Shown here: one piece after another, positions 1-64,000 of the stretch
Numbering within the stretch: the stretch's first letter is position 1
How the letters are laid out: every line of letters begins with the position of its first letter
NCBI GenBank assembly: GCA_035276475.1
Contig: DATELQ010000004.1
Location: forward strand, 12,154 to 76,153
DNA length: 64,000 bases
DNA from: Thermoanaerobaculia bacterium
Lineage (GTDB): Bacteria > Acidobacteriota > Thermoanaerobaculia > Gp7-AA8
Direction of reading: 5' to 3'
Position numbers and translations under genes: made by a program
The notes under the pieces: generated by a model
What the model was told of the DNA's origin: nothing
Database searches by the model: none
Seen by the model: the letters and a program-made list of their open reading frames with translations, nothing else

Positions 1-1
1 G

Positions 2-277
2 GTGCCGACGCTCCAAGGCGGCGACGTGCCGGTGCGCTTCAGCAGCGACGGAAAATCGCTCTACGTCGCGACGTTCGGAAAGGTCCCGGCGATGCTCTAC
101 AAGGTCGATCTCTCCACCGGCAAGCGCGAAGTGTGGCGCGAGGCGATGCCGCCCGATCCCGCGGGCCTCATCAACGTCGGGCCGATTTTCGTGACACCGG
201 ACGGGCGAACGACGGTGTTTTCGTACTCGCGCCTGCTGTGCGATTTATTCGTGCTCGACCGCAGCCGAAAGCACTGA
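2..277 (+). CDS. 5'-truncated CDS, C-terminal fragment of a PD40/TolB-like beta-propeller repeat protein
   Basis: ORF runs off the window start; repeated 'DGKSLY / TPDGRT' beta-propeller blade motifs typical of WD40-like Beta Propeller (PD40) repeats. Confidence 0.5.
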   Translation: MPTLQGGDVPVRFSSDGKSLYVATFGKVPAMLYKVDLSTGKREVWREAMPPDPAGLINVGPIFVTPDGRTTVFSYSRLLCDLFVLDRSRKH

Positions 278-297
278 TTTTGCACTAGCTAGGCATC

Positions 298-708
298 ATG
301 AGAAGCCTAGGAATTGCACTCATTCTCGGGCTGATCGGAGGCACTGTACTGGCCGCCGATCCGCCTCAGCGTCCTGATCCATTTGTCATCCTTGCGCCGA
401 AGGAAACGCCGCGCGTCGACGTCGAGATCGGCGCGGCCGAGATCAACACGCACGCCGCCCGCATCCGCGTCGCGTACCTGCCGCGGATGGCGCCGCTGCC
501 CGGCACGCTGCCGCACAGCATCGCCACGATGCCGAACGCGTTTCAGCTGTTGAACGTGTCGTTCCCTCAGCGTTTCTCGCCGAGGAGCGTCGCCGGCATC
601 AGCGAGCCGAACGTGACGATCGTCAGGAATGCGGACGCGACGCGCGAGCCGCTGCGCCTCACGGCAAAGCCCTCGGCGCCGAACACGCGCGCGTACTCGG
701 CGAAGTGA
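298..708 (+). CDS. questionable small secreted protein (signal peptide MRSLGIALILGLIGGTVLAA)
   Basis: N-terminal signal-peptide-like segment; first ~25 codons have low GC3 atypical for this genome; 3' end overlaps the convergent methyltransferase by ~140 nt. Confidence 0.25.
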   Translation: MRSLGIALILGLIGGTVLAADPPQRPDPFVILAPKETPRVDVEIGAAEINTHAARIRVAYLPRMAPLPGTLPHSIATMPNAFQLLNVSFPQRFSPRSVAGISEPNVTIVRNADATREPLRLTAKPSAPNTRAYSAK

Positions 709-1349
709 CGGATGTCGTCGATGACGGCGCGACCGCCCGGCTTCAGCACGCGGGCGATCTCCCGGATCGCCTGCGCGCGGTCGCCGGCGTCGTAGAGGTT
801 GTGGATCGCAGCGCAGGAGACGACGACGTCGAACGTGGCGTCGTCGAAAGGGAGCTTGCGCATGTCCGCGGTCTTGACCTCGACGCGCTCGCGCACGCCT
901 TCGCGCTCGGCATTCTCGAGCGTTCCCTCGGGGCGGTTGCCCGATAGGTCCTCGGCCTGCCAGATGTCGATGCCGGTGGCCAGCCCGGTCGTGAGCCGCT
1001 TCGCCGCGCCGATGAGCATGAGGCCGCGGCCGCAGCCGACGTCGAGCACGCGCTCGTCGCCGCGCCACGGAATTTGATCGAGTAATTGTTCGCGGTCGCG
1101 GACTTTGCCGATCTTGCTGTCGTACAGCATCCAGATCGCCATCGCACCGCAGCCGATGGCCGGCCAAAGCAGCATCCAGGCGAGTCCGAGCCGGACGGGG
1201 CCGATCTTCACGACGCCGGACCAGAGGCCCGCCGCCATCGTGCCCCAGGCTACGAGGCCGATGACCGTGACGATGAGGAGGTTCCGAATGACGCCCGGCG
1301 CGTCGATGCCGTAGTCCGCTTTCATCGATTTGTGCGTAGACTTTGACAT
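567..1349 (-). CDS. membrane-anchored class I SAM-dependent methyltransferase
   Basis: Motif I 'VLDVGCGRGL', 'FDVVVS', 'LKPGGRAVI'; N-terminal TM helices; start MSKSTHKSMKADYG chosen inside the longer ORF 567..1643. Confidence 0.8.
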   Translation of the reverse strand: MSKSTHKSMKADYGIDAPGVIRNLLIVTVIGLVAWGTMAAGLWSGVVKIGPVRLGLAWMLLWPAIGCGAMAIWMLYDSKIGKVRDREQLLDQIPWRGDERVLDVGCGRGLMLIGAAKRLTTGLATGIDIWQAEDLSGNRPEGTLENAEREGVRERVEVKTADMRKLPFDDATFDVVVSCAAIHNLYDAGDRAQAIREIARVLKPGGRAVIDDIRHFAEYARVFGAEGFAVRRSGSRVASAFLTIVTFGSLMPATLLGEKR

Positions 1350-1926
1350 GAGCAACAAGTCGATCGCAACCATCCTTCTTCTCAGCGCAGGTCTCTTCGC
1401 CTGTCCGAAGAACGAGCCCGCGACCTCGACGACGTCGTCCGCCGCCCCCGCCACGGCGCCGACAGCGACGACGGCGCCCGCGCCCACGTACACACCGACC
1501 GGCACGGTCGCCTCAAACGCCCCCGCCGGCATCGCCTCTGCCGATGCCGAGACGAGCGGCGTCAAAGTGGTCGTGCAGGAATTGAAGCGCACCAGCGGCG
1601 GCACGGTGGCGATGAAGTTCACGATCACAAACGGATCGGACAAGGCGATGGGGACCGGCTACGCCTTCGGCGATAAGGACCACGAGATCGTCGACTTCAA
1701 CAGCGTCGGCGGCGTGCATCTCGTCGACGAGGCCGGGAAGAAGAAGTACTTCGTCGTGCGCGACACCGACGGCAAGTGCGTCTGCAGCCAGGGCGTGAAG
1801 GATCTCAAGCCCGGCGGCACGGCGAATCTCTGGGCGCGCTTCCCCGCGCCGCCCGACAACGTGGCCAAGATCACCGTGATCGTGCCGCACTTCCAACCGA
1901 TGGACGACGTGCCGATCGGCAGGTGA
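1348..1926 (+). CDS. lipoprotein with Thr/Ala/Pro-rich linker, unknown function
   Basis: MSNKSIATILLLSAGLFAC lipobox; low-complexity linker then globular beta-rich domain; diverges head-to-head from the methyltransferase (2-nt overlap of starts). Confidence 0.7.
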   Translation: MSNKSIATILLLSAGLFACPKNEPATSTTSSAAPATAPTATTAPAPTYTPTGTVASNAPAGIASADAETSGVKVVVQELKRTSGGTVAMKFTITNGSDKAMGTGYAFGDKDHEIVDFNSVGGVHLVDEAGKKKYFVVRDTDGKCVCSQGVKDLKPGGTANLWARFPAPPDNVAKITVIVPHFQPMDDVPIGR

Positions 1927-1931
1927 CGCGC

Positions 1932-2447
1932 ATGCGACGCGCTCTCGCTCTCTTCGCGTTCCTCGCGGCCGCACCGCTGCACGCGCAGGTGGTCGACCTG
2001 GTGTTTAAGACCGAGGACCTGGTGTTCAACGTAGTCGACATGGCCGGCAAGGTCGAGGACCTGACGGTGCAGGAGACGGACACCGAGGTCCGCATCGAGC
2101 TCGCCGCCGACGTGCTCTTCGACTTCGACAAGGCCGACCTGCTGCCGAAAGCGGAGGAGACGCTGACGAAGGCCGCCGACCTGATCAAACAGCGCAACGC
2201 GAAGGGCACGGTGCGCATCGAAGGGCACACGGACGCGAAGGGAAGCGACGCCTACAACCAGAAGCTCTCCGAGCGCCGCGCCGACGCGGTGAAGCGCTGG
2301 TTCGAGTCGCACGGCCTGCACCAGACGTGGGCGACGGCCGGCTTCGGCGCGAAGAAGCCGGTGGCGCCGAATGCGAAGGCGGATGGGAGCGACGATCCCG
2401 AGGGGAGAGCGAAGAATCGGCGCGTGGAGATCGTGGTGAAGAAGTGA
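1932..2447 (+). CDS. OmpA family protein (OmpA C-terminal peptidoglycan-binding domain)
   Basis: Signal peptide MRRALALFAFLAAAPLHA; 'GHTDAKGSDAYNQKLSERRADAV' OmpA_C motif. Confidence 0.8.
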   Translation: MRRALALFAFLAAAPLHAQVVDLVFKTEDLVFNVVDMAGKVEDLTVQETDTEVRIELAADVLFDFDKADLLPKAEETLTKAADLIKQRNAKGTVRIEGHTDAKGSDAYNQKLSERRADAVKRWFESHGLHQTWATAGFGAKKPVAPNAKADGSDDPEGRAKNRRVEIVVKK

Positions 2448-3985
2448 CACGGCGCGCGGCTCTGGCGCTCATCGCGGTGATCGCCATCATCGCTTGCGCG
2501 CGCGTCGCCGCCACGCACGCCGTTTTCAGTCCGACGTGGGACGAGCCCGCGCACATCGACATGGGCTACGTCTATCTCACGCAGCACGTCGTCTACTTCA
2601 CCGACCACCCGCCCCTCGGCCGCGCCGTCGCGGCGTTTCCGCTGCGGCACGCCGCCGTCGATCCGCACGATCCGAAGCGCTGGATCGACGTCTGCGCGTC
2701 GGCCGGAGACCTGATGGCGGGCGTGGTGCGCTCGCGCCGGGCCATGCTCGTCTTTCTCTTCGCGGCCATTGCCGCCGCCGGCTGGTGGGGCATGCTGGTC
2801 TTCGGTCCGGTGACCGGCGTGCTGACGAGCGCCGTGCTGGCGCTCATCCCGAGCATCCTCGCGCACGGCGGCCTCTCGACGACCGACATGCCCGCCACGG
2901 CCGGCTTCGCGCTCGCCGGCGCCTGTTTTCAATGGTGGCTGCCCAGCTCGACCTGGACGCGAACGGGTCTGCTCGGCGTCGCGCTCGGAATCGCCGCGCT
3001 GACGAAGTTCACCGTTCTCCCCTTCTTCGGCATCGCGGCGGCGGTGATGCTCGTGCGCAACCGCCGCCGGCCGGACCGGAAGCTCGCCGCCGCTCTGGTG
3101 ATCGCGCTCCTCGTCGTCTGGCTCGCCTACTTCCGCGAGGTGAAGCGGATCTCGCAGATCGGCGGCGACGCCCGCACGGTGGCACACCAGCTGCTCGGCA
3201 ACGATTGGTTCGCAACGACGGTCCGCCTTCCCGCGGCACGCTACGTCTTCGGCATTCTCCAAACGCTGCAGCACAATCGCGAAGGGCATGGGTCGTTTTT
3301 CATGGGCCGCGTGCGCGACGCGGGGACGTGGGTGTACTTCCCGGTCCTCTTCGCGATCAAGACGCCGATCCCGATTCTGGCGGCGCTCGTGTTCGGACTC
3401 TGGCGCGTCCGGCGAGCGCCCGCCGGCGTCGAAATCGCCGTCATCGCCGCGGCGCTGCTCCTCTTCCTCCTCCCCAGCCGCATCAACATCGGCATCCGCC
3501 ACGCGCTGCCGCTCTACGTGCCGCTGGCGATGCTCGCCGCGTACGGCGCTTCCGAGGCGTGGAGATCGATGCGGCTGCGCGTCGTTGCCGGGGCGCTCGC
3601 GGCTTGGCTGATGGCGAGCTCGGTTCTGGCGCATCCCGACTATCTGCCGTGGGCCAACGCCTTCGCCGGCCGCGACCCGGCCTGGTTCGCGCTCGACAGC
3701 AATTACGACTGGGGCCAGGACTTCCTGCGCCTCGCGGCGGAGTGCCGCAAACGCCACATCACGCAGCTCGGCGCAAACCTCTTCGGGATGGAGGAACATG
3801 AAGCGATCGGCCTCCCGCCGACGCATCCGATCGACGAGCAGCTCGCCTCGACCGGCTGGATCGCCGTGAGCGAGAACAACGTCCGCTCCGCGCAGGCGCG
3901 CAACGCCGGCAGCTACAGATGGCTGACGGAGCCGTTCCGCTACGAGCGGGTGGGGAAGACGATCCGGCTGTATTCCGTGCCGTGA
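2444..3985 (+). CDS. GT39/ArnT-like membrane glycosyltransferase (dolichyl-phosphate-mannose protein mannosyltransferase-like)
   Basis: Multi-TM protein with 'DEPAHIDMGY' style N-terminal loop and many TM helices; GTG start overlapping OmpA stop (GTGA). Confidence 0.75.
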   Translation: MTRRAALALIAVIAIIACARVAATHAVFSPTWDEPAHIDMGYVYLTQHVVYFTDHPPLGRAVAAFPLRHAAVDPHDPKRWIDVCASAGDLMAGVVRSRRAMLVFLFAAIAAAGWWGMLVFGPVTGVLTSAVLALIPSILAHGGLSTTDMPATAGFALAGACFQWWLPSSTWTRTGLLGVALGIAALTKFTVLPFFGIAAAVMLVRNRRRPDRKLAAALVIALLVVWLAYFREVKRISQIGGDARTVAHQLLGNDWFATTVRLPAARYVFGILQTLQHNREGHGSFFMGRVRDAGTWVYFPVLFAIKTPIPILAALVFGLWRVRRAPAGVEIAVIAAALLLFLLPSRINIGIRHALPLYVPLAMLAAYGASEAWRSMRLRVVAGALAAWLMASSVLAHPDYLPWANAFAGRDPAWFALDSNYDWGQDFLRLAAECRKRHITQLGANLFGMEEHEAIGLPPTHPIDEQLASTGWIAVSENNVRSAQARNAGSYRWLTEPFRYERVGKTIRLYSVP

Positions 3986-4007
3986 GCCAGCGGCTGACGA
4001 CTCAGCT

Positions 4008-5786
4008 CTACCGCCTCATCCCCCACATCGACTCCATCAACCACGTCATCAGCCGCTCCGCCGGCAGCGGCCGCGAGATCCAGTACCCCTGCGCCAGGTC
4101 GCAGTTCATCTCCACCAGGCGGTTCCACTGCGCCTCCGTCTCCACCCCTTCCGCGCAGACCTGCTTGCCGAGGTTGCGGGCCAGGTCGATCACCGTGCGC
4201 ACGATCGAGGCGTCGGCCTCCGACGTCGTCATCCCGCTGACGAACGACTTGTCGATCTTGATCTCGTCGATCGGCAGCTGGCGGATGTGCGTCAGCGACG
4301 AATAGCCCGTCCCGAAGTCGTCGATCGACAGGCGCACCCCCATCGACTGCAGCATCGACAGAATCGCCAGCGCGTGCGCCGGGTCGGCCATGATGCTGCT
4401 CTCCGTGATCTCGATCTTGAGAAACCGCGGATCGACGTTCCAGCGGTCGAGCGCCGTCTGCACCTTCGCCGGCAGCGCCGGGTCCTGCAGGCTCTTCGCC
4501 GAGATGTTGACCGCGAGGTGCACCGGCGCGCCGGCGTCCTGCCACTGCCGGCACTGCTTGAGCGCGCGGTCGAGAATCCAGTCCGTCATCGCCCGGATCA
4601 CGCCGGTGCGCTCGGCGAGCGGGATGAACTGCGCCGGCACGAGCAGCCCTCGCTTCGGATGGTTCCACCGCACCAGCACCTCGGCGCGCGTGGCCAGGCC
4701 GCTGCGGATGTGCAGCTTCGGCTGGTAGTAGAGCTCGAACTGATCCGCCTCGACGGCCGTGCGCATTTCCACGGCCAGTGCGAGCTGGTCGGGCGAGCGC
4801 ACGGCCGTGTCGACGCTGTGGAAGCTGTACCCGCTGCTCCCCTGCTTGGCGCGATACATGGCCACGTCGGCGCAGCGCATCAGCGAGCGCGCGTCGTTGC
4901 CGTGGCGAGGGTGGAGGGCGATGCCGATCGACGCGCCGACCTCGAGCACCTGCCCTTCGACGACGAAGGCCTGCTCGAGCGCATTGAGGATCCGCCGCGC
5001 CGTCTGCGCGACGGCGGTGGCGTCGGGCGCGTGCGGCAGGACGATGGCGAACTCGTCGCCGCCGAGCCGCGCCACCGTGTCTTCGGCCGAAAGCTGATTG
5101 CGGATGCGGAAGGCCACCTGCTTGAGCAGCACGTCGCCGAAGTGATGGCCGAACGTGTCGTTCACTTCCTTGAAGCGGTCGAGGTCCATGAGCAGCAGCG
5201 CCACCATCACCGACTCGCCGCGCGCCTCCTCGAGCGCGCGCTCGAGCCGCTCGTAAAGCAGCGTGCGGTTCGGCAGGTCGGTGAGGCCATCGTGCATCGC
5301 CTGATGCCGCAGCAGGAGGATCTGGTTCTTGTTCTCCGTGACGTCCCGCAGGAACGCGACCCAATGCGTGAGCTGCCCCGCGTCCGACACCGGCACGAGC
5401 TGCAGGGCCAAATCGAACTCCGTCCCGTCCTTCCGCCGCGCCACCGCCTCCGCGTCGAATGCTTTCCCTTCGAAGACGTTCTGGAGCATCGCCACGTACA
5501 GCGCGTGCTGCGCGTCGACGATGCCGAACGCTTCCGGCGTCTGCCCGATGATCTCCGCGCGCGTGCGGCCGTACATGGCGCAGAAGCCATCGTTGACGAA
5601 GGCGATGCGCGGCCCCGCCTCCTCGACCGCCGGCGTGAGGATGGCGATCCCCTGCCCGGCGACGTGGACGGCCGTGCCGAGGAGGCGGAGCTGCTCGGCG
5701 GCGATGCGCTGCTCGCGCGCCGCCGGCTCGTCCGGGGCCTTGGTCGTCCACGCCGTGCGCAGTGAAGTAGAGGGATCGTTGGACAT
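4008..5786 (-). CDS. PAS-GGDEF-EAL c-di-GMP turnover protein
   Basis: PAS segment, GGDEF motif 'RLGGDEFAIV', EAL-domain motifs 'ELYYQPK','DDFGTGYSSL','KIDKSFV'. Confidence 0.9.
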   Translation of the reverse strand: MSNDPSTSLRTAWTTKAPDEPAAREQRIAAEQLRLLGTAVHVAGQGIAILTPAVEEAGPRIAFVNDGFCAMYGRTRAEIIGQTPEAFGIVDAQHALYVAMLQNVFEGKAFDAEAVARRKDGTEFDLALQLVPVSDAGQLTHWVAFLRDVTENKNQILLLRHQAMHDGLTDLPNRTLLYERLERALEEARGESVMVALLLMDLDRFKEVNDTFGHHFGDVLLKQVAFRIRNQLSAEDTVARLGGDEFAIVLPHAPDATAVAQTARRILNALEQAFVVEGQVLEVGASIGIALHPRHGNDARSLMRCADVAMYRAKQGSSGYSFHSVDTAVRSPDQLALAVEMRTAVEADQFELYYQPKLHIRSGLATRAEVLVRWNHPKRGLLVPAQFIPLAERTGVIRAMTDWILDRALKQCRQWQDAGAPVHLAVNISAKSLQDPALPAKVQTALDRWNVDPRFLKIEITESSIMADPAHALAILSMLQSMGVRLSIDDFGTGYSSLTHIRQLPIDEIKIDKSFVSGMTTSEADASIVRTVIDLARNLGKQVCAEGVETEAQWNRLVEMNCDLAQGYWISRPLPAERLMTWLMESMWGMRR

Positions 5787-5836
5787 CGAACCCTATACTA
5801 CTGCCAGACGGATCGCCTGATCGGCGGACGTACGGC

Positions 5837-7432
5837 TCAGGACGACGTCAGCGCGCCCTGGAACGCCTGCTTGTACGCCTCCTTGGCACGCGCGCTCGCC
5901 TTCGGGTTCGCGCCGACCGTGGCCCGCCTCACCGCCGCGGCATAGGCCTCGTCGAACTTCAGATCGGCGTCGGCGGCTTCCGTGGCGTCGGGGTTCGCCT
6001 CGCGGTAGCTGGCGGCGCGCTCCTTCGCCTCGCGCGCCAGCTCGAGCTCGATTTGCCGGTTGACGAACGCGCCGAACGACATGGCCGGCTCGGCGGCGAT
6101 CGGAATCCGTGCCTCGTCGGCGGGCGCGATGGCGGCCACCACGCGCTCGACCTTCTTCCCGTCGGGCTGCACGTTGTGCTGCCAGAGACGCATGAGGAGG
6201 TTGACGCGGTAGTCGTCGAAGATCGAGCGGCCGAAGGCCATCAGCGTCTCCACCGGAATGTTGTCGAGCTCCTTGGCGATCTCGGCGACGACTTTCTCCG
6301 CCTCGGCGCGCTTGGAGGTGTTGCGGATGATCGGCTCGATCGTGGAGACGAAGTCGATCACGCCGCGGATCTCGAACTTGCGCAGCTTGACGATGTTGTC
6401 GCGGAAGTAGGAGACGAGGATGGCCTGATCGACGAGATCGATCACGCGCGTGAACGGGAAGAGGCTGCGTACCGTCAGCACGCCCGGGTCGGACGTAGCG
6501 AGGTGCTGGACGCTCAGCACGTTCAGCTCGGTGAGGATGTCGGCGGTGTCGTCGTCCACGCCGTCGATCCAATTCGTCGGCAGCTCGCTGGTGATCGACT
6601 TGTTCCGCTTGAAGCGTTTGTAGGCCTCGTCGCGCAGCTGCTCGAAGAAGAGCGGGTAGAACATGCCGATGAGGAAGTACGTCGACGGTCCGGCCACGGT
6701 CATGTCCTTGAGGACGTCGGTCGCGCCGGCGAAGAAGCCGAGCATCATGGCCGCGCCGGCGCGCAGCGAGGCCGTGATCAGGAAGCGCGCGCTCAAGCCT
6801 CCGGCGTTGATGCGGCCGATCATGCGCATGACGAGCAGCACCCACACGCCGAAGCCGGAGTAGACGAGACCGAGCTGCCACTCCGGCAGGCCGGCCTGCG
6901 CGGCGGCGAGACTGTCCTGCGCCTTCTTGATCGCCGTCTTGATGGTTGCGATCGACGGCGTGGCCGCGGCCGCGGCGCTCTGCGCGTCCTTGAGCGTGGT
7001 CGACACCTGGCTCAACTTCGGATCGGACGCCGGCGTCAGTTTATTGCCGCCGTCGCTGATCACCGCCGGGATCGAGAAGACCGCGGTCAGCAGCGCGGCG
7101 CCCCACAGCATGGAGGCGAACGTCGGCGCGTGCCGCGACATGTCGTCCGAGAGGTCTTCGCTGACCTTGATCGGGTTGGCGGTGTCGGACCACGTCTGAT
7201 CGAACTTCTCGGTGAACTGGCGGTACGCCTCGACCACCGACATGCGGCTATCGAACTTCGAGGAGAGATTCAGCAGATGGTAGACGAGGCCGATCGCCGC
7301 CGGGATCGGTACGAGGATCCAGAGGCTGTAGCTCTTCACCACGAAAAATGCGCCGACGGCCAGAGCGATGCCGGCAATGATGACGAGCACTTCCTCGCGT
7401 GAAAGCAACGGCTTGCGCGTTCCGCTTTCCAT
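5837..7432 (-). CDS. hypothetical multi-pass membrane protein, no recognisable family
   Basis: Long ORF with several TM helices and ~250-aa C-terminal soluble region; GGAGGG Shine-Dalgarno 6 nt upstream of the chosen ATG (MESGTRKPLL). Confidence 0.65.
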   Translation of the reverse strand: MESGTRKPLLSREEVLVIIAGIALAVGAFFVVKSYSLWILVPIPAAIGLVYHLLNLSSKFDSRMSVVEAYRQFTEKFDQTWSDTANPIKVSEDLSDDMSRHAPTFASMLWGAALLTAVFSIPAVISDGGNKLTPASDPKLSQVSTTLKDAQSAAAAATPSIATIKTAIKKAQDSLAAAQAGLPEWQLGLVYSGFGVWVLLVMRMIGRINAGGLSARFLITASLRAGAAMMLGFFAGATDVLKDMTVAGPSTYFLIGMFYPLFFEQLRDEAYKRFKRNKSITSELPTNWIDGVDDDTADILTELNVLSVQHLATSDPGVLTVRSLFPFTRVIDLVDQAILVSYFRDNIVKLRKFEIRGVIDFVSTIEPIIRNTSKRAEAEKVVAEIAKELDNIPVETLMAFGRSIFDDYRVNLLMRLWQHNVQPDGKKVERVVAAIAPADEARIPIAAEPAMSFGAFVNRQIELELAREAKERAASYREANPDATEAADADLKFDEAYAAAVRRATVGANPKASARAKEAYKQAFQGALTSS

Positions 7433-7520
7433 GAGTCCCTCCGAATTTTGCGTTGAATGTAAGAAGGACACGATACGCGTTTTCTCCCGGCACAGACCGG
7501 GATTTTGCGGATGCGTTCGC

Positions 7521-8207
7521 TTATGGGTTCGTCGCCCAGACCGAGGTCTCCGTCACGAAGCCGCGGTCGTCGAGCTCCAGCATCGACACGATGGCCTGGG
7601 CGATGTCGGCGGCGACGAGCTTGCGCGGGTTGAACTCTCTGTTGCGGAAGAACTCCGTCTGCACCTCGCTCGGGTTGATCTGCATGACGCGCACGTTCGA
7701 CTTGCGCAGCTCGGCGCGCCAGCACTCGGTCATGCCGTGCAGCGCGAACTTGCTCGCGCAGTACGCGGTGCCGCCCGCAAAGCCGCGCACCGCGGCGCTC
7801 GACGCGACGTTGACGATGTTCCCGTAGCTCTTCCGAACGAAGTGCCGCGCCGACTCGCGCGCCACGACCATGGCCCCGAAGACGTTCGTGGCGAAGACGC
7901 GCTGCATCTCGCCGAGGTCTTGATCGAGGAGCGGCCCGAACGAGCCGAAGCCGGCGTTGTTGACGAGGACGTTGTAGTCGTCGAATTCGCGCACGACGTC
8001 GGCGACGAGGCGCACGCAGTCGCTCTCCACCGCCACGTCCGCCGCGATCGCCGTCGCGCCGATCTCCTTCGCCGCGCGCTCGAGCTTCGCGCGATCGCGC
8101 CCGCAGATGGCCACGCGCCCGCCGCGCTCGGCCAGGAGCTTTGCCGTCGCGAAACCGATCCCCGAGGAGCCGCCGGTCACGAGTGCTCTTGCGCTGTCGA
8201 TCTTCAT
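7521..8207 (-). CDS. SDR family oxidoreductase
   Basis: 'ALVTGGSSGIGFA' Rossmann motif, 'NNAG', catalytic 'YCASKFAL'; start MKIDSARALVTGG chosen inside the longer ORF. Confidence 0.85.
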   Translation of the reverse strand: MKIDSARALVTGGSSGIGFATAKLLAERGGRVAICGRDRAKLERAAKEIGATAIAADVAVESDCVRLVADVVREFDDYNVLVNNAGFGSFGPLLDQDLGEMQRVFATNVFGAMVVARESARHFVRKSYGNIVNVASSAAVRGFAGGTAYCASKFALHGMTECWRAELRKSNVRVMQINPSEVQTEFFRNREFNPRKLVAADIAQAIVSMLELDDRGFVTETSVWATNP

Positions 8208-8228
8208 GGCGGAAAGTCTACGTGTTTC

Positions 8229-9200
8229 ATGCGTGCCTGTCCGTCGTGCGGCGACGCGCCGCAGGAGATTCTCGTCTCGGCCGACGCCGTCGCCGAGGAG
8301 ATTGCGCTGCGGCGCAAGTTCTTCGCCGCGCGCATCGACGGCTGGGTCGAGCCGGCGCAGCAGAAAGACCGCGTCGACGTCGCCCAGAGCGAGCCGGCCG
8401 AGGTGCGCATCTGCCGCGCGTGCGGCGTCCTCGTGCGCGGCCGCGGCGACGCCGCGCGCTTCGCCGCCGATCCGTACGCGCCGCACGTCATGGAGCAGAT
8501 GCTGCGCACCTACATCGACGAGTTCCGCGCCCGCGAGTCGCGCATCCGGCCGCTGCTCCCCGAAGGCGCGAAGGCGATCGAGATCGGGAGCTACGTCGGC
8601 GGATTCCTGCACGTGGCGCGCGAGTGGGGCTGGGACATCACGGGCCTCGACGTCGGCGAGGACACGTCGCACTTCAGCCGCGCCAAGGGCTATCCGACGC
8701 GCACGGCGTCACTCGACGAATGCAACTTCGACGACGCCTCGCTCGACGGCGTCTTCATCTGGAACACGTTCGAGCAGATCGACGACCCGCGCGAGTTTCT
8801 CGCCGAGGTGCGGCGCGTGCTGCGGCCGCGCGGCGTGCTCGTGATCCGCACGCCGAACGCGCTCTTGTACACGATGATCGAAGCGCTGCTCGACCTCCGC
8901 CGCCCCCTCCCTCTCGACGATCACGACCCGCTCGTCATCGCCCTCGGGCACTCCAATCTCCTCGGTTTTCCGCACCTCTACGGCTTCAGCGCCGCGTCGC
9001 TCGACCGGCTCGTGACGCCGCACGGTTTCGAAGTGCAATCGCACGCCGGCACGCCGCACATCCCGCCGACGCGCCACCGCCTCTCCGCCACCGCGCGGAT
9101 CGAAGAGGAGCGCACGAACGCCGCCACCGCGAAGCTCCAGGCGGCGTTCGGCGACGTCGTGATCGGGCCGTGGCTCGAGACTACCTTTTGTCGATCGTGA
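8229..9200 (+). CDS. class I SAM-dependent methyltransferase with N-terminal CxxC..CxxC zinc-ribbon
   Basis: 'CPSCGDAPQ...CRACG' zinc ribbon; 'IEIGSYVGG' motif I, 'LRPRGVLVIRTPN' motif; diverges from the SDR gene with a ~21-bp gap. Confidence 0.75.
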   Translation: MRACPSCGDAPQEILVSADAVAEEIALRRKFFAARIDGWVEPAQQKDRVDVAQSEPAEVRICRACGVLVRGRGDAARFAADPYAPHVMEQMLRTYIDEFRARESRIRPLLPEGAKAIEIGSYVGGFLHVAREWGWDITGLDVGEDTSHFSRAKGYPTRTASLDECNFDDASLDGVFIWNTFEQIDDPREFLAEVRRVLRPRGVLVIRTPNALLYTMIEALLDLRRPLPLDDHDPLVIALGHSNLLGFPHLYGFSAASLDRLVTPHGFEVQSHAGTPHIPPTRHRLSATARIEEERTNAATAKLQAAFGDVVIGPWLETTFCRS

Positions 9201-10395
9201 CGCCGCCGGACGACGCGCTCTTGTCGAGAAGCTCGCGCCCCTTGGCCTCCTCTTTCAAGTACGCGTCCCAGAACGCCAGCGAGAGGACGCGGATCTCGTT
9301 GAACGCGTTGCGGCCGATCTGGGGGTTCACCGGGCCGTTCGTCCTCCGTGTCGGCTCGTACACCGGATACGGCTCGGGATTGCGCGGATCACCGGGGGGA
9401 TAGGGGTTCGCCTGCGGGAGCGGCATCGACGACGTCTGCGGGATCTCGGACGGGATGTACGTGCCGGCGAACGTCGAGTGCCGCGCGCCAGCCAGCAGGA
9501 CGAAGTACTTGTCGCCCGCCGCCGCGTTCGTGAACGCTGTCTTGCGCCACTGCGCGTCTTCGTTCGGCGCGGCGCCGCGGTCTTCGCTGCCGGACATGAA
9601 CATCGCCGGGATGCGGATGCCGGCGAACGACTGCGTGTTGAGCCCGAGGCTCGCCGTGACGCCCGGCGGCGACATGGCGATGATGGCCTTCACGCGCGGG
9701 TCGCCCAAGGTCAGCGGCGGGTTGCCGGACGTCGTCGCGCCACCGACGAGCATCGCCGTCAGCGCGCCTAGGGAGTGCCCGGCCACGCCGATCTTCGCGT
9801 GGTCGAATTTTCCCTTCAGCTCGGGGAAGCGCTGCTCGAGTCCGTCGAGGCGGTCGATGATCAGCGTGACGTCGCGCACGCGGTCGGTCCACTGCGGCTC
9901 GCGCTGCGACTCCCACTCGGCTGCCCGTGCGCGGCGCTCCCCCTCCTCGCGCTCCGCGGCGGCCTTCTCCATCTCCTCTTTCGTGGGACGGCGGCGCCGC
10001 TCGCGCTCCTGGTTCGCCGGCTCGCCGAAGATCGCGCGCGCCGCGTCGACCGTTTTGCCGGCGTCGGCGTGGCGCGGCCGGATGACCGCGTAGCCGTTCC
10101 GCGTCCAGTACGACACGAGCTGCTCGTAGCCCTGCTCCGAGGAGCCGTAGCCGTGCGAGAAGATGATCAGCGGGTACGGGCCGCCCTTGATCGGATATTG
10201 GATCGAGATGGTGACGTCGCGGTTGCGCTGCGCGTCGTGAAGGACGGCCGCGGGGACGACGCCGACGGCCTCGGTGCCGCCCGACGAGCTGTAGCCGGTG
10301 CTCTTGTCGGCGACGGCGGAGGACGAGGCGTTCGGCGGATTACCCGAGGAACAGGCGATGACCAGCAGCGCCGCAAGGAAGGAAAGGCGTTTCAT
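9181..10395 (-). CDS. alpha/beta hydrolase lipoprotein (dienelactone hydrolase/PAF-acetylhydrolase-like) with charged insert
   Basis: Lipobox 'VIACSS'; nucleophile elbow 'GHSLGA'; ~50-aa Glu/Arg-rich insert. Confidence 0.75.
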   Translation of the reverse strand: MKRLSFLAALLVIACSSGNPPNASSSAVADKSTGYSSSGGTEAVGVVPAAVLHDAQRNRDVTISIQYPIKGGPYPLIIFSHGYGSSEQGYEQLVSYWTRNGYAVIRPRHADAGKTVDAARAIFGEPANQERERRRRPTKEEMEKAAAEREEGERRARAAEWESQREPQWTDRVRDVTLIIDRLDGLEQRFPELKGKFDHAKIGVAGHSLGALTAMLVGGATTSGNPPLTLGDPRVKAIIAMSPPGVTASLGLNTQSFAGIRIPAMFMSGSEDRGAAPNEDAQWRKTAFTNAAAGDKYFVLLAGARHSTFAGTYIPSEIPQTSSMPLPQANPYPPGDPRNPEPYPVYEPTRRTNGPVNPQIGRNAFNEIRVLSLAFWDAYLKEEAKGRELLDKSASSGGVTIDKR

Positions 10396-10418
10396 GCATT
10401 GACTCCTGGCGAAACAAT

Positions 10419-11960
10419 ATGCAAAACCCGCCGCGCCCGCCCGCGTACTTCGAGGCCATGCGACGAAACTCCAACATTCTCCTCGGCGCGATGGCCGCGG
10501 CGACGGCGGCGATGCACCTCGTCTGCATCAACCAGTACGGCATTTTCCGCGACGAGCTCTACTACCTCGCCTGCGGCGAGCACCTCGACTGGGGCTACGT
10601 CGACCAGCCGCCGCTCGTCGGCGTCATCGCCTGGATCGCCCGGCACCTCGGCACGTCGCTCCTGGCGGTGCGGATCATTCCGGTGCTCGCAGCCGCGGCG
10701 CTCGTCGCGCTCAACGGCGCGATGGCCCGGCGCCTCGGCGGCGGCCTCTTCGCGCAGTTCCTCGCCTGCCTCACCGCGCTCATCGCACCGATCTACATCG
10801 CCCTCGGGCACTTCCTCTCGATGAATATCTTCGAGCCGCTCTTCTGGACGGGGATGGCGTACGTGGCCATCGCGATCTTTCAGGGCGGCTCGGAGAAGCT
10901 CTGGGTCCTCTTCGGCCCCCTCGCCGGCCTCGGGATGGAGAACAAGCACGCCACGCTCTTCTTCGGCTCGTCGTTCGTGCTGGCGATGCTCTTGACGCGC
11001 GAGCGGCGGCACTTCGCGCGGCCGTGGATCTGGCTCGGCGGCGTTGTCGCGGCGATTGTCTTCGCGCCAAACGCGCTGTGGGAGGTGCGCCACCACTTCC
11101 CGACGCTGGAGCTGTTGCAAAACATCGCTCACAGCCACAAGAACGCGCCAGTGAATCTCTGGAGCTTCACGGCCGGGCAGTTGCTGCTGCTCCATCCGAT
11201 CAACGCCATTGTCTGGATCGCCGGCCTGGTGTGGCTTCTCCGTCGTGCTGAATATCGAGTGCTGGCTCTGACGTGGATCATCTGCTTCGTCGAGTTCGTG
11301 GTGATGAAGGGGAAGATCTACTACCTCGCGCCGGCGTATCCGATGCTCCTCGCCGCCGGCAGCGTGGCGATCGAGTCGTGGACGGCAGCGCGTGCGCGCG
11401 TGTGGCGCGTCGCCGCCGTGGCCATCGTCATCATCACCGGCGCCGCGATCGCGCCGCTGACGCTGCCGATTCTCCCGGTCGAGACGTACATCGCGTATCA
11501 GAAGGCGGTGCACTTCGAGCCGCCGCAGACGGAGAACCATCGCTTCGGCCCGCTGCCCCAGCAGTACGCCGACATGTTCGGCTGGCCGGAGATGGTGGCG
11601 ACGGTGGCGCGGGTCTACGACACGCTGCCGGCCGGCGACCGCGCGCGCTGCATGATCTTCGGTCAGAACTACGGCGAGGCCGGCGCGATCGACTGGTTCG
11701 GCGCGCGCTATGGCCTGCCGAAGGCGGTGAGCGCGCACCAGAACTATTTCTACTGGGGCCCGCGCAATTACGACGGCTCGGTGGCGATCGTGCTCAACGA
11801 CGACCGCGAGACGCTGTTGACGATCTTCAATCACGTCGAGCTGGCCGCGCACGTGCAGCACCCGTATTCGATGCCGTACGAGCACTTCGACATCTGGATC
11901 TGCCGCGACCCGAAGGTGAATTTCCAGGAGCTGTATCCGAAGATCAAGAAGTGGATCTGA
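10419..11960 (+). CDS. GT39/ArnT-like membrane glycosyltransferase (second copy)
   Basis: 'RDELYYLACGEHLDWGYVDQPPL' N-terminal loop typical of GT39/ArnT family; many TM helices. Confidence 0.8.
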   Translation: MQNPPRPPAYFEAMRRNSNILLGAMAAATAAMHLVCINQYGIFRDELYYLACGEHLDWGYVDQPPLVGVIAWIARHLGTSLLAVRIIPVLAAAALVALNGAMARRLGGGLFAQFLACLTALIAPIYIALGHFLSMNIFEPLFWTGMAYVAIAIFQGGSEKLWVLFGPLAGLGMENKHATLFFGSSFVLAMLLTRERRHFARPWIWLGGVVAAIVFAPNALWEVRHHFPTLELLQNIAHSHKNAPVNLWSFTAGQLLLLHPINAIVWIAGLVWLLRRAEYRVLALTWIICFVEFVVMKGKIYYLAPAYPMLLAAGSVAIESWTAARARVWRVAAVAIVIITGAAIAPLTLPILPVETYIAYQKAVHFEPPQTENHRFGPLPQQYADMFGWPEMVATVARVYDTLPAGDRARCMIFGQNYGEAGAIDWFGARYGLPKAVSAHQNYFYWGPRNYDGSVAIVLNDDRETLLTIFNHVELAAHVQHPYSMPYEHFDIWICRDPKVNFQELYPKIKKWI

Positions 11961-11994
11961 GGGCGGCGGCGGGTGCGGCTGCTAAAATGCTGAC

Positions 11995-12231
11995 GTGACG
12001 AAAGCAACCGTCGAGCAGGTCGAAAGCGATGCGGCCGAGTACCTCCACCGCGTCATCGAGGGCGAGACGGTCATCATCTACGAGGGCGAGCGTCCGGTCG
12101 CCGAGATCCGTCCTGTGACGGAGACGAAGACGCTCCGCCCTGTCGGCCTGGCCGCCGGCGAGTTCGTTGTCCCAGACGACTTCGAAGATCCGCTGCCGGA
12201 CGATCTGCTCGACGCGTTCGAGGGTCGATGA
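11995..12231 (+). CDS. type II antitoxin (Phd/YefM-like, VapB partner)
   Basis: 78-aa acidic protein directly upstream of a PIN gene with ATGA overlap. Confidence 0.7.
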   Translation: MTKATVEQVESDAAEYLHRVIEGETVIIYEGERPVAEIRPVTETKTLRPVGLAAGEFVVPDDFEDPLPDDLLDAFEGR

Positions 12232-12617
12232 GGCTCCTCCTCGATACGCAAGCGTTCCTCTGGTACATCACGAGCGATCCGAAACTTCCGCAATACGCGT
12301 CCGATGCGATCCGCAATAAGTCGAATGCGGTGTATCTCAGCGTCGTCTCGGTGTGGGAAGCACTTGTGAAATTCCAGATCGGGAAGCTTCCCCTTCCAAG
12401 TCCGCCAGACGAATACCTCAGCTCCCGCAGACTTGCGCATCGCATTGAGAACCTCGATTTGGAGCTCGGCGCGCTGTCACAGCTTCTTTCGCTGCCTCCG
12501 CACCATCGCGATCCATTCGACCGAATGCTCATTTGCCAGGCGCGACACCACGAGTTGACGTTCGTCACAACCGACGAACTCCTGCCCATCTACCCCGTCG
12601 CAATCCTCCGACCCTGA
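12228..12617 (+). CDS. vapC: PIN-domain toxin VapC
   Basis: 'MRLLLDTQAFLWY' N-terminal Asp, conserved acidic residues 'VWEALVK','DPFDRMLI' of the PIN fold. Confidence 0.8.
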   Translation: MRLLLDTQAFLWYITSDPKLPQYASDAIRNKSNAVYLSVVSVWEALVKFQIGKLPLPSPPDEYLSSRRLAHRIENLDLELGALSQLLSLPPHHRDPFDRMLICQARHHELTFVTTDELLPIYPVAILRP

Positions 12618-12638
12618 CGCCGCTCTTACAATGTTGAC

Positions 12639-13184
12639 GTGGACGAAATCCAAGTCGAGGCAGCCGATTTCGGCATTCGCTTCGTCGCGCGCCTCGTCGA
12701 CTATCTTCCCGTGATCCTCGCCGGTGGGTTGAGCCTCGCCATCGCCTCGGCCGTGGCCACGGGTCCGGTGCCGGCAGAAAACGACGACAGCTTGGTGATC
12801 CGCATCGGCTTTCTCGTCGCCACGATCCTCTACCACGCGTTCAGCGAGTCCATCGGCGGCGCCAGTCTCGGCAAGCGGCTCTTCGGCCTCGAAGTCGTCA
12901 GCGAAGACCTCCGCCCCGCTACGCTTCTGCAGGGGTGGAAGCGCAGCCTGGCCTTCGTCGTCGACGGCTTCTTCTTCGGCCTTGTCGGCTACAACGCCAT
13001 GAAGAAGTCGCCCATCCGCCAGCGCATCGGCGACGGCTGGGCGAAGACACGCGTCGTCCTGCGCCGCTCGCTGCCGCCGGCATTGCGGCGCCCCACATCC
13101 ATCTTCGTCTTCTCACTGTTCGGCGCCCTCGGCATTGCGGCCGAGGGATTCGCGCTCGTACAGCTTTGCGCCACCTGGTTCTGA
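12639..13184 (+). CDS. RDD family membrane protein
   Basis: GTG start; 'RFVARLVD' and 'KRSLAFVVDGFFFG' RDD-like segments with TM helices. Confidence 0.65.
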   Translation: MDEIQVEAADFGIRFVARLVDYLPVILAGGLSLAIASAVATGPVPAENDDSLVIRIGFLVATILYHAFSESIGGASLGKRLFGLEVVSEDLRPATLLQGWKRSLAFVVDGFFFGLVGYNAMKKSPIRQRIGDGWAKTRVVLRRSLPPALRRPTSIFVFSLFGALGIAAEGFALVQLCATWF

Positions 13185-15292
13185 TGCCCGAGAAAGTCCG
13201 CAAATACACCCTCAAGGCGCCGGCGAAGGCGCAGAAGCAGTACCGCGTCCGCTACGAGGATGAGCTCAATGCCGAGCAGCTCGAAGTCGTCATGGCCGGC
13301 GAGGGGCCGATGCTCGTCATCGCCGGCGCCGGCAGCGGCAAGACCCGCGCGCTCACTTACCGCGTCTCGCGCCTCATCGAAGACGGCGTCGACCCCTCCG
13401 AAATCCTCCTCGTCACCTTCACCAACAAAGCCGCGCGGGAGATGCTCAGCCGCGTCGAGCAGCTCGTCACCATCGACACGCGCCGCATCTGGGGCGGTAC
13501 CTTTCACTCGATTGGCAACCGGCTGCTGCGGCGCTACGCCGAGCCGATCGGCTATCGCAGCAACTTCTCCATCCTCGACGACGAAGACGCCAAGGAGATG
13601 ATGGAGTCGGCCGTCTCCTCGCTCGGCATCAAGACGCTGGAGAAACGCTTCCCGAAGGGCGACGTCCTCCTCGACATCTACTCGTTTCTCATCAACACGC
13701 GCACGCCCTTGGAGCTCCATCTCGAGCAGAACTACCCTCATTTCGCGCTCTACCAGGAGGAGATGGTCAACGTCTTCCGCCGCTACAAGGAGCGCAAGCG
13801 CGAAGCGAACGCGATGGACTTCGACGACCTCCTCGTCAACTGGAAGCTCCTCCTCGACGAGCGCGACGAGATCGCCGAGCCGCTCAAGCGAAGGTTCCGC
13901 TTCATCCTCGTCGACGAGTACCAGGACACGAACAAGCTCCAGGCCGACGTCGTCGACTCCATGGCCTCGGTGCGCCGCAACGTCATGGTCGTCGGCGACG
14001 ACGCGCAGTCGATCTACTCCTTCCGCGGCGCGTCGTTCGAGAACATCCTCACCTTCCCGCTGCGCTTCCCCGACGCGACGGTCCACAAGCTCGAGACGAA
14101 CTACCGCTCCACGCGGCAGATCCTGACGCTGGCGAACCGCTCCATCGAACACAACCGCTACCAGTTCCGCAAAGAGCTGCAAGCCGTACGCGGCGACGGG
14201 CCGGAGCCGGCGGTCGTCGGCGTCGACGACGTCTTCGAGCAGGCCGCGTTCGTGGCGCAGCGCATCCTGGAGCTGCGCGACGAGGGGGAACACCTCGACG
14301 AGATCGCCGTGCTGTACCGCTCGCACTACCAGTCGCTGGAGTTGCAGATGGAGCTGTCGCGGCGGCTGATCCCGTACGAGATCCGCTCCGGCGTCCGCTT
14401 CTTCGAGCAGGCGCACATCAAGGACGTGATCGCGTACCTCAAGATCATGACCAACCCGCGCGACGAGCTGTCGTGGAAGCGCGTGCTGAAGCTCTATCCG
14501 AAGATCGGCGAGAAGACGGCGGCGGAGGCGTGGGGGAAGATCGGCCAGGCCGCCGATCCGCTGCAACGCTTTCTGCACGCGGTCGAGATCAGCGGCCGCG
14601 GGGCGATGCAGTCGCTCGAATCGCTGCGCCAGGTGATGCGGCTCCTTGCCGGCGAGTCGATGAAGCACAACCCCTCGGAGTCGATCCGCCTCGTGGTCGA
14701 GCGCGGCTACGCCGACTACGCGCGCGCCAAGTTTCCGAACGCGCAGGCGCGCCTCGACGATCTCGAGCAGCTCTCGCAGTACGCGCTGCGCTACGACGAC
14801 GTGAACGCCTTCCTCGAAGAGGTGGCGCTGGCGAATCCGCTCGCCGGCGAGGACGTCGCGGTCGTCGGTCCCGAGGATGAGAAGGTCGTGCTGTCGTCGG
14901 TGCACCAGGCGAAGGGGCTGGAGTGGCGCGCCGTCTTTGTCATCTGGCTCGCCGACGGGCGCTTCCCGTCGCAGCGTGCCCTGCGCGTGCCGGGCGGGAT
15001 CGTGCGGGTGCAGCCGTCGCGCGTGCACGAGGCGCTGCCGCTGCTCGAAGGGGCGATCGACGACGCGCCGGTCGTCGCCGACGACGGCACGCGCGAGATC
15101 GTCATCCCCGGCGAGGAGGAGGAGCGGCGGCTCTTCTACGTCGCCGTGACGCGCGCGAAGCAGGAGCTCTACCTCGTCTTTCCGGTGATGGCCCGCGACC
15201 GCGCCGGCATGGACGTGCTGATGGAGCCGTCGCGCTTCGTGCGCGAGCTCCCCGGCGAGGTGTACGAGAAATGGGTGATCGGCAATGAGTGA
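13184..15292 (+). CDS. UvrD/PcrA/Rep-family ATP-dependent DNA helicase
   Basis: Walker A 'AGAGSGKT', 'ILLVTFTNKAAREM', 'VDEYQDTN', 'TNYRST', 'VHQAKGLEW', 'YVAVTRA'; ATGA overlap with upstream gene; internal start chosen inside ORF 12935..15292. Confidence 0.9.
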   Translation: MPEKVRKYTLKAPAKAQKQYRVRYEDELNAEQLEVVMAGEGPMLVIAGAGSGKTRALTYRVSRLIEDGVDPSEILLVTFTNKAAREMLSRVEQLVTIDTRRIWGGTFHSIGNRLLRRYAEPIGYRSNFSILDDEDAKEMMESAVSSLGIKTLEKRFPKGDVLLDIYSFLINTRTPLELHLEQNYPHFALYQEEMVNVFRRYKERKREANAMDFDDLLVNWKLLLDERDEIAEPLKRRFRFILVDEYQDTNKLQADVVDSMASVRRNVMVVGDDAQSIYSFRGASFENILTFPLRFPDATVHKLETNYRSTRQILTLANRSIEHNRYQFRKELQAVRGDGPEPAVVGVDDVFEQAAFVAQRILELRDEGEHLDEIAVLYRSHYQSLELQMELSRRLIPYEIRSGVRFFEQAHIKDVIAYLKIMTNPRDELSWKRVLKLYPKIGEKTAAEAWGKIGQAADPLQRFLHAVEISGRGAMQSLESLRQVMRLLAGESMKHNPSESIRLVVERGYADYARAKFPNAQARLDDLEQLSQYALRYDDVNAFLEEVALANPLAGEDVAVVGPEDEKVVLSSVHQAKGLEWRAVFVIWLADGRFPSQRALRVPGGIVRVQPSRVHEALPLLEGAIDDAPVVADDGTREIVIPGEEEERRLFYVAVTRAKQELYLVFPVMARDRAGMDVLMEPSRFVRELPGEVYEKWVIGNE

Positions 15293-16208
15293 CGTGCTGT
15301 TCCTGAGCCGCAGCGACGTGGCGTCGCTGCTCGACCTCGACGACTGCATCGCCGCCGTGGAGCGCGCCTTCGCGATGCTCGGCCGCGGCGAGCTGCCGCC
15401 GCCGGCCATCGCCGGCGTGCACGCAACGGGCGGCGGGTTTCACATCAAGGCGGCCATCGCCGGCGGCCGCTTCGCCGCGAAGATCAACGCGAATTTCTTC
15501 GAGGCCGTGCCGCGGATCAAAGGCGTGGTCATGCTCGCCGATGCGACGGACGGCACGCCGCTCGCGATCATGGACTCGATCGAGATCACGATCCTGCGCA
15601 CTGGCGCGGCGACGGCGGTGGCGGCGAAGTACCTCGCTCGCGACGACGCGCGCACGGCGCTGATCTGCGGCTGCGGATTGCAGGGCCGGATTCAGGCGAA
15701 GGCGCTGGCGCGCGTGCGGCCGATCGAACGGTTCTTCGCCCTCGACGCCGACCGCAGCCGCGCCGAGGCCTTCGCGCGCGAAACCGGCGCGACGGTGGTC
15801 GAGGAGGTCGTGCCGGCCGACGTCGTCGTCACCTGCACGCCGTCGCGCGCGCCGTTTCTCGCGCACGTCGCGCCCGGGACGTTCGTCGCCGCCGTCGGCG
15901 CCGACAGCGAGGAGAAGTCCGAGGTGGCGCCCGCGCTCCTCGCGGCGAGCAAGGTCGTGACGGACGTGACGGAGCAGTGCGCGACGATCGGCGATCTTCA
16001 CCACGCTCTCGCCGCCGGCGCGATGACGCGCGACGGCGTGCACGCGGAGCTCGGCGAGATCGTCGCCGGCCGCAAGCCCGGCCGCGAGCGCGCGGATGAG
16101 GTGATCGTGTTCGACTCGACGGGGATGGCGCTGCAGGATGTCGCCGCGGCGTCGATTGTTTATGACCGCGCAGTGGAGCGCGGGGTGGGCGTGCGCATCG
16201 CAATCTAG
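15285..16208 (+). CDS. ornithine cyclodeaminase/mu-crystallin family protein
   Basis: 'ICGCGLQG' NAD-binding motif and overall OCD_Mu_crystall architecture. Confidence 0.85.
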   Translation: MSDVLFLSRSDVASLLDLDDCIAAVERAFAMLGRGELPPPAIAGVHATGGGFHIKAAIAGGRFAAKINANFFEAVPRIKGVVMLADATDGTPLAIMDSIEITILRTGAATAVAAKYLARDDARTALICGCGLQGRIQAKALARVRPIERFFALDADRSRAEAFARETGATVVEEVVPADVVVTCTPSRAPFLAHVAPGTFVAAVGADSEEKSEVAPALLAASKVVTDVTEQCATIGDLHHALAAGAMTRDGVHAELGEIVAGRKPGRERADEVIVFDSTGMALQDVAAASIVYDRAVERGVGVRIAI

Positions 16209-16300
16209 CCGCACCGGCCTGCGCACCGAACGCACAGATTTGTAATGACTTACGGGTAGGGGTGTTCCCTTCTCAATCACTCCTTAGCGGTGAGGGCCGG

Positions 16301-16324
16301 CCCTCCAAAAGAAAACTTGGAGGG
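16301..16324 (+). promoter_or_regulatory. 8-bp-stem hairpin (ccctccaa..ttggaggg) that includes the GGAGGG Shine-Dalgarno of the small ORF at 16328
   Basis: Perfect inverted repeat read directly from sequence; the 3' arm contains the only SD-like element 4-9 nt upstream of the ATG. Confidence 0.5.
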
Positions 16325-16327
16325 TTT

Positions 16328-16498
16328 ATGAAGAAGATCTCTGTAGTTGCTCTGCTCCTCGTCTCCCTTTCGATGCCGGCGATGGCCGCGCCGCGCGGCG
16401 ACGACTCGCCCGTGCGCGGAAACCCGATTATGCGCGCCGTAAAGCACATCGTCTCGGTTGTCTTCGACGACTGGGACCTCACTTGGCCGAAGCCGTAG
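16328..16498 (+). CDS. small secreted protein (56 aa precursor, ~36 aa mature)
   Basis: MKKISVVALLLVSLSMPAMA signal peptide; SD GGAGGG upstream; internal start inside ORF 16262..16498. Confidence 0.45.
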   Translation: MKKISVVALLLVSLSMPAMAAPRGDDSPVRGNPIMRAVKHIVSVVFDDWDLTWPKP

Positions 16499-16505
16499 TT
16501 CGTCG

Positions 16506-16533
16506 GGAGGACAGGCATGAGTGCCTGTCCTCC
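16506..16533. terminator. bidirectional intrinsic terminator hairpin (12-bp perfect stem ggaggacaggca/tgcctgtcctcc, loop tgag)
   Basis: Lies between convergent stops of the small ORF (16498) and the TPR-like gene (16535). Confidence 0.6.
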
Positions 16534-16534
16534 A

Positions 16535-17554
16535 TCACGCCTCCATCGGCAGGCGTTCCAGGTAAGCGCGAACGCGCTGAACATCCTGCCCCGTCGCATG
16601 TCCGGCCAGATGGCGCAGGTCCGCGAAGGCATTGGCGATGCTCTGCGGCATCTCGTCCGTGCAGAGCAGCGCGATCTCCGAGGTGCGGCCGACGTCGAGA
16701 AGCAGCTCGATGATATCGACTGCGACCAGTGCGGCGAGCACCGGCAGGTTCATCGCCAGAAACTCCGAGCGCGCTTTGTACAGCTCTGAGATCGCCTCGT
16801 GAACGCGGCTATGTTCGAGCAGGATTTCGGCGATTCCTTTGCGCACGCGCGGCATCTCGGCGCGCAGGCCGAGTTGCTCGAACATCTGCAGCGCAGTCTC
16901 GAAGCACTGTTGGGCGCGCTCGACGTCGCCGAGCTTCACGGCGCAGCGGCCGATGAGGTTTACGACGTGAGCGAGCGTCTCGGGATCGTAGTCATCCACC
17001 ATCGACGCGTACGTGTCGGCGGCTTCTCGATATCGGCAGAGACCGAACAACACCGTGGCGTAGATGGAGCGGACGCGCACGTATGTTTTTTTGTCGTTGA
17101 GGCGCAGGAGCGTGCGCGCGCTCGCGTCGATCCGTTGCAACGCGCGGATGGAGTCACCAAGCATGTGCAGGATTTTTCCTTCCACCGCCCAGAGCACCGC
17201 CTCGTTGTGCTCCGCATCGCTGACCACCTGATACACCAGCCGCGCGCGCTCCACGGCGATATGCGCGTCCTCGTAGTCGCCGACCTCCAGGAGCGCCGCG
17301 GCGTACTCGCGCCAGGCGTCGCCTTCGTCGATCAGCGCCTCCCCTTCCCTCGCCAGGCGGATGGCCAGGCGCGAGATCCACACGGCGCGGTTCGGGTCGC
17401 GGCTCAGCGCGTCGTGGGCGAGCGCGATCAGGCGTCGCGTCGTCGCGCTATCGCACGCCGTCGCCGCCCACGCCGGCGATTCCGCGAGCCGCTGCACCGT
17501 CTCCTCGGCTGCGTCATCGCCGTCGAGCCAGCGGCGGATCGCGTCGCTCGTCAT
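16535..17554 (-). CDS. alpha-helical TPR-like protein, unknown function
   Basis: 339 aa, repetitive helical hairpin pattern; ATGA translational coupling with upstream XRE gene. Confidence 0.6.
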   Translation of the reverse strand: MTSDAIRRWLDGDDAAEETVQRLAESPAWAATACDSATTRRLIALAHDALSRDPNRAVWISRLAIRLAREGEALIDEGDAWREYAAALLEVGDYEDAHIAVERARLVYQVVSDAEHNEAVLWAVEGKILHMLGDSIRALQRIDASARTLLRLNDKKTYVRVRSIYATVLFGLCRYREAADTYASMVDDYDPETLAHVVNLIGRCAVKLGDVERAQQCFETALQMFEQLGLRAEMPRVRKGIAEILLEHSRVHEAISELYKARSEFLAMNLPVLAALVAVDIIELLLDVGRTSEIALLCTDEMPQSIANAFADLRHLAGHATGQDVQRVRAYLERLPMEA

Positions 17555-18072
17555 CGCGTCGACTTCCGCCGCGCCGTGTGCGCCTCACTGCGCGCGGCGG
17601 TGTCGGAGCGGAGCGCCTCGTCGAGCGCGCGCTCGAATGCCGCCAGCTCCGCCGGATCGTTGATCTGGTGCACGCGCGCGGCGAAGTCGCAGACCAGCGC
17701 GGCCGCCTTCGCGTTCACGGTCGTCGGCGGCGCCGCCGGCTTCGAATACATCCGCAGCGACGTCGCCGCGGCGGAGATCGTCTCGACGCCGTGGTCGAGC
17801 TGGTCCGCGACGGCGACGAGCACCGCGGCGTCGACGCCGGCCAGCTCGCCCGTGACGGTGGTGAGCTCGCCGATCGGCACGCTCTCCGCGCGCAGAGCTC
17901 GCATCAACTTCTTGAGGATCAGGATCGTAATGTTGCCGCCGCCCAAGGCGACGGAGACGTGGCGGCGGCTCACGCCGGCGATGCGCGCCAGGCGCGATTG
18001 CGATACGCCGCGCTTCTCTTTCAGCTCCTTGAGCGCGGCGCCAAGCTCCGGATGCTGCGGCGGCGCTTTCAT
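17551..18072 (-). CDS. XRE-family helix-turn-helix transcriptional regulator
   Basis: 'LKELKEKRGVSQSRLARIAGVSRRHVSVAL' HTH_XRE signature. Confidence 0.75.
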   Translation of the reverse strand: MKAPPQHPELGAALKELKEKRGVSQSRLARIAGVSRRHVSVALGGGNITILILKKLMRALRAESVPIGELTTVTGELAGVDAAVLVAVADQLDHGVETISAAATSLRMYSKPAAPPTTVNAKAAALVCDFAARVHQINDPAELAAFERALDEALRSDTAARSEAHTARRKSTR

Positions 18073-18126
18073 TCCGGAGATGCAGTATACCGCATCGACG
18101 CAGTTGTGCTACATTATGCGCCGGTG

Positions 18127-18615
18127 ATGCGGCAGCCTCCGACTCTCCCGTCACTCTTGATCCTGCAGCGCTTCTTTCACGAACGGCGCGCATGCTCGAT
18201 CGCCGAGGCGGCGGACATCGTCGGGTACTCGACGGCGTGGGTGCGGAGGCGCGCGGAGCTCGACGGCATCGACCTCTCCGCCGGCAGCGTGCCTTGGGAG
18301 GACGTGATGCTCTGGTTCCTCCACGCCTGGCCGCTGCCGCTCGTCGAAGACGCCGTGCCGCGTGAAGCGCTCGTCTCGCTGCCAGCGCTATTGAGAACAA
18401 CGACCGTCACGTGGCGTCTTCCGCGCTACCTCGTGCGCGCACTCGACCGCCAGACGGAGTTGGAGAGCCTCCGCTCGAGCGATCGCCACGCGCTGACGGT
18501 CGAGCAATACGTGGCCGAGCAGCTCCACCTCGCCATCGATGACGACACCGTCGCCTCGCTGCGGGATGACGGCGGATTCATGGAGGCGTGGCTTTTCCCC
18601 GACGGCGCGACTTAA
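18127..18615 (+). CDS. hypothetical protein with putative HTH (excisionase-like) segment
   Basis: 'CSIAEAADIVGYSTAWVRRRAELDGI' helix-turn-helix-like; divergent from the XRE gene; start chosen inside ORF 17578..18615. Confidence 0.5.
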   Translation: MRQPPTLPSLLILQRFFHERRACSIAEAADIVGYSTAWVRRRAELDGIDLSAGSVPWEDVMLWFLHAWPLPLVEDAVPREALVSLPALLRTTTVTWRLPRYLVRALDRQTELESLRSSDRHALTVEQYVAEQLHLAIDDDTVASLRDDGGFMEAWLFPDGAT

Positions 18616-18623
18616 CATCGCGC

Positions 18624-19289
18624 ATGCGCCTGCTGCTCAACTCCAGCTCCAACGTTCACGGCTACGGCTACCTCGATCACGTCGAGCCGTTCCTACGCGA
18701 TTTCCTCGGCAACGCGCGCCGCATCGCCTTCGTGCCGTTCGCCGCGTTCGACCACGGCGCGTACGTCGCCAAGGTCCGCGACCGGCTGGCAAAGATCGGG
18801 CTCGAGGTCATCGGGATCGATCAGCTCGACCGCGCCGACGCGCTCTTCGTCGGCGGCGGGAACACCTTCCGCCTGCTGAAGAAGCTGCAGGAGACACGCC
18901 TCCTGGCCACGATCCGCGACGTCGTGCGCGGCGGCCTCCCCTACATCGGCTCGAGCGCCGGCAGCGTCATCGCCTGCCCGACGATCCGCACGACGAATGA
19001 CATGCCGATCGTGCAGCCGCCGTCGTTCGACTCCCTGGGCTTCCTCGACTTCCAGCTCAACTGCCACTACCTCGATCCCGATCCGGATTCGACGCACAAG
19101 GGCGAGACGCGCGAGGAGCGCATCCGCGAGTTCCACGAAGAGAACGCCGCACTCGTCCTCGGTTTGCGCGAGGGGACAATGCTCCGCGTCGAGGACGGCG
19201 CGATCACGCTGCAGGGCGAGAAGCACGCGCGCATCTTCCGGCAGGGACAGGAGCCGGTGGAGATGCCGCCGGGACGCTTGCAGCTATAG
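18624..19289 (+). CDS. pepE: peptidase E (S51 family dipeptidase)
   Basis: 'ALFVGGGNTFRLL' and 'YIGSSAGSVIA' S51 catalytic Ser region. Confidence 0.8.
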   Translation: MRLLLNSSSNVHGYGYLDHVEPFLRDFLGNARRIAFVPFAAFDHGAYVAKVRDRLAKIGLEVIGIDQLDRADALFVGGGNTFRLLKKLQETRLLATIRDVVRGGLPYIGSSAGSVIACPTIRTTNDMPIVQPPSFDSLGFLDFQLNCHYLDPDPDSTHKGETREERIREFHEENAALVLGLREGTMLRVEDGAITLQGEKHARIFRQGQEPVEMPPGRLQL

Positions 19290-20705
19290 CAGCATCCCGG
19301 CGATCGTCGCCGTCAGAAAATTCGCCAGCGTCCCCGCGAGCATCGCCCGCAATCCCAGCCGCGCCAGGTCGCCGCGCCGCGTCGGCGCGAGCGAGCCGAT
19401 GCCGCCGATCTGAATGGCGATCGACGAGAAGTTCGCGAAGCCGCAGAGCGCGTACGTCGTGATCACGAAGCTGCGCGGATCGAGCGCATTCGGGTTGGCC
19501 TTGACTATCTCGCCCAATCGCGCGAAGGCCACGAATTCGTTGAGCACCATGCGCGTGCCGAGAAGATTGCCGACGGTGACGACGTCCTTCGTGGCCACGC
19601 CCATGCACCATGCCACGGCCGCGAAGATGTAGCCGAGCACCACGTCGAGGCTGGGTGGGAACCATGACCAAAGATTGTGCACGTAGCCGAACATCCCGTT
19701 CACCAGCGCGACGAGGGCGATGAACGCGATCAGCATGGCCAGGACGTTGATCGACAGGTGCATCCCTTCGATCGCGCCGCGGCCGGCGGCGTCGATGATG
19801 TTGACGTCCTGCTTCGGCACGACGACCTCGACATCGCCGCCGGTCTTCGGCTTATCGACCTCGGGCACGATGATCTTGGACATCATGATCGCGCCCGGCG
19901 CCGTCATGATCACCGCCGTCAGAAGGTGAATGACGTCGACCTTTGCTACGAGCACGTACGCAGCCATGATGCCGCCGGAGATGTGGGCCATGCCGGCGGT
20001 CATGATGGTCATGAGCTCCGACATCGTCATCTCCGGCAGGAACGGCCGGATGGTCAGCGGCGCCTCGGTCTGTCCCATGAAGATCGAGGCCGCGACCGAG
20101 GTCGACTCGGCGCCCGACGCTCCCATGAAGCGGTTCATCATCTTGGCGAAGAACTTGACCACGATCTGCATCACGCCGAGGTAGTAGAGGATCGCGAAAA
20201 TCGAGGCGATGAAGATGATCGTCGGCAGCACCTGCGTGGCGAAGATGAAGAGCGGACCCTTGAACTCGCCAGCTGGATCGCCGAGCGGGCCGAAGACGAA
20301 TTTCGCGCCCTCCTGCGTGTAGCCGATCAGGTTGTTCACGACTCCCTTCAGCTTCTCGAACATGTACGCGAGAAGGTTGAAGGTGAGGAAGAGGTAGAGC
20401 GAAACGACGCCGAACGCGTACCAGATCGGCCGCCGCGCGGCGAGGGGCAGGCGGATGGCGACTTGATAGATGACGATGGCGAGGACGATGAAGACGATCG
20501 CCGCGCCGTAGCGCTCCAGCGGCAGCGCGACAGGCGTGAGCTTCTGCGCGATCCACCCGCCCTTCAGCACCGCGATGGCGATGAGGATCTGCAACGTTAG
20601 GCCCCAGAAGACCGTGCGCCAGCGAATGGCCCGCTTGTTGTTCGACAGCAGAAACGCGATACCGAGGATGACGACAAACCCGATCAGCGCGGAGAAACGC
20701 TCCAT
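19284..20705 (-). CDS. NupC/NupG-family concentrative nucleoside transporter
   Basis: Full-length CNT architecture; conserved 'GFANFSSIAIQIGG' C-terminal motif. Confidence 0.9.
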   Translation of the reverse strand: MERFSALIGFVVILGIAFLLSNNKRAIRWRTVFWGLTLQILIAIAVLKGGWIAQKLTPVALPLERYGAAIVFIVLAIVIYQVAIRLPLAARRPIWYAFGVVSLYLFLTFNLLAYMFEKLKGVVNNLIGYTQEGAKFVFGPLGDPAGEFKGPLFIFATQVLPTIIFIASIFAILYYLGVMQIVVKFFAKMMNRFMGASGAESTSVAASIFMGQTEAPLTIRPFLPEMTMSELMTIMTAGMAHISGGIMAAYVLVAKVDVIHLLTAVIMTAPGAIMMSKIIVPEVDKPKTGGDVEVVVPKQDVNIIDAAGRGAIEGMHLSINVLAMLIAFIALVALVNGMFGYVHNLWSWFPPSLDVVLGYIFAAVAWCMGVATKDVVTVGNLLGTRMVLNEFVAFARLGEIVKANPNALDPRSFVITTYALCGFANFSSIAIQIGGIGSLAPTRRGDLARLGLRAMLAGTLANFLTATIAGMLL

Positions 20706-20762
20706 GCAACACTCCCCCTCGAATCGTTGAATCTGGACCTGCGAAGCTTATACTGCGCCGCC

Positions 20763-21590
20763 ATGATCCAGAAGATCGATTCCGCGGTGGAGTTCGTCCG
20801 CTCGCGAACCGCACTGCAGCCGCGCGTCGGCCTTATTCTCGGCTCGGGCCTCGGCAACGTCGTCGAGGCCATCGACGTCGAGACCGCCATTCCCTACGGC
20901 GAGATCCCCGGCGCCAAGGCCTCCACGGTCCTCGGGCACTCCGGGCGCATGATCTTCGGCCACACGAACGGCTTGCCCGTCGTGGTCATGCAGGGGCGCG
21001 TGCACTTCTACGAAGGCTACGAGATGGACGAGGTCATGTTCCTCGCCCGCGTCATCGGCCGCCTCGGCATCAAGACGCTCGTCGTCACCAACGCCGCCGG
21101 CGGCATCAACACGTCCTATGTTGCCGGTGACCTGATGCTGATCTCCGATCACATCAATTTCATGGGCATGAATCCGCTGCGCGGCCCGAACATCGAGGAG
21201 CTCGGCGTCCGCTTCCCCGACATGAGCGACGCTTACGCCGAGGAGTTGCGCGCGATGGCGAAGGAAGTCGCGAAGGCGCAAGGCCTGGAGTTGAAGGAAG
21301 GCGTCTACCTCGCGCTCTCCGGCCCGACGTACGAGACGCCCGCGGAGATCCGCGCGTTCCGCGTGCTCGGCGCCGATGCCGTCGGCATGTCGACGGTCCC
21401 CGAGGTCATCGCCATGTCGCACATGAACATCCCGGTCCTCGGCATCTCCTGCATCACCAACATGGCCGCCGGCGTGTTCAAGCAGAAGCTGACGCACCAG
21501 GAAGTCATGGACACGACGGCGCGCGTGCAGAAGGAGTTCACCGCGCTGGTCCTCGGCGTGCTGCAGAAGCTCGGCGACTACAACCGCTGA
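20763..21590 (+). CDS. punA: purine nucleoside phosphorylase (PNP/MTAP family 2)
   Basis: 'GLILGSGLG','LSGPTYETPAEIR','GMSTVPEVI' motifs; divergent from NupC. Confidence 0.9.
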   Translation: MIQKIDSAVEFVRSRTALQPRVGLILGSGLGNVVEAIDVETAIPYGEIPGAKASTVLGHSGRMIFGHTNGLPVVVMQGRVHFYEGYEMDEVMFLARVIGRLGIKTLVVTNAAGGINTSYVAGDLMLISDHINFMGMNPLRGPNIEELGVRFPDMSDAYAEELRAMAKEVAKAQGLELKEGVYLALSGPTYETPAEIRAFRVLGADAVGMSTVPEVIAMSHMNIPVLGISCITNMAAGVFKQKLTHQEVMDTTARVQKEFTALVLGVLQKLGDYNR

Positions 21591-22447
21591 TCGACCGCCC
21601 CGGGCGGATAAAGCACGAAGATGCCGTCTTCGTAGACGATGTCGACGCCGGGCGTGTCGACGATGCGCGGCTTGGCGCCCCACGGCGCGTCGTAGGTGTC
21701 GAACTTCCGATCGGAGCCCGCGCTGGTGATGCGGTAGTGCTTGCGGTCGGAAGAAAACTCGAAGCGGAACGGCGTGCCCCACGGGTCGACGAACCGATGC
21801 TCCACCGGGCCGAAGAGCTCGCGCAGCTTCTCCGGATCGCGCTCCGTGGGATAGAGATCGCCATGTCCCACCGCGTAGACGTCGAGCTCGATCGCCAGCA
21901 TGCGCATGTCGGCGGCGGCAGCGCGGGCGGGGTTCGATTTCAGCAGTTCCTCCCGCTCGACCTGCTGGCGCGCCGCGCGAAGGCGGCTGCCGAAAAACTC
22001 CGTCGCGCGGATCTGCTCGTAGAGGCGGAACTGCGCGTCCCGGGCGATCATCTTCTGCCCGAGCGGCGTCCGGTAAAAGGCGATCATCTGCCGCAGCTCG
22101 TCGTCGGTCCACCCGTCGCCGTAAAGCGGCGCATAGATGTACCACGCCGCCTCGTCGAGGTCGGCGTCCTGCACGGTGAGCTCGAACAGCCGCTTGTACA
22201 TCCGGTTCTGAACCTCGGAGGCGCGGTTGAGCGACGCCTGGGCCTTGGCGGAATCGAGGGCGTCGTCCGCGGGGATGGCAGGCATCGACTGGTAGTTGTT
22301 GAAGCTGAGCACCGTGCGGATCACATCGCGCGCCCGCTGCCGCGCGTTCGTCACTTGCAACAGCTCCCGCACGAGCGGCTCCTGGGCCGGGCTGACCTTC
22401 GGCGGCGTCAGAAGCACCTGCGCGAGCATCGCCGCCGCTAGAATCAT
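21578..22447 (-). CDS. hypothetical secreted protein
   Basis: N-terminal signal peptide MILAAAMLAQVLL; no confident family. Confidence 0.55.
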   Translation of the reverse strand: MILAAAMLAQVLLTPPKVSPAQEPLVRELLQVTNARQRARDVIRTVLSFNNYQSMPAIPADDALDSAKAQASLNRASEVQNRMYKRLFELTVQDADLDEAAWYIYAPLYGDGWTDDELRQMIAFYRTPLGQKMIARDAQFRLYEQIRATEFFGSRLRAARQQVEREELLKSNPARAAAADMRMLAIELDVYAVGHGDLYPTERDPEKLRELFGPVEHRFVDPWGTPFRFEFSSDRKHYRITSAGSDRKFDTYDAPWGAKPRIVDTPGVDIVYEDGIFVLYPPGAVDQRL

Positions 22448-22460
22448 TCCCGGTGCTCCA

Positions 22461-22835
22461 TCATCGCCTTCCTAATACCACGCCGAGCTGCACCGCGGCG
22501 TAGCCGGCGACGACGGAGGTCAGGACGTTGACGAGCGCCCAGCCGAACGCGCCCGTCGTCGTCAGGCGCTGCGTCTCGTACTCGAAGGTCGAAAACGTCG
22601 TGTACGCGCCGACGAAGCCGGTGGCGACGAGGAGGCGCATCATCGGGGTGATGCTCATCCGCTCCGTCGCGAGCGTGAGGAAGAGCCCGAGGATGAAGCA
22701 GCCGCTGACGTTGACGAGGAAGGTGGCCAGCGGGAAGTCGCGGCGCCAGAAGGTTTCGATCCAGACGCCGACGGCGTAGCGCGCGACCGCGCCGAGGAAG
22801 CCGCCGGCACCGACGACGAGGCAACGCGCTATCAT
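22461..22835 (-). CDS. crcB: fluoride ion channel CrcB/FluC
   Basis: 'GGFLGAVARY','ATFLVNVSGCFILG','GFVGAYTTFSTF' CrcB motifs; start chosen inside ORF 22461..23486. Confidence 0.8.
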   Translation of the reverse strand: MIARCLVVGAGGFLGAVARYAVGVWIETFWRRDFPLATFLVNVSGCFILGLFLTLATERMSITPMMRLLVATGFVGAYTTFSTFEYETQRLTTTGAFGWALVNVLTSVVAGYAAVQLGVVLGRR

Positions 22836-22850
22836 GACTCGGCCCACACG

Positions 22851-23561
22851 ATGATTCACTTTTACCACGTCACGAAGCGCTTCGACCGCAACTCGACCGC
22901 GCTTCACGACGTGACGTTCCACATCGACAAGGGCGAGTTCGCCTTCCTCACCGGGCCGAGCGGCGCCGGGAAGTCGACGCTGCTGAAGCTGATCCTGCGG
23001 CAGATCCGGCCGACCGACGGGCAGATCGTCGTGAACGGCCGCAATCTCAACGCCATGAAGCGCGCGCAGCTGCCGTTCTTCCGCCGCGAGATCGGGATGG
23101 TGTTCCAGGATTTCAAGCTGATCGAGCGGATGACGGTGTTCGAGAATCTCTCCTTCATTCTCACGGTCCTCGGCGTGCCGCCGAAGGAGCACAAGAAGAA
23201 GGCGTACGGCGCGCTGCGCACGGTGAGCCTGCATCACAAGTTGAACGCGTATCCGCCGCAGCTCTCCGGCGGCGAGCAGCAGCGCGTGGCGGTGGCGCGC
23301 GCGCTGATCAACGATCCGCTGGTGCTCATCGCCGACGAGCCGACCGGAAATCTCGATCCCGATCTCTCCGCGGAGATCCTGGAGATTTTCAACGGCGCGA
23401 ACCTGCGCGGGTCGACGGTGCTGATCGCCACGCACGACCGCGAGGTGATCCAGCGCAGCGGCCGCCGCGTGATCGCGCTCGACCACGGCCGCATCACCGA
23501 CGAGAAGCCGGCCGCGCCGGAGCGCACCGCGCGCGCCGGCGGCCTGTTCGGGATCGGTTGA
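22851..23561 (+). CDS. ftsE: cell division ATP-binding protein FtsE
   Basis: Walker A 'GPSGAGKST', signature 'LSGGEQQRVAVARAL', Walker B 'LIADEPTGNLD'. Confidence 0.9.
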   Translation: MIHFYHVTKRFDRNSTALHDVTFHIDKGEFAFLTGPSGAGKSTLLKLILRQIRPTDGQIVVNGRNLNAMKRAQLPFFRREIGMVFQDFKLIERMTVFENLSFILTVLGVPPKEHKKKAYGALRTVSLHHKLNAYPPQLSGGEQQRVAVARALINDPLVLIADEPTGNLDPDLSAEILEIFNGANLRGSTVLIATHDREVIQRSGRRVIALDHGRITDEKPAAPERTARAGGLFGIG

Positions 23562-24484
23562 TGCCGCGCGACGCCGAGACCCCGCGCAGCACGGTCGGCT
23601 ATTTTTTCCGCGAGGCGCTGCGCCGGCTCTGGGTGTCGAAGCGGACGAGCTTCATGGCCGTGGCCATGATCGCGATCTCGCTCCTGATCCTCGGCGCGTT
23701 CTTGCTGTTGTCCGAGAATCTCTCGCGCGCGGTGACGCGCTGGCAGGGCTCGTCGCGCGTGACGGTGTATCTCGACGCCGACGCCACGCCGGCGCAGACG
23801 CGCGACGTGGAGCTGTTCCTGGCGTCGCACCGCGACTTCGGCGCGCACCGCTTCGTGACGAAGGAGGAGGCGCTGGCGCGCTTCAAGTCGTACTTCACGA
23901 ATCTCAACGAGGTGGTGGGCGAGCTCGAGGAGAATCCCTTCCCCGCCTCGTTCGAGTGCACGGTATCGCCGCGCACGGCGCAGTCGTCTCTCTTTGCCCG
24001 TGAGGTTTCGGACCTCCGGGCGATCCCCGGCGTCGATCAGGTGCAGCTCGATTGGGATTGGGTGCGCCGCCTCCGCCGCCTCGTCGACGTGGTGAACGCG
24101 GCGGGTTTCGTCGCCGGCGGGATTCTGGCGATCGCCGCGGCGTTCACGATCGCGAACGTGATCCGCCTGACGATGATGCTCTATCGCGAGGAGATCGAGA
24201 TCATGCGGTTAGTGGGCGCGACGGAGCGCATCATCCGCGGCCCGTTCCTGATCGAGGGGCTGCTGCAAGGGACGCTCGGCGCCTTCGTGGCCATCGCGCT
24301 GCTCTTCGGATCGTACGAGCTGGCGCGGCGGCTGATCCCCCCCGCGAGCTCGCTGCTATGGGGGTTTCTGTTCGCAGGGTTCCTGCCGTGGCAGAAGATC
24401 GCTGGGCTTGTTGCGGGCGGCATGCTGGCCGGCTGGCTCGGGAGTTGGATCTCGGTGAGGGAACGAACCGAAGAGGCAGCGTAG
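23561..24484 (+). CDS. ftsX: cell division permease FtsX
   Basis: Follows ftsE with start/stop overlap; FtsX topology (TM, periplasmic loop, three C-terminal TMs); TTG alternative start at 23558. Confidence 0.85.
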   Translation: MPRDAETPRSTVGYFFREALRRLWVSKRTSFMAVAMIAISLLILGAFLLLSENLSRAVTRWQGSSRVTVYLDADATPAQTRDVELFLASHRDFGAHRFVTKEEALARFKSYFTNLNEVVGELEENPFPASFECTVSPRTAQSSLFAREVSDLRAIPGVDQVQLDWDWVRRLRRLVDVVNAAGFVAGGILAIAAAFTIANVIRLTMMLYREEIEIMRLVGATERIIRGPFLIEGLLQGTLGAFVAIALLFGSYELARRLIPPASSLLWGFLFAGFLPWQKIAGLVAGGMLAGWLGSWISVRERTEEAA

Positions 24485-24496
24485 AATTCGCCGCCG

Positions 24497-26155
24497 ATGC
24501 GAATCGTCGAATGCGTTCCGAACATCTCCGAGGGCCGGCGGCCGGAGATCTACCACGAAGTTGCCAACGCGGCGAGGTCGGCGCCGGGGGTCACCTTGTT
24601 GAACGTCGATCCGGGGGCGGACACGAACCGCACCGTCATCACGTTCGTTGGGGAGCCGGATGCCGTCTTGGAAGGCGCGTTCCGGCTCGTGAAGAAGGGC
24701 GTCGAGCTGATCGACATGTCCTCGCATCGCGGCGCGCATCCGCGTATCGGTGCGGTTGACGTCGTGCCGTTCATCCCCGTTGCGAATGTGAGCATGGATG
24801 ATTGCGTCGAGCTCGCGCGGAAGCTCGGGGAGCGCGTCGGGAAAGAGCTCAACGTCCCGGTCTTCCTCTACGAATACGCGTGCAGCGCGCCGCACCGGCG
24901 CAACCTCGCAGACATCCGTGAAGGCGAGTACGAAGGCTGCGCGAAGAAGCTCCTCGATCCGCGCTGGCGGCCGGACTTCGGCCCCGCGGAGTTCGTGCCG
25001 CGCACCGGCGCGATCGTCATCGGCGCGCGCAAGTTCCTCGTCGCCTACAACGTCAACCTCAACACCCTCGACAAGCGCCTGGCCACGCGCGTCGCCTTCG
25101 ACGTCCGCGAGCGCGGGCGGATGAAGCGCGACGACGACGGCAACCCCGTCCTCGACGCCAAGGGCGAACCGGTGTGGGAACCGGGCATTCTGAAGTCCGT
25201 CAAGGCCGTCGGCTGGGTCATCCCGGAGTTCGGCTGCGCGCAGGTCTCGATCAATCTGACCGACCTCGACGTCACGCCGCTCCACGTCGCCTTCGACGCC
25301 TGCGACGAGCGTGCGCGCGAGCGCGGACTGCGCGTCACCGGCTCCGAGATCGTCGGCCTCGTGCCGCGCTCCGTGCTGCTCGACGCCGGGCGGCACTACC
25401 TCGCGAAGATGGGCCGCCCGACCGGCGTCCCCGAGGCGGCGCTGATGCACAGCGCGATCCGCAGCCTCGGGCTCAACGAGGTCAAGCCGTTCGATGCCAA
25501 CGAGCGCGTCATCGAATACCGGCTCGCGACCAAGCCGCGCCTCGCCTCGATGAGCGTCCGCGACTTCGTCGACGAGCTCTCCAGCGACGCGCCGGCGCCG
25601 GGCGGCGGCTCCGTCTCCGCGCTCGCCGCGTCGATGGGCGCCGCGCTCGCGGCGATGGTCGCGGTGCTGTCGCACACGAAAAAAGGCTTCGAGTCGAAGC
25701 ACGCAGAGCTCGACCGCATCGCCGTGCGCGCGCAGGAGCTGAAGGACAAGTTCCTCGCTGCCGTCGACGCCGACACCGCGGCGTTCGATCAACTCCTCGA
25801 GTCATTCCGCATCCCGAAGGACGATCCGAACCGCGACGCCGCCATCGAAGCGGCGACGATCGGCGCAGCCGAGGTGCCGCTGTCGGTGCTGGAAGGGTGC
25901 GCGGAGGTCATCGAGCTCTGTCGCGACGTCGCCCGCATCGGGCTGCAGGCGTCGCTGTCGGACGCCGGCGTCGGCGCGCAGGTCGCGCGCGCCGCGGCCG
26001 CGGGGGCGTATCAGAACGTCTGCATCAACCTTGCGGGGGTGAAGGAGCGCGGGGCGCTGCTGCAGCGGGCGGACCAAGCTTGGGAGCAGTCACGCGCGCT
26101 GCACGAATTGGCCGAGCGCGAGATTTTGGATTCTCTGCGTTTATCCCTCGCGTAG
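24497..26155 (+). CDS. ftcD: glutamate formimidoyltransferase / formiminotetrahydrofolate cyclodeaminase (bifunctional FTCD-like)
   Basis: N-terminal 'IVECVPNISEGR' formiminotransferase start; C-terminal cyclodeaminase domain. Confidence 0.85.
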   Translation: MRIVECVPNISEGRRPEIYHEVANAARSAPGVTLLNVDPGADTNRTVITFVGEPDAVLEGAFRLVKKGVELIDMSSHRGAHPRIGAVDVVPFIPVANVSMDDCVELARKLGERVGKELNVPVFLYEYACSAPHRRNLADIREGEYEGCAKKLLDPRWRPDFGPAEFVPRTGAIVIGARKFLVAYNVNLNTLDKRLATRVAFDVRERGRMKRDDDGNPVLDAKGEPVWEPGILKSVKAVGWVIPEFGCAQVSINLTDLDVTPLHVAFDACDERARERGLRVTGSEIVGLVPRSVLLDAGRHYLAKMGRPTGVPEAALMHSAIRSLGLNEVKPFDANERVIEYRLATKPRLASMSVRDFVDELSSDAPAPGGGSVSALAASMGAALAAMVAVLSHTKKGFESKHAELDRIAVRAQELKDKFLAAVDADTAAFDQLLESFRIPKDDPNRDAAIEAATIGAAEVPLSVLEGCAEVIELCRDVARIGLQASLSDAGVGAQVARAAAAGAYQNVCINLAGVKERGALLQRADQAWEQSRALHELAEREILDSLRLSLA

Positions 26156-26168
26156 ACGAGGGATCATC
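26141..26168. repeat. left 28-bp terminal inverted repeat / hairpin (ttatccctcgcgtagacgagggatcatc) spanning ftcD stop
   Basis: Reverse complement matches the 26485..26512 copy with one mismatch; internal 7-bp stem tccctcg/cgaggga. Confidence 0.7.
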
Positions 26169-26180
26169 CATTACACCGCG

Positions 26181-26489
26181 ATGACGAAGCCATGGGCGGT
26201 CTACATCATGAGCAACGCCGCGCACACGCTGTACACCGGCATCACGAATGACCTGCCGCGGCGTGTGCAAGAGCACAAACAACGCAAGTTCGCGAATGCC
26301 TTCACCGCGCGGTACACGTTCACTCGACTCGTCTGGTATGAATTCGTCGAGTCGCAGGAAGATGCGGCGGCGCGAGAGAAGCAGATCAAGCGATGGACAC
26401 GGGCGAGACGAGTCGCACTGATTCAAAAGATGGATCCGAACTGGAGCGATCTGACTCCGTCGGTTTGTGAGCTGTTGATGCTCAGATGA
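26181..26489 (+). CDS. GIY-YIG nuclease family protein (YhbQ/Slx1-like small endonuclease)
   Basis: 'VYIMSNAAHTLYTGITNDLPRRVQEHK' GIY-YIG motif, 'REKQIKRWTRARRVALI' C-terminal conserved segment. Confidence 0.8.
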   Translation: MTKPWAVYIMSNAAHTLYTGITNDLPRRVQEHKQRKFANAFTARYTFTRLVWYEFVESQEDAAAREKQIKRWTRARRVALIQKMDPNWSDLTPSVCELLMLR

Positions 26490-26512
26490 TCCCTCGTCTT
26501 CGCGAGGGATAA
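26485..26512. repeat. right 28-bp terminal inverted repeat / hairpin (gatgatccctcgtcttcgcgagggataa)
   Basis: Inverted copy of 26141..26168; also serves as terminator hairpin before convergent hemL stop. Confidence 0.7.
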
Positions 26513-26519
26513 ACTGCAT

Positions 26520-27809
26520 TCACTTCTCAAACTCCCAAGCAATCTTCTTGAGCACCCGGTCCACCCGCTCGATCATCTGCAAAATGTCCTTCTTCGCGTG
26601 CGCGGCGGAGAAGAACGCCGCCTCGAGCTGGGAGGGGGGGAGATACACCCCCTCGCCGAGCATCAGGTGGAAAAAGCGCGCGAACTTCTCGCGGTTCGAG
26701 CGGTTCGCCGATTCGAAATCCGTCACCGGACCGTCGTTGAAGAAAATCGTCCACATCGAGCCGACGCGGTTCATCGTCAGGGCCACGCCGTGCTTCTCCG
26801 CGGCCGCCCGCACCCCCGCCTCGAACTCGCCGCTGCGCTCCTCGAGGTCGGCGTAGATCGACGAGTTCTTCAGAACGCTCAACGTCGCGCGGCCGGCGGC
26901 CACCGCAACGGGATTACCGGACAACGTTCCGGCCTGGTACATCGGCCCGAGCGGCGACACCATCTCCATCAGCGCGCGCGAGGCGCCGTAGGCGCCGATC
27001 GGCATCCCTCCGCCGATGATCTTCCCGAGCGTCGTGATGTCGGGCCGGATCCCGTAGAGCTGCTGCGCGCCGCCGTACGAGACGCGGAAGCCGGTCATCA
27101 CCTCGTCGAGGATCAGCAGCGCGCCCTTCTCGTCGCAGACCTGCCGCAGCCCCTGCAGAAACCCTTCGGCCGGCGGCACGCAGCCCATGTTCCCCGCCAC
27201 CGGCTCGACGATGATCGCCGCCACGTCGCTGTCCATCGCGTCGCGCACCGCTTGCAGGTCGTTGTACGGCACGCTCACCGTCAGATTCGTAACCTCGGCC
27301 GGCACGCCCGCGGAGTCGGGATGGTTGAACGTCGCGGCGCCGGAGCCGGCCTTCACCAGCAGCGAGTCGACGTGGCCGTGGTAGCCGCCGTCGAACTTCA
27401 TGATCTTCTTCCTCCCGGTCGCCGCGCGCGCCAGCCGCAGCGCGCTCATCGTCGCCTCGGTTCCGGAATTGACGAGGCGCAGCATCTCGATCGACGGCAC
27501 GGCTTGGATGATCATCTCCGCCAGCTCGATCTCGCCGAGCGTCGGCGCGCCGAACGAGAAGCCGCGCGTGGCCGCCTTCTTCACCGCCTCGACGACGTAG
27601 CGGTGGCAATGCCCGAGGATCATCGGGCCCCACGAGCCGACGCAGTCGATGTATTGAAGGTTGTCGGCGTCGAAGATGCGCGATCCCTGAGCCATCTCGA
27701 TGAACGGCGGGACGCCGCCGACGCCGCGGAACGCGCGGACCGGAGAGTTGACGCCGCCCGGGATGACTTCCTGGGCGCGCTGGAAGAGAGCTTCGGAGTG
27801 TTTGGCCAT
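26520..27809 (-). CDS. hemL: glutamate-1-semialdehyde 2,1-aminomutase
   Basis: Class III aminotransferase; 'DEVMTGFR' PLP-lysine region; full-length match to HemL. Confidence 0.95.
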   Translation of the reverse strand: MAKHSEALFQRAQEVIPGGVNSPVRAFRGVGGVPPFIEMAQGSRIFDADNLQYIDCVGSWGPMILGHCHRYVVEAVKKAATRGFSFGAPTLGEIELAEMIIQAVPSIEMLRLVNSGTEATMSALRLARAATGRKKIMKFDGGYHGHVDSLLVKAGSGAATFNHPDSAGVPAEVTNLTVSVPYNDLQAVRDAMDSDVAAIIVEPVAGNMGCVPPAEGFLQGLRQVCDEKGALLILDEVMTGFRVSYGGAQQLYGIRPDITTLGKIIGGGMPIGAYGASRALMEMVSPLGPMYQAGTLSGNPVAVAAGRATLSVLKNSSIYADLEERSGEFEAGVRAAAEKHGVALTMNRVGSMWTIFFNDGPVTDFESANRSNREKFARFFHLMLGEGVYLPPSQLEAAFFSAAHAKKDILQMIERVDRVLKKIAWEFEK

Positions 27810-27835
27810 GAGGGGCGCGATTATACGAAGCCGGT

Positions 27836-29107
27836 TTATTCGCGAACGAGCTCAACGCGGCGGTTCGCGGCGCGGCCGAGCTGCGTGTCATTCGACGCCA
27901 CCGGACGCGTCGCGCCGAAGCCCGCCGCCGTCAGCCGCGCCGCGTCGGTGCCGGCGCCGACGAGATACGCCTTCACGCTGTTCGCGCGCGCGACCGAGAG
28001 CTGCTGGTTGTGCTCCGCCGTGGCGGTCGAGTCGGTGTGGCCCTCGATCGTCAGCTTCCAGTCGGGGTGCTGCTTGAGCACCGACGCGACCAGGTCGAGC
28101 GTCGGCTTCGACTCGTCGCGCAGCTTGTCGGAGTCGGAATCGAAGTTGATTCCGTAGAGGCGCAGGCGCTTCTCCTTCTCGAGCGCCGTGGCCATCGTCT
28201 TCGCCGGATCGCTCGGGCAGTCGCCCGGCTTGTCCGAGACCTTCTTCCCCTCCCACGGCGTCATGCTCGGCTGGCTCTCGACGCCGTTGGTCTTCCAGTA
28301 GCCGCCGAAGATCGACTTACCGTCCGGCGAGAAGACGAGGATGGCCGGCCCCTTCTCGTCTTCGGTGTCGATATTGATCTTCACGACGTGCCCTTCGACG
28401 CCGCCGGTGAACGGCGAGGGGGGATCGCCGAGGCAGCCGCTGACGCTGTTGCCGTCGTGCTTGAGGTGCAGCGTGCGCCAGTTCGACGTCTCGTAGTCGC
28501 CGCTGACGTTCGGCATCGGCGTCAACTCGAGCTTCTTCCCGTAGGCGCGGAACTCGCCGATCTCCGTGAGCTGGCCGCCGTAGTTCTCAGTGACGGTGAC
28601 GCGCACGAAGCGGCCCGCGACGTTGCCGTCTGCCGGGAAGACCTGGCCGTCCTTCTGCGTCGCGAGCGAGACGTTTGCGACCGGCTTGAAGCCGTCCGTG
28701 GCCGACGTGTCGGACATCTCGACGAGGATGCGCTTCGGCGTATGCGTGTCGAGGCCGGCGGTGCCGGTGTCGAACTGCACGCGGTCGATGCTGACGCGCT
28801 GCGGCAGGGCGATGACGATTGGATGCCCCGTCGGCTGCCCCTCGGCGCTGGAGAACGTCGCTTTCGCGTCGCCGTCGAGAATGCGGAACGCGCCGGTGCC
28901 GTAGTCGATCGACTGCGGCGCGACGACGACGAAGGCGCCCTGTTCGAGGCCGACGAGGTCGTCGGCATCGGGCGCGGGAAGGGATGCGGTGGTGGCCGTC
29001 GACGCGGTGGTCGGGGCGGTTGTCGACGACGCCGCCGGCGCGGCGGTTTCGTGTTTCCGGCAGGAGAGAGCGAAGATGAGAGCGATGACAACCCAGAATT
29101 TTTTCAT
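27836..29107 (-). CDS. OmpA-family lipoprotein with N-terminal discoidin/F5-8-type-C-like domain
   Basis: Lipobox 'IFALSC'; C-terminal '[23 protein letters not shown]' OmpA_C; start MKKFWVV chosen inside ORF. Confidence 0.8.
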
Positions 29108-29123
29108 CGCGCGCATTCTAGTC

Positions 29124-30257
29124 ATGACCACGCTCGTTGCCGCGCCCGCGCTGGCGCAGGACCTCGCGCCGCTCGCCGCCGCGATCGGCAACGCCCGCGT
29201 GGTGCAGCTCGGCGAGGCCTCGCACGGCGACGGCGCGACGTTCCTGGCCAAGGCGCGCATCATCCGTTACCTGCACGACACCATGGGCTTCGACGCCGTG
29301 GCGTGGGAGTCGGGCTTCGTCGACGTCCGGCTCATGGCTACAGCCTTGCGCGCCGGCGCCCCCGCGCGCGAGGTGGCGGAGCGCGGGCTCTACGCGACGT
29401 GGCAGGTCGCCGAGGTCGTGCCGACGCTCGAGCTCATCCGGAATGGCCAGATGGAGCTCGTCGGCTTCGACTGCCGCGTGGCCCGGCCGCAGGTGCGCGC
29501 GGAGGCGTACCCGAAGCTGATCTTCGACTTCTTCGACGCGCTCGACCCGGCGCTGCTCTCGAAGAAGGAGCGCGACGACTTCGTGACGATGTCGAAGGGC
29601 CTCGTCCCCGCCGACTACTACGGGAAGCCGGGCCTGCGCGACTTCAACCGCGCCCTGCCGGCGCGCCTCATCGACACGATCGACAAGCGCCGCGCGGAGC
29701 TCTTGGCGCACTTTGCGCCGCGCGAGATCGACTACGTCCGCCAGTCGCTCGTCAGTTTCCTGAACATGGATCGCGCCCTGGGGCCCGGCGACAAGCCGCC
29801 GTTCTCCGCCGGCTACACGCGCGACGCGGCCATGGCCGAGAACCTCCTCTGGTGGCTCAACGGCCCGCTGCGCGACCGCAAGGTCATCGTCTGGGCGCAC
29901 AACTATCACGTCATGAACGACAGCGTCGCGGAAATGGCGAAGGCGAAGCCGATGGGGTGGTTCCTGAAGCAGCAGCTCGGCGCGCAGCTGTACACCATCG
30001 GCTTCACCTCGCACGGCGGGACGTTCCGCGGCGACGGCGAGACGCCGCCGAAGATCGTTCCGGGCGATCTGGAGACGCGACTGCACGGCGAGGGGAAGCC
30101 GGAGATGTTCGTCGACCTCGCGCACCTCCCGGCCGATCACCCGCTGCGCCGGCCGCTGTCGGCGAGCTTCTACTTCCATGAGCCGCAGACGGCGGCGTGG
30201 CCGCGGATTTACGACGGCGTGTACTTCCTCGACGTCGAGGCGGCGACGACGCCTTAG
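29124..30257 (+). CDS. erythromycin esterase (Ere/ChaN-like) family protein, secreted
   Basis: Signal peptide [11 protein letters not shown]; '[15 protein letters not shown]' family motif; alternative upstream ATG at 29076 overlaps divergent gene. Confidence 0.75.
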
Positions 30258-31660
30258 TACGCGTTCTCGTGCCGCAGCCCGTGCAGCACGGTCATGAAGC
30301 AGATCTTCAGGTCGAGCAGGAGCGACCAGTTCTCGATGTAGTAGAGGTCGTGCTCGATGCGCACGCGGATCGAGGTATTGCCGCGCCAGCCGTGCACCTG
30401 CGCCCACCCCGTCATCCCGGCGCGCACTTTGTGGCGCAGCATGTAGTGCGGCAGCTCGGCGCGGAACTGCTCGACGAACTGCGGGCGCTCGGGGCGGGGG
30501 CCGACGACGCTCATGTCGCCGCGGAGGACGTTCCAGAGCTGCGGCAGCTCGTCGAACGACCAGGCCCGGATCAGGCGCCCGACGCGGGTGCGGCGGGGGT
30601 CGTCGCGCTCGGCCCACTTCGCGCCGGTGTCCTTCTCCGCGCCGACGCGCATGGAGCGGAACTTGAGGATCTCGAACGGCTTCCCGTCGAGGCCCATGCG
30701 CACCTGCCGGTAGAAGATCGGGCCGCGGTCTTCGAGCCAGATCGCCAGAGCGATCAAGAGCATGAGCGGCGAGAAGAAGAGCGCCGCGGCGCCGGCCACG
30801 ACGAGGTCGAAGCCGCGCTTGACGAAGCGGCTCCACCCTTCCAGCGGCGTCTCGGAGAGATTGATCGTCGGCAGCCCGTCGATGTCCTCGACGCGCGAGC
30901 GCAGCACCATGAACTGCAGAAGATCGGGGACGACGTGGATCGACACGACGCTCCGCACGAGCCGGTCGAGGAGGGCCATCATCGCCTTCGACGACGCGTG
31001 CGGCAGGGCGACGAAGACGTGGTCGACATTCTCCGCCTCGATCACGCGCTCGGCGTCGTCGATCGTGCCGAGGCAGGGAAGGTCGGCGAGCGCGGAGTCG
31101 TCGCCGTTGCGCAAGTAGCCGACGATGTGGAACCCGAGCTCCCCGTGCGCCTCGATCCGCTCCACCACCGCGCGGGCCAGCTCGCCGTTGCCGGCGATGA
31201 GCACGCGGTCCACGTCGCGGCCGTCGCGGTGCCGGCGCTCCACGAAGGCGCGCACGAAGATGCGCCCGAGGATGACGAAGACGATCGCGCAGAGCATGAA
31301 GATCAAGAGCGTCGCGCGCGAGTAGAGAACGTCCGGGTTGCCGGGGCGGACCCACAGCAGCACGCCGGAGAGCACCACCGTGCCGACGACCGAGCCGATG
31401 GCCACGGAGAGCCACTCCTCCGTCTTCGAGCGCGCCGGGCGGATCCGATAGAGCCCCTGCACGGCGAAAGCGAGGGGGAAGACGATTGTCACGATCGGCA
31501 GGAGCTGCGCGTACGTCGTCAGGCCCTGCGGCCCCTTCGTCAGCGGGATCAGCTCGAAGCGGAAGCGGAGGAACCACGCCGCGAGCATGGCGAGGTTCGA
31601 CGCCACCGCATCGTTGATGAGGTAGATCGACGCCAGGGCCCGATGTTTTTTCTCGATCAA
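30254..31660 (-). CDS. undecaprenyl-phosphate hexose-1-phosphate transferase (WbaP/bacterial sugar transferase family)
   Basis: C-terminal 'RPLSGPRPE...' equivalent 'VVGPRPERP','[16 protein letters not shown]' motifs; TTG start overlapping GT4 stop (TTGA). Confidence 0.8.
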
Positions 31661-32718
31661 TCGACGACCTGCCGGAACTCGTCTTCGAACCGCTGCCGCG
31701 TGAATCGCCGCGCGTGCGCGCGGATGGCCGCGCGGTCCCACGGATGCGACGCCGCTTCGTCCAGTGCCCGGCGCAGCGAGTCTACCTCCGGCGCGTCGAA
31801 GAAAATTCCGGTCACGCCCGGCACGACGGAGTCGAGCACGCCGCCGGATCCGAGGGCGACGACCGGCGTGCCGGCCGCCATCGCCTCGAGCGGCGTGATC
31901 CCGAAGTCCTCGATGCCGGGAAGGATCAGGCTGCGCGCGCGGGAGACCTGCTCGATCACCGTCTCCCTCGATACGTGGCCGAGAAAGCGGACGTTGGGGG
32001 CGGCGCGGGCGCGCAGCGTCTCCAGCATCGGCCCGTCGCCGATCACGACCAGGTTCCGGCCGGCGGCGATGGCCAGGTCGACGCGCTTGTACGGCACGAG
32101 CGCGGAGACGACGACGTCGTAGTCGCCGCGCTCCTCCACGAGCGGCGCGGCCAGGAAGTCGTCGTTGACGAAGGGGTGAATGACGATGGCGTCGCGGTCG
32201 TAGTACTGGCGGATGCGGTCGCGGACGAAGGCCGAGTTGGCGACGAAGCGGGTCACGCCGCCGGCAGTCTTGACGTCCCACTTCCGCAGACGCCGCGCCA
32301 CGACGGAGACGGCCAGCCGCCGCAGCGGCTTGGAGCGCGGGAAGTAGTCGTCGAAGCGGTCCCAGATGTAGCGCATCGGCGTGTGGCAGTAGCAGATGTG
32401 CGTCTTCCCTTTCGCGTCGACGCCCTTGGCCACGCAGTGGCTCGACGAGATGACGAGGTCGAAGCCGGAGAGGTCGAACTCACGGATGGCCCGCGGGAAC
32501 AGCGGCAGGAGCGTGCGGTAGTCGGACGCGCCCGAGGCCAGCCGCTGCAGCGACGAGGTGTGGATCGTGCGCGATTCGATGGCCGGCGACGTCGTGCCGG
32601 GAAAGTGGAAGAGGGTGAAGAGCTCCGCGTCAGGGTAGAGCTCGAGGATGGCCTCGAGCACCTGCTCCCCGCCGCGCATGCCGGTCAGCCAGTCATGGAC
32701 GACCGCGGTCCGCGTCAT
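31657..32718 (-). CDS. glycosyltransferase family 4
   Basis: 'GIEDFGITPLEAMAAGTPVVA' GT4 EX7E region. Confidence 0.85.
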   Translation of the reverse strand: MTRTAVVHDWLTGMRGGEQVLEAILELYPDAELFTLFHFPGTTSPAIESRTIHTSSLQRLASGASDYRTLLPLFPRAIREFDLSGFDLVISSSHCVAKGVDAKGKTHICYCHTPMRYIWDRFDDYFPRSKPLRRLAVSVVARRLRKWDVKTAGGVTRFVANSAFVRDRIRQYYDRDAIVIHPFVNDDFLAAPLVEERGDYDVVVSALVPYKRVDLAIAAGRNLVVIGDGPMLETLRARAAPNVRFLGHVSRETVIEQVSRARSLILPGIEDFGITPLEAMAAGTPVVALGSGGVLDSVVPGVTGIFFDAPEVDSLRRALDEAASHPWDRAAIRAHARRFTRQRFEDEFRQVVD

Positions 32719-32872
32719 CGCGTTGCTGTTCCTTCTTCTCCCCGCACTCGTTGCAGACGTGATCGTTGCGGAAGTAGTCGTCGGCCGGCACTTCCTTCAG
32801 GCACTCGATGCAGTAGTGCTTTCCGGTGCGTTCCTTGAGAGGGACGCGGGGGCGGCGGCCGTTTTTCACGGC
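32693..32872 (-). CDS. putative small zinc-ribbon protein (CxxC...CxxC)
   Basis: 'KHYCIECLKEV...HVCNECGEKKE'; GTG start 10 nt after DUF1501 stop; 3' end overlaps GT4 start by 26 nt. Confidence 0.35.
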   Translation of the reverse strand, partial: AVKNGRRPRVPLKERTGKHYCIECLKEVPADDYFRNDHVCNECGEKKEQQRDDADRGRP

Positions 32873-32882
32873 CGCCACTCTA

Positions 32883-34268
32883 CTAGAACAACTCGTTGAT
32901 CGGCCCGTACGTCCCGTCCTTCGCGAACGGCACGTACTCGAACCCGCGGTTGAGCGGATCGTCGTGGCGGACGGTGGTGTAATCGATGCCAATGGACGAG
33001 TAAATCGTCGACGCCACATCCTCGGGGCGCACATCGCGGTTCGCGGCCCACCCGAACTCGACGGCGGCCGAGCCTTTGTCGTCCGTCGCGCCGATGACGC
33101 GGCTCCCCTTCACGCCGCCGCCGGCGAAGACGACGGACATGCGGAGGAAGTGGTCGCGCCCGGCCTGGGCGTTGAGCGCGCCGACCGTGCGACCGAACTC
33201 GCCGAGGACCACGACCAGCGTGTCGTCGAGGAGCGTGCGGCCGGCCGTCGCGCCGGGCATCCCTGCGAGATCCGCGAGGAGCGCCGCGAACGCGGGATCG
33301 AACGTCTTCATGCTCGTGTAGAGCGACGAGCCGGTCTTCGCGTAGATGTTCGAGTGGTGGTCCCACCCGCCGAGCGTCGTCTGCACGAAGCGCGTGCCGC
33401 GGCGCGCGTTCACCAGATTCCGCGCCACGATGAGCGACGCGCCGAACGCGGTCGCGCCGTAGCGCGAATACTCGTCGACCGTGTAGGCGAAGAGCTTGTT
33501 GACGTCGGGCGTGTCGATGAGCGTCTTGGCCTGGTTGTAAAACGTCCCCATGTCGTCGGCGTTGCGCCCGAGGGCGCCGGACTTGCGGTCGGAATCGATC
33601 GACTGAATCAGATTCCAGCGGTCACTCAAGCGCGACGCGCCGTCCGGATGCGTCAGCGCCGCCAGGCCGTTCGCCGCCGGCGTCACGCCGAACGGCGCGT
33701 ACTGCGCCGGGAGATACCCCGAGCCGGCCATGACCTGGTTGATGGAGACGAAGCCGGGAAGGATGTCGCTCGCCTGCCGCGAGAGCTGCGCTTCGAGCGA
33801 CACGACCGCGCCGATATGCGGCGCGATCGAGCCGGTGGCGCCGCCGGGGTTGCGGGCGATCTGCACCCACTCCTGCGCCAGGTTGTGCACCGCCGCCCAC
33901 GCCAAACCCGAACGGATGATGGAGAGCTTGTCGAGGTGGTTCGCGGTGTTCGGCATCAACCCCTGCGGCCAGCGGATGGCGCCGAACGTCGTCGGGTTGA
34001 AGTCGGCCGGCGTCCACGTCCCTTCCTTCAAGTCCCACGTGTCGACGTGGCTCGGCGCGCCGGAGAGGAAGATGAGGATGCAGTTCTTGGCGGTGTTGTG
34101 CAGCGTCGGGCTGACCGCCGCGGCCGATTCGAGAAGCTTGGCGCTGGCGACGTCGGCGAAGTACGAACCGACGAGCGCCGTGCCGGCGACCTGGAAGAAG
34201 CGGCGGCGGGTGAAGCCGTCGCCCAGGAGCGAGGAGAAGTTGCCTTTGCCTTCACAGCAGCGGTGCAT
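32883..34268 (-). CDS. DUF1501 domain protein (sulfatase-like fold) with Tat signal
   Basis: 'RRRFFQVAGTALVGS' twin-arginine signal; 'GGWDHH' and 'LGEFGRT' DUF1501 motifs; start chosen inside ORF 32883..36065. Confidence 0.85.
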   Translation of the reverse strand: MHRCCEGKGNFSSLLGDGFTRRRFFQVAGTALVGSYFADVASAKLLESAAAVSPTLHNTAKNCILIFLSGAPSHVDTWDLKEGTWTPADFNPTTFGAIRWPQGLMPNTANHLDKLSIIRSGLAWAAVHNLAQEWVQIARNPGGATGSIAPHIGAVVSLEAQLSRQASDILPGFVSINQVMAGSGYLPAQYAPFGVTPAANGLAALTHPDGASRLSDRWNLIQSIDSDRKSGALGRNADDMGTFYNQAKTLIDTPDVNKLFAYTVDEYSRYGATAFGASLIVARNLVNARRGTRFVQTTLGGWDHHSNIYAKTGSSLYTSMKTFDPAFAALLADLAGMPGATAGRTLLDDTLVVVLGEFGRTVGALNAQAGRDHFLRMSVVFAGGGVKGSRVIGATDDKGSAAVEFGWAANRDVRPEDVASTIYSSIGIDYTTVRHDDPLNRGFEYVPFAKDGTYGPINELF

Positions 34269-34276
34269 GGTCGTCC

Positions 34277-36133
34277 TCAGTTGAACAGGAACTCGAGCTT
34301 GTTGAGCAGCGCGAACTGCAGGTCTTCGGTCTTGCGATTGAGATCGCCGCTCTTGAGGTAATTGATGGCCGTGGCGCGCTCGCCCGTGTCGGGATAGCGC
34401 GCGAGCGTGGCGAGGTAGAGGGTGTCGGCGATCGTGCCGGGGTCCTTCGTCGCCGCCAGCGTCTTCGCCACGGTCGACGCCGAATTCGAGGCCCGGACGC
34501 GCGAGACGACGTTGTTGTCGTTCATCAGCGACAGCGCCTGCACGATCGAGCTGTCGCTGGCGCGCGGATCGTCGTCGCGATTCCCTCGCCCGAAGTTGTT
34601 GAGGAGCGTCCGGAACTGGCCGCCTTCCGTCGGATCGGGGAGCTGCATCGCCTTCGTCACCTGCGTCGCGGTCTGCCCCTGCGCGGTGGTGAGATTCATG
34701 GTGATGCCGACGCCCGTCGCCTTCACGACCGCGTCGAGGATCTCCTCCGACATCAGCCGGCGCGGATAGTGGCGCGCGTAGTACGGCGTCCACGTCTCGT
34801 TCCACGTCCCCGCGGTGTAGCGGGAGGAGAGCTGGTAGGCGTTCGACAGCACCATCGTCCGGAGGAGCGCGCGAATGTCGTACTGGCTGCTGACGAACGC
34901 GTTGGCAAGCTGCGTGAGGAGCTGCGGGTGCGTCGGCTGCAGCGTGGCGCCGTTCGCGAGCGTGGCCGGGTCCTGGCGATTGAGGTCGAACGAGTCGGCC
35001 GGCTCGACGATGCCGAGGCCGAAGATCTCTTTCCAGAGGTAGTTCACCGCGGCGCGGGCGAACTGCGGGTGCGCGGTGAGGATGCGACCGTAGGCGACGC
35101 GGCGCGGCTCGCCGGAGCGCGGCGTGTCGCCGCCTAGGAAGAACTCGGGGTCGACGAAGTTCTGGCCGTTGAGCGGCGTGCGCGGCGTCTTGTTGCCCGA
35201 CACCGTGTTCAGCAGGTAGCGGCCGGTCGTGTTGTCGGCGAGCGTCGTCTCCTGCTGCTGCGTGGCGGCGTCCTTGGCACGGGTGATCGTCACCTGCGAG
35301 AAGAAGGCGGCGTTCTTCCAGAAGTCGTAGCGCAGGCGCTTGGCCATCGCGCTGTTGACCTGCTCGAGGTGACCGAGACCGTTGTGGCAGGAGAGGCACT
35401 GCAGCGGCATCCCCAGGAAGCGCTGGCCGGTCGACGCGGACTCGTTGTCGTACGTGTCCTGGATCGGGCCGTTGTTCTGCTCGTCGCGGACGAAGTAGTT
35501 GGTCTCGCCGTTGGTGAAGCTCTTGCCGGCGCCGGCGATGACTTCGCGGACCATCTGGTCGTACGGCTTGCGGCCCTTGATGGAGTCGCGGATGTATTTG
35601 TAGTAGGCGTCGCGGCCGGGATATGACTCCACCGTGGCCGAGGCCACCTGCACGTTCTGCACGAGATCGCCGAACCACATGGTCCAGCGGTCGACGAAGG
35701 CGTCGCTGGCGAGGAGGCGGTCGATGGCCTTGGTGCGCTTGTCGATGCTCGGGTCGGCGAGGAAGGCCTTGACGTCGTCGGGGCTGGGGATCTCGCCGGT
35801 GAGGTCGACGGTGACGCGGCGGAGGAACTCGGTGTCGCTCGACGGGCCGGTCCAGTGGACGCCGTCCTTCGCCATCTTGCCGAAGATCTCGCTGTCGATG
35901 AAGTTCACAGGCGTGAACTGCCACGGATCGCCCTTGGGCGGGAGGGTGGCGCGCCGGCGAGGGGTGGGCGCGGCGGTGGGGGCGGCGAGCTCCGCGTTCG
36001 CGGAGATGCGGTGCCAGACGGCAGCGGGGCTCTTCGCCGCCGCGGCGGCGCGGCTGTACGTGCACTCGGGCTGCTGCGCTTGGGATGCAGCTCCAGCCAG
36101 TACGCCGACCAGGAAGAAAAGGGAGGGACGCAT
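34277..36133 (-). CDS. DUF1549/DUF1553 domain protein (PSCyt-like)
   Basis: Signal peptide; 'CLSCHN' heme-binding-like motif of DUF1549; typical partner of DUF1501 proteins. Confidence 0.85.
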   Translation of the reverse strand: MRPSLFFLVGVLAGAASQAQQPECTYSRAAAAAKSPAAVWHRISANAELAAPTAAPTPRRRATLPPKGDPWQFTPVNFIDSEIFGKMAKDGVHWTGPSSDTEFLRRVTVDLTGEIPSPDDVKAFLADPSIDKRTKAIDRLLASDAFVDRWTMWFGDLVQNVQVASATVESYPGRDAYYKYIRDSIKGRKPYDQMVREVIAGAGKSFTNGETNYFVRDEQNNGPIQDTYDNESASTGQRFLGMPLQCLSCHNGLGHLEQVNSAMAKRLRYDFWKNAAFFSQVTITRAKDAATQQQETTLADNTTGRYLLNTVSGNKTPRTPLNGQNFVDPEFFLGGDTPRSGEPRRVAYGRILTAHPQFARAAVNYLWKEIFGLGIVEPADSFDLNRQDPATLANGATLQPTHPQLLTQLANAFVSSQYDIRALLRTMVLSNAYQLSSRYTAGTWNETWTPYYARHYPRRLMSEEILDAVVKATGVGITMNLTTAQGQTATQVTKAMQLPDPTEGGQFRTLLNNFGRGNRDDDPRASDSSIVQALSLMNDNNVVSRVRASNSASTVAKTLAATKDPGTIADTLYLATLARYPDTGERATAINYLKSGDLNRKTEDLQFALLNKLEFLFN

Positions 36134-36176
36134 CGAGGTGCTCCTACTTGTCGTGTAGGGTTATCTTAAGTCAGAA

Positions 36177-36791
36177 ATGACCCGACGGGAAAAAGCGACA
36201 CGGATTGGCCACATCCTCGACCACCTCTACCCGCAGCCGCCCATCCCCCTGCGGCACAGGGATCCGTTCACGCTGCTGGTAGCGGTGGTGCTCTCCGCGC
36301 AGACGACGGACGTGCAGGTCAACAAGGTCACGCCGGCGCTCTTCGCCCGCGCCCGCACGCCCGCCCGGATGGCCGCGCTGCCCGAGAGCGAGATCCTGTC
36401 GCTCATCCGGAGCTGCGGCTTGGCCCCCGGCAAAGCGCGCAATCTGAAGCGGTTGGCACAGACGCTGGTGCAGGAACATGGTGGCAAGGTCCCGCGCGAC
36501 ATCGAAGCGCTGGAGCGCCTCCCCGGCGTCGGCCACAAGACCGCGAGCGTGGTGATGACGCAGGCGTTCGGCGAGCCCGCCTTCCCGGTCGACACGCACA
36601 TCCATCGCCTGGCGCAGCGGTGGAAATTGTCGAACGGGAAGAACGTCGTGCAGACGGAGACGGACCTGAAAAAGCTCTTCCCACCCGAAGAGTGGGGCAA
36701 GCGGCACCTGCAGCTCATCTATTTCGGGCGGGAGTACTGTCCGGCACGCGGACACGACGAGGAGGAATGTCCGATCTGTTCCTGGGCTTAG
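36177..36791 (+). CDS. nth: endonuclease III
   Basis: HhH-GPD 'LPGVGHKTASVV', catalytic Lys/Asp, C-terminal 4Fe-4S 'CPARGHDEEECPICS'. Confidence 0.9.
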   Translation: MTRREKATRIGHILDHLYPQPPIPLRHRDPFTLLVAVVLSAQTTDVQVNKVTPALFARARTPARMAALPESEILSLIRSCGLAPGKARNLKRLAQTLVQEHGGKVPRDIEALERLPGVGHKTASVVMTQAFGEPAFPVDTHIHRLAQRWKLSNGKNVVQTETDLKKLFPPEEWGKRHLQLIYFGREYCPARGHDEEECPICSWA

Positions 36792-38872
36792 TGATTCGAA
36801 ACGTGAAACGCATCCTCTGTTTACTGCTCATCGCGGTGCCGGCGATTGCTGTCGCCGGCGACGTCGCCGTCCGCCCCGCTCCCGTGTGGGCGCAGCGGGT
36901 CGAGGCATCCGAGGGGCGCGTGCCGCGCGACGAGGTGCGCTGGGGGATTTACGGCCTCCTCACCGATCATCAAGTCAAAGTCACCGACGGCAGCGTCGTC
37001 GAGTACTTCCGGCGCGTGCGCAAAGTCCTCTCCCCCACCGCCGTGCAGAACGCCTCCGAGGTCGCCATCGACTTCGATCCGTCGTTCCAGCGGCTCGTGC
37101 TGCACGAGGTCGTGCTCATCCGCGGCGCCGCGCGCGTCAATCAACTCGACGCCAAGAACATCCGCGTCATCGAGAAAGAGAGCGAAGCCGACCAGGACAT
37201 TTACGATGGCTCGCTGACGGCGCTGCTGTTCTTGAATGATGTGAGACCGGGCGACGTCATCGACTACTCCTACTCCCTCGAAGGCGCGAACCCGCTCCTC
37301 GGCGCCAAGTACGCCGACGAATTCGACTTCTCCTCGCAGTTCCCCGTCCGCCTCATGCGCCACCGCCTCATCGCCCCGGCGTCGCGCGCGTTCCACTGGC
37401 GCACGTCCCTCGGCACCAAGCCGACGATCGAGCGCAGCGGCGACGCGCAGATCGTGACCTGGCAGCGGCAGAACATCGTCGCCGAGGAGGTCGAGGACAA
37501 CACCCCGCAGTGGTACGACCCGTGGGAGACCCTGCAGGTCACCGAGTACGCCACATGGAACGACGTCGCGCGATGGGCCGACGATCTCTTTCAGCCCGAC
37601 GCCGCGTCACGCGCCGCCGTGCACCAGCTCGCGGAGAAAATCCGCCGCGAGCACCGCACGCACGACGCGCAGCTCGCCGCGGCCATCCGCTTCGTCCAGG
37701 ACGACATCCGCTACCTCGGCATCGAGATGGGGCGCAACTCCCACGAGCCGCACCAGCCGGCGGCCACGCTGGCGCAGCGCTACGGCGACTGCAAGGACAA
37801 GGCGTTCCTCCTCTCCCTGCTCCTGCGCGAGCTCGGAACCGAGGCCTATCCGGCGCTCGTCAACACCAAGCTGCGGCGTCGGCTCGACGTCTTTCTACCC
37901 TCGCCGTTCCTCTTCGACCACGTCATCACCCAAGTCATCGACGGTGGCCGCACCTACTGGATCGACGCCACGATCTCGGACCAGGGCGGCACCCTCGCGA
38001 CCATCGACACGCCGAACGACGAGCGCGCGCTCGTCGTCCGCGGCGGCACGGCGGCGCTGACGACGATCGGCGTGCGCGGCGGCGGCACGGTGCGCATCGC
38101 CCGCACCTACACGGCGCGCGACTTCACCTCACCGGCCGTGCTCGACGTCGTGGCGCGCTACGACGGCGGCCGCGCCGACGAGATCCGCGCCAAGCTGGCC
38201 ACGCAGTCGGCGAGCGAGCTGGCCAAGCAGGAGATCAACCGCTACGCCGCCGACGCGCCGAACATCGCCGCGACCGGCGCGCCGCATGTCGAGGACGACC
38301 GCCTCCACAACGTCGTCACCATCCGCGAACGCTACTCGATCCGCGGCCTCTGGCGCGACGGCGCCTGGACGTACGTCCCGCGCGCGATCGAGCAGCACCT
38401 CGACCGGCCGGAGCAGATCGTCCGGACCATGCCGCTCTCGGTCGACTACCCGCTCGACGTCGCCGAGACGATGACGATCCACCTCCCGGCCAGCCTGCGC
38501 GTCTCGGCGGAGAACACGAGCGTGACGACGCCGGCGCTCCGCTACGATCGCCGCGTGGAGGTCGACGGGAAGACGATCGTCGTCCGCGACGCGCTGCGCG
38601 CGACCGCCGACTCCGTGCCGGTCGCGCGCGTCGCCGAGCACGTGGCGCTCCTCAACGACACCGCCCGCGCCCTCGGCGTCACCATCTCCTCCCGCCGCGG
38701 CGCCGTGGGCGGGTGGGAGTGGGGGACTGCCGGGCTCGTCGCGTTCGTCGGCGGCTGCACCTCACTCGCTGTGCGCCGCCGGAAGCGCGCGCGGCAGCGT
38801 CCCCTGTATGTCGAGGAGACGCCGCTCGCTGCCGTCGCTGAACGTGACGGAGAGCGGTACGTTCAGCGCTGA
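36767..38872 (+). CDS. DUF3857 + transglutaminase-like domain protein
   Basis: 'RYGDCKDKAFLLSLLLRELG' transglutaminase core Cys; AGGAGG SD before the ATG at 36767; alternative GTG start at 36803 would give the signal peptide VKRILCLLLIAVPAIAVA. Confidence 0.75.
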   Translation: MSDLFLGLVIRNVKRILCLLLIAVPAIAVAGDVAVRPAPVWAQRVEASEGRVPRDEVRWGIYGLLTDHQVKVTDGSVVEYFRRVRKVLSPTAVQNASEVAIDFDPSFQRLVLHEVVLIRGAARVNQLDAKNIRVIEKESEADQDIYDGSLTALLFLNDVRPGDVIDYSYSLEGANPLLGAKYADEFDFSSQFPVRLMRHRLIAPASRAFHWRTSLGTKPTIERSGDAQIVTWQRQNIVAEEVEDNTPQWYDPWETLQVTEYATWNDVARWADDLFQPDAASRAAVHQLAEKIRREHRTHDAQLAAAIRFVQDDIRYLGIEMGRNSHEPHQPAATLAQRYGDCKDKAFLLSLLLRELGTEAYPALVNTKLRRRLDVFLPSPFLFDHVITQVIDGGRTYWIDATISDQGGTLATIDTPNDERALVVRGGTAALTTIGVRGGGTVRIARTYTARDFTSPAVLDVVARYDGGRADEIRAKLATQSASELAKQEINRYAADAPNIAATGAPHVEDDRLHNVVTIRERYSIRGLWRDGAWTYVPRAIEQHLDRPEQIVRTMPLSVDYPLDVAETMTIHLPASLRVSAENTSVTTPALRYDRRVEVDGKTIVVRDALRATADSVPVARVAEHVALLNDTARALGVTISSRRGAVGGWEWGTAGLVAFVGGCTSLAVRRRKRARQRPLYVEETPLAAVAERDGERYVQR

Positions 38873-40150
38873 GTCGGTCTTGATCCTGTAGCCGAGCGTC
38901 CGCGCCGCCACCGTCTGCTTCGCCACGCGCGCCGTCTCCAGCGCGCCGATCGCGCCGCTGCTGTCCATCACGAACGCGTCGACCTCGCCGTCGCCGGCGA
39001 AGAGCGGCCAGCCGAGCGTCAGCGTGGCCGGCAGCACGAGTGTCTTCGGCGGGCAGCAGGTCTGCTCGACCAGGCCGCGCTCGTCGCCGCGGGCGCGCAC
39101 CGTCCACTTCGCCTTGTCGCCGTAGGCGCGCGTGCGCACGACGTGGTCGCCGTCGCGGCGCGTGACCTCGACGAAGTCGGGCGCGCGATGCGCGTCCAGC
39201 CCCGCGAACGTCTCGATCGTCTTCGTCGGCGTCTTGGCCGGCACGATCAGGCTGTGCGCGAGGAGCCCGCCGTCCTTCGTCTCCCACAGCTCCCACGTCT
39301 CCGTGGCCCGCTCGCGGCGCGCGTCGCGGATCTCGTAGTGGCCGCTGGCGAGGAGCGCCTTGCGCTCGTAACGGCCGGGGTGCGGCGGGAGCGTCTCGCC
39401 GGCCAGCATCATGGCCACGTCTTGTTCGACCGTCGCCGTCACCGGCGTCTCCACCACGCGGCCGATCTCGTTGCGGCCGCGCTCGACGATCATCGTCGGC
39501 ACGTTCGTCAGGCGCTGATCGCGGACGGTCTCGAGCGGCGTGAGGAACTCGGGGCCGATGCCGTAGAGGTCGACCTGGAGCAACGAATTGTTCGCTTCGT
39601 GCAGCGCCTTGAGAAGCCGCGGCACGGCGCGCTTGCTGTCGCCGCACCACGTCGCGAAGAAGATAGTGACGTGGGCCGGCTTCGCCGCGCGGAGCTTCTC
39701 GACGACGGCCGCGTCCGGCGTGTAGTGGTCGTGGATCGACTTCCAGACCGGCGCGGTCGCCCAGAGCGTCTCCTCGGACATCGGCCCGGCGTGGCTCTGG
39801 TGCGGATAGATGAGGACGTCCTTGCCGAGGTAGCTGGAGTCGTCCGGCATCGCGAACGAACCGAGGCGCTGCGTCGGGAACGTGTCGGGCGTCGTCGCGG
39901 CGGTGCGGTCGTCGTTGAAGGCGAAGAGCGCGCGGCCGGCCGAGAGAAGCTCGTGCGTGTCGCGGTCGAAGATCCAGGCGTCGCCCGCCGGCGGCAGGTA
40001 GGCCAGGCGATGCTCGTGGACGAGCGTCTGGCCGTCACGCGTCAAGGTGCCGTGGACGTAGACGTCGCGGAGCGTGTCGTTCCACTTGAGATCCGCGATG
40101 GCGGGGAGGGCAGAGAGGAGCAGGAGAGCCGGGAGCAGTCGTCGCATCAT
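38762..40150 (-). CDS. secreted hypothetical protein with thioredoxin-fold segment
   Basis: Signal peptide MMRRLLPALLLLSALPAIA; 'TIFFATWCGDSKRAVP' thioredoxin-like motif (single Cys). Confidence 0.6.
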   Translation of the reverse strand: MMRRLLPALLLLSALPAIADLKWNDTLRDVYVHGTLTRDGQTLVHEHRLAYLPPAGDAWIFDRDTHELLSAGRALFAFNDDRTAATTPDTFPTQRLGSFAMPDDSSYLGKDVLIYPHQSHAGPMSEETLWATAPVWKSIHDHYTPDAAVVEKLRAAKPAHVTIFFATWCGDSKRAVPRLLKALHEANNSLLQVDLYGIGPEFLTPLETVRDQRLTNVPTMIVERGRNEIGRVVETPVTATVEQDVAMMLAGETLPPHPGRYERKALLASGHYEIRDARRERATETWELWETKDGGLLAHSLIVPAKTPTKTIETFAGLDAHRAPDFVEVTRRDGDHVVRTRAYGDKAKWTVRARGDERGLVEQTCCPPKTLVLPATLTLGWPLFAGDGEVDAFVMDSSGAIGALETARVAKQTVAARTLGYRIKTDSALNVPLSVTFSDGSERRLLDIQGTLPRALPAAHSE

Positions 40151-40269
40151 GCCTCCAGTTGTGTTTGGCAATAGGACGCGCGGCCGACCGGTAGGTTCTG
40201 GAAATTATATTGCAGTAAAGCCCGTTGGTTCGGCAACACGCAACACAACCAAAAGGAGAAGGCTTCAGC

Positions 40270-40476
40270 ATGCGTAGCAACGGCACTGTCAAGTGGTTCA
40301 ATGACGCGAAAGGCTTCGGCTTCATCACCATGTCGAGCGGAGAGGACGTCTTCGTCCACTTCAGCGCGATCCAGGCGAAGGGCTTCCGCAGCCTGCCCGA
40401 GGGAGCCAGCGTCGAGTTCGATCTCGTCCAGGGCCCGAAGGGCCTCCAGGCGCAGAATGTGACGGTCGCGGCGTAA
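40270..40476 (+). CDS. cspA: cold-shock protein (CspA family)
   Basis: '[15 protein letters not shown]' RNP1 and 'VFVHFSAI' RNP2; AAGGAG SD; start chosen inside ORF 40225..40476. Confidence 0.9.
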
Positions 40477-40485
40477 GCCGCGACC

Positions 40486-41559
40486 TCACTCTTTCGGAGC
40501 GCTTCTCTCCCCCGGCTGCAACGGCAGCCCCACGTCCCCGTAGTCGCGCATGAACACCATCAGCCCGTAGACGGGCGTGTTGTGCTCGAACCCCGCCACG
40601 AGCTGGTCGTTGTAGCGGTCGATGAAAAAGTCGAACGGGTCGTGCGGGTCGGTGTCCGTGACCTCCATGTCCGCGTCGAGCATCAAGAGCTTCCCCATCC
40701 GCAGCGTGCCGTGCCGGTAGTACATGACGTTCTTCTCGTTCGGGTACGGCGGCGCCAGATCCGCTAAATGCATCCCGGCGTCGAAGACCTGCACGAGCTC
40801 ACTCCCCTCGATGTGCACGTCGCTCAAGTGCGCGTCGATCTGCGGCGGCGGAAGGATCTTCGTCGGCTCCAGCAGCAGATCGTTCTTCTCCGCCTGCACC
40901 CCCTTCGCCTTGCTGAGGTCGAGCATCTTTTCCATGCTCAGGCCGAGGGCCTTGAGGAGTCCGAGGCCGTTGATGCCGCAGATGTCGAGCTTCGTCGGAT
41001 GGATGCGGATGCGGCCGTCCGGCGTCGCCGAGACGTCGCCGTACATCGTGAACGGAATGTCGACGCCCTTGTGCATGATGCCGGACTGGATGAGCTGACC
41101 ACCCTCCGGCACGACGTGGAGATTCTTGAGCGGCGCGCCGTCGTAGCCGAAGACGTAGCGGTTCATGAGCTGATCGAGCCCGACCGAGTCCATGCCGATC
41201 TTCGCCTTGTCGATCTTGACGACGAACTCGGTCTTGTTGTCGAAGTTGACCGGCTTCCCCGCCGCCTTCGACACGAACTGCCCGCGCAGCGAGTGGATGT
41301 GCATGACGGTGGTGGCGTCGATGTGGAAGTCGACGCCGCGCATCATGGCCTCGACCGGCGCCTTCGACTGCGCCTCCGTCGGCGTCGGGATGTCCTGCGA
41401 CCCGATCTCCGGAATCCGCGACGGCGGCGGCTCCGGCAGCTTCACCGCGGGCATGCCTTTGCGCAGGCAGCAGCAGGCGGGAAGGAGGAGAAGGGAGAGG
41501 AGGATGGCGATGGCGGCGGCGACGAGGGTAATGGGCTTCCACGGTAGCGTTCGTGGCAT
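40486..41559 (-). CDS. hypothetical membrane-anchored protein
   Basis: N-terminal TM/signal anchor with Cys cluster 'LLPACCCL'; no family recognised. Confidence 0.55.
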   Translation of the reverse strand: MPRTLPWKPITLVAAAIAILLSLLLLPACCCLRKGMPAVKLPEPPPSRIPEIGSQDIPTPTEAQSKAPVEAMMRGVDFHIDATTVMHIHSLRGQFVSKAAGKPVNFDNKTEFVVKIDKAKIGMDSVGLDQLMNRYVFGYDGAPLKNLHVVPEGGQLIQSGIMHKGVDIPFTMYGDVSATPDGRIRIHPTKLDICGINGLGLLKALGLSMEKMLDLSKAKGVQAEKNDLLLEPTKILPPPQIDAHLSDVHIEGSELVQVFDAGMHLADLAPPYPNEKNVMYYRHGTLRMGKLLMLDADMEVTDTDPHDPFDFFIDRYNDQLVAGFEHNTPVYGLMVFMRDYGDVGLPLQPGERSAPKE

Positions 41560-41591
41560 GCGGGGTGAGCAGTTTCACGAGTCGGGCCAGC

Positions 41592-41690
41592 GGTTCTTCG
41601 TTCTTGGTTCTTAGGTTCTTAGGTTCTTAGGTTTGTCCCGCCAATAACCTAAGAACCTAACAACCTAAGAACCTAACAACCCAAGAACCC
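41592..41690. repeat. long imperfect palindrome built from tandem 8-mers (ggttctta)n ... (taagaacc)n, low GC
   Basis: Read directly: ggttcttaggttcttaggttcttagg // cctaagaacctaacaacctaagaacc; innermost 12 bp pair perfectly; immediately upstream of the ABC ATPase GTG start. Confidence 0.7.
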
Positions 41691-41703
41691 GTAACATCTC
41701 CCC

Positions 41704-42420
41704 GTGATCGAAGTCATCAACCTCACAAAAAACTACGAAGCCCTCCTCGCCGTCGACCACCTCTCCTTCTCCGTCAAGCGCGGCGAGGTCCTCGGGTTGG
41801 TCGGGCCGAACGGCGCGGGGAAGACCACCACCCTGCGCGCGTTGGCCGGTATCCATCCGCCGACCGAGGGGCAGATTCGGATCTGCGGGGCGGACCTGCG
41901 GGAGGCGCCCGTTGACGCCAAGAAGCACCTCGCCTTCATGCCCGACGAGCCGCGGCTCTTCGACTACTTGACCGTCGAGGAGCACCTCCAATTCGTCGCG
42001 CGCATCTACGGCGTCGCCGACTTCCGCGAGCAGATGGAGCCGCTCCTCGCGGAGCTCGAGCTCGCCGACAAGCGCCGCGCCCTCCCCTCGGAGCTCTCGC
42101 GCGGCATGAAGCAGAAGCTCATGATCGCCTGCGGCTTCATCCACGCCCCCGACGTCCTGATCTTCGACGAGCCCTTGACCGGCCTCGACCCCCTCGGCAT
42201 CCGGCGCATGAAAGAGTCGATCGTCAAGCGCGCCCAGGACGGCGCCTCCGTCATCTTGAGCTCCCACCTCCTCTACCTCGTCGAGGAGCTCTGCGACACC
42301 GTCCTCATCATCAACCACGGCAAGCGCGCCGCGTACGGCACCATCGAAGACCTGAAGTGGCAGATCGGGCGCGACGCCTCGCTCGAGGATGCGTTCCTGA
42401 AAATCACGGAGACCGCGTGA
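41704..42420 (+). CDS. ABC transporter ATP-binding protein (ABC-2 type)
   Basis: Walker A 'GPNGAGKTT', signature 'LSRGMKQKL', Walker B 'LIFDEP', H-loop 'SSH'; GTG start. Confidence 0.9.
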   Translation: MIEVINLTKNYEALLAVDHLSFSVKRGEVLGLVGPNGAGKTTTLRALAGIHPPTEGQIRICGADLREAPVDAKKHLAFMPDEPRLFDYLTVEEHLQFVARIYGVADFREQMEPLLAELELADKRRALPSELSRGMKQKLMIACGFIHAPDVLIFDEPLTGLDPLGIRRMKESIVKRAQDGASVILSSHLLYLVEELCDTVLIINHGKRAAYGTIEDLKWQIGRDASLEDAFLKITETA

Positions 42421-44126
42421 TCGTCGCCCGCGCCTTCGTCGAGCTCGCGGTACGCTCCTTCCGCAACCGCATCGTGTCGCGCGTGAAGCGGATGAAAGAC
42501 CCGCGCTATGCGGTGGGCGCGCTCTTCGGCCTCCTCTACTTCGGCTGGATCTTCTTCCGCAACCGCGCCGGCTCGGCGCGCTTCTTCGGCGCCGCCGGGC
42601 CGGCCAGCGAGCTGCGCCTCGACGCCGTCTCCGCCGTCGTCCTCTTCATCATGCTCTTCGCCTGGGCGCTGCCGGGTGACTCCGGCGGCCTCGAGTTCAG
42701 CGAGGCGGAGATCGCGTTCCTCTTCCCCGCGCCGCTGCGGCGCCGCGACCTGCTCCTCTACAAGATCATCCGCCAGCAGCCGCAGGTGCTGATGAGCGTT
42801 CTCGTCTTCACGTTCTTCGGCGCCACGCGCTCGAAGTTCATCGGCCTCTGGATCGCCTTCAGCGTGATGTCGATCTACATGATGCTCGTCGCGCTCGGGC
42901 GCGCGCGGCTGCGGCTGATGGGGATCAACTTCCTGGTGCGGCTCATCGCTGTCCTGGCCATCGCCTTCGGCATCGCCGCCGTCGCCTTCTTCGCCGTCAA
43001 AGGGACGCGGCTCGACCTCGTCCACGTCACGCGCGACGTGCGCATGGCGCGGATCGACACCATCTTCCACATCCCTGCGATTGCGGCGATTCTCTTCCTC
43101 CCGAAGCTCTACGCCGGCGCGGTCTTCCCGCCGTCGCTCCTGACGCTGGCGACGTCGTCGCTCGCTCTCCTCCTCATCGGCGCGCTCTTTTTCGTCATCG
43201 CCGACCGCCTCAACGTCTCGTTCGAGGAAGGATCGCTGGTGCGCGCGCAGCGGCGCAACGAGCGGCTGCAGCAGATGCGCGAGCGCCGCGGCGGCCGCTA
43301 CGTGATGTTCAAGCGCGCCCGCGCGCCGTTCCGCCTCGCGCCGACCGGAAGGCCGGAGACCGCCATCGTCTGGAAGAACACGGTGGCCACGGTGCGGATG
43401 TCGCTGGCGTGGATCATCATCATCGTCATCGTCTTCGCGGTGCTGGTCGTCAACGCCGCCTTCATGTCGCCCGTCGCGCGCAGCGCCGTCGGCGTCACGT
43501 TCCTGATGCTCACTTGCCTGATGCCGTTCATCGGCCCGAACATCTTCACGAACGATCTCCGCCTCGACCTGCCGCGGCTCGAGGTGCTGAAGAGCTATCC
43601 GCTGTCGGGGGAGGGAATCGTGGCGGCGGAGGTGGCGGCGCCGCTGGTCATCATCGCGGCGCTGGAGCTGACGACGATCGGCTGCGCCTGGGCGATCCTG
43701 GCCACGTCCGCGAGCAAGATGACGGAGATCGTCGGCGCGGAGTTCGCCGTGGTGGCGCTGCTGCTGGCGGTGCCGGTCGTGGCGCTGCAGCTCCTCATCC
43801 GCAACGCCGTCCCGATCATCTTTCCGGCTTGGGCGGTCCGGACGAAGGAAGATCCGCGCGGCTTCGTCATCACCGGGCAGCGGCTGCTGCTGGTGCTCGG
43901 CAACCTGGTCGTGCTCGGCCTGGCGCTCGTCCCGGCCGCGCTCGTCTTCGCCCCCTCGGCGTACATCGCCATCAAGTTTTTCCACGGCAACGCCATCTTC
44001 ATGGCCGTCATGACGGCGCCCGCCATCGTGGTGATCTGCGGGGAGGTCTGGCTCGGCGTTCGCTTCCTCGGGTCGCGGTTCGAGGCGCTCGACGTGTCGC
44101 AGGAATTCGACACGATTGCCGTGTAA
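42417..44126 (+). CDS. putative ABC exporter permease (large multi-TM subunit)
   Basis: GTGA overlap with ATPase gene; ~12 predicted TM helices; 'Putative ABC exporter'-like architecture. Confidence 0.8.
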   Translation: MIVARAFVELAVRSFRNRIVSRVKRMKDPRYAVGALFGLLYFGWIFFRNRAGSARFFGAAGPASELRLDAVSAVVLFIMLFAWALPGDSGGLEFSEAEIAFLFPAPLRRRDLLLYKIIRQQPQVLMSVLVFTFFGATRSKFIGLWIAFSVMSIYMMLVALGRARLRLMGINFLVRLIAVLAIAFGIAAVAFFAVKGTRLDLVHVTRDVRMARIDTIFHIPAIAAILFLPKLYAGAVFPPSLLTLATSSLALLLIGALFFVIADRLNVSFEEGSLVRAQRRNERLQQMRERRGGRYVMFKRARAPFRLAPTGRPETAIVWKNTVATVRMSLAWIIIIVIVFAVLVVNAAFMSPVARSAVGVTFLMLTCLMPFIGPNIFTNDLRLDLPRLEVLKSYPLSGEGIVAAEVAAPLVIIAALELTTIGCAWAILATSASKMTEIVGAEFAVVALLLAVPVVALQLLIRNAVPIIFPAWAVRTKEDPRGFVITGQRLLLVLGNLVVLGLALVPAALVFAPSAYIAIKFFHGNAIFMAVMTAPAIVVICGEVWLGVRFLGSRFEALDVSQEFDTIAV

Positions 44127-44140
44127 CGGCGCACGCCGGC

Positions 44141-44341
44141 AAGCTCACGGCAGACGCTGACAAGCTCACTTAACCCGCTGACAATCTCACTTAACTAGCT
44201 GAGAATCTCTCTTAACTAGCTGAGAATCTCTCTTAACTAGCTGAGAATCTCTCTTAACTAGCCGAGAATCTCTCTTAACTTGCTGAGAATCTCTCTTAGT
44301 TTGCTGAGATTGCCAGCTAGCTAAGTGAGATTGTCAGCGGA
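44141..44341. repeat. MITE-like insertion: 5 tandem copies of a 21-bp unit (tagctgagaatctctcttaac) flanked by ~20-bp inverted repeats and a duplicated permease-gene terminus
   Basis: Units at 44197,44218,44239 identical; 44260 and 44281 variants; IR ccgctgacaatctcacttaac (44172-44196) vs gctaagtgagattgtcagcgg (44319-44341); caggaattcgacac...gtataa at 44349 repeats the last 27 nt of the permease gene (22/27 identical). Confidence 0.7.
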
Positions 44342-44409
44342 TTTGCTTCCTCCGCAGGCCGTGCCGGCCAGGAATTCGACACCATCGCTGTATAATTATT
44401 AGCAGCTAA

Positions 44410-46587
44410 GTGAAGCGTCTCCTCGTTCTCCTTGTCCTCGGCGTAACCCCTGCCCTGTTCGCCTCCGTCGGCACAGTCCGGCAGAACTTTCTCGACTACT
44501 ACGCGGCCGCCGGCGCCGACCGCAGCGCCCCGCGCATGGCCGACGCGCTGGGCACGCTCGAGGCGCAGACGCGCGACGCCACCGCCCCCGGCTTCCTCCT
44601 CGCGGACGGCACGTGGAGCGACATCGACTACAAAGAAACGCCGAGCGGCGCGTGGTCGCCGTGGGACCACTTCCGCCGCCTGACCACGATGGCCAAGGCG
44701 TACCGAACGCCCGGCCAGCGCTACTACAACGACGAGACCCTGCGGCAGCAGATCGAGGCCGCGCTCGGCCAGGTGCCGTCGTTCTACGGCAAGACCACGC
44801 TGCCGGTCGGCAACTGGTGGTTCTGGACCCTCGGCGCGCCGCTCGACCTGGGGCCGACGCTCGTCCTGATGCGCGGCAGCGTCTCGCAAAAGATCTTCGA
44901 CGACTGCGTGGCCACGCTGCAGGTGCACATCGGCACGTCGCCCACCGCGAAGGGCCTGGTCGGACCGACGCCCGTCGGCGAGAACCTCGTCTGGTCGTGC
45001 TTCACGCACCTCTGTCTCGCCCTGGCGCGCGACGACGCCGCGATGCTCGCCGCCGTCGGCAGCGCCCTCGGCACTGCCTGCACGACAACGGCAGGCGACG
45101 GCATCCAGGTCGACTCCTCGTTCCACCAGCACGGCCCGCAGCTCTACACCGGCGGCTACGGCGGCTCGTTCGCCTACGACGTCTCGCGCCTCGTGCTGCT
45201 GCTGCGCAACAGCGAGTTCGCGCCGGCGCCGGCGGCGCTCAACAGCTTCGCCAACTACGTCGCCGACGGCATCGCCTGGTCGCTCTACGGCCCCTATTTC
45301 GACGTCTCGGTCGTCGGCCGCGAGGTGGCGCGCTCGTCGACGAGCGGCATCAACGGCGTGGCCGCGCTGCTGCAGGCGTCGACGTTCAACTCGACCCGCA
45401 ACGCCGAGATCAAGAGCGCCGCCGCGGCCGCGCTCCAGTCGTGGCGCTGGCCGCTCTCTCCAGAGCTCGCCGCGCTGGCGACGCAGACAACGACGAATGC
45501 AGCATGGCCCACCGGCCACCAGCACTACTACACCTCCGACTACACGGTGCACCGCCGCCCCACTTGGTTCGCCTCGGTGAAGATGTTCTCCGCGCGCACG
45601 AAGTCGGGCGAGAACACGAACGGCGAGAATCTCCTCGGTTCGCGCCAGTCCGACGGCCGCTTCTACCTCGTCATGAACGGCGACGAGTACTTCGGCAACG
45701 ACAGCTGGCCCGCGCTCGACTGGACGCGCCTCCCCGGCATCACCGTCGAGCAGAAGGCCGACGCGGCGGACGACCAGTACGGCTACGGCACGCGCCTCTT
45801 CGCCGGCGGCACGGGCGACGGAAGGAACGGCCTGTCGGCGATGGAGCTCGCGCCGGTCAACTCGGCGCTGACGGCGAGGAAGAGCTGGTTTTTCTTCGAC
45901 GACACGATCGTGTTCCTCACAAACAGCATCACGTCCCCGTCCTCTTACAGAGTGGAGACGATCATCAACCAGTGGCCGCTGCACGGCAGCGTCACGCGAA
46001 ACGGCAACTGGCTCGCCGCCGACAACGTCGGCTACTACGTCTACCCGCAGGCGGCGGCGCTGAACGTCTCGACCGCCCCGCGCACCGGCACCTGGGCCGC
46101 CCTCGGCGGCTCGACCGACACGACGCCGCGCACGCAGACGTTCCTCACGCTCTGGCTCGACCACGGCGCGACTCCGACGAACGCCGACGCCGCGTACGCG
46201 ATCGTCCCAGGCGCGAGCGTCGCGACGATGTCATCGTTCCTCCCGCCGACGATCCTCGCCAACAACGCCAACGTCTCCGCCGTGACGAGCGGCTCGACGA
46301 CGGCGATCGTCTTCTGGTCGCCGCGCGCGAGCGTCGCCGGCTACACCGCAGACGCCGCCAGCGTCGTCTACGCGACGACCACCGGAAGCGCGCTGCAGCT
46401 CGCCGCCGCCGACCCGACGAACGGCACCGGCGTCTTCCACGTGACCGTCCCCGGCCGCTGGCTCACGACCGACGTGCCGTCGACGTTCGACGGCCACGGC
46501 ACGACGCTGACGCTCCCCCGCGGCGGCGCCACGACGCGCGTGACGCTCAGTCCGCCGCCGGCGCGGCGAAGGGCGGCGGGAAAATGA
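44410..46587 (+). CDS. polysaccharide lyase family 8 (hyaluronate/chondroitin AC/xanthan lyase-like), secreted
   Basis: Signal peptide; 'GNWWFWTLGAP' Lyase_8_N motif, 'SSFHQHGPQLYTGGYGGSFAYD' catalytic His/Tyr region, 'RQSDGRFYLVMNGDEY'. Confidence 0.85.
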   Translation: MKRLLVLLVLGVTPALFASVGTVRQNFLDYYAAAGADRSAPRMADALGTLEAQTRDATAPGFLLADGTWSDIDYKETPSGAWSPWDHFRRLTTMAKAYRTPGQRYYNDETLRQQIEAALGQVPSFYGKTTLPVGNWWFWTLGAPLDLGPTLVLMRGSVSQKIFDDCVATLQVHIGTSPTAKGLVGPTPVGENLVWSCFTHLCLALARDDAAMLAAVGSALGTACTTTAGDGIQVDSSFHQHGPQLYTGGYGGSFAYDVSRLVLLLRNSEFAPAPAALNSFANYVADGIAWSLYGPYFDVSVVGREVARSSTSGINGVAALLQASTFNSTRNAEIKSAAAAALQSWRWPLSPELAALATQTTTNAAWPTGHQHYYTSDYTVHRRPTWFASVKMFSARTKSGENTNGENLLGSRQSDGRFYLVMNGDEYFGNDSWPALDWTRLPGITVEQKADAADDQYGYGTRLFAGGTGDGRNGLSAMELAPVNSALTARKSWFFFDDTIVFLTNSITSPSSYRVETIINQWPLHGSVTRNGNWLAADNVGYYVYPQAAALNVSTAPRTGTWAALGGSTDTTPRTQTFLTLWLDHGATPTNADAAYAIVPGASVATMSSFLPPTILANNANVSAVTSGSTTAIVFWSPRASVAGYTADAASVVYATTTGSALQLAAADPTNGTGVFHVTVPGRWLTTDVPSTFDGHGTTLTLPRGGATTRVTLSPPPARRRAAGK

Positions 46588-46761
46588 GCGCCGATCGAGA
46601 CAGGTATGGATTGAGCAACGACACTGTTGCGGCGTTGTTTATGGAATGTAATGGTTTCAGTAACTTCAACAACGACCTTAAACTAGGCTTATCATTCGCG
46701 CGTACTCCTGTCATGCTTGCGCCACTGGTGACGCACTGCAAACTGCCGAAAGGGGGCGCTC

Positions 46762-47055
46762 ATGCAAGCTACGGCGACCGTTCCGGAGCTTAGCCGCCGG
46801 CTTGGTGCCAATGCGCGCTCGCTGGTGCGGACATCGCCGGCCAACGCTCGCGTGACGGCGGCAGTCGTGCTCCTCCCGCATGCGCCTGTAAAGGAGATCA
46901 TCGCGCTCCTGCAGAAGGCTGGCTGCGAAATGCTCTATCGCGTCGATTCGCAGCACCTCCTCGGCGTCGACGCACCGGTCGGCCTGCTCGACCGTCTGGC
47001 GCGCCTCGACGGCGTCACGTACGTCGAAGTCGAATACTCGCTTCAGCCTTCCTGA
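46762..47055 (+). CDS. stand-alone subtilase propeptide/inhibitor I9-like protein
   Basis: 'VVLLPHAPVKEIIALLQKAGCEMLYRVDSQHLLGVDAPVGLLDRLARLDGVTYVEVEY' follows the Inhibitor_I9 pattern; AAGGGGG SD; 3' end overlaps convergent S8 gene by 13 nt. Confidence 0.5.
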   Translation: MQATATVPELSRRLGANARSLVRTSPANARVTAAVVLLPHAPVKEIIALLQKAGCEMLYRVDSQHLLGVDAPVGLLDRLARLDGVTYVEVEYSLQPS

Positions 47056-48860
47056 AGAAAGTCCTCCAGCGCAATCGTCTTCTCGCCGGCCGGCGTCAGC
47101 TCGAGCGCCTGCTTCACATTCAGCGACCCGAAGCCATAGGCCGCATCCGGTTTCTCCGGCGGATCGCTCGACGCACGCAGAATCGAACGGATCACCCAAC
47201 TGGTGAGCTCGGGGTTCTTCTGGAGCATCAGCGCGATCACGCCGGCCACGATCGGCGTGGCCATGCTCGTGCCGGACATCCTGAGCCGCACGCCCTTTTC
47301 GGGCGTGCCCTTCGCCTTGGTCGAGACGATGCCGGAGCCCGGCGCCACGAGATCGGGCTTCGTTCGTCCGTCCCGCGTGCCGCCGCGCGAGCTGTTGGGC
47401 GAGACCATCTTCGCAGCGCGATTGAGGTTGCCGACGGCCACGCAACGATGTGACGTGGCCGGCGTCGTCGTCGACCGGCGCGTGTCGCCGTCCGTCCCTT
47501 CGCCGATGAACTCCGGCTGGCTGTAACCCTTCCCGGAGCGCTCCACCCAGGCGTCGACCGTCCCGTGCCGCACGCGATCGGCGATCAAACCGATTCTCCA
47601 GGTGCCGGCGCTGGCGTCGCCGGAAATGCGGATGCGGATCCGCGCTTCGCCGTTTTCAGGCGCGAAGCGGACGGAATCGATTTCGACGTCGACGTCGCAC
47701 TTCGTCGTCAACACCTTCTCATAGGGCGCACGAACTTCATCCAGCGGCGGGTGCTTCTTATTTTCGTGCGGGCATTGCACGACGACACCCATTTGATCGA
47801 CGGCCGAATACCAGATCTCCACGATCGTCGGCGCGGATTTGGCGTGGTCGGGGGCAATCCTCAGCTGCAGCTCCCTCCGCTGGCCCTCTGTGAATTTCAA
47901 CGTCGCGTGCTGCGCCGGCTGATGCTGATTGCCGGCGGCGACGGCGGCGGCGTAGCCGCCGCTGGTGAGGTGGCTGTCGATGGTGCGCTCGAGAATCGAC
48001 TCGCCGTCGTGCGCGCCGAGGTTCTGTCCGAGGCTCATGTTGATGACGCAGGGGCGCCCCTTTTCCAGTGCTTTGGAAAAGATGTACGCGACCGCCGCCG
48101 TCAAATTCGTCGAATTCGTCAGCGTAACGTTCCGGTCCTCTTTCCGGGCCGCCACGAAAATGATATCGGCGTGCGGCGCGACGCCCACATAGGAACCGCC
48201 TTCGCGGCCGCCGGACGATCCGGAACGGCCATTGCCCGCCGCAATCCCGGTCACATGCGTTCCATGCTCCTGGGACTGATGCCGCACGACTTTCTCCGGG
48301 TCGGTCAAGGCCTCCGTCAAATACTTGTTGGTGTACTCGACGCCGCCGAATTGGTGCTCCGGATCCTCGAATTCGGGATCCTCCGCTTCTCTCTTCAGCG
48401 TCTGGTCCCACAAATAGAGAATGCGCGAGCTGTCGCCGTCGATGAAATCGGGCTGCCGCCAATCGAGACCATCGTCGATGATGCCGATGATCACGCCGCG
48501 GCCGCGGTTTTTCTGGTCGATCTCCGGAATGTCCGGAATGCCGAGGGCGGGAATGGTCTCGTCGAGGGCAAACGCGATCGGCGCCCCTCGCTCGAAGTAG
48601 CTCACTTCCGGCGCATCGTGGAGCGCGTCGATCTCCGGCAGCGCGAGATAGGCCGCCCACGTCTGTGGGGCGACGCGCATGCGAGGCTTGCCTTGCAAGG
48701 CCTTCGGCAGTTCCTCGCCGCGCAGCACCACGAGCAGCGGAACGAGCATCTCCTGTAAGGAGCCGTCGGCTGCCAGGCTGCCGACGAGACCGCTCGCTTC
48801 GTTCGAATGCCACTCGCGCATGAGGCGCCGAATCTCGGGATCCGCTTTCGAATATCGCAT
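47043..48860 (-). CDS. S8 family serine peptidase (subtilase), no signal peptide
   Basis: Asp 'IIGIIDDGLD', His 'HGTHVTGIAAG', Ser 'GTSMATPIVAG'; GAGGAG SD 8 nt before ATG at 48860; N-terminal region itself I9-like. Confidence 0.85.
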   Translation of the reverse strand: MRYSKADPEIRRLMREWHSNEASGLVGSLAADGSLQEMLVPLLVVLRGEELPKALQGKPRMRVAPQTWAAYLALPEIDALHDAPEVSYFERGAPIAFALDETIPALGIPDIPEIDQKNRGRGVIIGIIDDGLDWRQPDFIDGDSSRILYLWDQTLKREAEDPEFEDPEHQFGGVEYTNKYLTEALTDPEKVVRHQSQEHGTHVTGIAAGNGRSGSSGGREGGSYVGVAPHADIIFVAARKEDRNVTLTNSTNLTAAVAYIFSKALEKGRPCVINMSLGQNLGAHDGESILERTIDSHLTSGGYAAAVAAGNQHQPAQHATLKFTEGQRRELQLRIAPDHAKSAPTIVEIWYSAVDQMGVVVQCPHENKKHPPLDEVRAPYEKVLTTKCDVDVEIDSVRFAPENGEARIRIRISGDASAGTWRIGLIADRVRHGTVDAWVERSGKGYSQPEFIGEGTDGDTRRSTTTPATSHRCVAVGNLNRAAKMVSPNSSRGGTRDGRTKPDLVAPGSGIVSTKAKGTPEKGVRLRMSGTSMATPIVAGVIALMLQKNPELTSWVIRSILRASSDPPEKPDAAYGFGSLNVKQALELTPAGEKTIALEDFLQEG

Positions 48861-48871
48861 CGTCGTTCTCC

Positions 48872-49249
48872 TCAAGAGCCGATGGAGAGCCAAATCGTTT
48901 GCCGGTACCAGGCAAAGTGAAAATGCTGGAGGAAGTCCCTTCCCAGAATGTTGGCGTTCAACCTCGCAAAGCCGCCCACGATCGAAACGAAAAACGGTGC
49001 GGCACCGAGGTGAAGGAGGCACGGCGCGTAGTGCAGCACGGAGCCGGCCGGCGTCTTCAAAAACGGGGTCTTCGCTGCTTTTTCGACGTCGTATCCGAGG
49101 GCGGAGGCCAACGAGTCGTCGACGAGCGTGTGCGAGCTGCCGGTGTCGATGCTAAACACCGCCGGCAGGAACCGCCCCGATGGGCCGGCCACGGAAAGGA
49201 CGATCCTCGGCTCAGTTTCGCTGCGCGATTGGAACGTGAGCGCAGTCAT
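48872..49249 (-). CDS. retropepsin-like aspartic protease (Asp_protease_2 type)
   Basis: 'FSIDTGSSHTLV' DTG active-site motif and C-terminal 'NILGRDFL' flap/dimer motif as in retroviral proteases; ATGA coupling with upstream gene. Confidence 0.7.
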   Translation of the reverse strand: MTALTFQSRSETEPRIVLSVAGPSGRFLPAVFSIDTGSSHTLVDDSLASALGYDVEKAAKTPFLKTPAGSVLHYAPCLLHLGAAPFFVSIVGGFARLNANILGRDFLQHFHFAWYRQTIWLSIGS

Positions 49250-49827
49250 TCCGGCCGCTCCGGCATTCTCCAGAACAGAATCCCGTCCGTTTGGGCAATT
49301 CGTTGCGCGAGCTCGTCGAGCGTCGCCGCGGAATCGACGACCTCGGTGCCGTTGGCGGCGATCCACTTCGTGGCGTGCTGCTTTGCCAGAGACGCGTAGT
49401 TCTTGTGGACCCATTGCGCGGCCGGCGACCCTTGCCGCACGCGCCTCGTCGTGCACGCCTCCTGGATCGACGCGGCGACGCGCTGGTAGACATCGCCGCC
49501 CGACCGCGAATGCGCCGCGTTGATGTAGTCCCACACGCCGAGGCGCATCGCCCGTACGCAGAACGGCGCGTCGACGATCGGCGCAACGAGGATGACGACC
49601 GGGATCGCCGCGAGCAACGGCCGGATGTCCGAAAGCTCGCTCGTTTCGTTGTTCGTCCAGCGTACGGCGATTTCAAATTGCACTTGATCGCGCTGAATCT
49701 GTTCGACGGCTCCCGGGTGCGCCACGACGGCGGAGAGCGGGGTCTCATCGACGGTCGTGTGCTCGAGAAAATCCTTTACCTGGTTCATCACGCCGTTGTT
49801 CGTGGGGTCGAAGAGGATCACCCTCAT
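49246..49827 (-). CDS. receiver (REC)-like protein with degenerate phospho-acceptor site plus C-terminal unknown domain
   Basis: 'MRVILFDPTNNG' and 'PVVILVAPIVDAPFCVRAMRLGVWDYINAAH' match REC beta1 and beta4/alpha4-beta5; no Asp at the expected beta3 position; ATGA overlaps on both sides. Confidence 0.55.
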   Translation of the reverse strand: MRVILFDPTNNGVMNQVKDFLEHTTVDETPLSAVVAHPGAVEQIQRDQVQFEIAVRWTNNETSELSDIRPLLAAIPVVILVAPIVDAPFCVRAMRLGVWDYINAAHSRSGGDVYQRVAASIQEACTTRRVRQGSPAAQWVHKNYASLAKQHATKWIAANGTEVVDSAATLDELAQRIAQTDGILFWRMPERPE

Positions 49828-52800
49828 CCTCTGCCACCCCGCATCCTCGTCGGCAGTGTGATGAGGAATTCAGCGCCCGACTGCCGCTCCGGCGACGAGA
49901 TCGCTCCGGAATGGGCGCCGATGAAGCGCTTGGCGATAACCAGGTGATCGCCAGGATCGCCTCCGAACGAGGCCAACGCCTCGAGCTTGTCGGATGGCAG
50001 CGGCGGCCCTTGATCGGACAAGCGGATCTGGATGGTGTCGCCATTCGTGCCGAGGGAGAGCGACAGGGCCATCGGAAACGACGGCTCGGCGGCGGCGGCG
50101 GAACGGTCGCCGATGATCTCGGAGAGCGCGTTGTCGACGGCGACGGTGTCGACTTCCGCCTCCAGCCGGCCGGCAGGCAGGATCGGCTCGATGGCGACGT
50201 TGCCTGAGGCGTTTTGACGGTCGATGAACGCCCGGACGAACGCCGTCACGTCGACCCTCGACGGACGGATCTCCGGCTCGGCGCGAACCTCGGCGATGTC
50301 GTTGAAGATCTGTTCGATCTTCCGGAAGAGCTCCGTCAGCGCGCGCGTGTGGGTGACGTCGCTCCCCGCGCGCTCGAGCCGGTAGACGATTCCCTTCGCC
50401 ACTGTGAGGTTCGTTACGAGCTGTTCCGTTCCTTGCAGAACGACGCTGCGCATCGTCTCGTCTTTCGCGTCCGAGATCCTCGTCTCCTGCAGCGTCAGTT
50501 CATTGAGCGCGGCCCCCGCCTTTCCGATGGCCGCGAACATCGTCCGGTCGAACGAATGGAACCACCCGCGGGCGTGATGCCAGAGGTTCAGAACCGCCAG
50601 GCACTGGTCCTCATGGACAAGCGGAATGCCCACGAAGCCGTGGACCCAGGGCACCGGCGGACGAGCCGGCACGGAGACCTGGATGTCATACTCGAGAAAC
50701 GGCTCTTTTTGCTCGACGGCAATGTTGGTCAGGAACTTCGGGTCATTGGTAAGAAAGGAGAGGTCCTGTGTTTCGGATCCGGTCCAGTCTCCACTGATCG
50801 CGAACGTTTCCCACCGCGGCTCTCTCAGCACCATGAAACGCGCCAGATCGGCTCCCAATAAGCGGCACACGCGGTCGGTCCATTGTTGCAGCACGTGCTT
50901 CCGGCGCGTTCGCCCGGGCGGCAGCGGCGTGTCGTCCGACACCAAACTGAACCACTCCCAATCCGCCATTTTGGCAGTGGCCTCGAACGGATCCCGCGAT
51001 AGCAGCTTCGTCGCGTATTCGACCATGGCTTCGATTTTCTCAATGAGATCGTCGGAGAGCTCGTCGGCGTCGCTCGCGCGGTCGACGTTCACGTTCAAGA
51101 TGCCCTTGAATGCCGGCACAGGCCCTTTATGCGCCGTCGTGCTGATCCGCATGAGCAACACCGATTTGTCTTTGCTCGGCGACGCAATGAGCTTGGAGAG
51201 GTGTTGTGCGGAAACCTCAGTCGCCGCGGCCTTCCGCACGGATTTGTAGACCGTTTTCGCGCCGCCGACGGCCCGCAATGCGGCGAGCAGTTGCGCATTC
51301 TCAAAAAAGATCGGCGCCGGCACGGGCGAACGGCGCGGCCAGATGTCGAGGGCGACGAAGCGCCCTTCCTCGAACTCGTGATAAAAAACGACGGTCGCAT
51401 CGCGCCGCTCATTGTGAATGGCCTGAATGAGCGTGCGGATGGTGCGGTCGTTGTCGGGGACTTCGAGCATCAGGCGTTTGAGCCGCTCGTCCCACGGCAC
51501 GGGCTCGGCATCGTCGCCATATCCGAGGTCCGCGAAGAGATGCCCGGCCGCGCGCAGCCACTCGTGCCGGTATTGCGCTTCCTCCCGCGCGAAGGCCAAC
51601 CCGAGCAGGGCACGCTCGACCGCGGGCTGAAGATCCTTTTCCATGTTGGCCTTGCTGAGCTCCAGCGCCAGCGTCAGCTCCGTCTCGCGCGAGGCACAGG
51701 CGATGCGCAGCACGTCCGGAAGGTTGCGGATGAGCCGCTCCCGGTCGCTCTTGCCGAGGGCGCGGATACAGGCCGCGGCGCACGCTTCGTGCTCGCCGGC
51801 GTCGCCTCCCTCCACGAACGTCTTGTCGTGGACGGAAGTGAGGCGCCGCTCCACGTGCGCGGCGAGCGCGGCGAGGCTCGCCGGCGGCTTCGTCGATTTT
51901 TTATCGCGCTCGATGCGCCGGTCCACGAGCAACGTGATGATGGTGACGGTGTAGATCTCCAAATTCTCATTCGACGCGGCGGCGTCGAACAGACGCTCGA
52001 AGATCTCGTAGATTTTTCCGGGATCGCCGTACCCGCCCCCCTGCCTGCGCCAGGCTTCGTATCGCGCGGCCGCTTCGCGCAGCACATTGCGAACCCATTC
52101 CCCGTCGCCGGCCTGTGCGCGCCCTAAGAGTCGCTCGATGTTGCTGATGCCGTCGGGGCTGTTGAGGTCATAGTTCTCCTCATCGTCGAACAGCGCGGCG
52201 CTCGGCGACGGCATGGCCTCGTAATCAGCGTCGTCGCCCGACTCGACGAGCGTCTCGCCGCGCAGGAGCGCTTCCTTCTTCTCGTCGATGAACGCTAGGA
52301 GCCGGCTCGACTGCGCCGAATGCCGATACTCGGCGAGTTGGCGCACGGCCTCGGAACGCCCGAAGCGGTGCGACGATCCGGGCGAGTTGATCGACAGCCA
52401 TTGAAAGCTGACGATGTTCGCCCGCGACCGCTGGATGAACGCCGAGGCGATCTCCGGCGTCATCCGGTTGATGACGACGTAGATGACGGCCTCGCCCGCG
52501 TACGCCAGCGCCTCCAGGAGGCGCGCCACTTCCGTTCCCGACGAGGCGGCGAAGCAGAGCGCTGCGACCTTCATCCCTTCCAGGCCGAACCGGGCCCTGC
52601 CTTCGAGATCGTCGAGCGTCTTGATCGATGATGCCTTGCTGATCGACGGGCGGAGCGTCTCCGGCAGCGCCTGCTTGGCATCTTCGGCCAGCACGAGAAC
52701 GTCCGGCTTGAATCGATCGATCTCGTCGTGGATCGTCTGTTGAAAGGCAGCGTGCGAAAGCAGCTTCCGCGGCCAGATGTACGTCGGAATCTCCTGTCCG

Positions 52801-55256
52801 CGAAAGATGACCCGGTTCCGGCTCAAGGCGTGGGCATCGGCGAGGAGGCGCCAGAAGCGGCCGTCGGTGAGCTTCTTCTCGCGGTCGCTGGTGCGGCGCA
52901 GCGGCAGAAGCGAATCGCTGTCGATCGTCACCATGCGCCACTCGGCTTCCGGGCCGCTCGTCGGCTTCTCGCGGAGTTTCTCCACCGGCACTGTTGCCAG
53001 CGCTTTGAAGCGGCCTTTTCCGCGCAACGCGGAGAGGGCCTTCCATTCGCTCCATTCCGACGCCGACAGCGTGTCGAGGAGGCAGAGGATCCATCCCTCG
53101 ACATTGCTCTTGGCGAACTCCTCCGCCGCAAGGTTCAGCGTCCGCCCCGAACCGCTGACGCCGACCAGGAAGACCACTCGTTTGCCGGGACGCAATTCCT
53201 TGCCGAGCTCTCGGACGGCGTCTCCGCCATGCACGTCCTTGTAGTGCGGCAGATTCACCGTGTCGATGGCCGGGAGCGCTTTGAGGGCCAGCGGCAGGAG
53301 CCGGTCGGCATAAATCGAAAACGAGATGGCCATCTGCGGCGCAATGCGGAGGATCTCCTTCTCCAGCCACTCGTCGGCGAGGCTTTGCATCTCGTATTTG
53401 TGCTCGAGAAACCGCGGCGGGACGTAGACGTCGCAGAAGCGATTGCCGGGGAGCAGATACCAGACTCTCTCCTCCTCGGCGCGCTGCCGGGCGATGTCCT
53501 CCTGAACGAGGGTCTCGACGTGGATGGGGAGGAGAGCGCGGAACGCGGCGTGGCTGAGCGCGAAGACGTCGAAGGCCGGCTCGATGTAGACGATCGTTCC
53601 GCGGCTGACCATGCGCACGACCGACTGGTTTCGGGACAAGGCGTCGTGGACCCAGTTGCGCTCCGCCTTCGTCAACGCGCTGTCGCCGTCGTGGCTGAAG
53701 CGGTCGAGAGTGACGGGCTCTCCTTCGATGGCCGCGTTGATTCCGTCGACGAGAACGCGGCGGGCGAGCTCCGTGTCGCCCGCGTCGCCCGCTTTCCTGA
53801 GATTCTCGTTGTCGACGAGAAAGTTGTGCACGACGCTGCCGGCGCGCGTCTTCACCGTCACCGCCGGAGCGAGAACGCCGTGCTCGCGCCAGAGCTCGAC
53901 CAGCGGCTCCGCCGTCGAGAGGATGGTCTGCGTCCGCGTCGGAGCATTCAGCAGCCAGAGACGATGCTTGGCGGAAACGAGGAACGTCCGGGCGATCGCC
54001 GCGGCCGCGCTCTTGAGCGACTCCTCCTGCCACCCGTCCGTGCCGCTCATGTCGACGAAGAGCACGTCGTGCGGCTCCAGCGTGGTCACTCTCTGCGAGA
54101 TCTGGTCGGCGTCCGCCGCCGTCTCCAGCGGAAGGGCGACGGGGTTGAACGCGGGAAGGTCGCTCGCCGTCGTGTGAACGAATACGTAGGTCTTGCGCTT
54201 CTTGGGCGTTCGATGCGGCAGAAGGATCTGGAAGTAGCTTCCGGCCGGCGCCCACGGGCCCGGCGTCTCCCTCGGCGCCAGGGCGTCGCGCTGCAGCGGA
54301 TCGTTGAAGAAGTCCCAGAACAACTCCACGCCGCCGCGGCGGCCTTCGAAGTCGTATCCGGAATAGGCATAGAGCACGCCGCGGAACTGGCGGATTTTCT
54401 CTTTGACCGCCCACAGGCCGCGCGTGTGCTGCCGAAGCGTTTGCTTGCTCGTCGAATAGGCGTCGAAGGCCCACTCGGCGATCGCTTCCGGCCGCGTCTT
54501 CTCGAAAGCCTTTGCCGCCTTCCGCAGCGAATCGACAAAGCCGACGCCCGCGTCGCCGATGACGATCTCCGTCACGCCGTCGTGGCTGATGTTTTGGAAC
54601 AGCCGCGCCTCCCATTCGGCGGCGTGAACATTGCGCTGCGCGGCGGTGCGAGCGTCGGGGTTGCTCACGTGCGCGGTTGCGAATCCCGGCACCGTGCCGG
54701 CGGAATGTTCGGCGGCGTTTGTCCAGAGCTCGTGAACGACGACGTCGGCCAGCCCGGAGACGTCGTACTCATCGGAGAAGCCGGCCGTCTCCAGCACGTG
54801 CGCCAGCTCCTTGTCCGCCGACCAGTGCTGCAGGTCGGGAGACGTATTGGCCGCCTGGATGGCTTGCAGATCGAGCACCCGCGGCGTCTTGCTCTGGCGC
54901 CACTGCTGCGCGTCCGCAGCGTTGACGTTCACCTTGAATTGATGTTCGTGAGCGAGGGCGATGAATTTCCACCGCTCCAGAAAGGCGCTCGTCGTTCCCG
55001 AGGCCGGAAGCTCGACCGAAACCGTGGTCGCGCCGGCAACGGCCAGCCGCTTCACGATCAGCGACAGCGCCACCAGCGGGAGGTGGCCGATCCACGTCGC
55101 GCGGCGCAGATCGATGACCGCGTCGACGTTGCCGAGCTGCCCCGAGCCGCGACGTCCGAACTGCGCTTCGTACTGCTGTAAGAGGTTCTGGTACTGCTGA
55201 CTGCCGAGATAACCGTCCTCGCAGTCGGCGGGGACACCGACAGTAATCGTCGCCAA
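49824..55256 (-). CDS. 1810-aa multidomain sensor protein: N-terminal GHKL-ATPase-like segment, P-loop-like/PRTase-like middle repeats, GAF-like domain, C-terminal histidine-kinase HATPase_c
   Basis: N-terminal 'VVVHELWTNAAEHS ... EIVIGDAGVGF'; central 'RVVFLVGVSGSGRTL'; GAF-like 'VHGFVGIPLVHEDQCLAVLNLW'; C-terminal N-box 'VDNALSEIIGD', 'IRLSDQGPPLP', 'GGDPGDHLVIAKRFIGAHSGAI'. Confidence 0.85.
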   Translation of the reverse strand: MATITVGVPADCEDGYLGSQQYQNLLQQYEAQFGRRGSGQLGNVDAVIDLRRATWIGHLPLVALSLIVKRLAVAGATTVSVELPASGTTSAFLERWKFIALAHEHQFKVNVNAADAQQWRQSKTPRVLDLQAIQAANTSPDLQHWSADKELAHVLETAGFSDEYDVSGLADVVVHELWTNAAEHSAGTVPGFATAHVSNPDARTAAQRNVHAAEWEARLFQNISHDGVTEIVIGDAGVGFVDSLRKAAKAFEKTRPEAIAEWAFDAYSTSKQTLRQHTRGLWAVKEKIRQFRGVLYAYSGYDFEGRRGGVELFWDFFNDPLQRDALAPRETPGPWAPAGSYFQILLPHRTPKKRKTYVFVHTTASDLPAFNPVALPLETAADADQISQRVTTLEPHDVLFVDMSGTDGWQEESLKSAAAAIARTFLVSAKHRLWLLNAPTRTQTILSTAEPLVELWREHGVLAPAVTVKTRAGSVVHNFLVDNENLRKAGDAGDTELARRVLVDGINAAIEGEPVTLDRFSHDGDSALTKAERNWVHDALSRNQSVVRMVSRGTIVYIEPAFDVFALSHAAFRALLPIHVETLVQEDIARQRAEEERVWYLLPGNRFCDVYVPPRFLEHKYEMQSLADEWLEKEILRIAPQMAISFSIYADRLLPLALKALPAIDTVNLPHYKDVHGGDAVRELGKELRPGKRVVFLVGVSGSGRTLNLAAEEFAKSNVEGWILCLLDTLSASEWSEWKALSALRGKGRFKALATVPVEKLREKPTSGPEAEWRMVTIDSDSLLPLRRTSDREKKLTDGRFWRLLADAHALSRNRVIFRGQEIPTYIWPRKLLSHAAFQQTIHDEIDRFKPDVLVLAEDAKQALPETLRPSISKASSIKTLDDLEGRARFGLEGMKVAALCFAASSGTEVARLLEALAYAGEAVIYVVINRMTPEIASAFIQRSRANIVSFQWLSINSPGSSHRFGRSEAVRQLAEYRHSAQSSRLLAFIDEKKEALLRGETLVESGDDADYEAMPSPSAALFDDEENYDLNSPDGISNIERLLGRAQAGDGEWVRNVLREAAARYEAWRRQGGGYGDPGKIYEIFERLFDAAASNENLEIYTVTIITLLVDRRIERDKKSTKPPASLAALAAHVERRLTSVHDKTFVEGGDAGEHEACAAACIRALGKSDRERLIRNLPDVLRIACASRETELTLALELSKANMEKDLQPAVERALLGLAFAREEAQYRHEWLRAAGHLFADLGYGDDAEPVPWDERLKRLMLEVPDNDRTIRTLIQAIHNERRDATVVFYHEFEEGRFVALDIWPRRSPVPAPIFFENAQLLAALRAVGGAKTVYKSVRKAAATEVSAQHLSKLIASPSKDKSVLLMRISTTAHKGPVPAFKGILNVNVDRASDADELSDDLIEKIEAMVEYATKLLSRDPFEATAKMADWEWFSLVSDDTPLPPGRTRRKHVLQQWTDRVCRLLGADLARFMVLREPRWETFAISGDWTGSETQDLSFLTNDPKFLTNIAVEQKEPFLEYDIQVSVPARPPVPWVHGFVGIPLVHEDQCLAVLNLWHHARGWFHSFDRTMFAAIGKAGAALNELTLQETRISDAKDETMRSVVLQGTEQLVTNLTVAKGIVYRLERAGSDVTHTRALTELFRKIEQIFNDIAEVRAEPEIRPSRVDVTAFVRAFIDRQNASGNVAIEPILPAGRLEAEVDTVAVDNALSEIIGDRSAAAAEPSFPMALSLSLGTNGDTIQIRLSDQGPPLPSDKLEALASFGGDPGDHLVIAKRFIGAHSGAISSPERQSGAEFLITLPTRMRGGRG

Positions 55257-55337
55257 TCCGGCTCCTCTCCCACACCTCGACCTGTCGTAGGAGTGACGGA
55301 GAGCGAAGTTTCCCTACCCGGTGGTTGCGACCGCCGC

Positions 55338-56153
55338 CTACGGATTCACATGATCCCAAGCCAGCGTCTCGTAATACATCGTCTGCATTCTGGCCACATT
55401 GAGATTCCATAGGTCTCGCCGCGTCTTCCCCCGCCGGCTGTCCTGGTGATAGCCGCGGAGGCTGTCGTCGTGATCGCGATAGGCCATGGAAAGCTCTTCC
55501 GAGACGGCGATGCGCAGACCCGCATTGCAAAGGTACAGAGCCGTCAGCTTCGCAACGAGTACGTCCTCGACGTTGACAAAGTCCGGATGGTAGACGCCGT
55601 CGATGCGCAGCGTCTCCTGGTTGTACGTTTTCATCCCCGCCAATACCTCCGGTTTCCACATGATCGAACTGACGGGATACGGCGCGATGCCTCGCGCGAC
55701 ATAGTCGCGGGCCGACAAGCTGAAATCCGGTTGATGAATGATCCGCCGACGCTGGCGGTCAATGGCGATCGGGCCGAGCGCCGCTCCGACATCAGCCGGC
55801 TCGAGCGCGTTCGCGCGCGACGCGATGTCGAACATGAGGTCATCGGAATGCAGCGGGGTGACGGCGGCGATGGTCTCGTGCCCTTTGAGCACGGCATCGA
55901 TGCCAAAGTTGAGCGCATTGGAAGCGGTCTTGAGATCGCTCTTCTTTCGCTCCCTCCGCAGATACCGGATCCTCCGGTCGTCGTATTTCTTCAAGACCCG
56001 CTGGATCCCGTCGGGATCGGGCGACCCGTCATCGACAATCACGTGCAGATGCGCCGACGGAAGTTTGTGGACGCTGGACACGCAGCGATCGAAGAGCGTC
56101 AATCGGGAAGGAAACTCGGGCGATACGTAGACGGGGGTGATGATCGCGATCAA
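55338..56153 (-). CDS. glycosyltransferase family 2
   Basis: 'IAIITPVYVSPEF' and 'VIVDDGSPD' GT2 DXD-region. Confidence 0.8.
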   Translation of the reverse strand: MIAIITPVYVSPEFPSRLTLFDRCVSSVHKLPSAHLHVIVDDGSPDPDGIQRVLKKYDDRRIRYLRRERKKSDLKTASNALNFGIDAVLKGHETIAAVTPLHSDDLMFDIASRANALEPADVGAALGPIAIDRQRRRIIHQPDFSLSARDYVARGIAPYPVSSIMWKPEVLAGMKTYNQETLRIDGVYHPDFVNVEDVLVAKLTALYLCNAGLRIAVSEELSMAYRDHDDSLRGYHQDSRRGKTRRDLWNLNVARMQTMYYETLAWDHVNP

Positions 56154-56179
56154 GGTCGTTCGCCCTTAAAATACAACCC

Positions 56180-56830
56180 ATGCGAACGCTGGCGCTGCTG
56201 CTCCTGGCTGCCGCAATCCCCGGCTTCCCCTCAAAGCCCCAACTCCTCGGCGCCCGCTCCGCGCACTACGACCTTCGCGTCGCGCGCAGCCTCGTCTCGC
56301 CGCAGGAGGTGGCGTACGACGTCACCGTCGTCGACCTCGAGAGCGGCAAGACCGTGCTGAAGTCGCGCGTGACGGGCAAGCAGGCGGAAGCGATCGACGT
56401 CGATGGGCAAGAAGACATCCGCGTCCACCTCGGCTACACCGAGCATTTCTTCTCCGCCACCCTCACCGCGCGCGGCGTCGAAGAGCTGCGCACGTGGTGG
56501 CAGCTCGAGCCGCTGACGCCGCAGGTCATCCACGCGCCGGGCGCCTTCCGCGTCGGCGGCGAGGTCGCGCCGCCCATCGCCGTCCGCCGCGTCGAGCCGC
56601 TCTATCCCGAAGCCGCGCGGCGCAACGGCGTTCGCGGCAGCGTCGTCCTGCAGGTGCTCGTCGGGAAGGACGGGCGCGTCAAGGATGCCGTCGTCGTCCA
56701 AGGCTTGCCGTACGGCGTCGGCGACGCGGCGCTCGACTCCATCCGCAAGTGGGAATTCCGTCCGGCCACGCGCAACGGCGTACCGGTCGACGCCATCTTC
56801 GACATCACCTATAGCTTCAGAATGTGGTGA
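56180..56830 (+). CDS. TonB C-terminal domain protein, secreted
   Basis: Signal peptide; C-terminal 'YPEAARRNGVRGSVVLQVLVGKDGRVKDAVVVQGLPYGVGDAALDSIRKWEFRPA' TonB_C fold. Confidence 0.7.
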   Translation: MRTLALLLLAAAIPGFPSKPQLLGARSAHYDLRVARSLVSPQEVAYDVTVVDLESGKTVLKSRVTGKQAEAIDVDGQEDIRVHLGYTEHFFSATLTARGVEELRTWWQLEPLTPQVIHAPGAFRVGGEVAPPIAVRRVEPLYPEAARRNGVRGSVVLQVLVGKDGRVKDAVVVQGLPYGVGDAALDSIRKWEFRPATRNGVPVDAIFDITYSFRMW

Positions 56831-56837
56831 GGCACTC

Positions 56838-57527
56838 ATGCGAAAACTGCCGCTCCTCCTGCTCTTCGCCGCCCTCCCGACCTTCGCCGCAACTCTCGGC
56901 GCCCGCTCCGCGCACCACGAGCTGCGCCTCGAGCGCAACGTCGTCTCCGCCGAGCAGATCGCGTACGACGTCACCGTCGTCGATCTCGACAGCGGCAAGA
57001 CCGTCCTGAACGCGCACCTCAGCGGCAAGCCGGGCGAGGCGCTCGACGCCACCGGCGGCGACAAAGGCCAAGCCGTCCGCGTCCGCCTCGCCTATTCCGA
57101 GCACTTCTTCTCCGCGACCGTCAACGTCATCGACGGCAAGACCATCGTCGACGAGTTCCGCACCTGGTGGCAGCTCGAGCTCCAGCGCGCGGCACCCGCA
57201 GCAACACCGCCCAATGCCATGGCGCCGTACCGCGTCGGCGGCGACGTCAAGGCGCCGGTCGTCATGTACCGCGTCGCGCCGAAATACACCGCCGAGGCGC
57301 GGCAGAACCACACCAGCGGCATCGTCATCCTCGAGGCCATCATCGACAAGGATGGCCGCGTGAAGAACGCCGCGGTCTTGAAAGGCCTCCCCGACGGTCT
57401 CGACCAAGCGGCGCTCGACGCCGTCAAGCAATGGGAATTCCGGCCCGCCACCCTCGCCGGCCAGCCCGTCGAAGTCATCTTCAACCTCACCATCAACTTC
57501 AAGCTCGACGAACCGAAGGAGAACTGA
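56838..57527 (+). CDS. TonB C-terminal domain protein, secreted (tandem paralog)
   Basis: Same architecture as the upstream gene, ~50% identical by eye; start chosen inside ORF 56685..57527. Confidence 0.7.
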   Translation: MRKLPLLLLFAALPTFAATLGARSAHHELRLERNVVSAEQIAYDVTVVDLDSGKTVLNAHLSGKPGEALDATGGDKGQAVRVRLAYSEHFFSATVNVIDGKTIVDEFRTWWQLELQRAAPAATPPNAMAPYRVGGDVKAPVVMYRVAPKYTAEARQNHTSGIVILEAIIDKDGRVKNAAVLKGLPDGLDQAALDAVKQWEFRPATLAGQPVEVIFNLTINFKLDEPKEN

Positions 57528-59014
57528 TGCGACTGGCGTTTCTTTGTCTTGCGTTTGCCACCGCCGCCTCCGCGCAGCTCACTTCCGGCTACGTCGTTCG
57601 CACCGGCGTGCCGTTCCCCGTGGTCGCCGACGTCAACGGCGACGGCTTCGACGATCTGATCCAGGAGAAAAACATCCTGATCAACCGCAGCGCCACGTTC
57701 GACGAGCAGAAGATCACGCTGCGCGAGTACGAGCGCCTCTTCGGCGAGGCCGACGTCAACGGCGACGGTGTTCCCGACCTCCTCACCATCGATCAAAGCT
57801 ACAGCGCGCCGGGGCAGCCGGTCTATCGCCTTTACATCGGCAACGCGGCGCACACCTACTCGAAGTCGATCGTTGTCGCGTCCGGGCCGCGGCCGTACGT
57901 CGCCGACGTCGACGCCGACGGTAAGGACGACCTCGTCACCTTCGCCCCCGTCCGTCCCGACGGCATCCGCGAGATCGGCATGGACGTCGTCATCCTCCGT
58001 TCGCGCGGCGACGGCACGTTCGAGTCCCTCCCGCCGTTTCGCATTCCGACCGATCCGCAGCTCTATCCCGAGCCTCGCGTCCAGATCGGCGACCTCGATC
58101 ACGACGGCTTGCCGGACATGGTTCTGCGCTGCACCGAGGACCTCGTCATCCTGCACGGCCTCGGCGGCGGGCGTTTCGCGGTCGAGAGCCATTACATGCC
58201 GATGAACGACGAATTCGGCGGCTGGTCGACGCGCCTCGTGGACGTCGACGGCGACGGCAACCTCGACATCGCCGTGGCCGCGTGGCGCAGCATCCGCGTG
58301 TTCTTCGGCGACGGCCACGGGCACTTCCCGCGCGTCACCAAGACGGCCATCCCGAAACTGCACGAGGGCGACTACTGGCCCGGCGTCTACTACGACGATC
58401 ACACCCAACAGCCGCGCGACCTCGCCATTGGCCACTTCACCCGCAGCGATCGCAACCAGATCGCCGCCGGCATGCTCGAAGGCGACCTCGTCATCTTCGA
58501 CTGGGAGCAGGGAGCGCTGAAGGAAGTGTCGCGCACGCGCACCGAGTTCTGGGGCCTCGACATCCGCACCGGCGCGTTCCACGGCAAAGACGCGCTCGAC
58601 GATGTGTACGTCATGGGCACGCTGATCTGGGGCGATCCCTTCCCGCGGCCGCGCCTCTTCAACGGCACCTTGGGCGCGGCGACGATCGACGCACCGGCGC
58701 GGCGTCGCGCCATGGGCCGGCCGCCGGTGTTGGCCAGCGCGCTGCGCATCGAGATCAGCGGCGAATGCATCGATGACAGCGCCGATCTCTGGTCGTTCGC
58801 GCGCGATGGCGTCTTCGGCCGCTCCCAGCGCGGCGACACGACCATCGACGCCGCGTTCGACGGCGATCAGATCTACTTCCGCCTCGCGGCGCCGTTCCTC
58901 ACGTACGCGGCGCACGGCGTCCTCACCGGTTCCAACGGCTCGTACAGCGGCAGCGCAGCGGTCCAGACCAGCTGCGGCTGGAAAGCGATGACCATCACCG
59001 CCACCGCGGAGTGA
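57527..59014 (+). CDS. FG-GAP/VCBS repeat protein, secreted
   Basis: Signal peptide MRLAFLCLAFATAASA; repeated 'DVNGDGxxDL' calcium-binding FG-GAP motifs; ATGA overlap with upstream gene. Confidence 0.75.
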   Translation: MRLAFLCLAFATAASAQLTSGYVVRTGVPFPVVADVNGDGFDDLIQEKNILINRSATFDEQKITLREYERLFGEADVNGDGVPDLLTIDQSYSAPGQPVYRLYIGNAAHTYSKSIVVASGPRPYVADVDADGKDDLVTFAPVRPDGIREIGMDVVILRSRGDGTFESLPPFRIPTDPQLYPEPRVQIGDLDHDGLPDMVLRCTEDLVILHGLGGGRFAVESHYMPMNDEFGGWSTRLVDVDGDGNLDIAVAAWRSIRVFFGDGHGHFPRVTKTAIPKLHEGDYWPGVYYDDHTQQPRDLAIGHFTRSDRNQIAAGMLEGDLVIFDWEQGALKEVSRTRTEFWGLDIRTGAFHGKDALDDVYVMGTLIWGDPFPRPRLFNGTLGAATIDAPARRRAMGRPPVLASALRIEISGECIDDSADLWSFARDGVFGRSQRGDTTIDAAFDGDQIYFRLAAPFLTYAAHGVLTGSNGSYSGSAAVQTSCGWKAMTITATAE

Positions 59015-59475
59015 CGATGAAGCGCGACGTCAAGTTCAAGCTCAACGGAAAGCCGGTCGCCGTCGACACCGACGACCAGCGCGCCCTCCTTTGGGTCCTG
59101 CGCGGCGACCTCGAGCTCACCGGCACGAAGTACGCCTGCGGCGAAGGCATCTGCGGGGCGTGCAGCGTGGCGGTCGACGGCGTGGCCATGCGCTCGTGCC
59201 AGACGCCGCTCGCCGGCGTCGAAGGAAAAAGCGTGACCACGATCGAAGGTCTTGAGCGCGACGGCAAGCTCCACCCGCTCCAGCAGGCCTTCATCGACCA
59301 CGGCGCCTTCCAGTGCGGCTACTGCACCTCGGGGATGCTGATGAATGCGTGGGCGTTCCTGCAGAAGACGCCGCATCCGTCGCGCGCGGCAATCGTTGAG
59401 GAGATGGACGCGAACCTCTGCCGCTGCGGCGCGCACCAGCGCATCGTCTCGGCGATCGCGGAGGTGGCGAAGTGA
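59011..59475 (+). CDS. (2Fe-2S)-binding small subunit of a molybdenum hydroxylase (xanthine dehydrogenase/aldehyde oxidoreductase family)
   Basis: 'CGEGICGACSV' and 'CGYCTSG...CRCG' two 2Fe-2S cluster motifs. Confidence 0.9.
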   Translation: MTMKRDVKFKLNGKPVAVDTDDQRALLWVLRGDLELTGTKYACGEGICGACSVAVDGVAMRSCQTPLAGVEGKSVTTIEGLERDGKLHPLQQAFIDHGAFQCGYCTSGMLMNAWAFLQKTPHPSRAAIVEEMDANLCRCGAHQRIVSAIAEVAK

Positions 59476-61535
59476 ACGCGCTCGATCGCCGAACGTTCTG
59501 CAAGCTCGTCGGCGGCGGCGTGGTCGTCCTGGTCACCGCCAAGCCCGCGGAGCTCCTCGCGCAGCAGCGCCGCGCATACCCCGAAGACCTCAACGCCTAC
59601 CTGCGCATCGACGAGAACGGCCGCGTCACCCTCTTCTCCGGAAAGATCGAGATGGGACAGGGCGTGCACACGTCGCTGGCGCAGATGGCGGCCGAGGAGC
59701 TCGGCGTGCCGCTGGACGCGATCACGATGTGCATGGGCGACACCGACCAATGCCCATGGGACGCCGGCACGTGGGGCTCGCAGTCGACGCGGATGTTCGG
59801 CCCGGCCGTACGCGCGGCCGCCGCCGAGGCGCGCACGGTGATGCTGAAGCTCGCCTCAGAGACGTTGCGCGTGCCGCGCGAAACCCTGGTCGTACGCGAC
59901 GGCGTCGTCTCCGACGGCGCGAAGTCGATCACGTACGGCGAGCTCGCAAAAGGAAAGCAGATTGCCCGGCTCGTCGATGAGAAGGCCGTGCTCCGCTCCG
60001 TCAAGGACTTCACGGTCATCGGCAAGCCGACCAAGCGCGTCGACGGCCGCGAGAAAGTTACCGGCCGCGCCAAGTACGCGGGCGACATCCGCCTGCCCGG
60101 CATGCTCTACGCGCGCCTCCTCCGCCCGCCCGCGCACGGCGCCACGCGCACGGCGCTCGACACGGCGAAGGCGAAGGCGATGGACGGCGTCACCGTCGTC
60201 GAGCGCGACGACCTCGTCGCCGTGCTGGCACCAACGCCCGATGGCGCCGCCGAGGCGCTCTCGCTGATCAAGGCGGAGTGGACGAAGCCGTCCGCGGCGT
60301 TCGATCACGAGTCGGTCGCCGACTACTTTGTGAAGCACGGCGGCGCCGGTGACGTCCGGCATACGAAGGGCGACGTCGGCGCGGCCACGAACGCGATCGA
60401 GACGACGTTCCGCACCGGCTACCTCGCGCACGCGCCGATGGAGCCGCACACCGCGGCGGCGGAGTGGAAGGACGGCCGCGTGACGGTGTGGGCGTCGACG
60501 CAGAGCCCGTTCGGCACGCGCATGCGCGTCGCCCAATCCCTCGGCATCGACGAGAGCAAAGTCCGCGTGCTGACGCCGTTCGTCGGCGGCGGCTTCGGCG
60601 GCAAGAGCCCGGCGCCGCAGGCGGTCGAGGCGGCGCGCCTCGCGCAGATCGCCGGCAAGCCGGTGATGGTCGCCTACACGCGCGGAGAAGAATTCTTCTT
60701 CGACACGTTCGGCCCCGCGTCCGTCATCCGCGTCGTGTCGTCGGTCGACGATCGTGGCAAGATCGCGAGCTGGGACTACCACGTCTACGGCGCCGGCGAA
60801 CGCTCGTCCGAGGTCTTGTACGACGTGCCGAACGTGCGTCTTACGTCGTACGTGCCGCGCAGCTCGAATCTCCACCCGTTCGCCACCGGCCCGTGGCGCG
60901 CGCCCGGCGCGGGGATGAACGTCTTCGCGCGCGAGTCGCAGATCGACATCATGGCCGCGAAGGCGAAGGTCGATCCGCTCGAATTCCGCCTGCGGAACGC
61001 GACCGACGCGCGCTTGCGCAAAGTGCTGCAGACGGCCGCCGACGCGCTCGGATGGAAGCCGGGCGCGGGACCGACGGGACAAGGCCGCGCGATCGCCGCG
61101 AGCGTCGACGCCGGCACGTACTGCGCGCTCGCCGCCGAGGTCGCGGTCGACAAGAAGACGGGCGCCATCCAGGTGAAGCGCGTCGTCGCCGCGCAGGACA
61201 TGGGCATCGTCATCAATCCCACCGGCGCGAAGATGCAGATGGAAGGCTGCATCGCCATGGGCCTCGGCTATGTGCTCTCCGAGGAGCTGAAGTTCCACGG
61301 CGGCGACATCGCCGACCGCAACTTCGACACCTACGAGCTCCCGCGCTTCTCCGCCGTGCCGCGCATCGAGACGCTCCTGATCAAGAACGACGATCTGTCG
61401 CCGCAAGGCGGCGGCGAGCCGGCCATCGTGCCGATGGGCGCCGTCGTCGCGAACGCTGTCTTCGACGCCACGGGCGTGCGCATCGTGAGGCTGCCGATGA
61501 CGCCGGAGCGCGTGCTCGCAGCGATGAAGGCTTAA
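59472..61535 (+). CDS. molybdopterin-binding large subunit of the same hydroxylase (IorB/aldehyde oxidase-like), Tat-exported
   Basis: 'RRTFCKLVGGG' twin-arginine signal; 'GGGFGGK' MoCo-binding motif; ATGA-type coupling with small subunit. Confidence 0.9.
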   Translation: MNALDRRTFCKLVGGGVVVLVTAKPAELLAQQRRAYPEDLNAYLRIDENGRVTLFSGKIEMGQGVHTSLAQMAAEELGVPLDAITMCMGDTDQCPWDAGTWGSQSTRMFGPAVRAAAAEARTVMLKLASETLRVPRETLVVRDGVVSDGAKSITYGELAKGKQIARLVDEKAVLRSVKDFTVIGKPTKRVDGREKVTGRAKYAGDIRLPGMLYARLLRPPAHGATRTALDTAKAKAMDGVTVVERDDLVAVLAPTPDGAAEALSLIKAEWTKPSAAFDHESVADYFVKHGGAGDVRHTKGDVGAATNAIETTFRTGYLAHAPMEPHTAAAEWKDGRVTVWASTQSPFGTRMRVAQSLGIDESKVRVLTPFVGGGFGGKSPAPQAVEAARLAQIAGKPVMVAYTRGEEFFFDTFGPASVIRVVSSVDDRGKIASWDYHVYGAGERSSEVLYDVPNVRLTSYVPRSSNLHPFATGPWRAPGAGMNVFARESQIDIMAAKAKVDPLEFRLRNATDARLRKVLQTAADALGWKPGAGPTGQGRAIAASVDAGTYCALAAEVAVDKKTGAIQVKRVVAAQDMGIVINPTGAKMQMEGCIAMGLGYVLSEELKFHGGDIADRNFDTYELPRFSAVPRIETLLIKNDDLSPQGGGEPAIVPMGAVVANAVFDATGVRIVRLPMTPERVLAAMKA

Positions 61536-63988
61536 TGGTGTGAGAACGGCGGCTGCAGCGGCGTCACGTACACCACCGTCATCATCCCGCGGTCCTCGTG
61601 CGCCAGGATGTGGCAGTGCAGCACGAAGTAGCCGGCGTAGTCGACGAAGCGGCTGCGCATCTTGAAGTAGCCCGGCACCTGCACGGAGAGCGTGCCGCTG
61701 TTGACCACCCTCCCCGAGGGGATCGAGAACGTGTCCCGCCAGATCCGGTTCGCGGCCGGCTCCGTCGCGGCGCATGGCTTCCACGTCGCTTTGTTCGACG
61801 GGTCGAGCAGGCACTGCGCCGCCTCCTTCCGCTCGGCGCTGTCGAAGATGTACAGCGGATTCCCAGAGGGGAGCGTGACGTTCGGGTCGAACACCTCCAC
61901 GATCTGGAACGGATTGATGTGGATGTGGAACGGGTGCGCAATCGGCTTGAGGCCCTTGCCTCCCTGCGGGTAGGTCTCGTTCACGACCTTCCACTCCTCG
62001 ACCTGATTCAAGAGCACCGTGGCGCCGACTTCGCCGTCGAACTTCTTCCCGTCGATCGTCTGCTGCGACGGCCCGCTGGTGATCGGCTGGTTCGGCAGCG
62101 GCAGCAGCGGCGATGAGGCGAAAGTCAGCACCTTCGTTCCCTTCACCTCCCCCTCGCCGATGTCCGCGAGAAACGGCGGGAACGTCGGCGCGGCGGGGAG
62201 GAAGTCCATCGGCCGCTCCGTCCCCTCCACCTGCACGTTGAGCAGCGTGAGCTGCGTGGCCGCCGCGGTGCGGTCGCTCGGATCGACGGTGTTGTAGACC
62301 AGCACCGGATGGAGGTTCTTGGGCGGATCGGCGTCGAGCGGCGGCGCCTTGACCAAGAGATCGGCGCGGTTGCCGGCGGCCAGGAGGAAGCCCTGGGATT
62401 TGTTGGCCTGATAGTTCACGTCGTTGAACTGCACGCCGTCCTGGGCGAGCTGCTTCCACTGGAGCCCGGTGGGGGCGATGAAATACGCGCCGGCGCGCCC
62501 GGAGGTGTTGGCGATGCGCCACCACTGCACTTCGCCCGGCTTCATGCGGATGAACGGCTGCAGGCGCCCGTTGACCGAGAAGTACGGCCCGCCGATCGTG
62601 CCTCCGCCGCCGCCGGTCTCGAGGTTCGGCGTGACCCAGAGCTGATTGATGACCAGCACCTGCTCGGTGATGCCGTTCGGATAGGCCTTCTTGATCTCGT
62701 CGTCGTACGGCCCTTCCACGATCAGGACGCCGGTCATGCCGTTGCCGACGTTGATCGTCGTCGAGCCGTGCTTGTGGGCGTGATACCAGTGCGTCCCCGG
62801 CGCCTGTCCCATGATCAGCGGACGGACCGGCGACGGCGCCTCGTCGTGCTCCGCCGCGCCCGCCCCGCCGCTGTGCGTCGACGTCGTGGCCGTAGGCGGC
62901 GCGGGAGGCCAGGTGGACGCCGTGTAGACCGGGAAGCGGAAGCAGTAGGGGAACGCGCCGATGTAGTTCTGCGGGAAGGCGCCGTTCCTGATGGCCTGCA
63001 GGTTTTGCTTGTACCAGTCGGGGGCGTAGGTCTTGAGAAGATTGTCCTCCATCGTCCGCAGCGACTGCGGAAGGTCGGACCAGAAGCGCGGCCACTGCTG
63101 CGGAGCGCCGGGCTGATTGAGCTGGGCCTCGCACCTCTTGAAAAACTCGTCGAAGGGCGCCTTGACGCTGTTCATGGTCACGACCGGAATGCGCGCCGCG
63201 TCCTTCGAGCGCGGCGACGGCGCGATCTGCAGGAAGACGTTGTCGGCCGTCGAGCTCGGGCTGGTGTGCGTCCCGTGGAAGTGGACGTTCGTGAAGATCG
63301 ACTCGTGGAAACAGTCGGGCATCTTGTCGGCGGCCGGCCACAGCTTGGGGTCGCCGGGGTAGATCCTGCCCATGTTCACCTGGTCACACTGGTCCTTGTC
63401 GCTGTTCGGGAAGCGCAGGCTCTCGATCATGTTCATGAAGGTGAGCTCGACCAGATCGCCGAGGCGCGCGCGCAGCGTCGGCCCCGGCAGCGGGTTGGTC
63501 ACGGCGACGTCGGCGCCCTGGCTCGGCAGCGGATCCTTGCCGGCGATGTACGTGCGCACCCACTGCGGAGCGCAGTCGACGTTCTCGGGGCCGAGCGGTC
63601 CGGCCACGCGGTTTTTTCCCTTCACCGAGGCGATGCGCTGCTTCTGCCCGATCGTCACCAGCGTGCCGCGCAGCACGCCGTCGTCGCCGCGGCGGATCTC
63701 CGGAATCGGCACCAGCTCTTTGTTGAGGATGTCGCTGCAGGGGATGGTCTGCGCGCGCGCCGCCGTGCCGGCGAACGAGAGGAGGAGCGCCACCACGAGC
63801 GCCGTGAAGGTGATCGTCCCTCGCTCGCCCTTGTGATTGAGGCAGGTGTAGGTGACGCCGGTCTCGGTTCCGGCGGGAGTGGGGACGAGGTAGGAGCTCG
63901 ACGAGCTCCACGGCGCGATCGGATTCGTGATCGGGCTCCCGTCGACGGCAAGCTGATGCCCATCGCCGGTCTCGTTCGCCCAGCTCAC
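61532..63988 (-). CDS. multicopper oxidase (laccase-like); start codon uncertain
   Basis: Cu-site motifs 'HFHGTH','HWYHAH','HPFHIH','HCHILAHEDRGMM'; hydrophobic signal-like segment only ~60 aa after the first ATG. Confidence 0.85.
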   Translation of the reverse strand: MSWANETGDGHQLAVDGSPITNPIAPWSSSSSYLVPTPAGTETGVTYTCLNHKGERGTITFTALVVALLLSFAGTAARAQTIPCSDILNKELVPIPEIRRGDDGVLRGTLVTIGQKQRIASVKGKNRVAGPLGPENVDCAPQWVRTYIAGKDPLPSQGADVAVTNPLPGPTLRARLGDLVELTFMNMIESLRFPNSDKDQCDQVNMGRIYPGDPKLWPAADKMPDCFHESIFTNVHFHGTHTSPSSTADNVFLQIAPSPRSKDAARIPVVTMNSVKAPFDEFFKRCEAQLNQPGAPQQWPRFWSDLPQSLRTMEDNLLKTYAPDWYKQNLQAIRNGAFPQNYIGAFPYCFRFPVYTASTWPPAPPTATTSTHSGGAGAAEHDEAPSPVRPLIMGQAPGTHWYHAHKHGSTTINVGNGMTGVLIVEGPYDDEIKKAYPNGITEQVLVINQLWVTPNLETGGGGGTIGGPYFSVNGRLQPFIRMKPGEVQWWRIANTSGRAGAYFIAPTGLQWKQLAQDGVQFNDVNYQANKSQGFLLAAGNRADLLVKAPPLDADPPKNLHPVLVYNTVDPSDRTAAATQLTLLNVQVEGTERPMDFLPAAPTFPPFLADIGEGEVKGTKVLTFASSPLLPLPNQPITSGPSQQTIDGKKFDGEVGATVLLNQVEEWKVVNETYPQGGKGLKPIAHPFHIHINPFQIVEVFDPNVTLPSGNPLYIFDSAERKEAAQCLLDPSNKATWKPCAATEPAANRIWRDTFSIPSGRVVNSGTLSVQVPGYFKMRSRFVDYAGYFVLHCHILAHEDRGMMTVVYVTPLQPPFSHH

Positions 63989-64000
63989 CAGATCGTTGGC

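Follow-up and report, generated by a model that had tools for sequence, protein, structure and literature searches.

Background

Several described systems combine a sensor with a degradative effector, or a protease with its own inhibitor. Detocs consists of the histidine kinase DtcA, the receiver 'buffer' DtcB and the receiver-effector DtcC. In bacterial gasdermin-protease systems, a dedicated protease (caspase-like C14 or CHAT; a subtilase in fungi) is encoded together with a sensor region, and a protease-activates-protease cascade operates in type III CRISPR immunity, from SAVED-CHAT to PCaspase. Cognate enzymes are tightly inhibited by subtilase propeptides, and free-standing I9 inhibitors include PBI2 of yeast and POIA1 of Pleurotus. 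Among bacterial retropepsins, the Rickettsia protease APRc is membrane-embedded and stand-alone. In Myxococcus, the small protein PopD is removed by a housekeeping protease. PopD is encoded with and holds PopC, a subtilisin-like protease that has no signal peptide; an intracellular signal triggers the removal of PopD, whose degradation depends on (p)ppGpp, and the TonB-dependent transporter Oar secretes PopC (PMC6434023).

The locus analysed here lies in a 64,000-nucleotide stretch of DNA (the window) and represents a rare, probably horizontally acquired five-gene unit in a soil Acidobacteriota genome. The block is most likely a switch that unleashes proteolysis. It matches no catalogued system, in agreement with the earlier note, which knew of no described system of this make-up: PADLOC 2.0 returned only the S8 subtilase, via a generic subtilase model, with no match for the giant sensor protein, and literature searches found no matching system.

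Gene organization of the block

Direct reading of the sequence placed the five open reading frames (Table 1), both ATGA overlaps and the convergent 97-aa frame as they had been described, and the same five genes were predicted by an independent gene caller on a Logan contig (run SRR5195140), in which an identical 193-aa protein is present. The ATGA junctions read ggaggATGAgggtg between the giant and adaptor genes (49827-49824) and ccggaATGActgcg between the adaptor and retropepsin genes (49249-49246). A 12-nt gap had been reported between the retropepsin stop (48872) and the S8 ATG (48860); the gap exists, but it is 11 nt long, 12 being the coordinate difference, and it contains GGAG. The giant, adaptor, retropepsin and S8 genes are translationally coupled. 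The TTG start of the giant gene at 55256 is preceded by GGAGAGGAG, and homologues of the giant protein share the start position (MATITVGVP vs MVITVGVP). No signal peptide or clear membrane segment was found in any of the five proteins.

Table 1. Genes, domains and regulatory features of the block, in window coordinates
Feature	Position	Strand	Remarks
Giant sensor gene	49824..55256	-	1810 aa, TTG start
N-terminal module, residues 1-365	54162..55256	-	STAS-like alpha/beta region, then GHKL ATPase; N, G1 and G2 boxes intact
STAS-like domain, residues ~370-470	53847..54149	-	
Two PRTase-like domains, residues ~630-950	52407..53369	-	Degenerate PRPP loops
Two GAF-like domains, residues ~1255-1580	50517..51494	-	
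DHp-like hairpin and degenerate HATPase_c, residues ~1590-1810	49827..50489	-	Pseudo-histidine kinase in window clade
Adaptor gene	49246..49827	-	193 aa; pseudo-receiver and C-terminal DUF5678-like domain
Retropepsin-like aspartic protease gene	48872..49249	-	125 aa; D35-T-G, ILGRDFL
S8 subtilase gene	47043..48860	-	605 aa; no signal peptide; own N-terminal prodomain
Free-standing prodomain-like (I9-type) gene	46762..47055	+	97 aa; convergent with S8 gene
Promoter-like site	46666..46695	+	67 nt upstream of 97-aa gene, in low-GC intergenic stretch; consensus scan

The 97-aa frame overlaps the 3' end of the S8 gene by 13 nt (47043-47055). Its GC pattern (0.76/0.46/0.76) resembles that of coding sequence, and a ribosome-binding site, GGGGG, is present. 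The AT-rich intergenic stretch noted earlier was recovered as a fall in GC to ~0.38-0.55 at 46580-46700, and the upstream PL8 lyase gene has a terminator-like hairpin there (46615-46630). The consensus scan upstream of the 97-aa gene found one promoter-like site against 0.1 expected; without established promoter rules for Acidobacteriota, this evidence is weak. The inhibitor gene would apparently form its own transcription unit with its own promoter.

The giant protein and its receiver-like adaptor

The giant protein consists, in order, of an N-terminal STAS-like region and GHKL ATPase, a STAS-like domain, two PRTase-like domains, a helical region, two GAF-like domains, and a DHp hairpin with a degenerate CA domain. 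It had been described as a GHKL/GAF/histidine kinase protein, and this description holds for the GAF part and both GHKL regions but is incomplete, since the STAS-like and the two PRTase-like domains were missed. The N-terminal GHKL region of the window protein gave no Pfam match; HATPase_c was matched by the distant superfamily relative P0037 at residues 189-297 (E 4.6e-9), and HATPase_c_2-type matches were found for P0005 (precomputed) and for three of 27 superfamily members. No variation was seen in the motifs E176, N180, D235xGxG239 and G280, either within the family or among the 27 superfamily members. A profile of the N-terminal module retrieved 348 clusters at E <= 1e-3, and by this search the module defines a wider, uncharacterised superfamily with other downstream partners. 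The STAS-like call for residues 1-130 rests on sequence pattern only, because the AF2 model is poor there; the AF2 models are of low confidence (pLDDT 55 and 61), and domain contacts are not readable from them.

In the PRTase-like domains, VGVSGSGRT and CFAASSGTE replace the PRPP loop DDxxxTGxT, and these domains are probably ligand-binding rather than catalytic; matches to their fold include 5vog, a PRTase solved with bound ppGpp. In the C-terminal histidine kinase (HK) region of the window protein, the H-box His is replaced by Gln and the N-box Asn by Asp, G1 reads DQGPP and the ATP lid is deleted. Throughout the window clade Gln stands in place of the H-box His and Asp or Phe in place of the N-box Asn, G1 reads DQGPP or DDGPP, and the lid is missing. 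Across the family the H-box position holds His, Asp, Gln, Leu or Arg, without a conserved His; strict conservation of catalytic motifs is seen in the N-terminal GHKL and not in the C-terminal CA. The giant protein thereby combines a GHKL ATPase, intact in all its catalytic motifs, with ligand- or partner-binding modules that follow it and an HK-shaped C-terminus. A GHKL module combined with STAS-like domains recalls the partner switching of RsbW/RsbV and SpoIIAB/SpoIIAA, but here the modules are fused in one 1,810-aa chain and there is no sigma factor.

The receiver fold of the window adaptor had no Pfam match, and the REC profile of the adaptor family matches solved receivers (E 7.7e-9). The receiver-like label given earlier applies to the fold and leaves out the DUF5678 tail, which is weakly matched in the window protein and passes the cut-off in the L006 orthologue. 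The C-terminal alignment shows an invariant W-R-[ML]-P motif at the end of the adaptor. At the phospho-acceptor position the window receiver has Trp, and the conserved Thr and Lys are lost; receivers of the window clade have Trp or Met, likewise without Thr and Lys, and three orthologues have Glu. The Asp is kept in L005, L014 and L015, so that some members of the family may make use of phosphorylation. L005 also keeps the receiver Thr and Lys, together with an H-box His and N-box Asn in its C-terminal kinase region, and the variant L013 has a canonical receiver and canonical C-terminal N, G1 and G2 boxes.

The earlier view of a two-component-like sensor/receiver pair needs correction for the window, where the His and Asp phosphorylation sites are lacking, as are intact ATP-binding boxes, and a Detocs-style phosphorelay is therefore not supported. 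Detocs is a loose analogy only, because the window pair is not a working phosphorelay. The likeness is that genes for a small receiver-fold protein and degradative effectors come after a large gene for a cytoplasmic HK-shaped sensor, and that effectors are swapped between relatives. Unlike Detocs, the block encodes a single receiver-like protein, whose fusion partner is DUF5678 in place of an effector; its proteases are separate and accompanied by an inhibitor; its sensor carries an additional N-terminal GHKL together with STAS and PRTase modules; and there is no sequence relationship to any PADLOC model.

The two proteases and the prodomain-like protein

The assignment of the 125-aa protein as a retroviral-type aspartic protease was upheld by Asp_protease_2 (Pfam; 25.3 bits vs a cut-off of 24.3) and by its best PDB profile matches, namely the XMRV, EIAV and FIV proteases and ApRick; a weak TIGR02281 match was also found. 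DTG and ILGRDFL motifs are present, and the D, the G and GxD are invariant in six orthologues. A cluster search with the family profile returned eight clusters, all of which could be accounted for: three led to new loci of the system, and the rest either correspond in length, contig or identity to proteins of the window or of a locus, or sit on very short contigs. In this search the subfamily was found only with this system. Retropepsin and DUF5678 go together, both being absent from L013. Like the bacterial retropepsins APRc/ApRick and TIGR02281 (clan AA), these are single-lobe D-T/S-G proteases of ~125-150 aa; in contrast to APRc, they are predicted to be soluble, are operon-specific and always follow a DUF5678-tailed partner.

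Peptidase_S8 was likewise confirmed for the subtilase (Pfam, E 8e-41), in which the catalytic D129, H199, N311 and S532 are invariant and the triad is intact. Its closest curated-family (NCBIfam) matches, CspBA (1.4e-53, residues 77-584; 182 bits vs a cut-off of 1250) and CspC (1e-37), fall far short of the family cut-offs. The earlier reading had also missed a Csp-like prodomain on S8 itself (residues ~40-100) and the paralogy of the 97-aa protein to it. No cleavage site conserved across loci was seen by eye in the S8 linker. The clostridial CspB, CspBA and CspC are also subtilases without a signal peptide that retain an N-terminal prodomain, but the present host, an acidobacterium, is not a spore former, no SleC-like substrate gene accompanies the block, and a free-standing prodomain gene and a retropepsin are added. 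S8 had been called intracellular. It has no signal peptide, nor any hydrophobic segment at the N-terminus in its first 30 residues; the location was deduced from that absence only and does not follow from it, since by analogy with PopC such a protease may act outside the cytoplasm.

The 97-aa protein had been reported to have an Inhibitor_I9 pattern. Its subtilase-prodomain-like, inhibitor-type character stands, but Inhibitor_I9 is not matched, because no family from the Pfam library scanned was returned for this protein. Its homologues have a precomputed match to PF26036 (Peptidase_inhib_put), the best PDB matches of its family profile are all Tk-subtilisin propeptides (E about 0.03), and it aligns to the N-terminal prodomain of S8 (hhalign E 9.6e-5). 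It has an alpha/beta propeptide pattern and the end V-x-Y-V-E-x-D/E. On these alignments, the protein is a paralogue of the S8 prodomain and a putative trans-inhibitor of S8. It resembles MEROPS I9 propeptide-type inhibitors in size (~70-100 aa) and pattern, although the similarity is at profile level only. Orthologues occupy the same tail-to-tail position in L002, L004, L005, L009 and L015, and that of L005 weakly matches CspB_prodomain.

Conservation, effector replacement and genomic context

The gene order is no one-off. The block is conserved in about a dozen metagenomic lineages, and at least nine independent metagenomic loci keep the giant protein, REC-DUF5678, retropepsin and effectors in tightly coupled form, on unrelated contigs with unrelated flanks and with giant-protein identities of 25-53%. 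The order giant, REC(-DUF5678), retropepsin, S8 and convergent ~100-aa gene was found in L002/L003, L004, L005, L009 and L015. The 4-nt giant/REC overlap is kept in all five loci checked (L004, L005, L006, L014 and L015), and most other junctions are tight. In L006-8, L014 and L016 the same core is associated with other effectors: S8 and the inhibitor are replaced in this sub-clade by a lipase-like alpha/beta hydrolase (GHSLGG), a caspase-like Peptidase_C14 (HG...DAC) and Y4kD_C. Every effector is a degradative enzyme. The sensor tree places the C14-type loci within the S8-type ones, and the replacement fits a modular sensor/effector logic. The S8/inhibitor pair also occurs in L013, without retropepsin and DUF5678. 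Among 185,579 species-representative genomes and in plasmids, phages and IMG/VR, no relative of the giant protein was found.

GC3 of the block is 0.78-0.84, compared with 0.92-0.94 in most flanking genes, and together with the patchy distribution this points to an accessory mobile module. In the window the block does not sit in a defence island; its neighbouring genes are of the housekeeping type (PL8 lyase, ABC exporter, GT2, TonB, FG-GAP), with two TonB_C genes ~1 kb upstream of the operon. Elsewhere, L005 adjoins an integrase gene and, head-to-head, a bGSDM gene (4e-66); L013 adjoins an integrase, L015 a RES toxin and L004 a PLD/DrmC-like gene, and the neighbour of L009 is an Oar-type transporter (CarboxypepD_reg, Plug and TonB barrel). 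Superfamily members are either coupled to Metallophos, with PrimPol and an integrase alongside, or lie near NACHT, WYL and SIR2 genes.

As in bacterial gasdermin-protease systems, a dedicated protease is encoded with a sensor; the C14-type effector matches the PADLOC 'caspase' model and S8 matches 'subtilase'. The differences are that no gasdermin is present in the window or in eight of nine loci, that neither repeat nor NACHT sensors form part of the proteases, and that a retropepsin and an inhibitor are present.

Proposed mechanism and alternative explanations

Our preferred reading, held tentatively at a probability of about 0.45, is that the block is a self-contained, horizontally mobile sensor-adaptor-protease cascade of the conflict or programmed-death type. 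The pseudo-HK end of the giant protein would serve as a docking surface for the adaptor, in an HK-RR-type contact without phosphotransfer, and ATP turnover by the N-terminal GHKL together with ligand binding to the PRTase, GAF and STAS modules would decide whether the adaptor is held or released. The DUF5678 tail may control the retropepsin, possibly by keeping it monomeric; alternatively, the W-R-[M/L]-P end could be a tethered pseudo-substrate, hydrophobic-Pro being the classic retropepsin scissile bond. Upon dimerisation or release of the adaptor, the obligate-dimer retropepsin would assemble and remove the brakes on S8, that is, its own prodomain and the trans-encoded prodomain-like inhibitor, and the freed S8 would degrade cellular or invader proteins, leading to growth stop or cell death. 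In the sister clade, the same sensor/adaptor/retropepsin core would drive the lipase-like hydrolase and the caspase-like protease. Counted in favour of this reading are the conserved gene order and tight coupling, the effector swap, the pairing of DUF5678 with the retropepsin, the pattern of intact and degenerate sites, the paralogy of the inhibitor to the S8 prodomain, and the mobility and conflict context of several loci, with propeptide inhibitors and the CRISPR protease cascade as precedents. Counted against it are the housekeeping neighbours in the window, the restriction of defence-type neighbours to some loci, the absence of the system from phage, plasmid and IMG/VR collections, the generic nature of the single PADLOC match, the lack of a conserved cleavage site seen by eye in the S8 linker, the low-confidence AF2 models, the receiver Asp kept in L005, L014 and L015, and the PopC example of a protease without a signal peptide that is secreted.

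The main rival, which we consider unlikely, is a regulated release resembling that of PopC, for which PopC/PopD is a precedent (PMC6434023): S8 would be a signalling or scavenging protease complexed with its co-encoded inhibitor, the PRTase/GAF modules would read a nutritional or nucleotide signal such as (p)ppGpp, and the retropepsin would destroy the inhibitor, with export of S8 via a TonB-dependent Oar-like transporter. The TonB_C genes of the window, the Oar-type neighbour of L009, the ppGpp-bound 5vog match and the metabolic rather than defensive context of the window are consistent with such a role. However, TonB or Oar-type neighbours occur at only two of ~9 loci, and such genes are very abundant in Acidobacteriota. 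PopC/PopD is not known to include a giant sensor, a receiver-like adaptor or a retropepsin; the proposed likeness between PopD and the 97-aa protein is one of role, and PopD is not known to be prodomain-like. Moreover, the caspase-like protease and lipase-like hydrolase of the sister clade fit a role as cell-death effectors better than that of one exported signalling protease, and the gasdermin, integrase, RES or PLD genes beside other loci, the low GC3 and the patchy distribution also count against this rival.

An ordinary Detocs-style phosphorelay, in which the giant HK phosphorylates the 193-aa response regulator and thereby switches the proteases allosterically, is improbable. The DHp-CA and receiver folds are encoded by adjacent genes, and L013, L005, L014 and L015 retain canonical residues to the extents given above, but the kinase boxes, ATP lid and receiver residues of the window clade are degenerate, three orthologues carry Glu at the acceptor position, and strict conservation falls on the N-terminal GHKL instead of on an H-box His or the C-terminal CA. 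Slightly less probable still is an addiction pair of the toxin-antitoxin type, with S8 as toxin and the prodomain-like protein as antitoxin merely lying beside an unrelated large signalling protein. The pair in L013 and the apparent promoter of the inhibitor gene argue for it; against it, the giant, adaptor, retropepsin and S8 genes are coupled and co-occur in every S8-type locus at sensor identities of 25-53%, the core stays where the S8 pair is replaced, and the retropepsin subfamily is found nowhere else. Chance juxtaposition, or spurious frames in a high-GC genome, might be suggested by the 70 open reading frames of >= 60 aa in 14 kb. This explanation was ruled out by the conservation data, the order being kept in at least nine independent loci, and the frames have coding-like codon-position GC patterns and significant domain matches.

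Organization and coding status of the gene block

The four minus-strand ORFs and the convergent plus-strand ORF reported in the earlier note were present at the coordinates given there and translated cleanly. The same five genes (1810, 193, 125, 605 and 97 aa) were predicted by an independent gene caller on the Logan contig of run SRR5195140, which carries an identical 193-aa protein, and codon-position GC supported coding for all five. The ATGA start/stop overlaps proposed for the giant/adaptor and adaptor/retropepsin junctions were read from the sequence, and the 97-aa gene was indeed convergent with the S8 subtilase gene and overlapped its 3' end. The retropepsin/S8 junction was as tight as claimed, with a spacing of 11 nt rather than 12. 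The giant gene starts with TTG, and homologues start at the same place. The intergenic stretch described as AT-rich was relatively so and holds a promoter-like site. No RNA families were found in the region 46000-56500 by an Rfam scan.

The block genes had GC3 values of 0.76-0.84, versus 0.92-0.94 in most flanking genes, which hints at horizontal acquisition of the block. The GT2-like gene upstream of the giant gene has a block-like GC3 of 0.78 and is not conserved at the other loci; it may have arrived together with the block. The immediate neighbors of the block, this GT2-like gene among them, are of a housekeeping kind; the others encode a PL8 lyase, an ABC exporter, two TonB_C proteins and an FG-GAP protein. 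Ordinary genes for a PAS-GGDEF-EAL protein, a UvrD helicase and a PSCyt2/PSD1 protein confirmed that most of the window is normal chromosome rather than island. The chromosome is that of an Acidobacteriota: the UvrD protein was 94% identical to that of a soil Acidobacteriota MAG, with the next-best matches mostly in Thermoanaerobaculia MAGs.

Positions of features in the window, in the giant protein and in orthologous loci (L numbers)
Feature	Position	Strand	Remarks
PAS-GGDEF-EAL protein gene	window 4008-5786	-	
UvrD helicase gene	window 12935-15292	+	
PSCyt2/PSD1 (DUF1549/DUF1553) protein gene	window 34277-36133	-	
AT-rich intergenic stretch	window 46580-46700		
Promoter-like site	window 46666-46695		in AT-rich intergenic stretch
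Terminator-like hairpin			of upstream PL8 lyase gene; ahead of promoter-like site
97-aa gene/S8 gene overlap	window 47043-47055		13 nt
Retropepsin stop to S8 ATG	window 48872 to 48860	-	with GGAG
Adaptor/retropepsin ATGA overlap	window 49249-49246	-	
Adaptor C-terminus	window 49246-49270	-	with W-R-[M/L]-P
Giant/adaptor ATGA overlap	window 49827-49824	-	
Giant gene start	window 55256	-	preceded by GGAGAGGAG
GT2-like gene	window 55338-56153	-	directly upstream of giant gene, 81-nt gap; weak Pfam match, 26.8 bits
Two TonB_C genes	window 56180-57527	+	adjoin block
STAS-like region, then GHKL ATPase	giant protein residues 1-365		invariant N, G1 and G2 motifs; HATPase_c match in relative P0037
Helical region	giant protein, middle part		
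Split adaptor gene and truncated S8 gene	L002 15373-18202; L003 6139-8968		
bGSDM gene with following 762-aa and 388-aa genes	L005 5193-9735	-	bGSDM by PADLOC, 4e-66; head-to-head with orthologous operon at 10001
Third gene of lipase/C14 loci	L006 18827-19882; L014 9266-10363		
Oar-type transporter gene	L009 18715-21528	-	
Variant locus	L013 1-5608		

The giant sensor protein

The N box (E-x3-N), G1 (D-x-G-x-G) and G2 motifs of the N-terminal GHKL region were present and invariant both in the family and in 27 members of a wider superfamily, and the HATPase_c match of P0037, a distant superfamily relative, reached 4.6e-9. By these motifs the N-terminal GHKL site is intact and is a predicted ATPase. 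The N-terminal 1,400 residues gave nothing significant in Pfam, NCBIfam or PADLOC, and the N-terminal profile had zero matches among PDB sequences. An hhalign comparison of the N-terminal part with SpoIIAB was discarded as meaningless, so an RsbW-type assignment derives from faint Pfam matches only.

A Type I PRTase fold was recognized in the giant protein. The acidic PRPP-binding loop (DD-x3-T/S-G-x-T) was not found in the window protein, which has VGVSGSGRT and CFAASSGTE instead; DDGxxSGxT is kept in the consensus of the wider superfamily. The folds of a classical two-component pair were also found, DHp-CA in the kinase and CheY-like in its partner. The C-terminal kinase is degenerate in the window clade: Gln occupies the H-box position, Asp stands in place of the N-box Asn, G1 is DQGPP and the ATP lid is deleted. 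Across the giant-protein family, no H-box His is conserved.

The adaptor and the retropepsin

A receiver fold for the 193-aa adaptor was indicated by matches of its family profile to solved receivers at 7.7e-9. In the window clade the phospho-acceptor Asp is replaced by Trp or Met (Trp in the window) and the conserved Thr and Lys are absent; the Asp is retained in L005, L013, L014 and L015, and Glu occupies the position in L006, L009 and L016. The C-terminal DUF5678-like domain, a weak match in the window adaptor that rises above the cut-off in the L006 orthologue, found no credible match in a profile comparison with the PDB. An invariant W-R-[M/L]-P closes the domain, only a few residues from the stop and just upstream of the retropepsin start. 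Hydrophobic-Pro is a typical retropepsin cleavage dipeptide, and this end of the domain looks like a candidate retropepsin site.

In L002 and L003, which come from independent samples, the adaptor gene is split into a 132-aa part and a 74-aa DUF5678 piece, and the S8 is N-terminally truncated to 392 aa, without the Asp and His regions, which suggests either a copy in decay or an assembly error common to both samples.

The 125-aa protein scored just above the Pfam cut-off for Asp_protease_2 (25.3 versus 24.3 bits), and six orthologues keep D-T/S-G and a C-terminal G-x-D-h-L, with D35, G37, G103 and D105 invariant. By motifs and Pfam score it belongs to the retropepsin-like proteases of clan AA, and its top PDB profile matches were retroviral proteases and Rickettsia ApRick. 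A retropepsin-profile search returned eight clusters, three of which were traced to new loci of the system (L014, L015 and L016), and the rest either correspond, in length, contig or identity, to proteins of the window or the loci or sit on very short contigs. Both DUF5678 and the retropepsin are missing from the variant L013, which indicates that the two appear and vanish together.

The S8 subtilase and the prodomain-like protein

The 605-aa protein matched PF00082 (E 8e-41) and has the Asp/His/Ser triad and the oxyanion Asn; D129, H199, N311 and S532 are the same in all five orthologues compared. Its best NCBIfam matches were the clostridial germination proteases CspBA (1.4e-53) and CspC (1e-37), both scoring far below the cut-offs, with 181.9 bits against a curated cut-off of 1250 for the CspB/CspBA model NF040809. 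No signal-like hydrophobic segment was seen in the first 30 residues, and the N-terminal ~100 residues form a prodomain, of which residues ~40-100 align to the I9-type family; in being a leaderless subtilase with an N-terminal prodomain, the protein resembles CspB/CspBA. Inspection by eye across the loci found no conserved hydrophobic-Pro cleavage site in the linker between prodomain and catalytic domain.

The earlier note had assigned the 97-aa protein an Inhibitor_I9 pattern. This did not hold as a Pfam match, since a Pfam scan at E ≤ 1 returned zero families, Inhibitor_I9 included, and NCBIfam and PADLOC returned nothing. In substance the assignment is probably right, on profile similarity to subtilisin propeptides and to the prodomain of the S8 itself. 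Homologues carry a precomputed match to PF26036 'Peptidase_inhib_put', the L005 orthologue has a weak CspB_prodomain match, the top 17 PDB matches of the family profile were all Tk-subtilisin propeptides or precursors with weak E-values (0.03-0.65), and alignment of the family to the S8 prodomain over residues 3-95 gave an hhalign E of 9.6e-5 at 58% probability. The 97-aa protein is therefore best described, from these similarities, as an S8-prodomain paralogue encoded on its own and a putative inhibitor. A reading of its 'SRRLG' as a Tat signal was rejected, as the arginine pair lacks conservation and is not followed by a hydrophobic h-region.

Distribution and effector exchange

Only five homologue clusters of the giant protein were found among 5.8e9 proteins, and a profile search of that database added no full-length members, only proteins sharing the C-terminal GAF/HK part. 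No relatives of the giant protein were found in 185,579 GTDB species-representative genomes, where a search with the giant-protein alignment gave 41 pattern matches, all of them unrelated, nor in plasmids and phages by tblastn, nor in IMG/VR. Metagenome scans and the retropepsin-profile search brought the number of independent loci to at least nine. The gene order recurs in these loci, in some with other effector genes and with unlike flanks at every one, and the 4-nt overlap at the giant/adaptor junction was present in all five loci checked. The system looks restricted to uncultured lineages from soil, both Acidobacteriota and others, which would explain why genome-based defence screens missed it.

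Gene architecture of the orthologous loci
Locus	Architecture
Window, L001	giant - REC-DUF5678 - retropepsin - S8 - convergent prodomain-like gene
L002, L003	as window, with adaptor split and S8 truncated
L004, L005, L009, L015	as window
L006-L008, L014	giant - REC-DUF5678 - retropepsin - lipase-like hydrolase - C14 - Y4kD_C
L016	fragmented giant - REC-DUF5678 - retropepsin - lipase-like hydrolase; contig ends in lipase gene
L013 (variant)	giant (C-terminal part) - canonical receiver - different S8 - same-strand prodomain-like gene

The lipase-like hydrolase contains GHSLGG, and the His and Cys motifs are present in the C14 protease. In a neighbor-joining tree built from the giant-protein sequences, loci of the C14 type were nested among those of the S8 type, so the effectors have been exchanged on a constant sensor/adaptor/retropepsin core.

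The third gene of the lipase/C14 loci encodes a protein of 351-365 aa with a precomputed PF27295 (Y4kD_C) assignment and no match in the Pfam copy used. In the variant L013 both the HK boxes and the receiver are canonical; it also has a ~424-aa S8, a ~81-aa prodomain-like gene and an adjoining tyrosine integrase, and may be an ancestral, phosphorelay-competent form.

The orthologous loci adjoin a PLD/DrmC-like gene (L004), a RES toxin (L015), an integrase (L013), a bacterial gasdermin (bGSDM) gene together with an integrase (L005), or an Oar-type TonB-dependent transporter with CarboxypepD_reg, Plug and barrel domains (L009). At L005, the 762-aa and 388-aa genes that follow the gasdermin gene encode no recognizable protease domain, and within the 25-kb locus the only recognizable proteases in its vicinity are those encoded by the divergent operon, the S8 and the retropepsin; an M13 peptidase gene is ~6 kb away, past metabolic genes of no relation. 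The arrangement prompts the question whether the gasdermin is a substrate of the S8 or the retropepsin. The TonB_C genes of the window and the Oar-type transporter of L009 recall the Oar-dependent secretion of PopC, a leaderless subtilase of Myxococcus. Acidobacteriota are rich in TonB genes, and such neighbors may be a coincidence.

Comparison with known systems

The earlier note had drawn an analogy to Detocs, a two-component-like defence system. Unlike Detocs, the window block has neither a phospho-His with a functional CA domain in its giant protein nor the phospho-acceptor Asp in its receiver, and in place of two receivers, one a buffer and one fused to the effector, there is a single receiver-like gene, fused to DUF5678, with the effectors encoded separately. 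The block also differs from IetAS, as the IetS models matched the S8 weakly and partially (6e-6 or worse) and no block protein matched IetA; from the bacterial gasdermin system, as a bGSDM was found only beside the orthologous L005 and not in the window block; and from the Csp proteases, as the S8 falls short of the family cut-off. The giant protein, adaptor, retropepsin and 97-aa protein had no significant match in PADLOC-DB 2.0, the block as a whole matched no PADLOC 2.0 system, and no description of this gene set was found in the literature. The general logic, in which a sensor acts through a transducer on exchangeable degradative effectors kept in check by an inhibitor, is familiar, whereas the giant GHKL/STAS/PRTase/GAF/pseudo-HK sensor, the REC-DUF5678 adaptor, the dedicated retropepsin, the free-standing prodomain and their wiring are not. 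Based on the failed memberships, the absence from PADLOC 2.0 (the catalogue used) and the literature searched, and the unfamiliar parts and wiring, the block, with its predicted function, was rated as outside every known kind of system.

Proposed mechanism and alternatives

The N-terminal GHKL site, the retropepsin DTG and the S8 triad are intact, and the C-terminal kinase, the receiver and the PRPP loops are degenerate. We propose that the pseudo-kinase end docks the pseudo-receiver, with the state of the sensor set by the GHKL engine and the STAS, PRTase and GAF modules. The DUF5678 tail would restrain or recruit the retropepsin, an obligate dimer, which would strip the prodomain-type brakes from the S8, and the S8 would then act as effector; in the sister clade the same core would drive the caspase-like and lipase-like genes. 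We put the probability of this cascade, with the whole mechanism, at roughly 0.45. Protease cascades are known in bacterial immunity and effector swapping is typical of conflict systems, and the proposed mechanism resembles both. If correct, it would represent a new conflict or cell-death design in which a zymogen-style cascade leads from an aspartic protease to one of the serine or cysteine type, every protease having its own dedicated inhibitor, and in which a two-component pair turned pure protein-docking device controls the cascade; defined roles in prokaryotes would also be assigned for the first time to retropepsin-like proteases and to DUF5678.

The main alternative is that the block serves the regulated release of a leaderless subtilase, as PopC is released under control of its small partner PopD. 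The PopC literature and the TonB or Oar-type neighbors at two loci speak for such a function, which we nevertheless regard as improbable, as it is weakened by the exchange of the S8 for caspase-like and lipase-like genes and by the variable contexts of the loci; even then, the block would amount to a portable switch, encoded in full, that controls the release of a protease. Signaling by true phosphorelay is unlikely in the window clade, with its Gln at the H-box position and its altered receiver, and possible in L013, with its canonical kinase boxes and receiver, and in L005, with its retained receiver Asp.

The wider superfamily of giant proteins

An exhaustive HMM search with the N-terminal module returned 348 clusters at E ≤ 1e-3, 83 at ≤ 1e-10 and 18 at ≤ 1e-30. 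Around a core family of ~12 full-length lineages, this wider superfamily consists of proteins of 1,450-1,770 aa with HATPase_c and Pribosyltran domains, and PADLOC searches with 27 members showed only sporadic PRTase-toxin and GajB similarity.

In a broader and rather doubtful extension of the cascade, the giant GHKL-STAS-PRTase-GAF-pseudoHK proteins (at least 348 clusters) might be a previously unrecognized superfamily of immune-receptor-like cytoplasmic sensors that respond to a nucleotide or protein cue and act through swappable effectors; here, as a new transduction device, a pseudo-two-component docking pair would license the retropepsin, and the cascade would run through destruction of the prodomain inhibitor or activation of the caspase-like and lipase-like proteins. 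Such a system would provide the first prokaryotic signaling role for a retropepsin and a zymogen cascade in bacteria that combines proteases of three unrelated clans. The block also draws attention to a superfamily of ~350 clusters, giant GHKL/PRTase sensors outside the coverage of PADLOC 2.0, whose diverse partners include a metallophosphoesterase, kinase-like proteins and proteases.

At four superfamily loci (L098, L099, L100 and L102), the giant proteins have 1,500-1,770 aa and the partner gene overlaps or lies within ~15 nt downstream. One partner was a metallophosphoesterase, with PrimPol and an integrase alongside. The others were kinase-like TCAD9/APH proteins, of which one lies close to NACHT/WYL/SIR2 genes and another is accompanied by OMP decarboxylase and NUDIX, and a canonical receiver. 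The superfamily represented by these four loci is uncharacterized, and its partners are nucleotide-related.

Follow-up and report, generated by a model that had tools for sequence, protein, structure and literature searches.

The window analysed here is a stretch of 64,000 nucleotides from a contig of a member of the Thermoanaerobaculia, and the feature under study is a gene of 97 codons on its forward strand (46762..47055), which starts with ATG and encodes a predicted free-standing mimic of a subtilase prodomain, a description drawn from the open reading frame, the selection acting on it, AlphaFold2 (AF2) and Foldseek results and alignment with hhalign. The coordinates and the translation given in a preliminary description were borne out by the sequence, as were two further claims made there, a tail-to-tail overlap of 13 nt (47043..47055) with the gene of an S8 protease, whose 3' end lies at 47043 on the reverse strand, and a good Shine-Dalgarno sequence, which reads GAAAGGGGG (46748..46756, forward strand) and precedes the ATG by 5 nt. 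Upstream, on the same strand, a gene for a polysaccharide lyase of family 8 (44410..46587, 725 aa, GC3 0.94) ends 175 nt before the small gene. The spacer between the two genes (46588..46761) is AT-richer and carries a weak terminator-like hairpin (46615..46630) as well as a sigma-70-like promoter candidate, TCAACA-18-TATCAT (46666..46695, forward strand). A consensus scan upstream of the small gene returned this one site against 0.1 expected, and its -10-like element is conserved as TATCAT or TATGAT in the aligned upstream regions of two orthologous loci, L001 and L006. The candidate promoter implies that the small gene may be transcribed on its own. Because the 3' ends overlap by 13 nt, there is no space for a terminator between the small gene and the S8 gene. 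An Rfam scan of positions 46300..47300 found no RNA family.

A four-gene operon on the reverse strand (47043..55256) ends with the S8 gene, as judged by gene calls and profile scans. The first gene (49824..55256) encodes a protein of 1810 aa with a GAF-like region (residues 1454-1578) and an HATPase_c-like region (residues 1706-1803); both matches are C-terminal and below threshold, and no sequence relative of this protein was found in the PDB. It is followed by the gene of a 193-aa protein (49246..49827) with weak receiver-like (FixJ) and DUF5678-like matches, which lie below the curated cutoffs, and by the gene of a retropepsin-like aspartic protease of clan AA (48872..49249, 125 aa) with a DTG motif, which scores 25.3 bits with PF13650 (gathering score 24.3) and weakly with TIGR02281. 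The S8 gene itself (47043..48860) encodes 605 aa, with its start at the ATG at 48860 according to gene callers and the N-termini of homologues; the GTG at 49022 merely heads the longest open reading frame and was rejected as a start. The same cassette together with the convergent small gene is also found in L004/L005 and L009, where it is headed by orthologues of the 1810-aa protein (1791 aa in L004 and 1788 aa in L009). The GC3 of the cassette is 0.76-0.84, compared with 0.93-0.94 in the flanking genes, and because of this lower value a horizontal acquisition of the cassette is suggested.

Open reading frames as long as the small gene are unremarkable in the window, the DNA of which has a GC content of 67% and yields dozens of overlapping spurious frames in the list of open reading frames. 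This abundance of long spurious frames in high-GC DNA, along with an exact antisense frame that is open in the window, would favour the reading that the small frame is open by chance or is the decaying remnant of a duplication of the S8 5' end, in which case the role of the locus would lie in antisense or transcriptional interference with the 3' end of S8; the overlapping 3' ends would allow convergent transcription to disturb S8 expression. The pattern of substitutions, however, is that of a coding sequence. In gapless codon alignments of the window gene with the orthologues in L001 and L006, two proteins of the same length as the window protein and with 62% amino-acid identity, third codon positions carry most of the differences (61/26/20, 51/22/17 and 58/20/19). 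In the frame of the small gene the dN/dS ratio is 0.14-0.27; among the five other frames, four have ratios of 1.0-2.5, and the antisense frame that shares the third positions has one of 0.25-0.44 but contains stop codons in the orthologues. The Shine-Dalgarno motif is kept as GAAAGGRG in L001 and L006, and independent gene callers predict the small gene on two metagenome contigs with an identical protein. The 97-codon frame is a true gene under purifying selection. With a ratio this low that is specific to its frame, a stop position and length kept in 11 proteins down to 27% identity, a confident fold prediction and the conserved Shine-Dalgarno sequence, a chance or decaying frame is highly improbable and effectively refuted. 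The longer antisense frame (46711..47445) was likewise rejected as a gene; it shares sequence with the S8 coding region in a different frame, encodes an Arg-rich junk product and is interrupted by stops in the orthologues.

Relatives of the 97-aa protein are rare. An exhaustive single-sequence phmmer search of 1.84 billion cluster representatives yielded four credible relatives, and a profile search of a collection of 5.8 billion protein clusters brought the family to nine proteins. Two further members, L010 and L013, were obtained by reading and searching the flanks of S8 homologues, L013 (a genome instance) by an HMM search of these flanks, which gives a total of 11. No match was obtained when genome contigs and metagenome contigs were scanned with the alignment of the small proteins or when the small protein was compared with plasmids by tblastn, and an S8 homologue on a rhizobial plasmid has no small partner gene at its locus. 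Two proteins retrieved by phmmer, P0004 and P0005, were rejected as relatives: they are large cell-surface repeat proteins, the E-values of which (7e-12 and 5e-9) are the sum of seven weak repeat matches. These two cases illustrate that repeat inflation can mislead even at such E-values.

The small gene was convergent with an S8 homologue in all nine distinct loci that show a family member in its context (the window, L001, L004/L005, L006, L007, L008, L009, L010 and L013). The tail-to-tail spacing ranged from an overlap of 13 nt to a gap of 25 nt in eight of these loci and was a gap of 153 nt in L013. The four-gene operon, in which genes for a giant protein (about 1800 aa), a receiver-like protein and a retropepsin-like aspartic protease precede the S8 gene, was present in the window, L004/L005 and L009, whereas in L007, L010 and L013 the pair of S8 gene and small gene occurs by itself between unrelated genes. 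The convergent pairing thus holds with and without the three upstream genes, so that it is the pair that forms the conserved unit. Divergence between pairs of small proteins correlates only loosely with that between their S8 proteins (r = 0.54 over 15 pairs). Related Csp-like S8 genes without a small partner were found in L012, in L093 and in most of L014-L092; the inhibitor proposed below is therefore not a general requirement of this protease family. On the forest-soil contig L004 (2005..3814) the S8 orthologue is split by a frameshift into two open reading frames (2005..3384 and 2933..3814), either a pseudogene or an assembly error, and the adjoining small gene is intact.

The genomic neighbourhood of the pair differs between genomes. 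In L007 (350..3748) the pair adjoins genes for Multi_ubiq, Prok-E2_E, ThiF/Prok-JAB, BubE and SDH_protease/NfeD proteins, an arrangement like that of a Bil-type ubiquitin-like conjugation system, and in L010 and L013 the neighbours are housekeeping genes. A 37%-identical S8 protein of Actinokineospora alba (L012, 5133..9863), which has no small partner, is encoded divergently from an 886-aa STAND NTPase with NB-ARC/AAA_16 and TPR regions. In L001 a tRNA-Glu(CTC) gene (367..442) precedes the ATG of the small gene (position 672) by about 230 nt. As a typical integration hotspot, this tRNA gene fits with mobility of the module; the window contains no tRNA gene.

Scans of the 97-aa protein with Pfam, NCBIfam and PADLOC gave no match. 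The preliminary description had likened the protein to the I9 propeptides of subtilisins and proposed a profile search with PF05922 (Inhibitor_I9), in which neither the window protein (E<=1) nor the nine family members (E<=10) were matched. It had also named the joint absence of an I9 match and of a propeptide fold as grounds against the likeness; the fold is present, and only the profile match is absent. What stood of the likeness is thus the propeptide fold, seen with AF2 and Foldseek, and the remote homology to the S8 prodomain, and what did not stand is sequence membership in PF05922. Because that match is lacking, the protein is best called I9-like by fold and remote homology and not a sequence-level member of I9.

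The AF2 model, computed from the nine-sequence alignment, has a pLDDT of 88.2 and a pTM of 0.77 and places its elements in the order helix (residues 16-24), strand (30-37), helix (43-52), two strands (56-61 and 66-72), helix (73-80) and strand (85-93), followed by a tail of low confidence. The best Foldseek match in the PDB was ProN-Tk-SP (E 1.5e-4, TMq 0.72, 96 columns); further matches were the Tk-subtilisin propeptide, the BPN' prosegment (1spb_P), pro-subtilisin E, the EpiP prodomain, the furin-bound PC1/3 prodomain and fervidolysin, and the entries matched include 3afg, 4jp8, 2zwo, 1spb_P, 2z58_B, 3whi, 3qfh, 9fid and 1r6v. The ferredoxin-like fold is common, and generic proteins of this fold (ribosomal protein S6, ACT-like) were also among the matches with similar or weaker scores. 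In a viral structure library S8 proteins ranked first, at scores that were not significant.

Homology was further addressed at the profile level. When the profile of the small-protein family was aligned by hhalign with a profile of residues 1-122 from 76 S8 proteins of the partner type, the probability was 95.6-95.8% (E 4e-9 to 7e-9) and the alignment included the N-terminal helix, whereas ten control windows taken from S8 residue 121 onward gave a probability of <=1%. The match between the small protein and the Tk-subtilisin propeptide was weak (E~0.1) and in the correct register. Pfam scans of family members returned sub-threshold matches only, to Fervidolysin_NPro-like (E 0.09) and CspB_prodomain (E 0.16) profiles. 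Precomputed matches to PF26036 ('Peptidase_inhib_put') exist for P0002, P0003, P0006, P0008, P0009, P0010 and the L009 protein, that of the L009 homologue at E<=1e-5 and the others marked weak, and none is on record for the window protein; a literature search found no mention of PF26036. Fold, structural neighbours, homology to the prodomain profile and the weak sequence matches are four independent lines that place the small protein among subtilase prodomains. The best explanation of these sequence and model data, probable together with the inhibitory role proposed below, is that the small protein is a paralogue of its S8 partner's N-terminal prodomain, encoded by a gene of its own.

The partner comprises a cis prodomain (residues 1-98; 48567..48860, reverse strand), delimited by AF2 secondary structure, pLDDT and hhalign, and an S8 catalytic domain with an inserted jellyroll (residues 99-605; 47043..48566, reverse strand), delimited by Pfam, NCBIfam, AF2 and Foldseek and bearing the motifs GIIDDG, HGTHV and GTSMA. 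It matches Pfam Peptidase_S8 at 1e-40, and the Asp/His/Ser triad is intact, with D129, H199 and S532 invariant among 69 homologues. The AF2 model (pLDDT 85.6, pTM 0.90) aligns almost end to end with CspC and CspA in Foldseek (E 1e-41 to 1e-37, 572-590 columns) and over 501-504 columns with CspB (E 1e-34), with TM values of 0.64-0.84 for CspC, CspA and CspB. The CspBA model NF040809 matches at 1.4e-53 with 181.9 bits against a cutoff of 1250, and the CspC model NF040808 at 129.9 bits against a cutoff of 675. The protease has the Csp-type architecture of prodomain, subtilase domain and central jellyroll, and by these cutoffs it is neither a CspBA nor a CspC equivalog. Its cis prodomain is modelled with a helix (residues 8-19), strands (40-46, 60-64 and 67-72), a second helix (74-81) and two further strands (86-91 and 94-97), followed by a disordered linker (99-114); it lacks helix alpha-1, and Gly replaces the second of the capping acids. 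The model agrees with the preliminary description, in which the protease was said to contain a propeptide, and the accompanying view that it is cytoplasmic is upheld by the absence of an N-terminal hydrophobic signal peptide. Since the small protein has no signal peptide either, the two proteins should share a compartment.

The C-terminus of the small protein has the register of a cleaved prodomain. Nine of the 11 family members end exactly 8 residues past the cap residue of a [VL][ED] motif, and the other two end at 7. The BPN' prosegment, which was crystallised after autoprocessing, ends with ...VAYVEEDHVAHAY, 8 residues past its cap residue, and the window protein ends with ...VTYVEVEYSLQPS, a tail of equal length; the Tk-subtilisin propeptide has the same 8-residue distance. 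In the alignment of VEVEYSLQPS-COOH (window) with VEEDHVAHAY-COOH (BPN'), E89 and E91 fall on Glu69 and Asp71, which are the helix-capping acids of the BPN' prosegment (PMC6993865). The tail of the small proteins has a hydrophobic residue (L/I/Y) at P4 and usually Pro at P2. In the hhalign alignment the last residue of the window protein, S97, lies opposite A98 of the S8 protease, where in the AF2 model the ordered cis prodomain stops and the disordered linker starts; this boundary at residue ~98 would be expected to be the site of autoprocessing. Because of its tail length, its capping acids and its alignment to A98, the small protein resembles a prodomain that has already been cut.

From the sequences and models, the probable function of the 97-aa protein is tight, product-like inhibition in trans of the neighbouring cytoplasmic subtilase of the Csp type. 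A dedicated inhibitor is the most likely function because a copy of the prodomain is always encoded tail-to-tail with the protease gene, and the putative role fits with the convergent pairing, the C-terminal register of a cleaved propeptide and the conserved capping acids. We infer physical binding, inhibition and a release step. The four-stranded sheet of the small protein would pack on two surface helices of the catalytic domain, E89 and E91 would cap these two helices, and the free tail L94-Q95-P96-S97 would lie in subsites S4-S1 with its terminal carboxylate at the catalytic serine, as does an autoprocessed propeptide. Transcription of the small gene would run from its own candidate promoter toward the protease gene; given this independent promoter and the convergent orientation, the level of the inhibitor could therefore be set apart from that of the protease and the operon, with transcriptional interference as a conceivable further effect of the overlapping 3' ends. 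The inhibitor would keep the protease off after the cutting of the cis prodomain, until it is itself removed. The term 'immunity-like', used in the preliminary description, names a possible further role that is speculative.

Precedent for such an action in trans comes from CspB. Its prodomain stays bound after cleavage; supplied in trans, it blocks active-site labelling, a block that is relieved by deletion of P3-P1, and it also sustains formation of the mature enzyme (PMC3567191). Prodomains of the I9 type serve as chaperones as well as inhibitors (PMC6993865, PMC3567191). These two activities also speak for another reading, in which the small protein would be a trans-acting folding chaperone that supplies the foldase function lacking in a degenerate cis prodomain, or an exchange factor that displaces a retained one, with maturation or activation of the protease as the net effect instead of restraint. 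If the cis prodomain is retained as in CspB, it would already fill the docking site, and some other role would have to be sought for a second copy; a chaperone or exchange function is conceivable because the cis prodomain may indeed remain bound in this way. The missing helix alpha-1 and the Gly in place of the second capping acid point in the same direction, as does the maturation of CspB with a prodomain supplied in trans. However, AF2 packs the protease's own prodomain confidently (pLDDT 92-95 over residues 41-90, pTM 0.90), many S8 proteins with an equally degenerate cis prodomain have no small partner, and the gene of a foldase would more naturally belong to the operon itself than lie in convergent orientation. 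A function in maturation is accordingly regarded as unlikely, and inhibition in trans is preferred.

An extension of the inhibitor model, which is doubtful at present but somewhat less so than the chaperone reading, would make the small protein the antitoxin-like safety catch of a conflict module for abortive infection or programmed proteolysis, with the protease as the toxic effector and the small protein as a labile antidote, the loss of which, on disturbed host gene expression or on a signal from the giant upstream sensor, would unleash the protease. This extension gains from the unrelated genomic contexts of the pair, from the low GC3 of the cassette relative to its neighbours and from the Bil-type genes beside the pair in L007 and the NB-ARC/TPR STAND NTPase beside the related S8 gene in L012. 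The S8 protein matches the PADLOC model 'subtilase' at 6e-34 and IetS models weakly; a literature search for subtilase in papers on PADLOC and anti-phage systems found nothing. A bacterial precedent for the loss of a subtilase-binding partner on a signal is the degradation of PopD, by which PopC is released (PMC6434023). On the other side, the small protein itself has no PADLOC match, its neighbours in L010 and L013 are housekeeping genes, and the tblastn search of plasmids recovered no homologue. In its most far-reaching form, which is equally tentative, the proposal would be a two-gene module of a protease toxin and a pseudo-product antidote that is mobile among soil bacteria; the five-gene version would be armed by three further proteins, namely a giant GAF/GHKL sensor, a protein of the receiver-like kind and a retropepsin-like protease by which the mimic is destroyed. 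If true, the module would be a cascade of proteolysis serving abortive infection or programmed cell death, and its antitoxin principle would be new, since the antidote copies the prodomain of the effector itself as a free-standing protein.

Stand-alone propeptide-like inhibitors of subtilases, assigned to MEROPS family I9, comprise POIA1 of Pleurotus, the yeast proteinase B inhibitor 2 (PBI2) and SPI-1 of Arabidopsis, and propeptide mimics are known as MIC5 of Toxoplasma and SUB1-ProM of Plasmodium (PMC6993865). The characterised stand-alone inhibitors that this source names come without exception from eukaryotes, and secretory or vacuolar compartments are where most of them work (PMC6993865); a literature search for stand-alone Inhibitor_I9 proteins in bacteria found nothing. 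With the eukaryotic I9 inhibitors the small protein shares a target subtilase that has its own cis propeptide, acidic capping residues and a C-terminal tail directed toward the active site, and with SUB1-ProM a gene that is syntenic with its target (PMC6993865), here its presumed target. It differs from them in being bacterial, in lacking a signal peptide, in its partner of the Csp type, in its invariably convergent gene and in the absence of a PF05922 match, and its inhibitory activity is putative.

Among bacterial systems, CspB (PMC3567191) resembles the S8 partner in combining a prodomain with a subtilase domain and a central jellyroll, and it is to a prodomain of this kind that the small protein is homologous; in Csp proteins, however, the protease and its inhibitory prodomain form one polypeptide, whereas here a separate gene encodes an extra copy, and the spore-germination context is absent (no SleC or CspA/C neighbours). 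PopC of Myxococcus xanthus is likewise a subtilisin-like protease with a separately encoded partner, PopD, which holds it in a cytoplasmic complex until PopD is degraded (PMC6434023); unlike the action proposed here, PopD blocks the secretion of PopC (PMC6434023). The best available hypothesis, drawn from sequence comparison and modelling, is that the small protein may be a new and rare bacterial addition to the stand-alone propeptide-like subtilase inhibitors, such a family being already anticipated by the name of PF26036, 'Peptidase_inhib_put'.

A family of about a dozen sequences, found in searches of 5.8 and 1.8 billion protein clusters, appears to use a eukaryotic-type trick on a cytoplasmic protease of the Csp type. 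It offers a handle on the function of Csp-like proteases outside the clostridia and on the five-gene cassette, and the small protein could serve as a specific genetic off-switch for Csp-like proteases. The structural prediction is clear, with the LQPS tail in the active site and E89 and E91 capping the helices. If a toxin/antidote or defence role is borne out for the pair, bacterial conflict systems would gain an inhibitor logic of a new kind.

A different arrangement was observed in four loci, where a small prodomain-like open reading frame lies upstream of a Csp-like S8 gene on the same strand (L014, 4243..4656; L015, 4236..4586, Hydrogenophaga pseudoflava NBRC 102511; L016, 4293..4634; L031, 4053..4433), with weak HMM E-values of 6e-4 to 0.5. 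The S8 protein of L015 has 1169 aa and also contains a cis prodomain. The products in L014 and L031 may belong to extracytoplasmic systems because of their hydrophobic N-termini.

Follow-up and report, generated by a model that had tools for sequence, protein, structure and literature searches.

To our knowledge, the bacterial retropepsin-like proteases characterised so far are few: APRc, RimB, and RloA. Each works in the context of the cell envelope or of ribosome modification. In APRc of Rickettsia, three transmembrane helices are predicted in the N-terminal region; the protein is located in the outer membrane, exposes its catalytic domain to the exterior, and processes autotransporters (PMC4140852). 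RimB and RloA, from the Pseudomonas RimABK and Rlo systems, are small retropepsin-like peptidases with the DTG motif at the homodimer interface (PMC11957791, PMC12239564). RimB, called a cytosolic orthologue (PMC12239564), works alongside RimK, an ATP-grasp ligase, and cuts back poly-glutamate on RpsF (PMC11957791), and RloA proteins bear signal peptides (PMC12239564). Here, we report a retropepsin-like protease gene from a soil acidobacterium (Thermoanaerobaculia); the new point is the near-constant partner of its family, a protein with a DUF5678 domain.

The gene lies on the minus strand of the window (the whole stretch of DNA analysed, 64,000 nucleotides), running from an ATG at 49249 to a TGA at 48872 (48872..49249), and encodes a retropepsin-like (clan AA) aspartic protease of 125 amino acids (assigned by ORF, Pfam, PDB profile search, AF2, and Foldseek). 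An earlier sequence-only reading of this interval gave no strand; a plus-strand reading was rejected because its translation carries neither motif (DTG, ILGRDFL). The DNA of the region is 62 to 73% GC and long ORFs are frequent in all six frames, so ORF length alone is no proof of a gene. A GC-rich ORF mimicking the protease motif by chance would fit these many long overlapping ORFs and a marginal Pfam score, but homologues at 29 to 95% identity in the same operon position retain DTG, N100, G103, and D105, the AF2 model has the retropepsin fold at high confidence, dN/dS against a 94%-identical relative is 0.25 (just 9.5 synonymous and 7.5 nonsynonymous differences), and NCBI independently labels the product "aspartyl protease family protein." A spurious ORF is thus extremely improbable, and we treat that reading as refuted by the homologue and fold evidence. 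All genes of the operon have dN/dS values of 0.06 to 0.34. Comparison with relatives and structure prediction confirm 48872..49249 (minus strand) as a real gene for a predicted small, HIV-protease-like enzyme. Since NCBI already annotates an aspartyl protease, this identity is not new.

Both retropepsin signatures can be read from the sequence. The segment FSIDTGSSHTLV begins at protease residue 32, and the catalytic Asp-Thr-Gly (D35-T36-G37; codons at 49139..49147, minus strand) sits in the context F-S-I-D35-T-G-S, i.e., Asp-Thr/Ser-Gly after hydrophobic residues. The segment ANILGRDFLQHF begins at residue 99, and N100-I-L-G-R-D-F-L107 (codons at 48929..48952, minus strand) holds the hydrophobic-hydrophobic-Gly/GRD motif, with I101-L102-G103-R104-D105 as the second signature (psi-loop/GRN motif). 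This stretch is the counterpart of IIGRNLL in the HIV protease, a likeness to the retroviral motif that the sequence-only reading had pointed out along with both motifs; it is borne out by the alignment of ILGRD with the same segment of DDI1 (LIGLD) and ApRick (LLGMS).

The number of relatives found depended on the search: a word-indexed single-sequence search returned one close relative, exhaustive phmmer returned 6, and a profile returned 90. All of 87 relatives have D35, G103, and D105; conservation is at least 90% at G37, R99, N100, and L101, and position 36 is Thr or Ser (D[TS]G) in 84 of the 87. The Asp_protease_2 search proposed by the sequence-only reading gave a match by a small margin (PF13650, 25.3 bits against a gathering score of 24.3; E = 2.6e-5; residues 29 to 70). 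The sister model PF13975 fell below its cut-off (24.4 against 28.2 bits), and these two were the sole Pfam protease families matched by the window protein. TIGR02281 (clan_AA_DTGA), the only NCBIfam clan-AA model matched, scored 19.4 bits against a cut-off of 57.95; the window motif is DTGS, not DTGA, and the protein has no membrane-anchoring N-terminal region.

A profile built from the 87 relatives matched only retropepsin-fold entries in the PDB (DDI1, E = 2e-5; ApRick, E = 1.4e-4; FIV and EIAV proteases, E of about 0.015). AF2 modelling with the 87-sequence alignment gave a pLDDT of 93.2 and a pTM of 0.86 (with an 8-sequence alignment, pLDDT was only 50.8). The model forms the retropepsin beta-barrel, and its top Foldseek match was APRc (5c9f; E = 4e-8; TM, 0.76; 124 aligned columns), followed by the EIAV, FIV, RSV, and HIV proteases and DDI1. 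Foldseek returned 52 PDB matches at an E of ≤0.001, and the best 50 of the 52 were all aspartic proteases (retropepsin, DDI1, or pepsin type). Pfam, the PDB profile search, the predicted fold, and conservation of the Asp therefore agree on the free-standing retropepsin-like protease that the sequence-only reading had proposed; neither of the weaknesses it had allowed for, an unrelated fold in profile searches or a catalytic Asp not conserved in orthologues, was found.

Because each 125-aa chain has one DTG, a homodimer would be needed to build a two-Asp active site. The N-terminus has no signal peptide and is not hydrophobic, and the chain has no membrane segments (judged by eye and from hydropathy only); the protein is probably a cytoplasmic, single-domain retropepsin-like aspartic protease. 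It might instead be a noncatalytic adaptor that keeps the retropepsin fold as a scaffold for dimerisation or binding, as the altered triplets of a few relatives (DCG, DSD, and DAG) and the degeneracy of the operon's other signalling parts would allow. This is very unlikely given the Asp that is invariant in 87 relatives, D[TS]G in 84 of 87, the canonical DTG and ILGRD of the window protein, and purifying selection on the gene.

Directly upstream on the same strand is a gene for a 193-aa protein (49246..49827, minus strand) that comprises a degenerate (pseudo-)receiver and a C-terminal DUF5678-like domain, as assigned from Pfam, homologues, and alignment. The DUF5678-like region spans about residues 132 to 193 (49249..49434, minus strand; from the Pfam match, a local HMM, and alignment), and the protease gene is coupled to this same-strand upstream gene. 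ATGA overlaps join the 193-aa gene to the protease gene (49246 to 49249) and a gene for an 1,810-aa protein to the 193-aa gene (49824 to 49827). The match of the window partner to DUF5678 (PF18929; residues 147 to 177) is below threshold, at 16.8 bits against a gathering score of 23.2, and the partner aligns throughout with partners that pass this threshold. The assignment in the window rests on consistency across homologues, the domain recurring in every homologous partner. The C-terminal DUF5678 domain was absent from the sequence-only reading, as was a convergent gene for a 97-aa inhibitor-like protein.

To assess the pairing, we used loci (numbered L001 onwards) selected solely by a gapped degenerate DNA motif pattern inside the protease gene. 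A DUF5678-like ORF was directly upstream on the same strand in 18 of 18 true metagenomic matches and 2 of 4 true genome matches, and 25 of 27 assessable distinct protease genes were paired with an upstream DUF5678 gene. Pfam searches on 10 partners gave DUF5678 as the sole match in every case (7 above the gathering score), and a local HMM built from partner C-termini recognised 17 of 19 independent partners. The partners of L015 and L016 are DUF5678-like by eye only. A profile search with the partner alignment returned at least three proteins. Chance matches to the pattern were discarded after translation and HMM checks, both in genomes (L012 to L014, including two Bryobacteraceae MAGs) and in metagenomes (L020, L022, L026, L034, L035, and L042), and none of these nine loci gave a DUF5678 match. 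The protease family has at least 90 metagenomic members in several phyla, and our literature search found no paper describing it.

In the typical cassette, an upstream gene of ~100 aa abuts or overlaps a protease gene of ~140 aa, sometimes as a tandem duplicate. The partners are of several types: small basic proteins, HTH-bearing proteins (L006; HTH_17 plus DUF5678), true receivers, and dead receivers. Receiver (REC) plus DUF5678 partners stand behind a histidine kinase in L007 and L010/L011, the L010 type coming from Brocadiia, and L016 has a REC partner behind a kinase. Small partners have a conserved C-terminal domain with a tail ending in ...R[IM]GL, which is missing from receiver-linked and window-clade partners. 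Stop-codon readthrough to a DUF5678-protease fusion, by analogy with Gag-Pro, was rejected because a single stop separates the two genes in frame in only ~5 of ~22 distinct pairs, no more than expected by chance. DUF5678 has no assigned function, and sequence searches of the PDB, run with the 193-aa protein and with a DUF5678 profile, produced no significant match and hence no solved structure.

The receiver half of the window partner does not have the phospho-accepting Asp and acidic pocket of a working receiver. The true REC-DUF5678 homologues of L007 and L010 keep an acceptor Asp and the DD pair, neither of which occurs in the window clade; in the window protein the DD pair is replaced, and three residues are deleted where L007 and L010 have T-D-M. 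Pfam Response_reg gave no match for the 193-aa protein. The sequence-only reading had called this protein a pseudo-receiver, rightly on this evidence.

Further upstream, the 1,810-aa protein is sensor-kinase-like (49824..55256, minus strand; from sub-threshold Pfam matches and alignment), with C-terminal GAF and degenerate HATPase_c domains. Its HATPase_c match scored 24.7 bits against a gathering score of 26.4, and GAF_2 was likewise below its own gathering score. Judged against the true kinases of L010 and L016, it does not carry the H-box His and intact N and G2 boxes of a kinase: in the window clade, E, Q, or G stands at the aligned H-box His position, D, F, or T takes the place of the N-box Asn, and no G2 box is present. 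The protein is 40% identical over its full length to its homologue in L005, and the best-conserved stretch is at about residues 180 to 300. Segment-wise Pfam searches gave no match in the first ~1,450 residues, and a PDB sequence search with the N-terminal 400 aa gave nothing significant. GHKL-like and PRTase-like motifs were seen in the N-terminal part by eye only. The window clade thus has none of the H-box His, N-box Asn, G2 box, and acceptor Asp, which excludes classical phosphotransfer; with phosphotransfer lost on both sides, control of the 193-aa partner by the 1,810-aa protein probably works through binding or a conformational change.

Downstream of the protease gene, an 11-nt spacer with a GGAG Shine-Dalgarno sequence (48868..48871, minus strand; read from the junction) separates the protease stop from the ATG (48860) of a gene for a 605-aa S8 subtilase (47043..48860, minus strand; from Pfam, NCBIfam, and motifs). 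The protease gene is thereby coupled to both neighbours, as the sequence-only reading had stated. The subtilase matches PF00082 at an E of 8e-41 and has all four catalytic-motif signatures (IIDDGL, HGTHVTG, NMSLG, and GTSMATP), an insert of ~255 aa between the Asn and Ser motifs, and no evident signal peptide (by eye). Its closest curated model is clostridial CspBA (NCBIfam; E = 1.4e-53; residues 77 to 584), at 182 bits far below the cut-off of 1,250. In L001, L002, L004, L005, L009, and L019, too, the protease is followed by a conserved subtilase. The link is confined to this one small clade, and since most members of the protease family lack a subtilase, protease function does not require one; for this protease family, the DUF5678 partner is the more informative neighbour.

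The convergent gene (46762..47055, plus strand) overlaps the subtilase 3' end by 13 nt and encodes a protein of 97 aa. In the same convergent position, L009 and L005 encode proteins with 62% and 42% identity to it, respectively, and both have a precomputed match to PF26036 (Peptidase_inhib_put). On these two homologues the 97-aa protein is likely inhibitor-like; a Pfam search on the protein itself gave no match. The gene has a dN/dS of 0.06 against L019. An origin of the inhibitor as a copy of the subtilase prodomain or N-terminus was rejected, as BLASTP found no similarity. The full five-gene order is also present in L005, L009, and L019 (protease identity, 37 to 94%), and L001, L002, L003, and L004 are fragments consistent with it. 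We found no paper describing a DUF5678-retropepsin pair within a degenerate signalling system together with a second protease and a likely inhibitor.

The best explanation, in our view on balance a probable one, is a signal-gated DUF5678-retropepsin module with a two-step proteolytic switch. The retropepsin would be the catalytic half of a conserved two-gene module, and the translationally coupled DUF5678 protein would be the other half. We infer a physical complex in which DUF5678 would bind the protease and gate it, through control of dimer assembly or by covering the cleft. Input would come from the variable N-terminal domain of the partner, be it absent or a basic tail, an HTH, a phosphorylatable receiver, or a dead receiver; in the window, the 1,810-aa protein would probably steer the 193-aa partner by binding or conformational change, without phosphorylation. 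The module has here acquired a convergent inhibitor-like gene and a gene for a Csp-like subtilase that has no evident signal peptide, and the active retropepsin would probably act on the inhibitor or on the N-terminal region of the subtilase, which would make the locus a two-step proteolytic switch under signal control. Because the subtilase and inhibitor-like genes are conserved neighbours, a cascade reaching either of their products, of the kind the sequence-only reading had hinted at, is plausible. A far-reaching version, distinctly improbable as it stands, would have an unrecognised class of signal-gated intracellular protease switch, and a novel type of response-regulator output, in which two DUF5678-bound monomers are joined by receiver dimerisation or, in this clade, by a conformational signal from the 1,810-aa ATPase-like sensor. 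In the Thermoanaerobaculia clade, the active dimer would break down either the free-standing inhibitor or the prodomain of the Csp-like subtilase, taken to be cytoplasmic, and so release bulk proteolysis; this two-step, caspase-like cascade would serve programmed dormancy or cell death, or would act against phages.

Two other accounts take the DUF5678-retropepsin pair as their unit. In one, the pair is a toxin-antitoxin-like or abortive-infection module in which the retropepsin would be toxic and DUF5678 a stoichiometric antitoxin or inhibitor; it would fire when the partner is degraded or displaced, e.g., by phage infection, with the kinase-like protein and subtilase as clade-specific extras. 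The compact, sometimes tandem, two-gene cassette resembles such modules in architecture only, and the HTH_17 partner, which adjoins resolvase and RHS genes, resembles a classical antitoxin. Among the PADLOC models are distant retropepsin-like defence candidates (PDC-M08B and PEPT_D), and the subtilase has weak IetS-like matches. Searches of PADLOC-DB 2.0, however, placed the window proteins in no system: the protease matched only PDC-M08B (E = 0.011), the 1,810-aa protein was unmatched, the subtilase matched the generic subtilase model (the one significant match) and weakly IetS, and DUF5678 partners did not match PDC-M08A. The pattern is absent from viral contigs and tblastn on plasmids was empty, on which basis an association with mobile elements was rejected, and the window surroundings (glycosyltransferase, TonB-like genes, polysaccharide lyase, and ABC transporter) are no defence island. 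That DUF5678 is fused to true receivers encoded behind histidine kinases speaks for signalling and against addiction, and we consider this account unlikely.

In the other, modelled on regulated proteolysis of transcription factors, the DUF5678 protein would be the substrate of a dedicated processing pair, and cleavage would release or destroy its N-terminal domain (receiver, HTH, or basic tail). The two genes are strictly adjacent and coupled, the N-terminal domains of partners vary while the C-terminal domain is conserved (with the ...R[IM]GL tail in small partners), and APRc and the retroviral proteases cleave precursors that contain or adjoin them (PMC4140852). No conserved cleavage-site-like linker was found in the partners, however, the tail motif is missing from receiver-linked and window-clade partners, and the conserved subtilase and inhibitor genes of the clade would be left unexplained; we hold this account to be doubtful indeed.

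On the signal-gated reading, DUF5678, repeatedly fused to receiver or DNA-binding domains, gains a testable role as a protease docking or gating domain, and the five-gene set (sensor, dead receiver with DUF5678, retropepsin, subtilase, and inhibitor) offers a compact test case for a bacterial intracellular protease cascade. It also suggests an obligate-dimer protease as a possible output of two-component pathways. Should the mechanistic inferences fail, the finding is a correctly annotated, uncharacterised aspartyl protease.

Among known systems, the neighbouring subtilase, and it alone, has its best curated match in the Csp germination subtilases (CspB/CspC; NF040809 and NF040808). Csp proteases act in a proteolytic activation cascade in spore germination. 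In the window subtilase, as in these, a large insert separates the Asn motif from the Ser motif; unlike them, this subtilase belongs to an acidobacterium, without a germination context, and stands beside a separate convergent inhibitor-like gene. With the retroviral proteases (HIV-1, FIV, EIAV, and RSV; MEROPS A2) and the RVP domain of DDI1, the window protein shares the fold, both signature motifs, and a single catalytic Asp per chain, implying an obligate dimer, at family-profile E-values of only 1e-2 to 1e-5. In contrast to the retroviral enzymes, its gene lies outside any polyprotein or retroelement, without Gag or Pol context, and in contrast to DDI1 it has no UBL or UBA domains.

Of PDB entries, APRc matches the window protein best both in structure (Foldseek) and in a single-sequence search, and the two share one DTG-type motif per chain, the hydrophobic-hydrophobic-Gly motif, and a bacterial setting outside retroelements. 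Sequence identity is only about 20%, however, and the window protein is a 125-aa chain with a nonhydrophobic N-terminus, encoded in an operon of proteins without evident signal peptides; a DUF5678 partner is not described for APRc (PMC4140852). RimB and RloA resemble it in belonging to operon-encoded multiprotein systems with a dedicated partner or substrate, but RimK, ATP-grasp, and transglutaminase genes are absent from the window operon, where the partner is a DUF5678 protein. We found no paper describing a protease output of a two-component system of the kind seen in L007, L010/L011, and L016, where histidine kinase, receiver protein, and protease genes follow one another in tight coupling. 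From this order, the protease looks like a phosphorelay output; unlike other two-component enzymatic outputs, it is a separate polypeptide that would be recruited via DUF5678 and not a fused domain.

The sequence-only reading, which named no strand, had placed a free-standing retropepsin-like protease with DTG and ILG-R-D-FL motifs at 48872-49249. Both motifs are present when the interval is read on the minus strand, where an ORF from ATG 49249 to TGA 48872 encodes 125 amino acids (MTALTFQSRSETEPRIVLSVAGPSGRFLPAVFSIDTGSSHTLVDDSLASALGYDVEKAAKTPFLKTPAGSVLHYAPCLLHLGAAPFFVSIVGGFARLNANILGRDFLQHFHFAWYRQTIWLSIGS), in which residues 32 and 99 are the first of 'FSIDTGSSHTLV' and 'ANILGRDFLQHF', respectively; the plus-strand translation contains neither. 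An NCBI record from the same 96.6-kb MAG contig and 90%-identity cluster (HKS21226.1, 'aspartyl protease family protein') is 106 aa long, the length expected if translation began at the GTG of codon 20, so the protease identity is not new at the annotation level. The 125-aa ATG start is favoured because relatives conserve E13 and P14, because a confident N-terminal strand spans residues 3 to 7 of the AlphaFold2 model (pLDDT 89 over the first ten residues), and because this ATG forms an ATGA overlap with the stop of the preceding gene.

The protein is a marginal member of Pfam Asp_protease_2 (PF13650; 25.3 bits, gathering score 24.3); gag-asp_proteas (PF13975) scored 24.4 bits, under its 28.2 cut-off, and no other protease family was matched in the Pfam scan. 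It lies outside TIGR02281, its sole and weak NCBIfam match (19.4 bits, cut-off 57.95). Exhaustive phmmer searching of 1.84 billion representative proteins returned just six relatives (E <= 1e-3), so the subfamily is small and divergent; a profile search enlarged the family to 90 proteins, most of them 138 to 143 aa. D35, T36, G37, N100, G103, and D105 were invariant in an 8-sequence alignment. Across 87 sequences, G103, D105, and D35, the catalytic Asp whose conservation in orthologs had been put forward for checking, remained invariant, P14, G37, G52, R99, N100, and L101 were at least 90% conserved, and the active-site triplet was D[TS]G in 84. Relatives P0029, P0057, and P0067 carry DCG, DSD, and DAG, with the Asp retained, and may be inactive or altered variants. 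Searched against the PDB, the family profile matched retropepsin-fold entries only (DDI1 RVP, E of 2e-5; ApRick, 1.4e-4; FIV and EIAV proteases, ~0.015), not the unrelated fold that would have refuted the sequence-only reading. AlphaFold2 modelled the protein with a pLDDT of 93.2 and a pTM of 0.86 from the 87-sequence alignment (pLDDT 50.8 with 8 sequences), and Foldseek ranked Rickettsia APRc first among PDB structures (5c9f; E of 4e-8, TM 0.76), followed by EIAV, FIV, RSV, HTLV, and HIV proteases and DDI1. Pfam, PDB profile matches, predicted fold, and conserved motifs all support the retropepsin-like identity; the model shows a retropepsin fold with an intact catalytic signature, and activity is predicted.

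The minus-strand order is a 1,810-aa protein, a 193-aa pseudo-receiver with DUF5678, the 125-aa retropepsin, and a 605-aa S8 subtilase, and a convergent 97-aa gene (46762-47055, plus strand) shares 13 nt with the 3' end of the subtilase gene. The junctions match the proposed translational coupling to the pseudo-receiver and subtilase: the protease ATG overlaps the TGA of the 193-aa gene (49246-49249), which overlaps the stop of the 1,810-aa gene likewise (49824-49827), and 11 nt containing GGAG separate the protease stop from the subtilase ATG at 48860. The complete five-gene order was also found at three other loci, L005 (~37% identity for the protease and 40% across the whole 1,810-aa protein), L009 (protease ~50%), and L019 (protease ~94%), and fragments compatible with it at L001, L002, L003, and L004. 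As judged by eye and hydropathy only, no N-terminal signal sequence or convincing membrane segment was evident in the five proteins. At 47000-56000 the operon is slightly poorer in GC (0.62 to 0.65) than its flanks (0.68 to 0.73), which is compatible with horizontal acquisition. At L005, the most distant complete copy, the divergent upstream neighbours (29-3475, minus strand) are a 556-aa PLD-like protein (PLDc_2) and a 589-aa protein that carries no annotation, whereas a GT2 glycosyltransferase takes the upstream place in the window and L019; because these neighbours differ, they fall outside the conserved unit. Elsewhere in the window, two tandem paralogous plus-strand genes (56180-56830 and ~56838-57527) have signal-peptide-like N termini (MRTLALLLLAAA and MRKLPLLLLFAALP), common blocks such as GARSAH..L....V....AYDVTVVDL.SGKTVL, and C termini of TonB-C-like appearance.

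The only Pfam match of the 193-aa partner was DUF5678, below threshold (16.8 bits, residues 147 to 177), and wherever a homologous locus could be read, the gene preceding the protease also had this domain at its C terminus. It stands in the partners of L003, L004, L005, and L007, after an HTH_17 domain in L006, with Response_reg in L010/L011 (Brocadiia MAG; precomputed annotation), and in free-standing 105- to 110-aa proteins in L017 and L018 (deltaproteobacterial MAGs; 39.6 and 32.5 bits, gathering score 23.2). For an unbiased test of the pairing, genome and metagenome collections were searched with a degenerate DNA pattern lying wholly within the protease gene (DTG ... N-x-L-G-R-D-F). A local HMM confirmed 18 of 24 metagenomic pattern loci as true family members, and all 18 were immediately preceded, on their own strand, by a DUF5678-like ORF. 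DUF5678 was the sole Pfam match in all 10 upstream ORFs submitted (7 exceeding the gathering score); the 9 chance-match loci gave no DUF5678 match. Clustering at 90% identity left 28 distinct protease genes, 27 with readable upstream sequence; the partner was present in 25 of these, and in 17 of the 19 clusters left out of HMM building. In L015 (Gemmataceae) and L016 (Rhodothermales), which account for both exceptions, the upstream genes are DUF5678-like by eye only. The protease and DUF5678 protein form a near-obligatory, translationally coupled pair. Two tandem pairs (DUF-RP-DUF-RP) lie on one contig at L025 (91-1685) and L029 (1-1400), with the protease copies in separate 90%-identity clusters. 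In some loci the two ORFs share a frame across a single stop (L017, 5059-5805; L018, 3442-4197; L024, 891-1547; L025, 861-1685; L030, 610-1497); readthrough fusing them was rejected, since this arrangement (~5 of ~22 distinct pairs) is not above chance, and it was read as tight coupling.

What precedes DUF5678 varies: small partners, whose C terminus reads ...R[IM]GL-COOH, have a Lys/Arg-rich tail; L006 has HTH_17; L007, L010/L011, and L016 have a true receiver that follows a histidine kinase gene; and the window clade, the loci sharing the window-type operon, has a degenerate receiver. The pseudo-receiver assignment held: true REC-DUF5678 homologues retain both DD pair and acceptor Asp ('TDM'), whereas the window, L003, and L005 receivers lack the pair and carry a 3-residue deletion at the aligned acceptor position. 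In the C-terminal module of the 1,810-aa protein, E, Q, or G stands in place of the H-box His of L010 and L016, the N-box Asn gives way to D, F, or T, and no G2 box is present. With acceptor and kinase boxes lost, phosphotransfer in the window clade is excluded on both sides, and the protease does not belong to a classical two-component system. Conservation in the 1,810-aa protein is highest in an N-terminal stretch that (residues ~180 to 300; 54350-54720, minus strand; 69% identity to L005) had no Pfam or PDB sequence match; by eye only, it contains GHKL-like motifs (HELWTNAAEH, GDAGVGF, and TRGLWAVKEKIR). Conserved PRTase-like motifs ('VFLVGVSGSGRT' and 'AASSGTEVARLL') were seen by eye farther downstream.

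The subtilase has Asp (IIDDGL), His (HGTHVTG), Asn (NMSLG), and Ser (GTSMATP) motifs, the last two separated by a ~255-aa insert; its closest curated model is clostridial CspBA, far under that model's cut-off. The 97-aa protein is 62% and 42% identical to equivalently positioned proteins of L009 and L005, which have precomputed PF26036 'Peptidase_inhib_put' matches; its own Pfam scan gave no match, and it showed no similarity to the subtilase N terminus. Its dN/dS (0.06) is the lowest within the operon. NCBI holds a 76-aa member of its cluster from the same contig (HKS21224.1); for this gene and the protease together, the longer forms (97 and 125 aa) are preferred on the evidence of homologues and the model.

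With a single DTG per 125-aa chain, the protease would have to homodimerise, like every characterised retropepsin (PMC12239564, PMC11957791). Because the two genes are coupled and co-vary, protease and partner probably form a physical complex, with DUF5678 as a docking domain and the partner's N-terminal domain gating activity. In true receivers, phosphorylation-driven dimerisation could assemble the protease dimer directly; alternatively, the conserved C-terminal tail of small partners might fill the cleft until release. In the window clade, the 1,810-aa protein would work via binding or conformational change, and the most probable target would be the subtilase and inhibitor that this clade has gained, with a two-step proteolytic switch as the outcome. 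We hold this overall picture, a gated retropepsin-DUF5678 module with a cascade onto the subtilase and inhibitor, with slightly better than even confidence; our confidence in the fold, the module, and the degenerate signalling parts is far higher than in gating or a cascade.

A toxin-antitoxin-like or defence module seems unlikely to us: it would suit the compact two-gene architecture, the L025 and L029 tandem duplicates, the L006 HTH partner adjoining a resolvase, and the distant retropepsin-like PADLOC models, but no PADLOC system was matched, viral contigs and plasmids gave zero matches, the window has no defence-island context, and DUF5678 is fused to receivers. We give a little less credence still to the partner being the protease's substrate. 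A non-catalytic retropepsin-fold scaffold is highly improbable given the invariant catalytic Asp. Long ORFs fill all frames of the regional DNA (62-73% GC), so ORF length alone is no proof of a gene; nonetheless, family, fold, and selection evidence (dN/dS of 0.25 against the 94%-identical L019 relative, from few substitutions, 9.5 synonymous and 7.5 non-synonymous) establish the 125-aa gene as real, and a spurious ORF is refuted.

Taken alone, the protease adds one member to a known, already annotated kind. We found no paper on DUF5678 or PF18929 in the context of this protease pair and none connecting retropepsins with two-component systems; the DUF5678 partner, the way it is repeatedly wired to receivers, and this clade's five-gene set of pseudo-two-component proteins, subtilase, and inhibitor appear undescribed. 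PADLOC includes PDC-M08B (PDLC04402/04403/04405), the ~127-aa retropepsin-like B component of candidate defence system PDC-M08, and PEPT_D (PDLC01133), an aspartyl protease of type III CRISPR operons in Sulfolobales, both just distantly related to the family (best match L015, 7e-7). Closest in structure is APRc, which differs in being membrane anchored and surface exposed and in processing autotransporters (PMC4140852). Closest in logic are RimB and RloA, small retropepsin-like enzymes within operon-encoded systems, which are partnered by an ATP-grasp ligase and a transglutaminase-like protein, with RloA being secreted (PMC11957791, PMC12239564).
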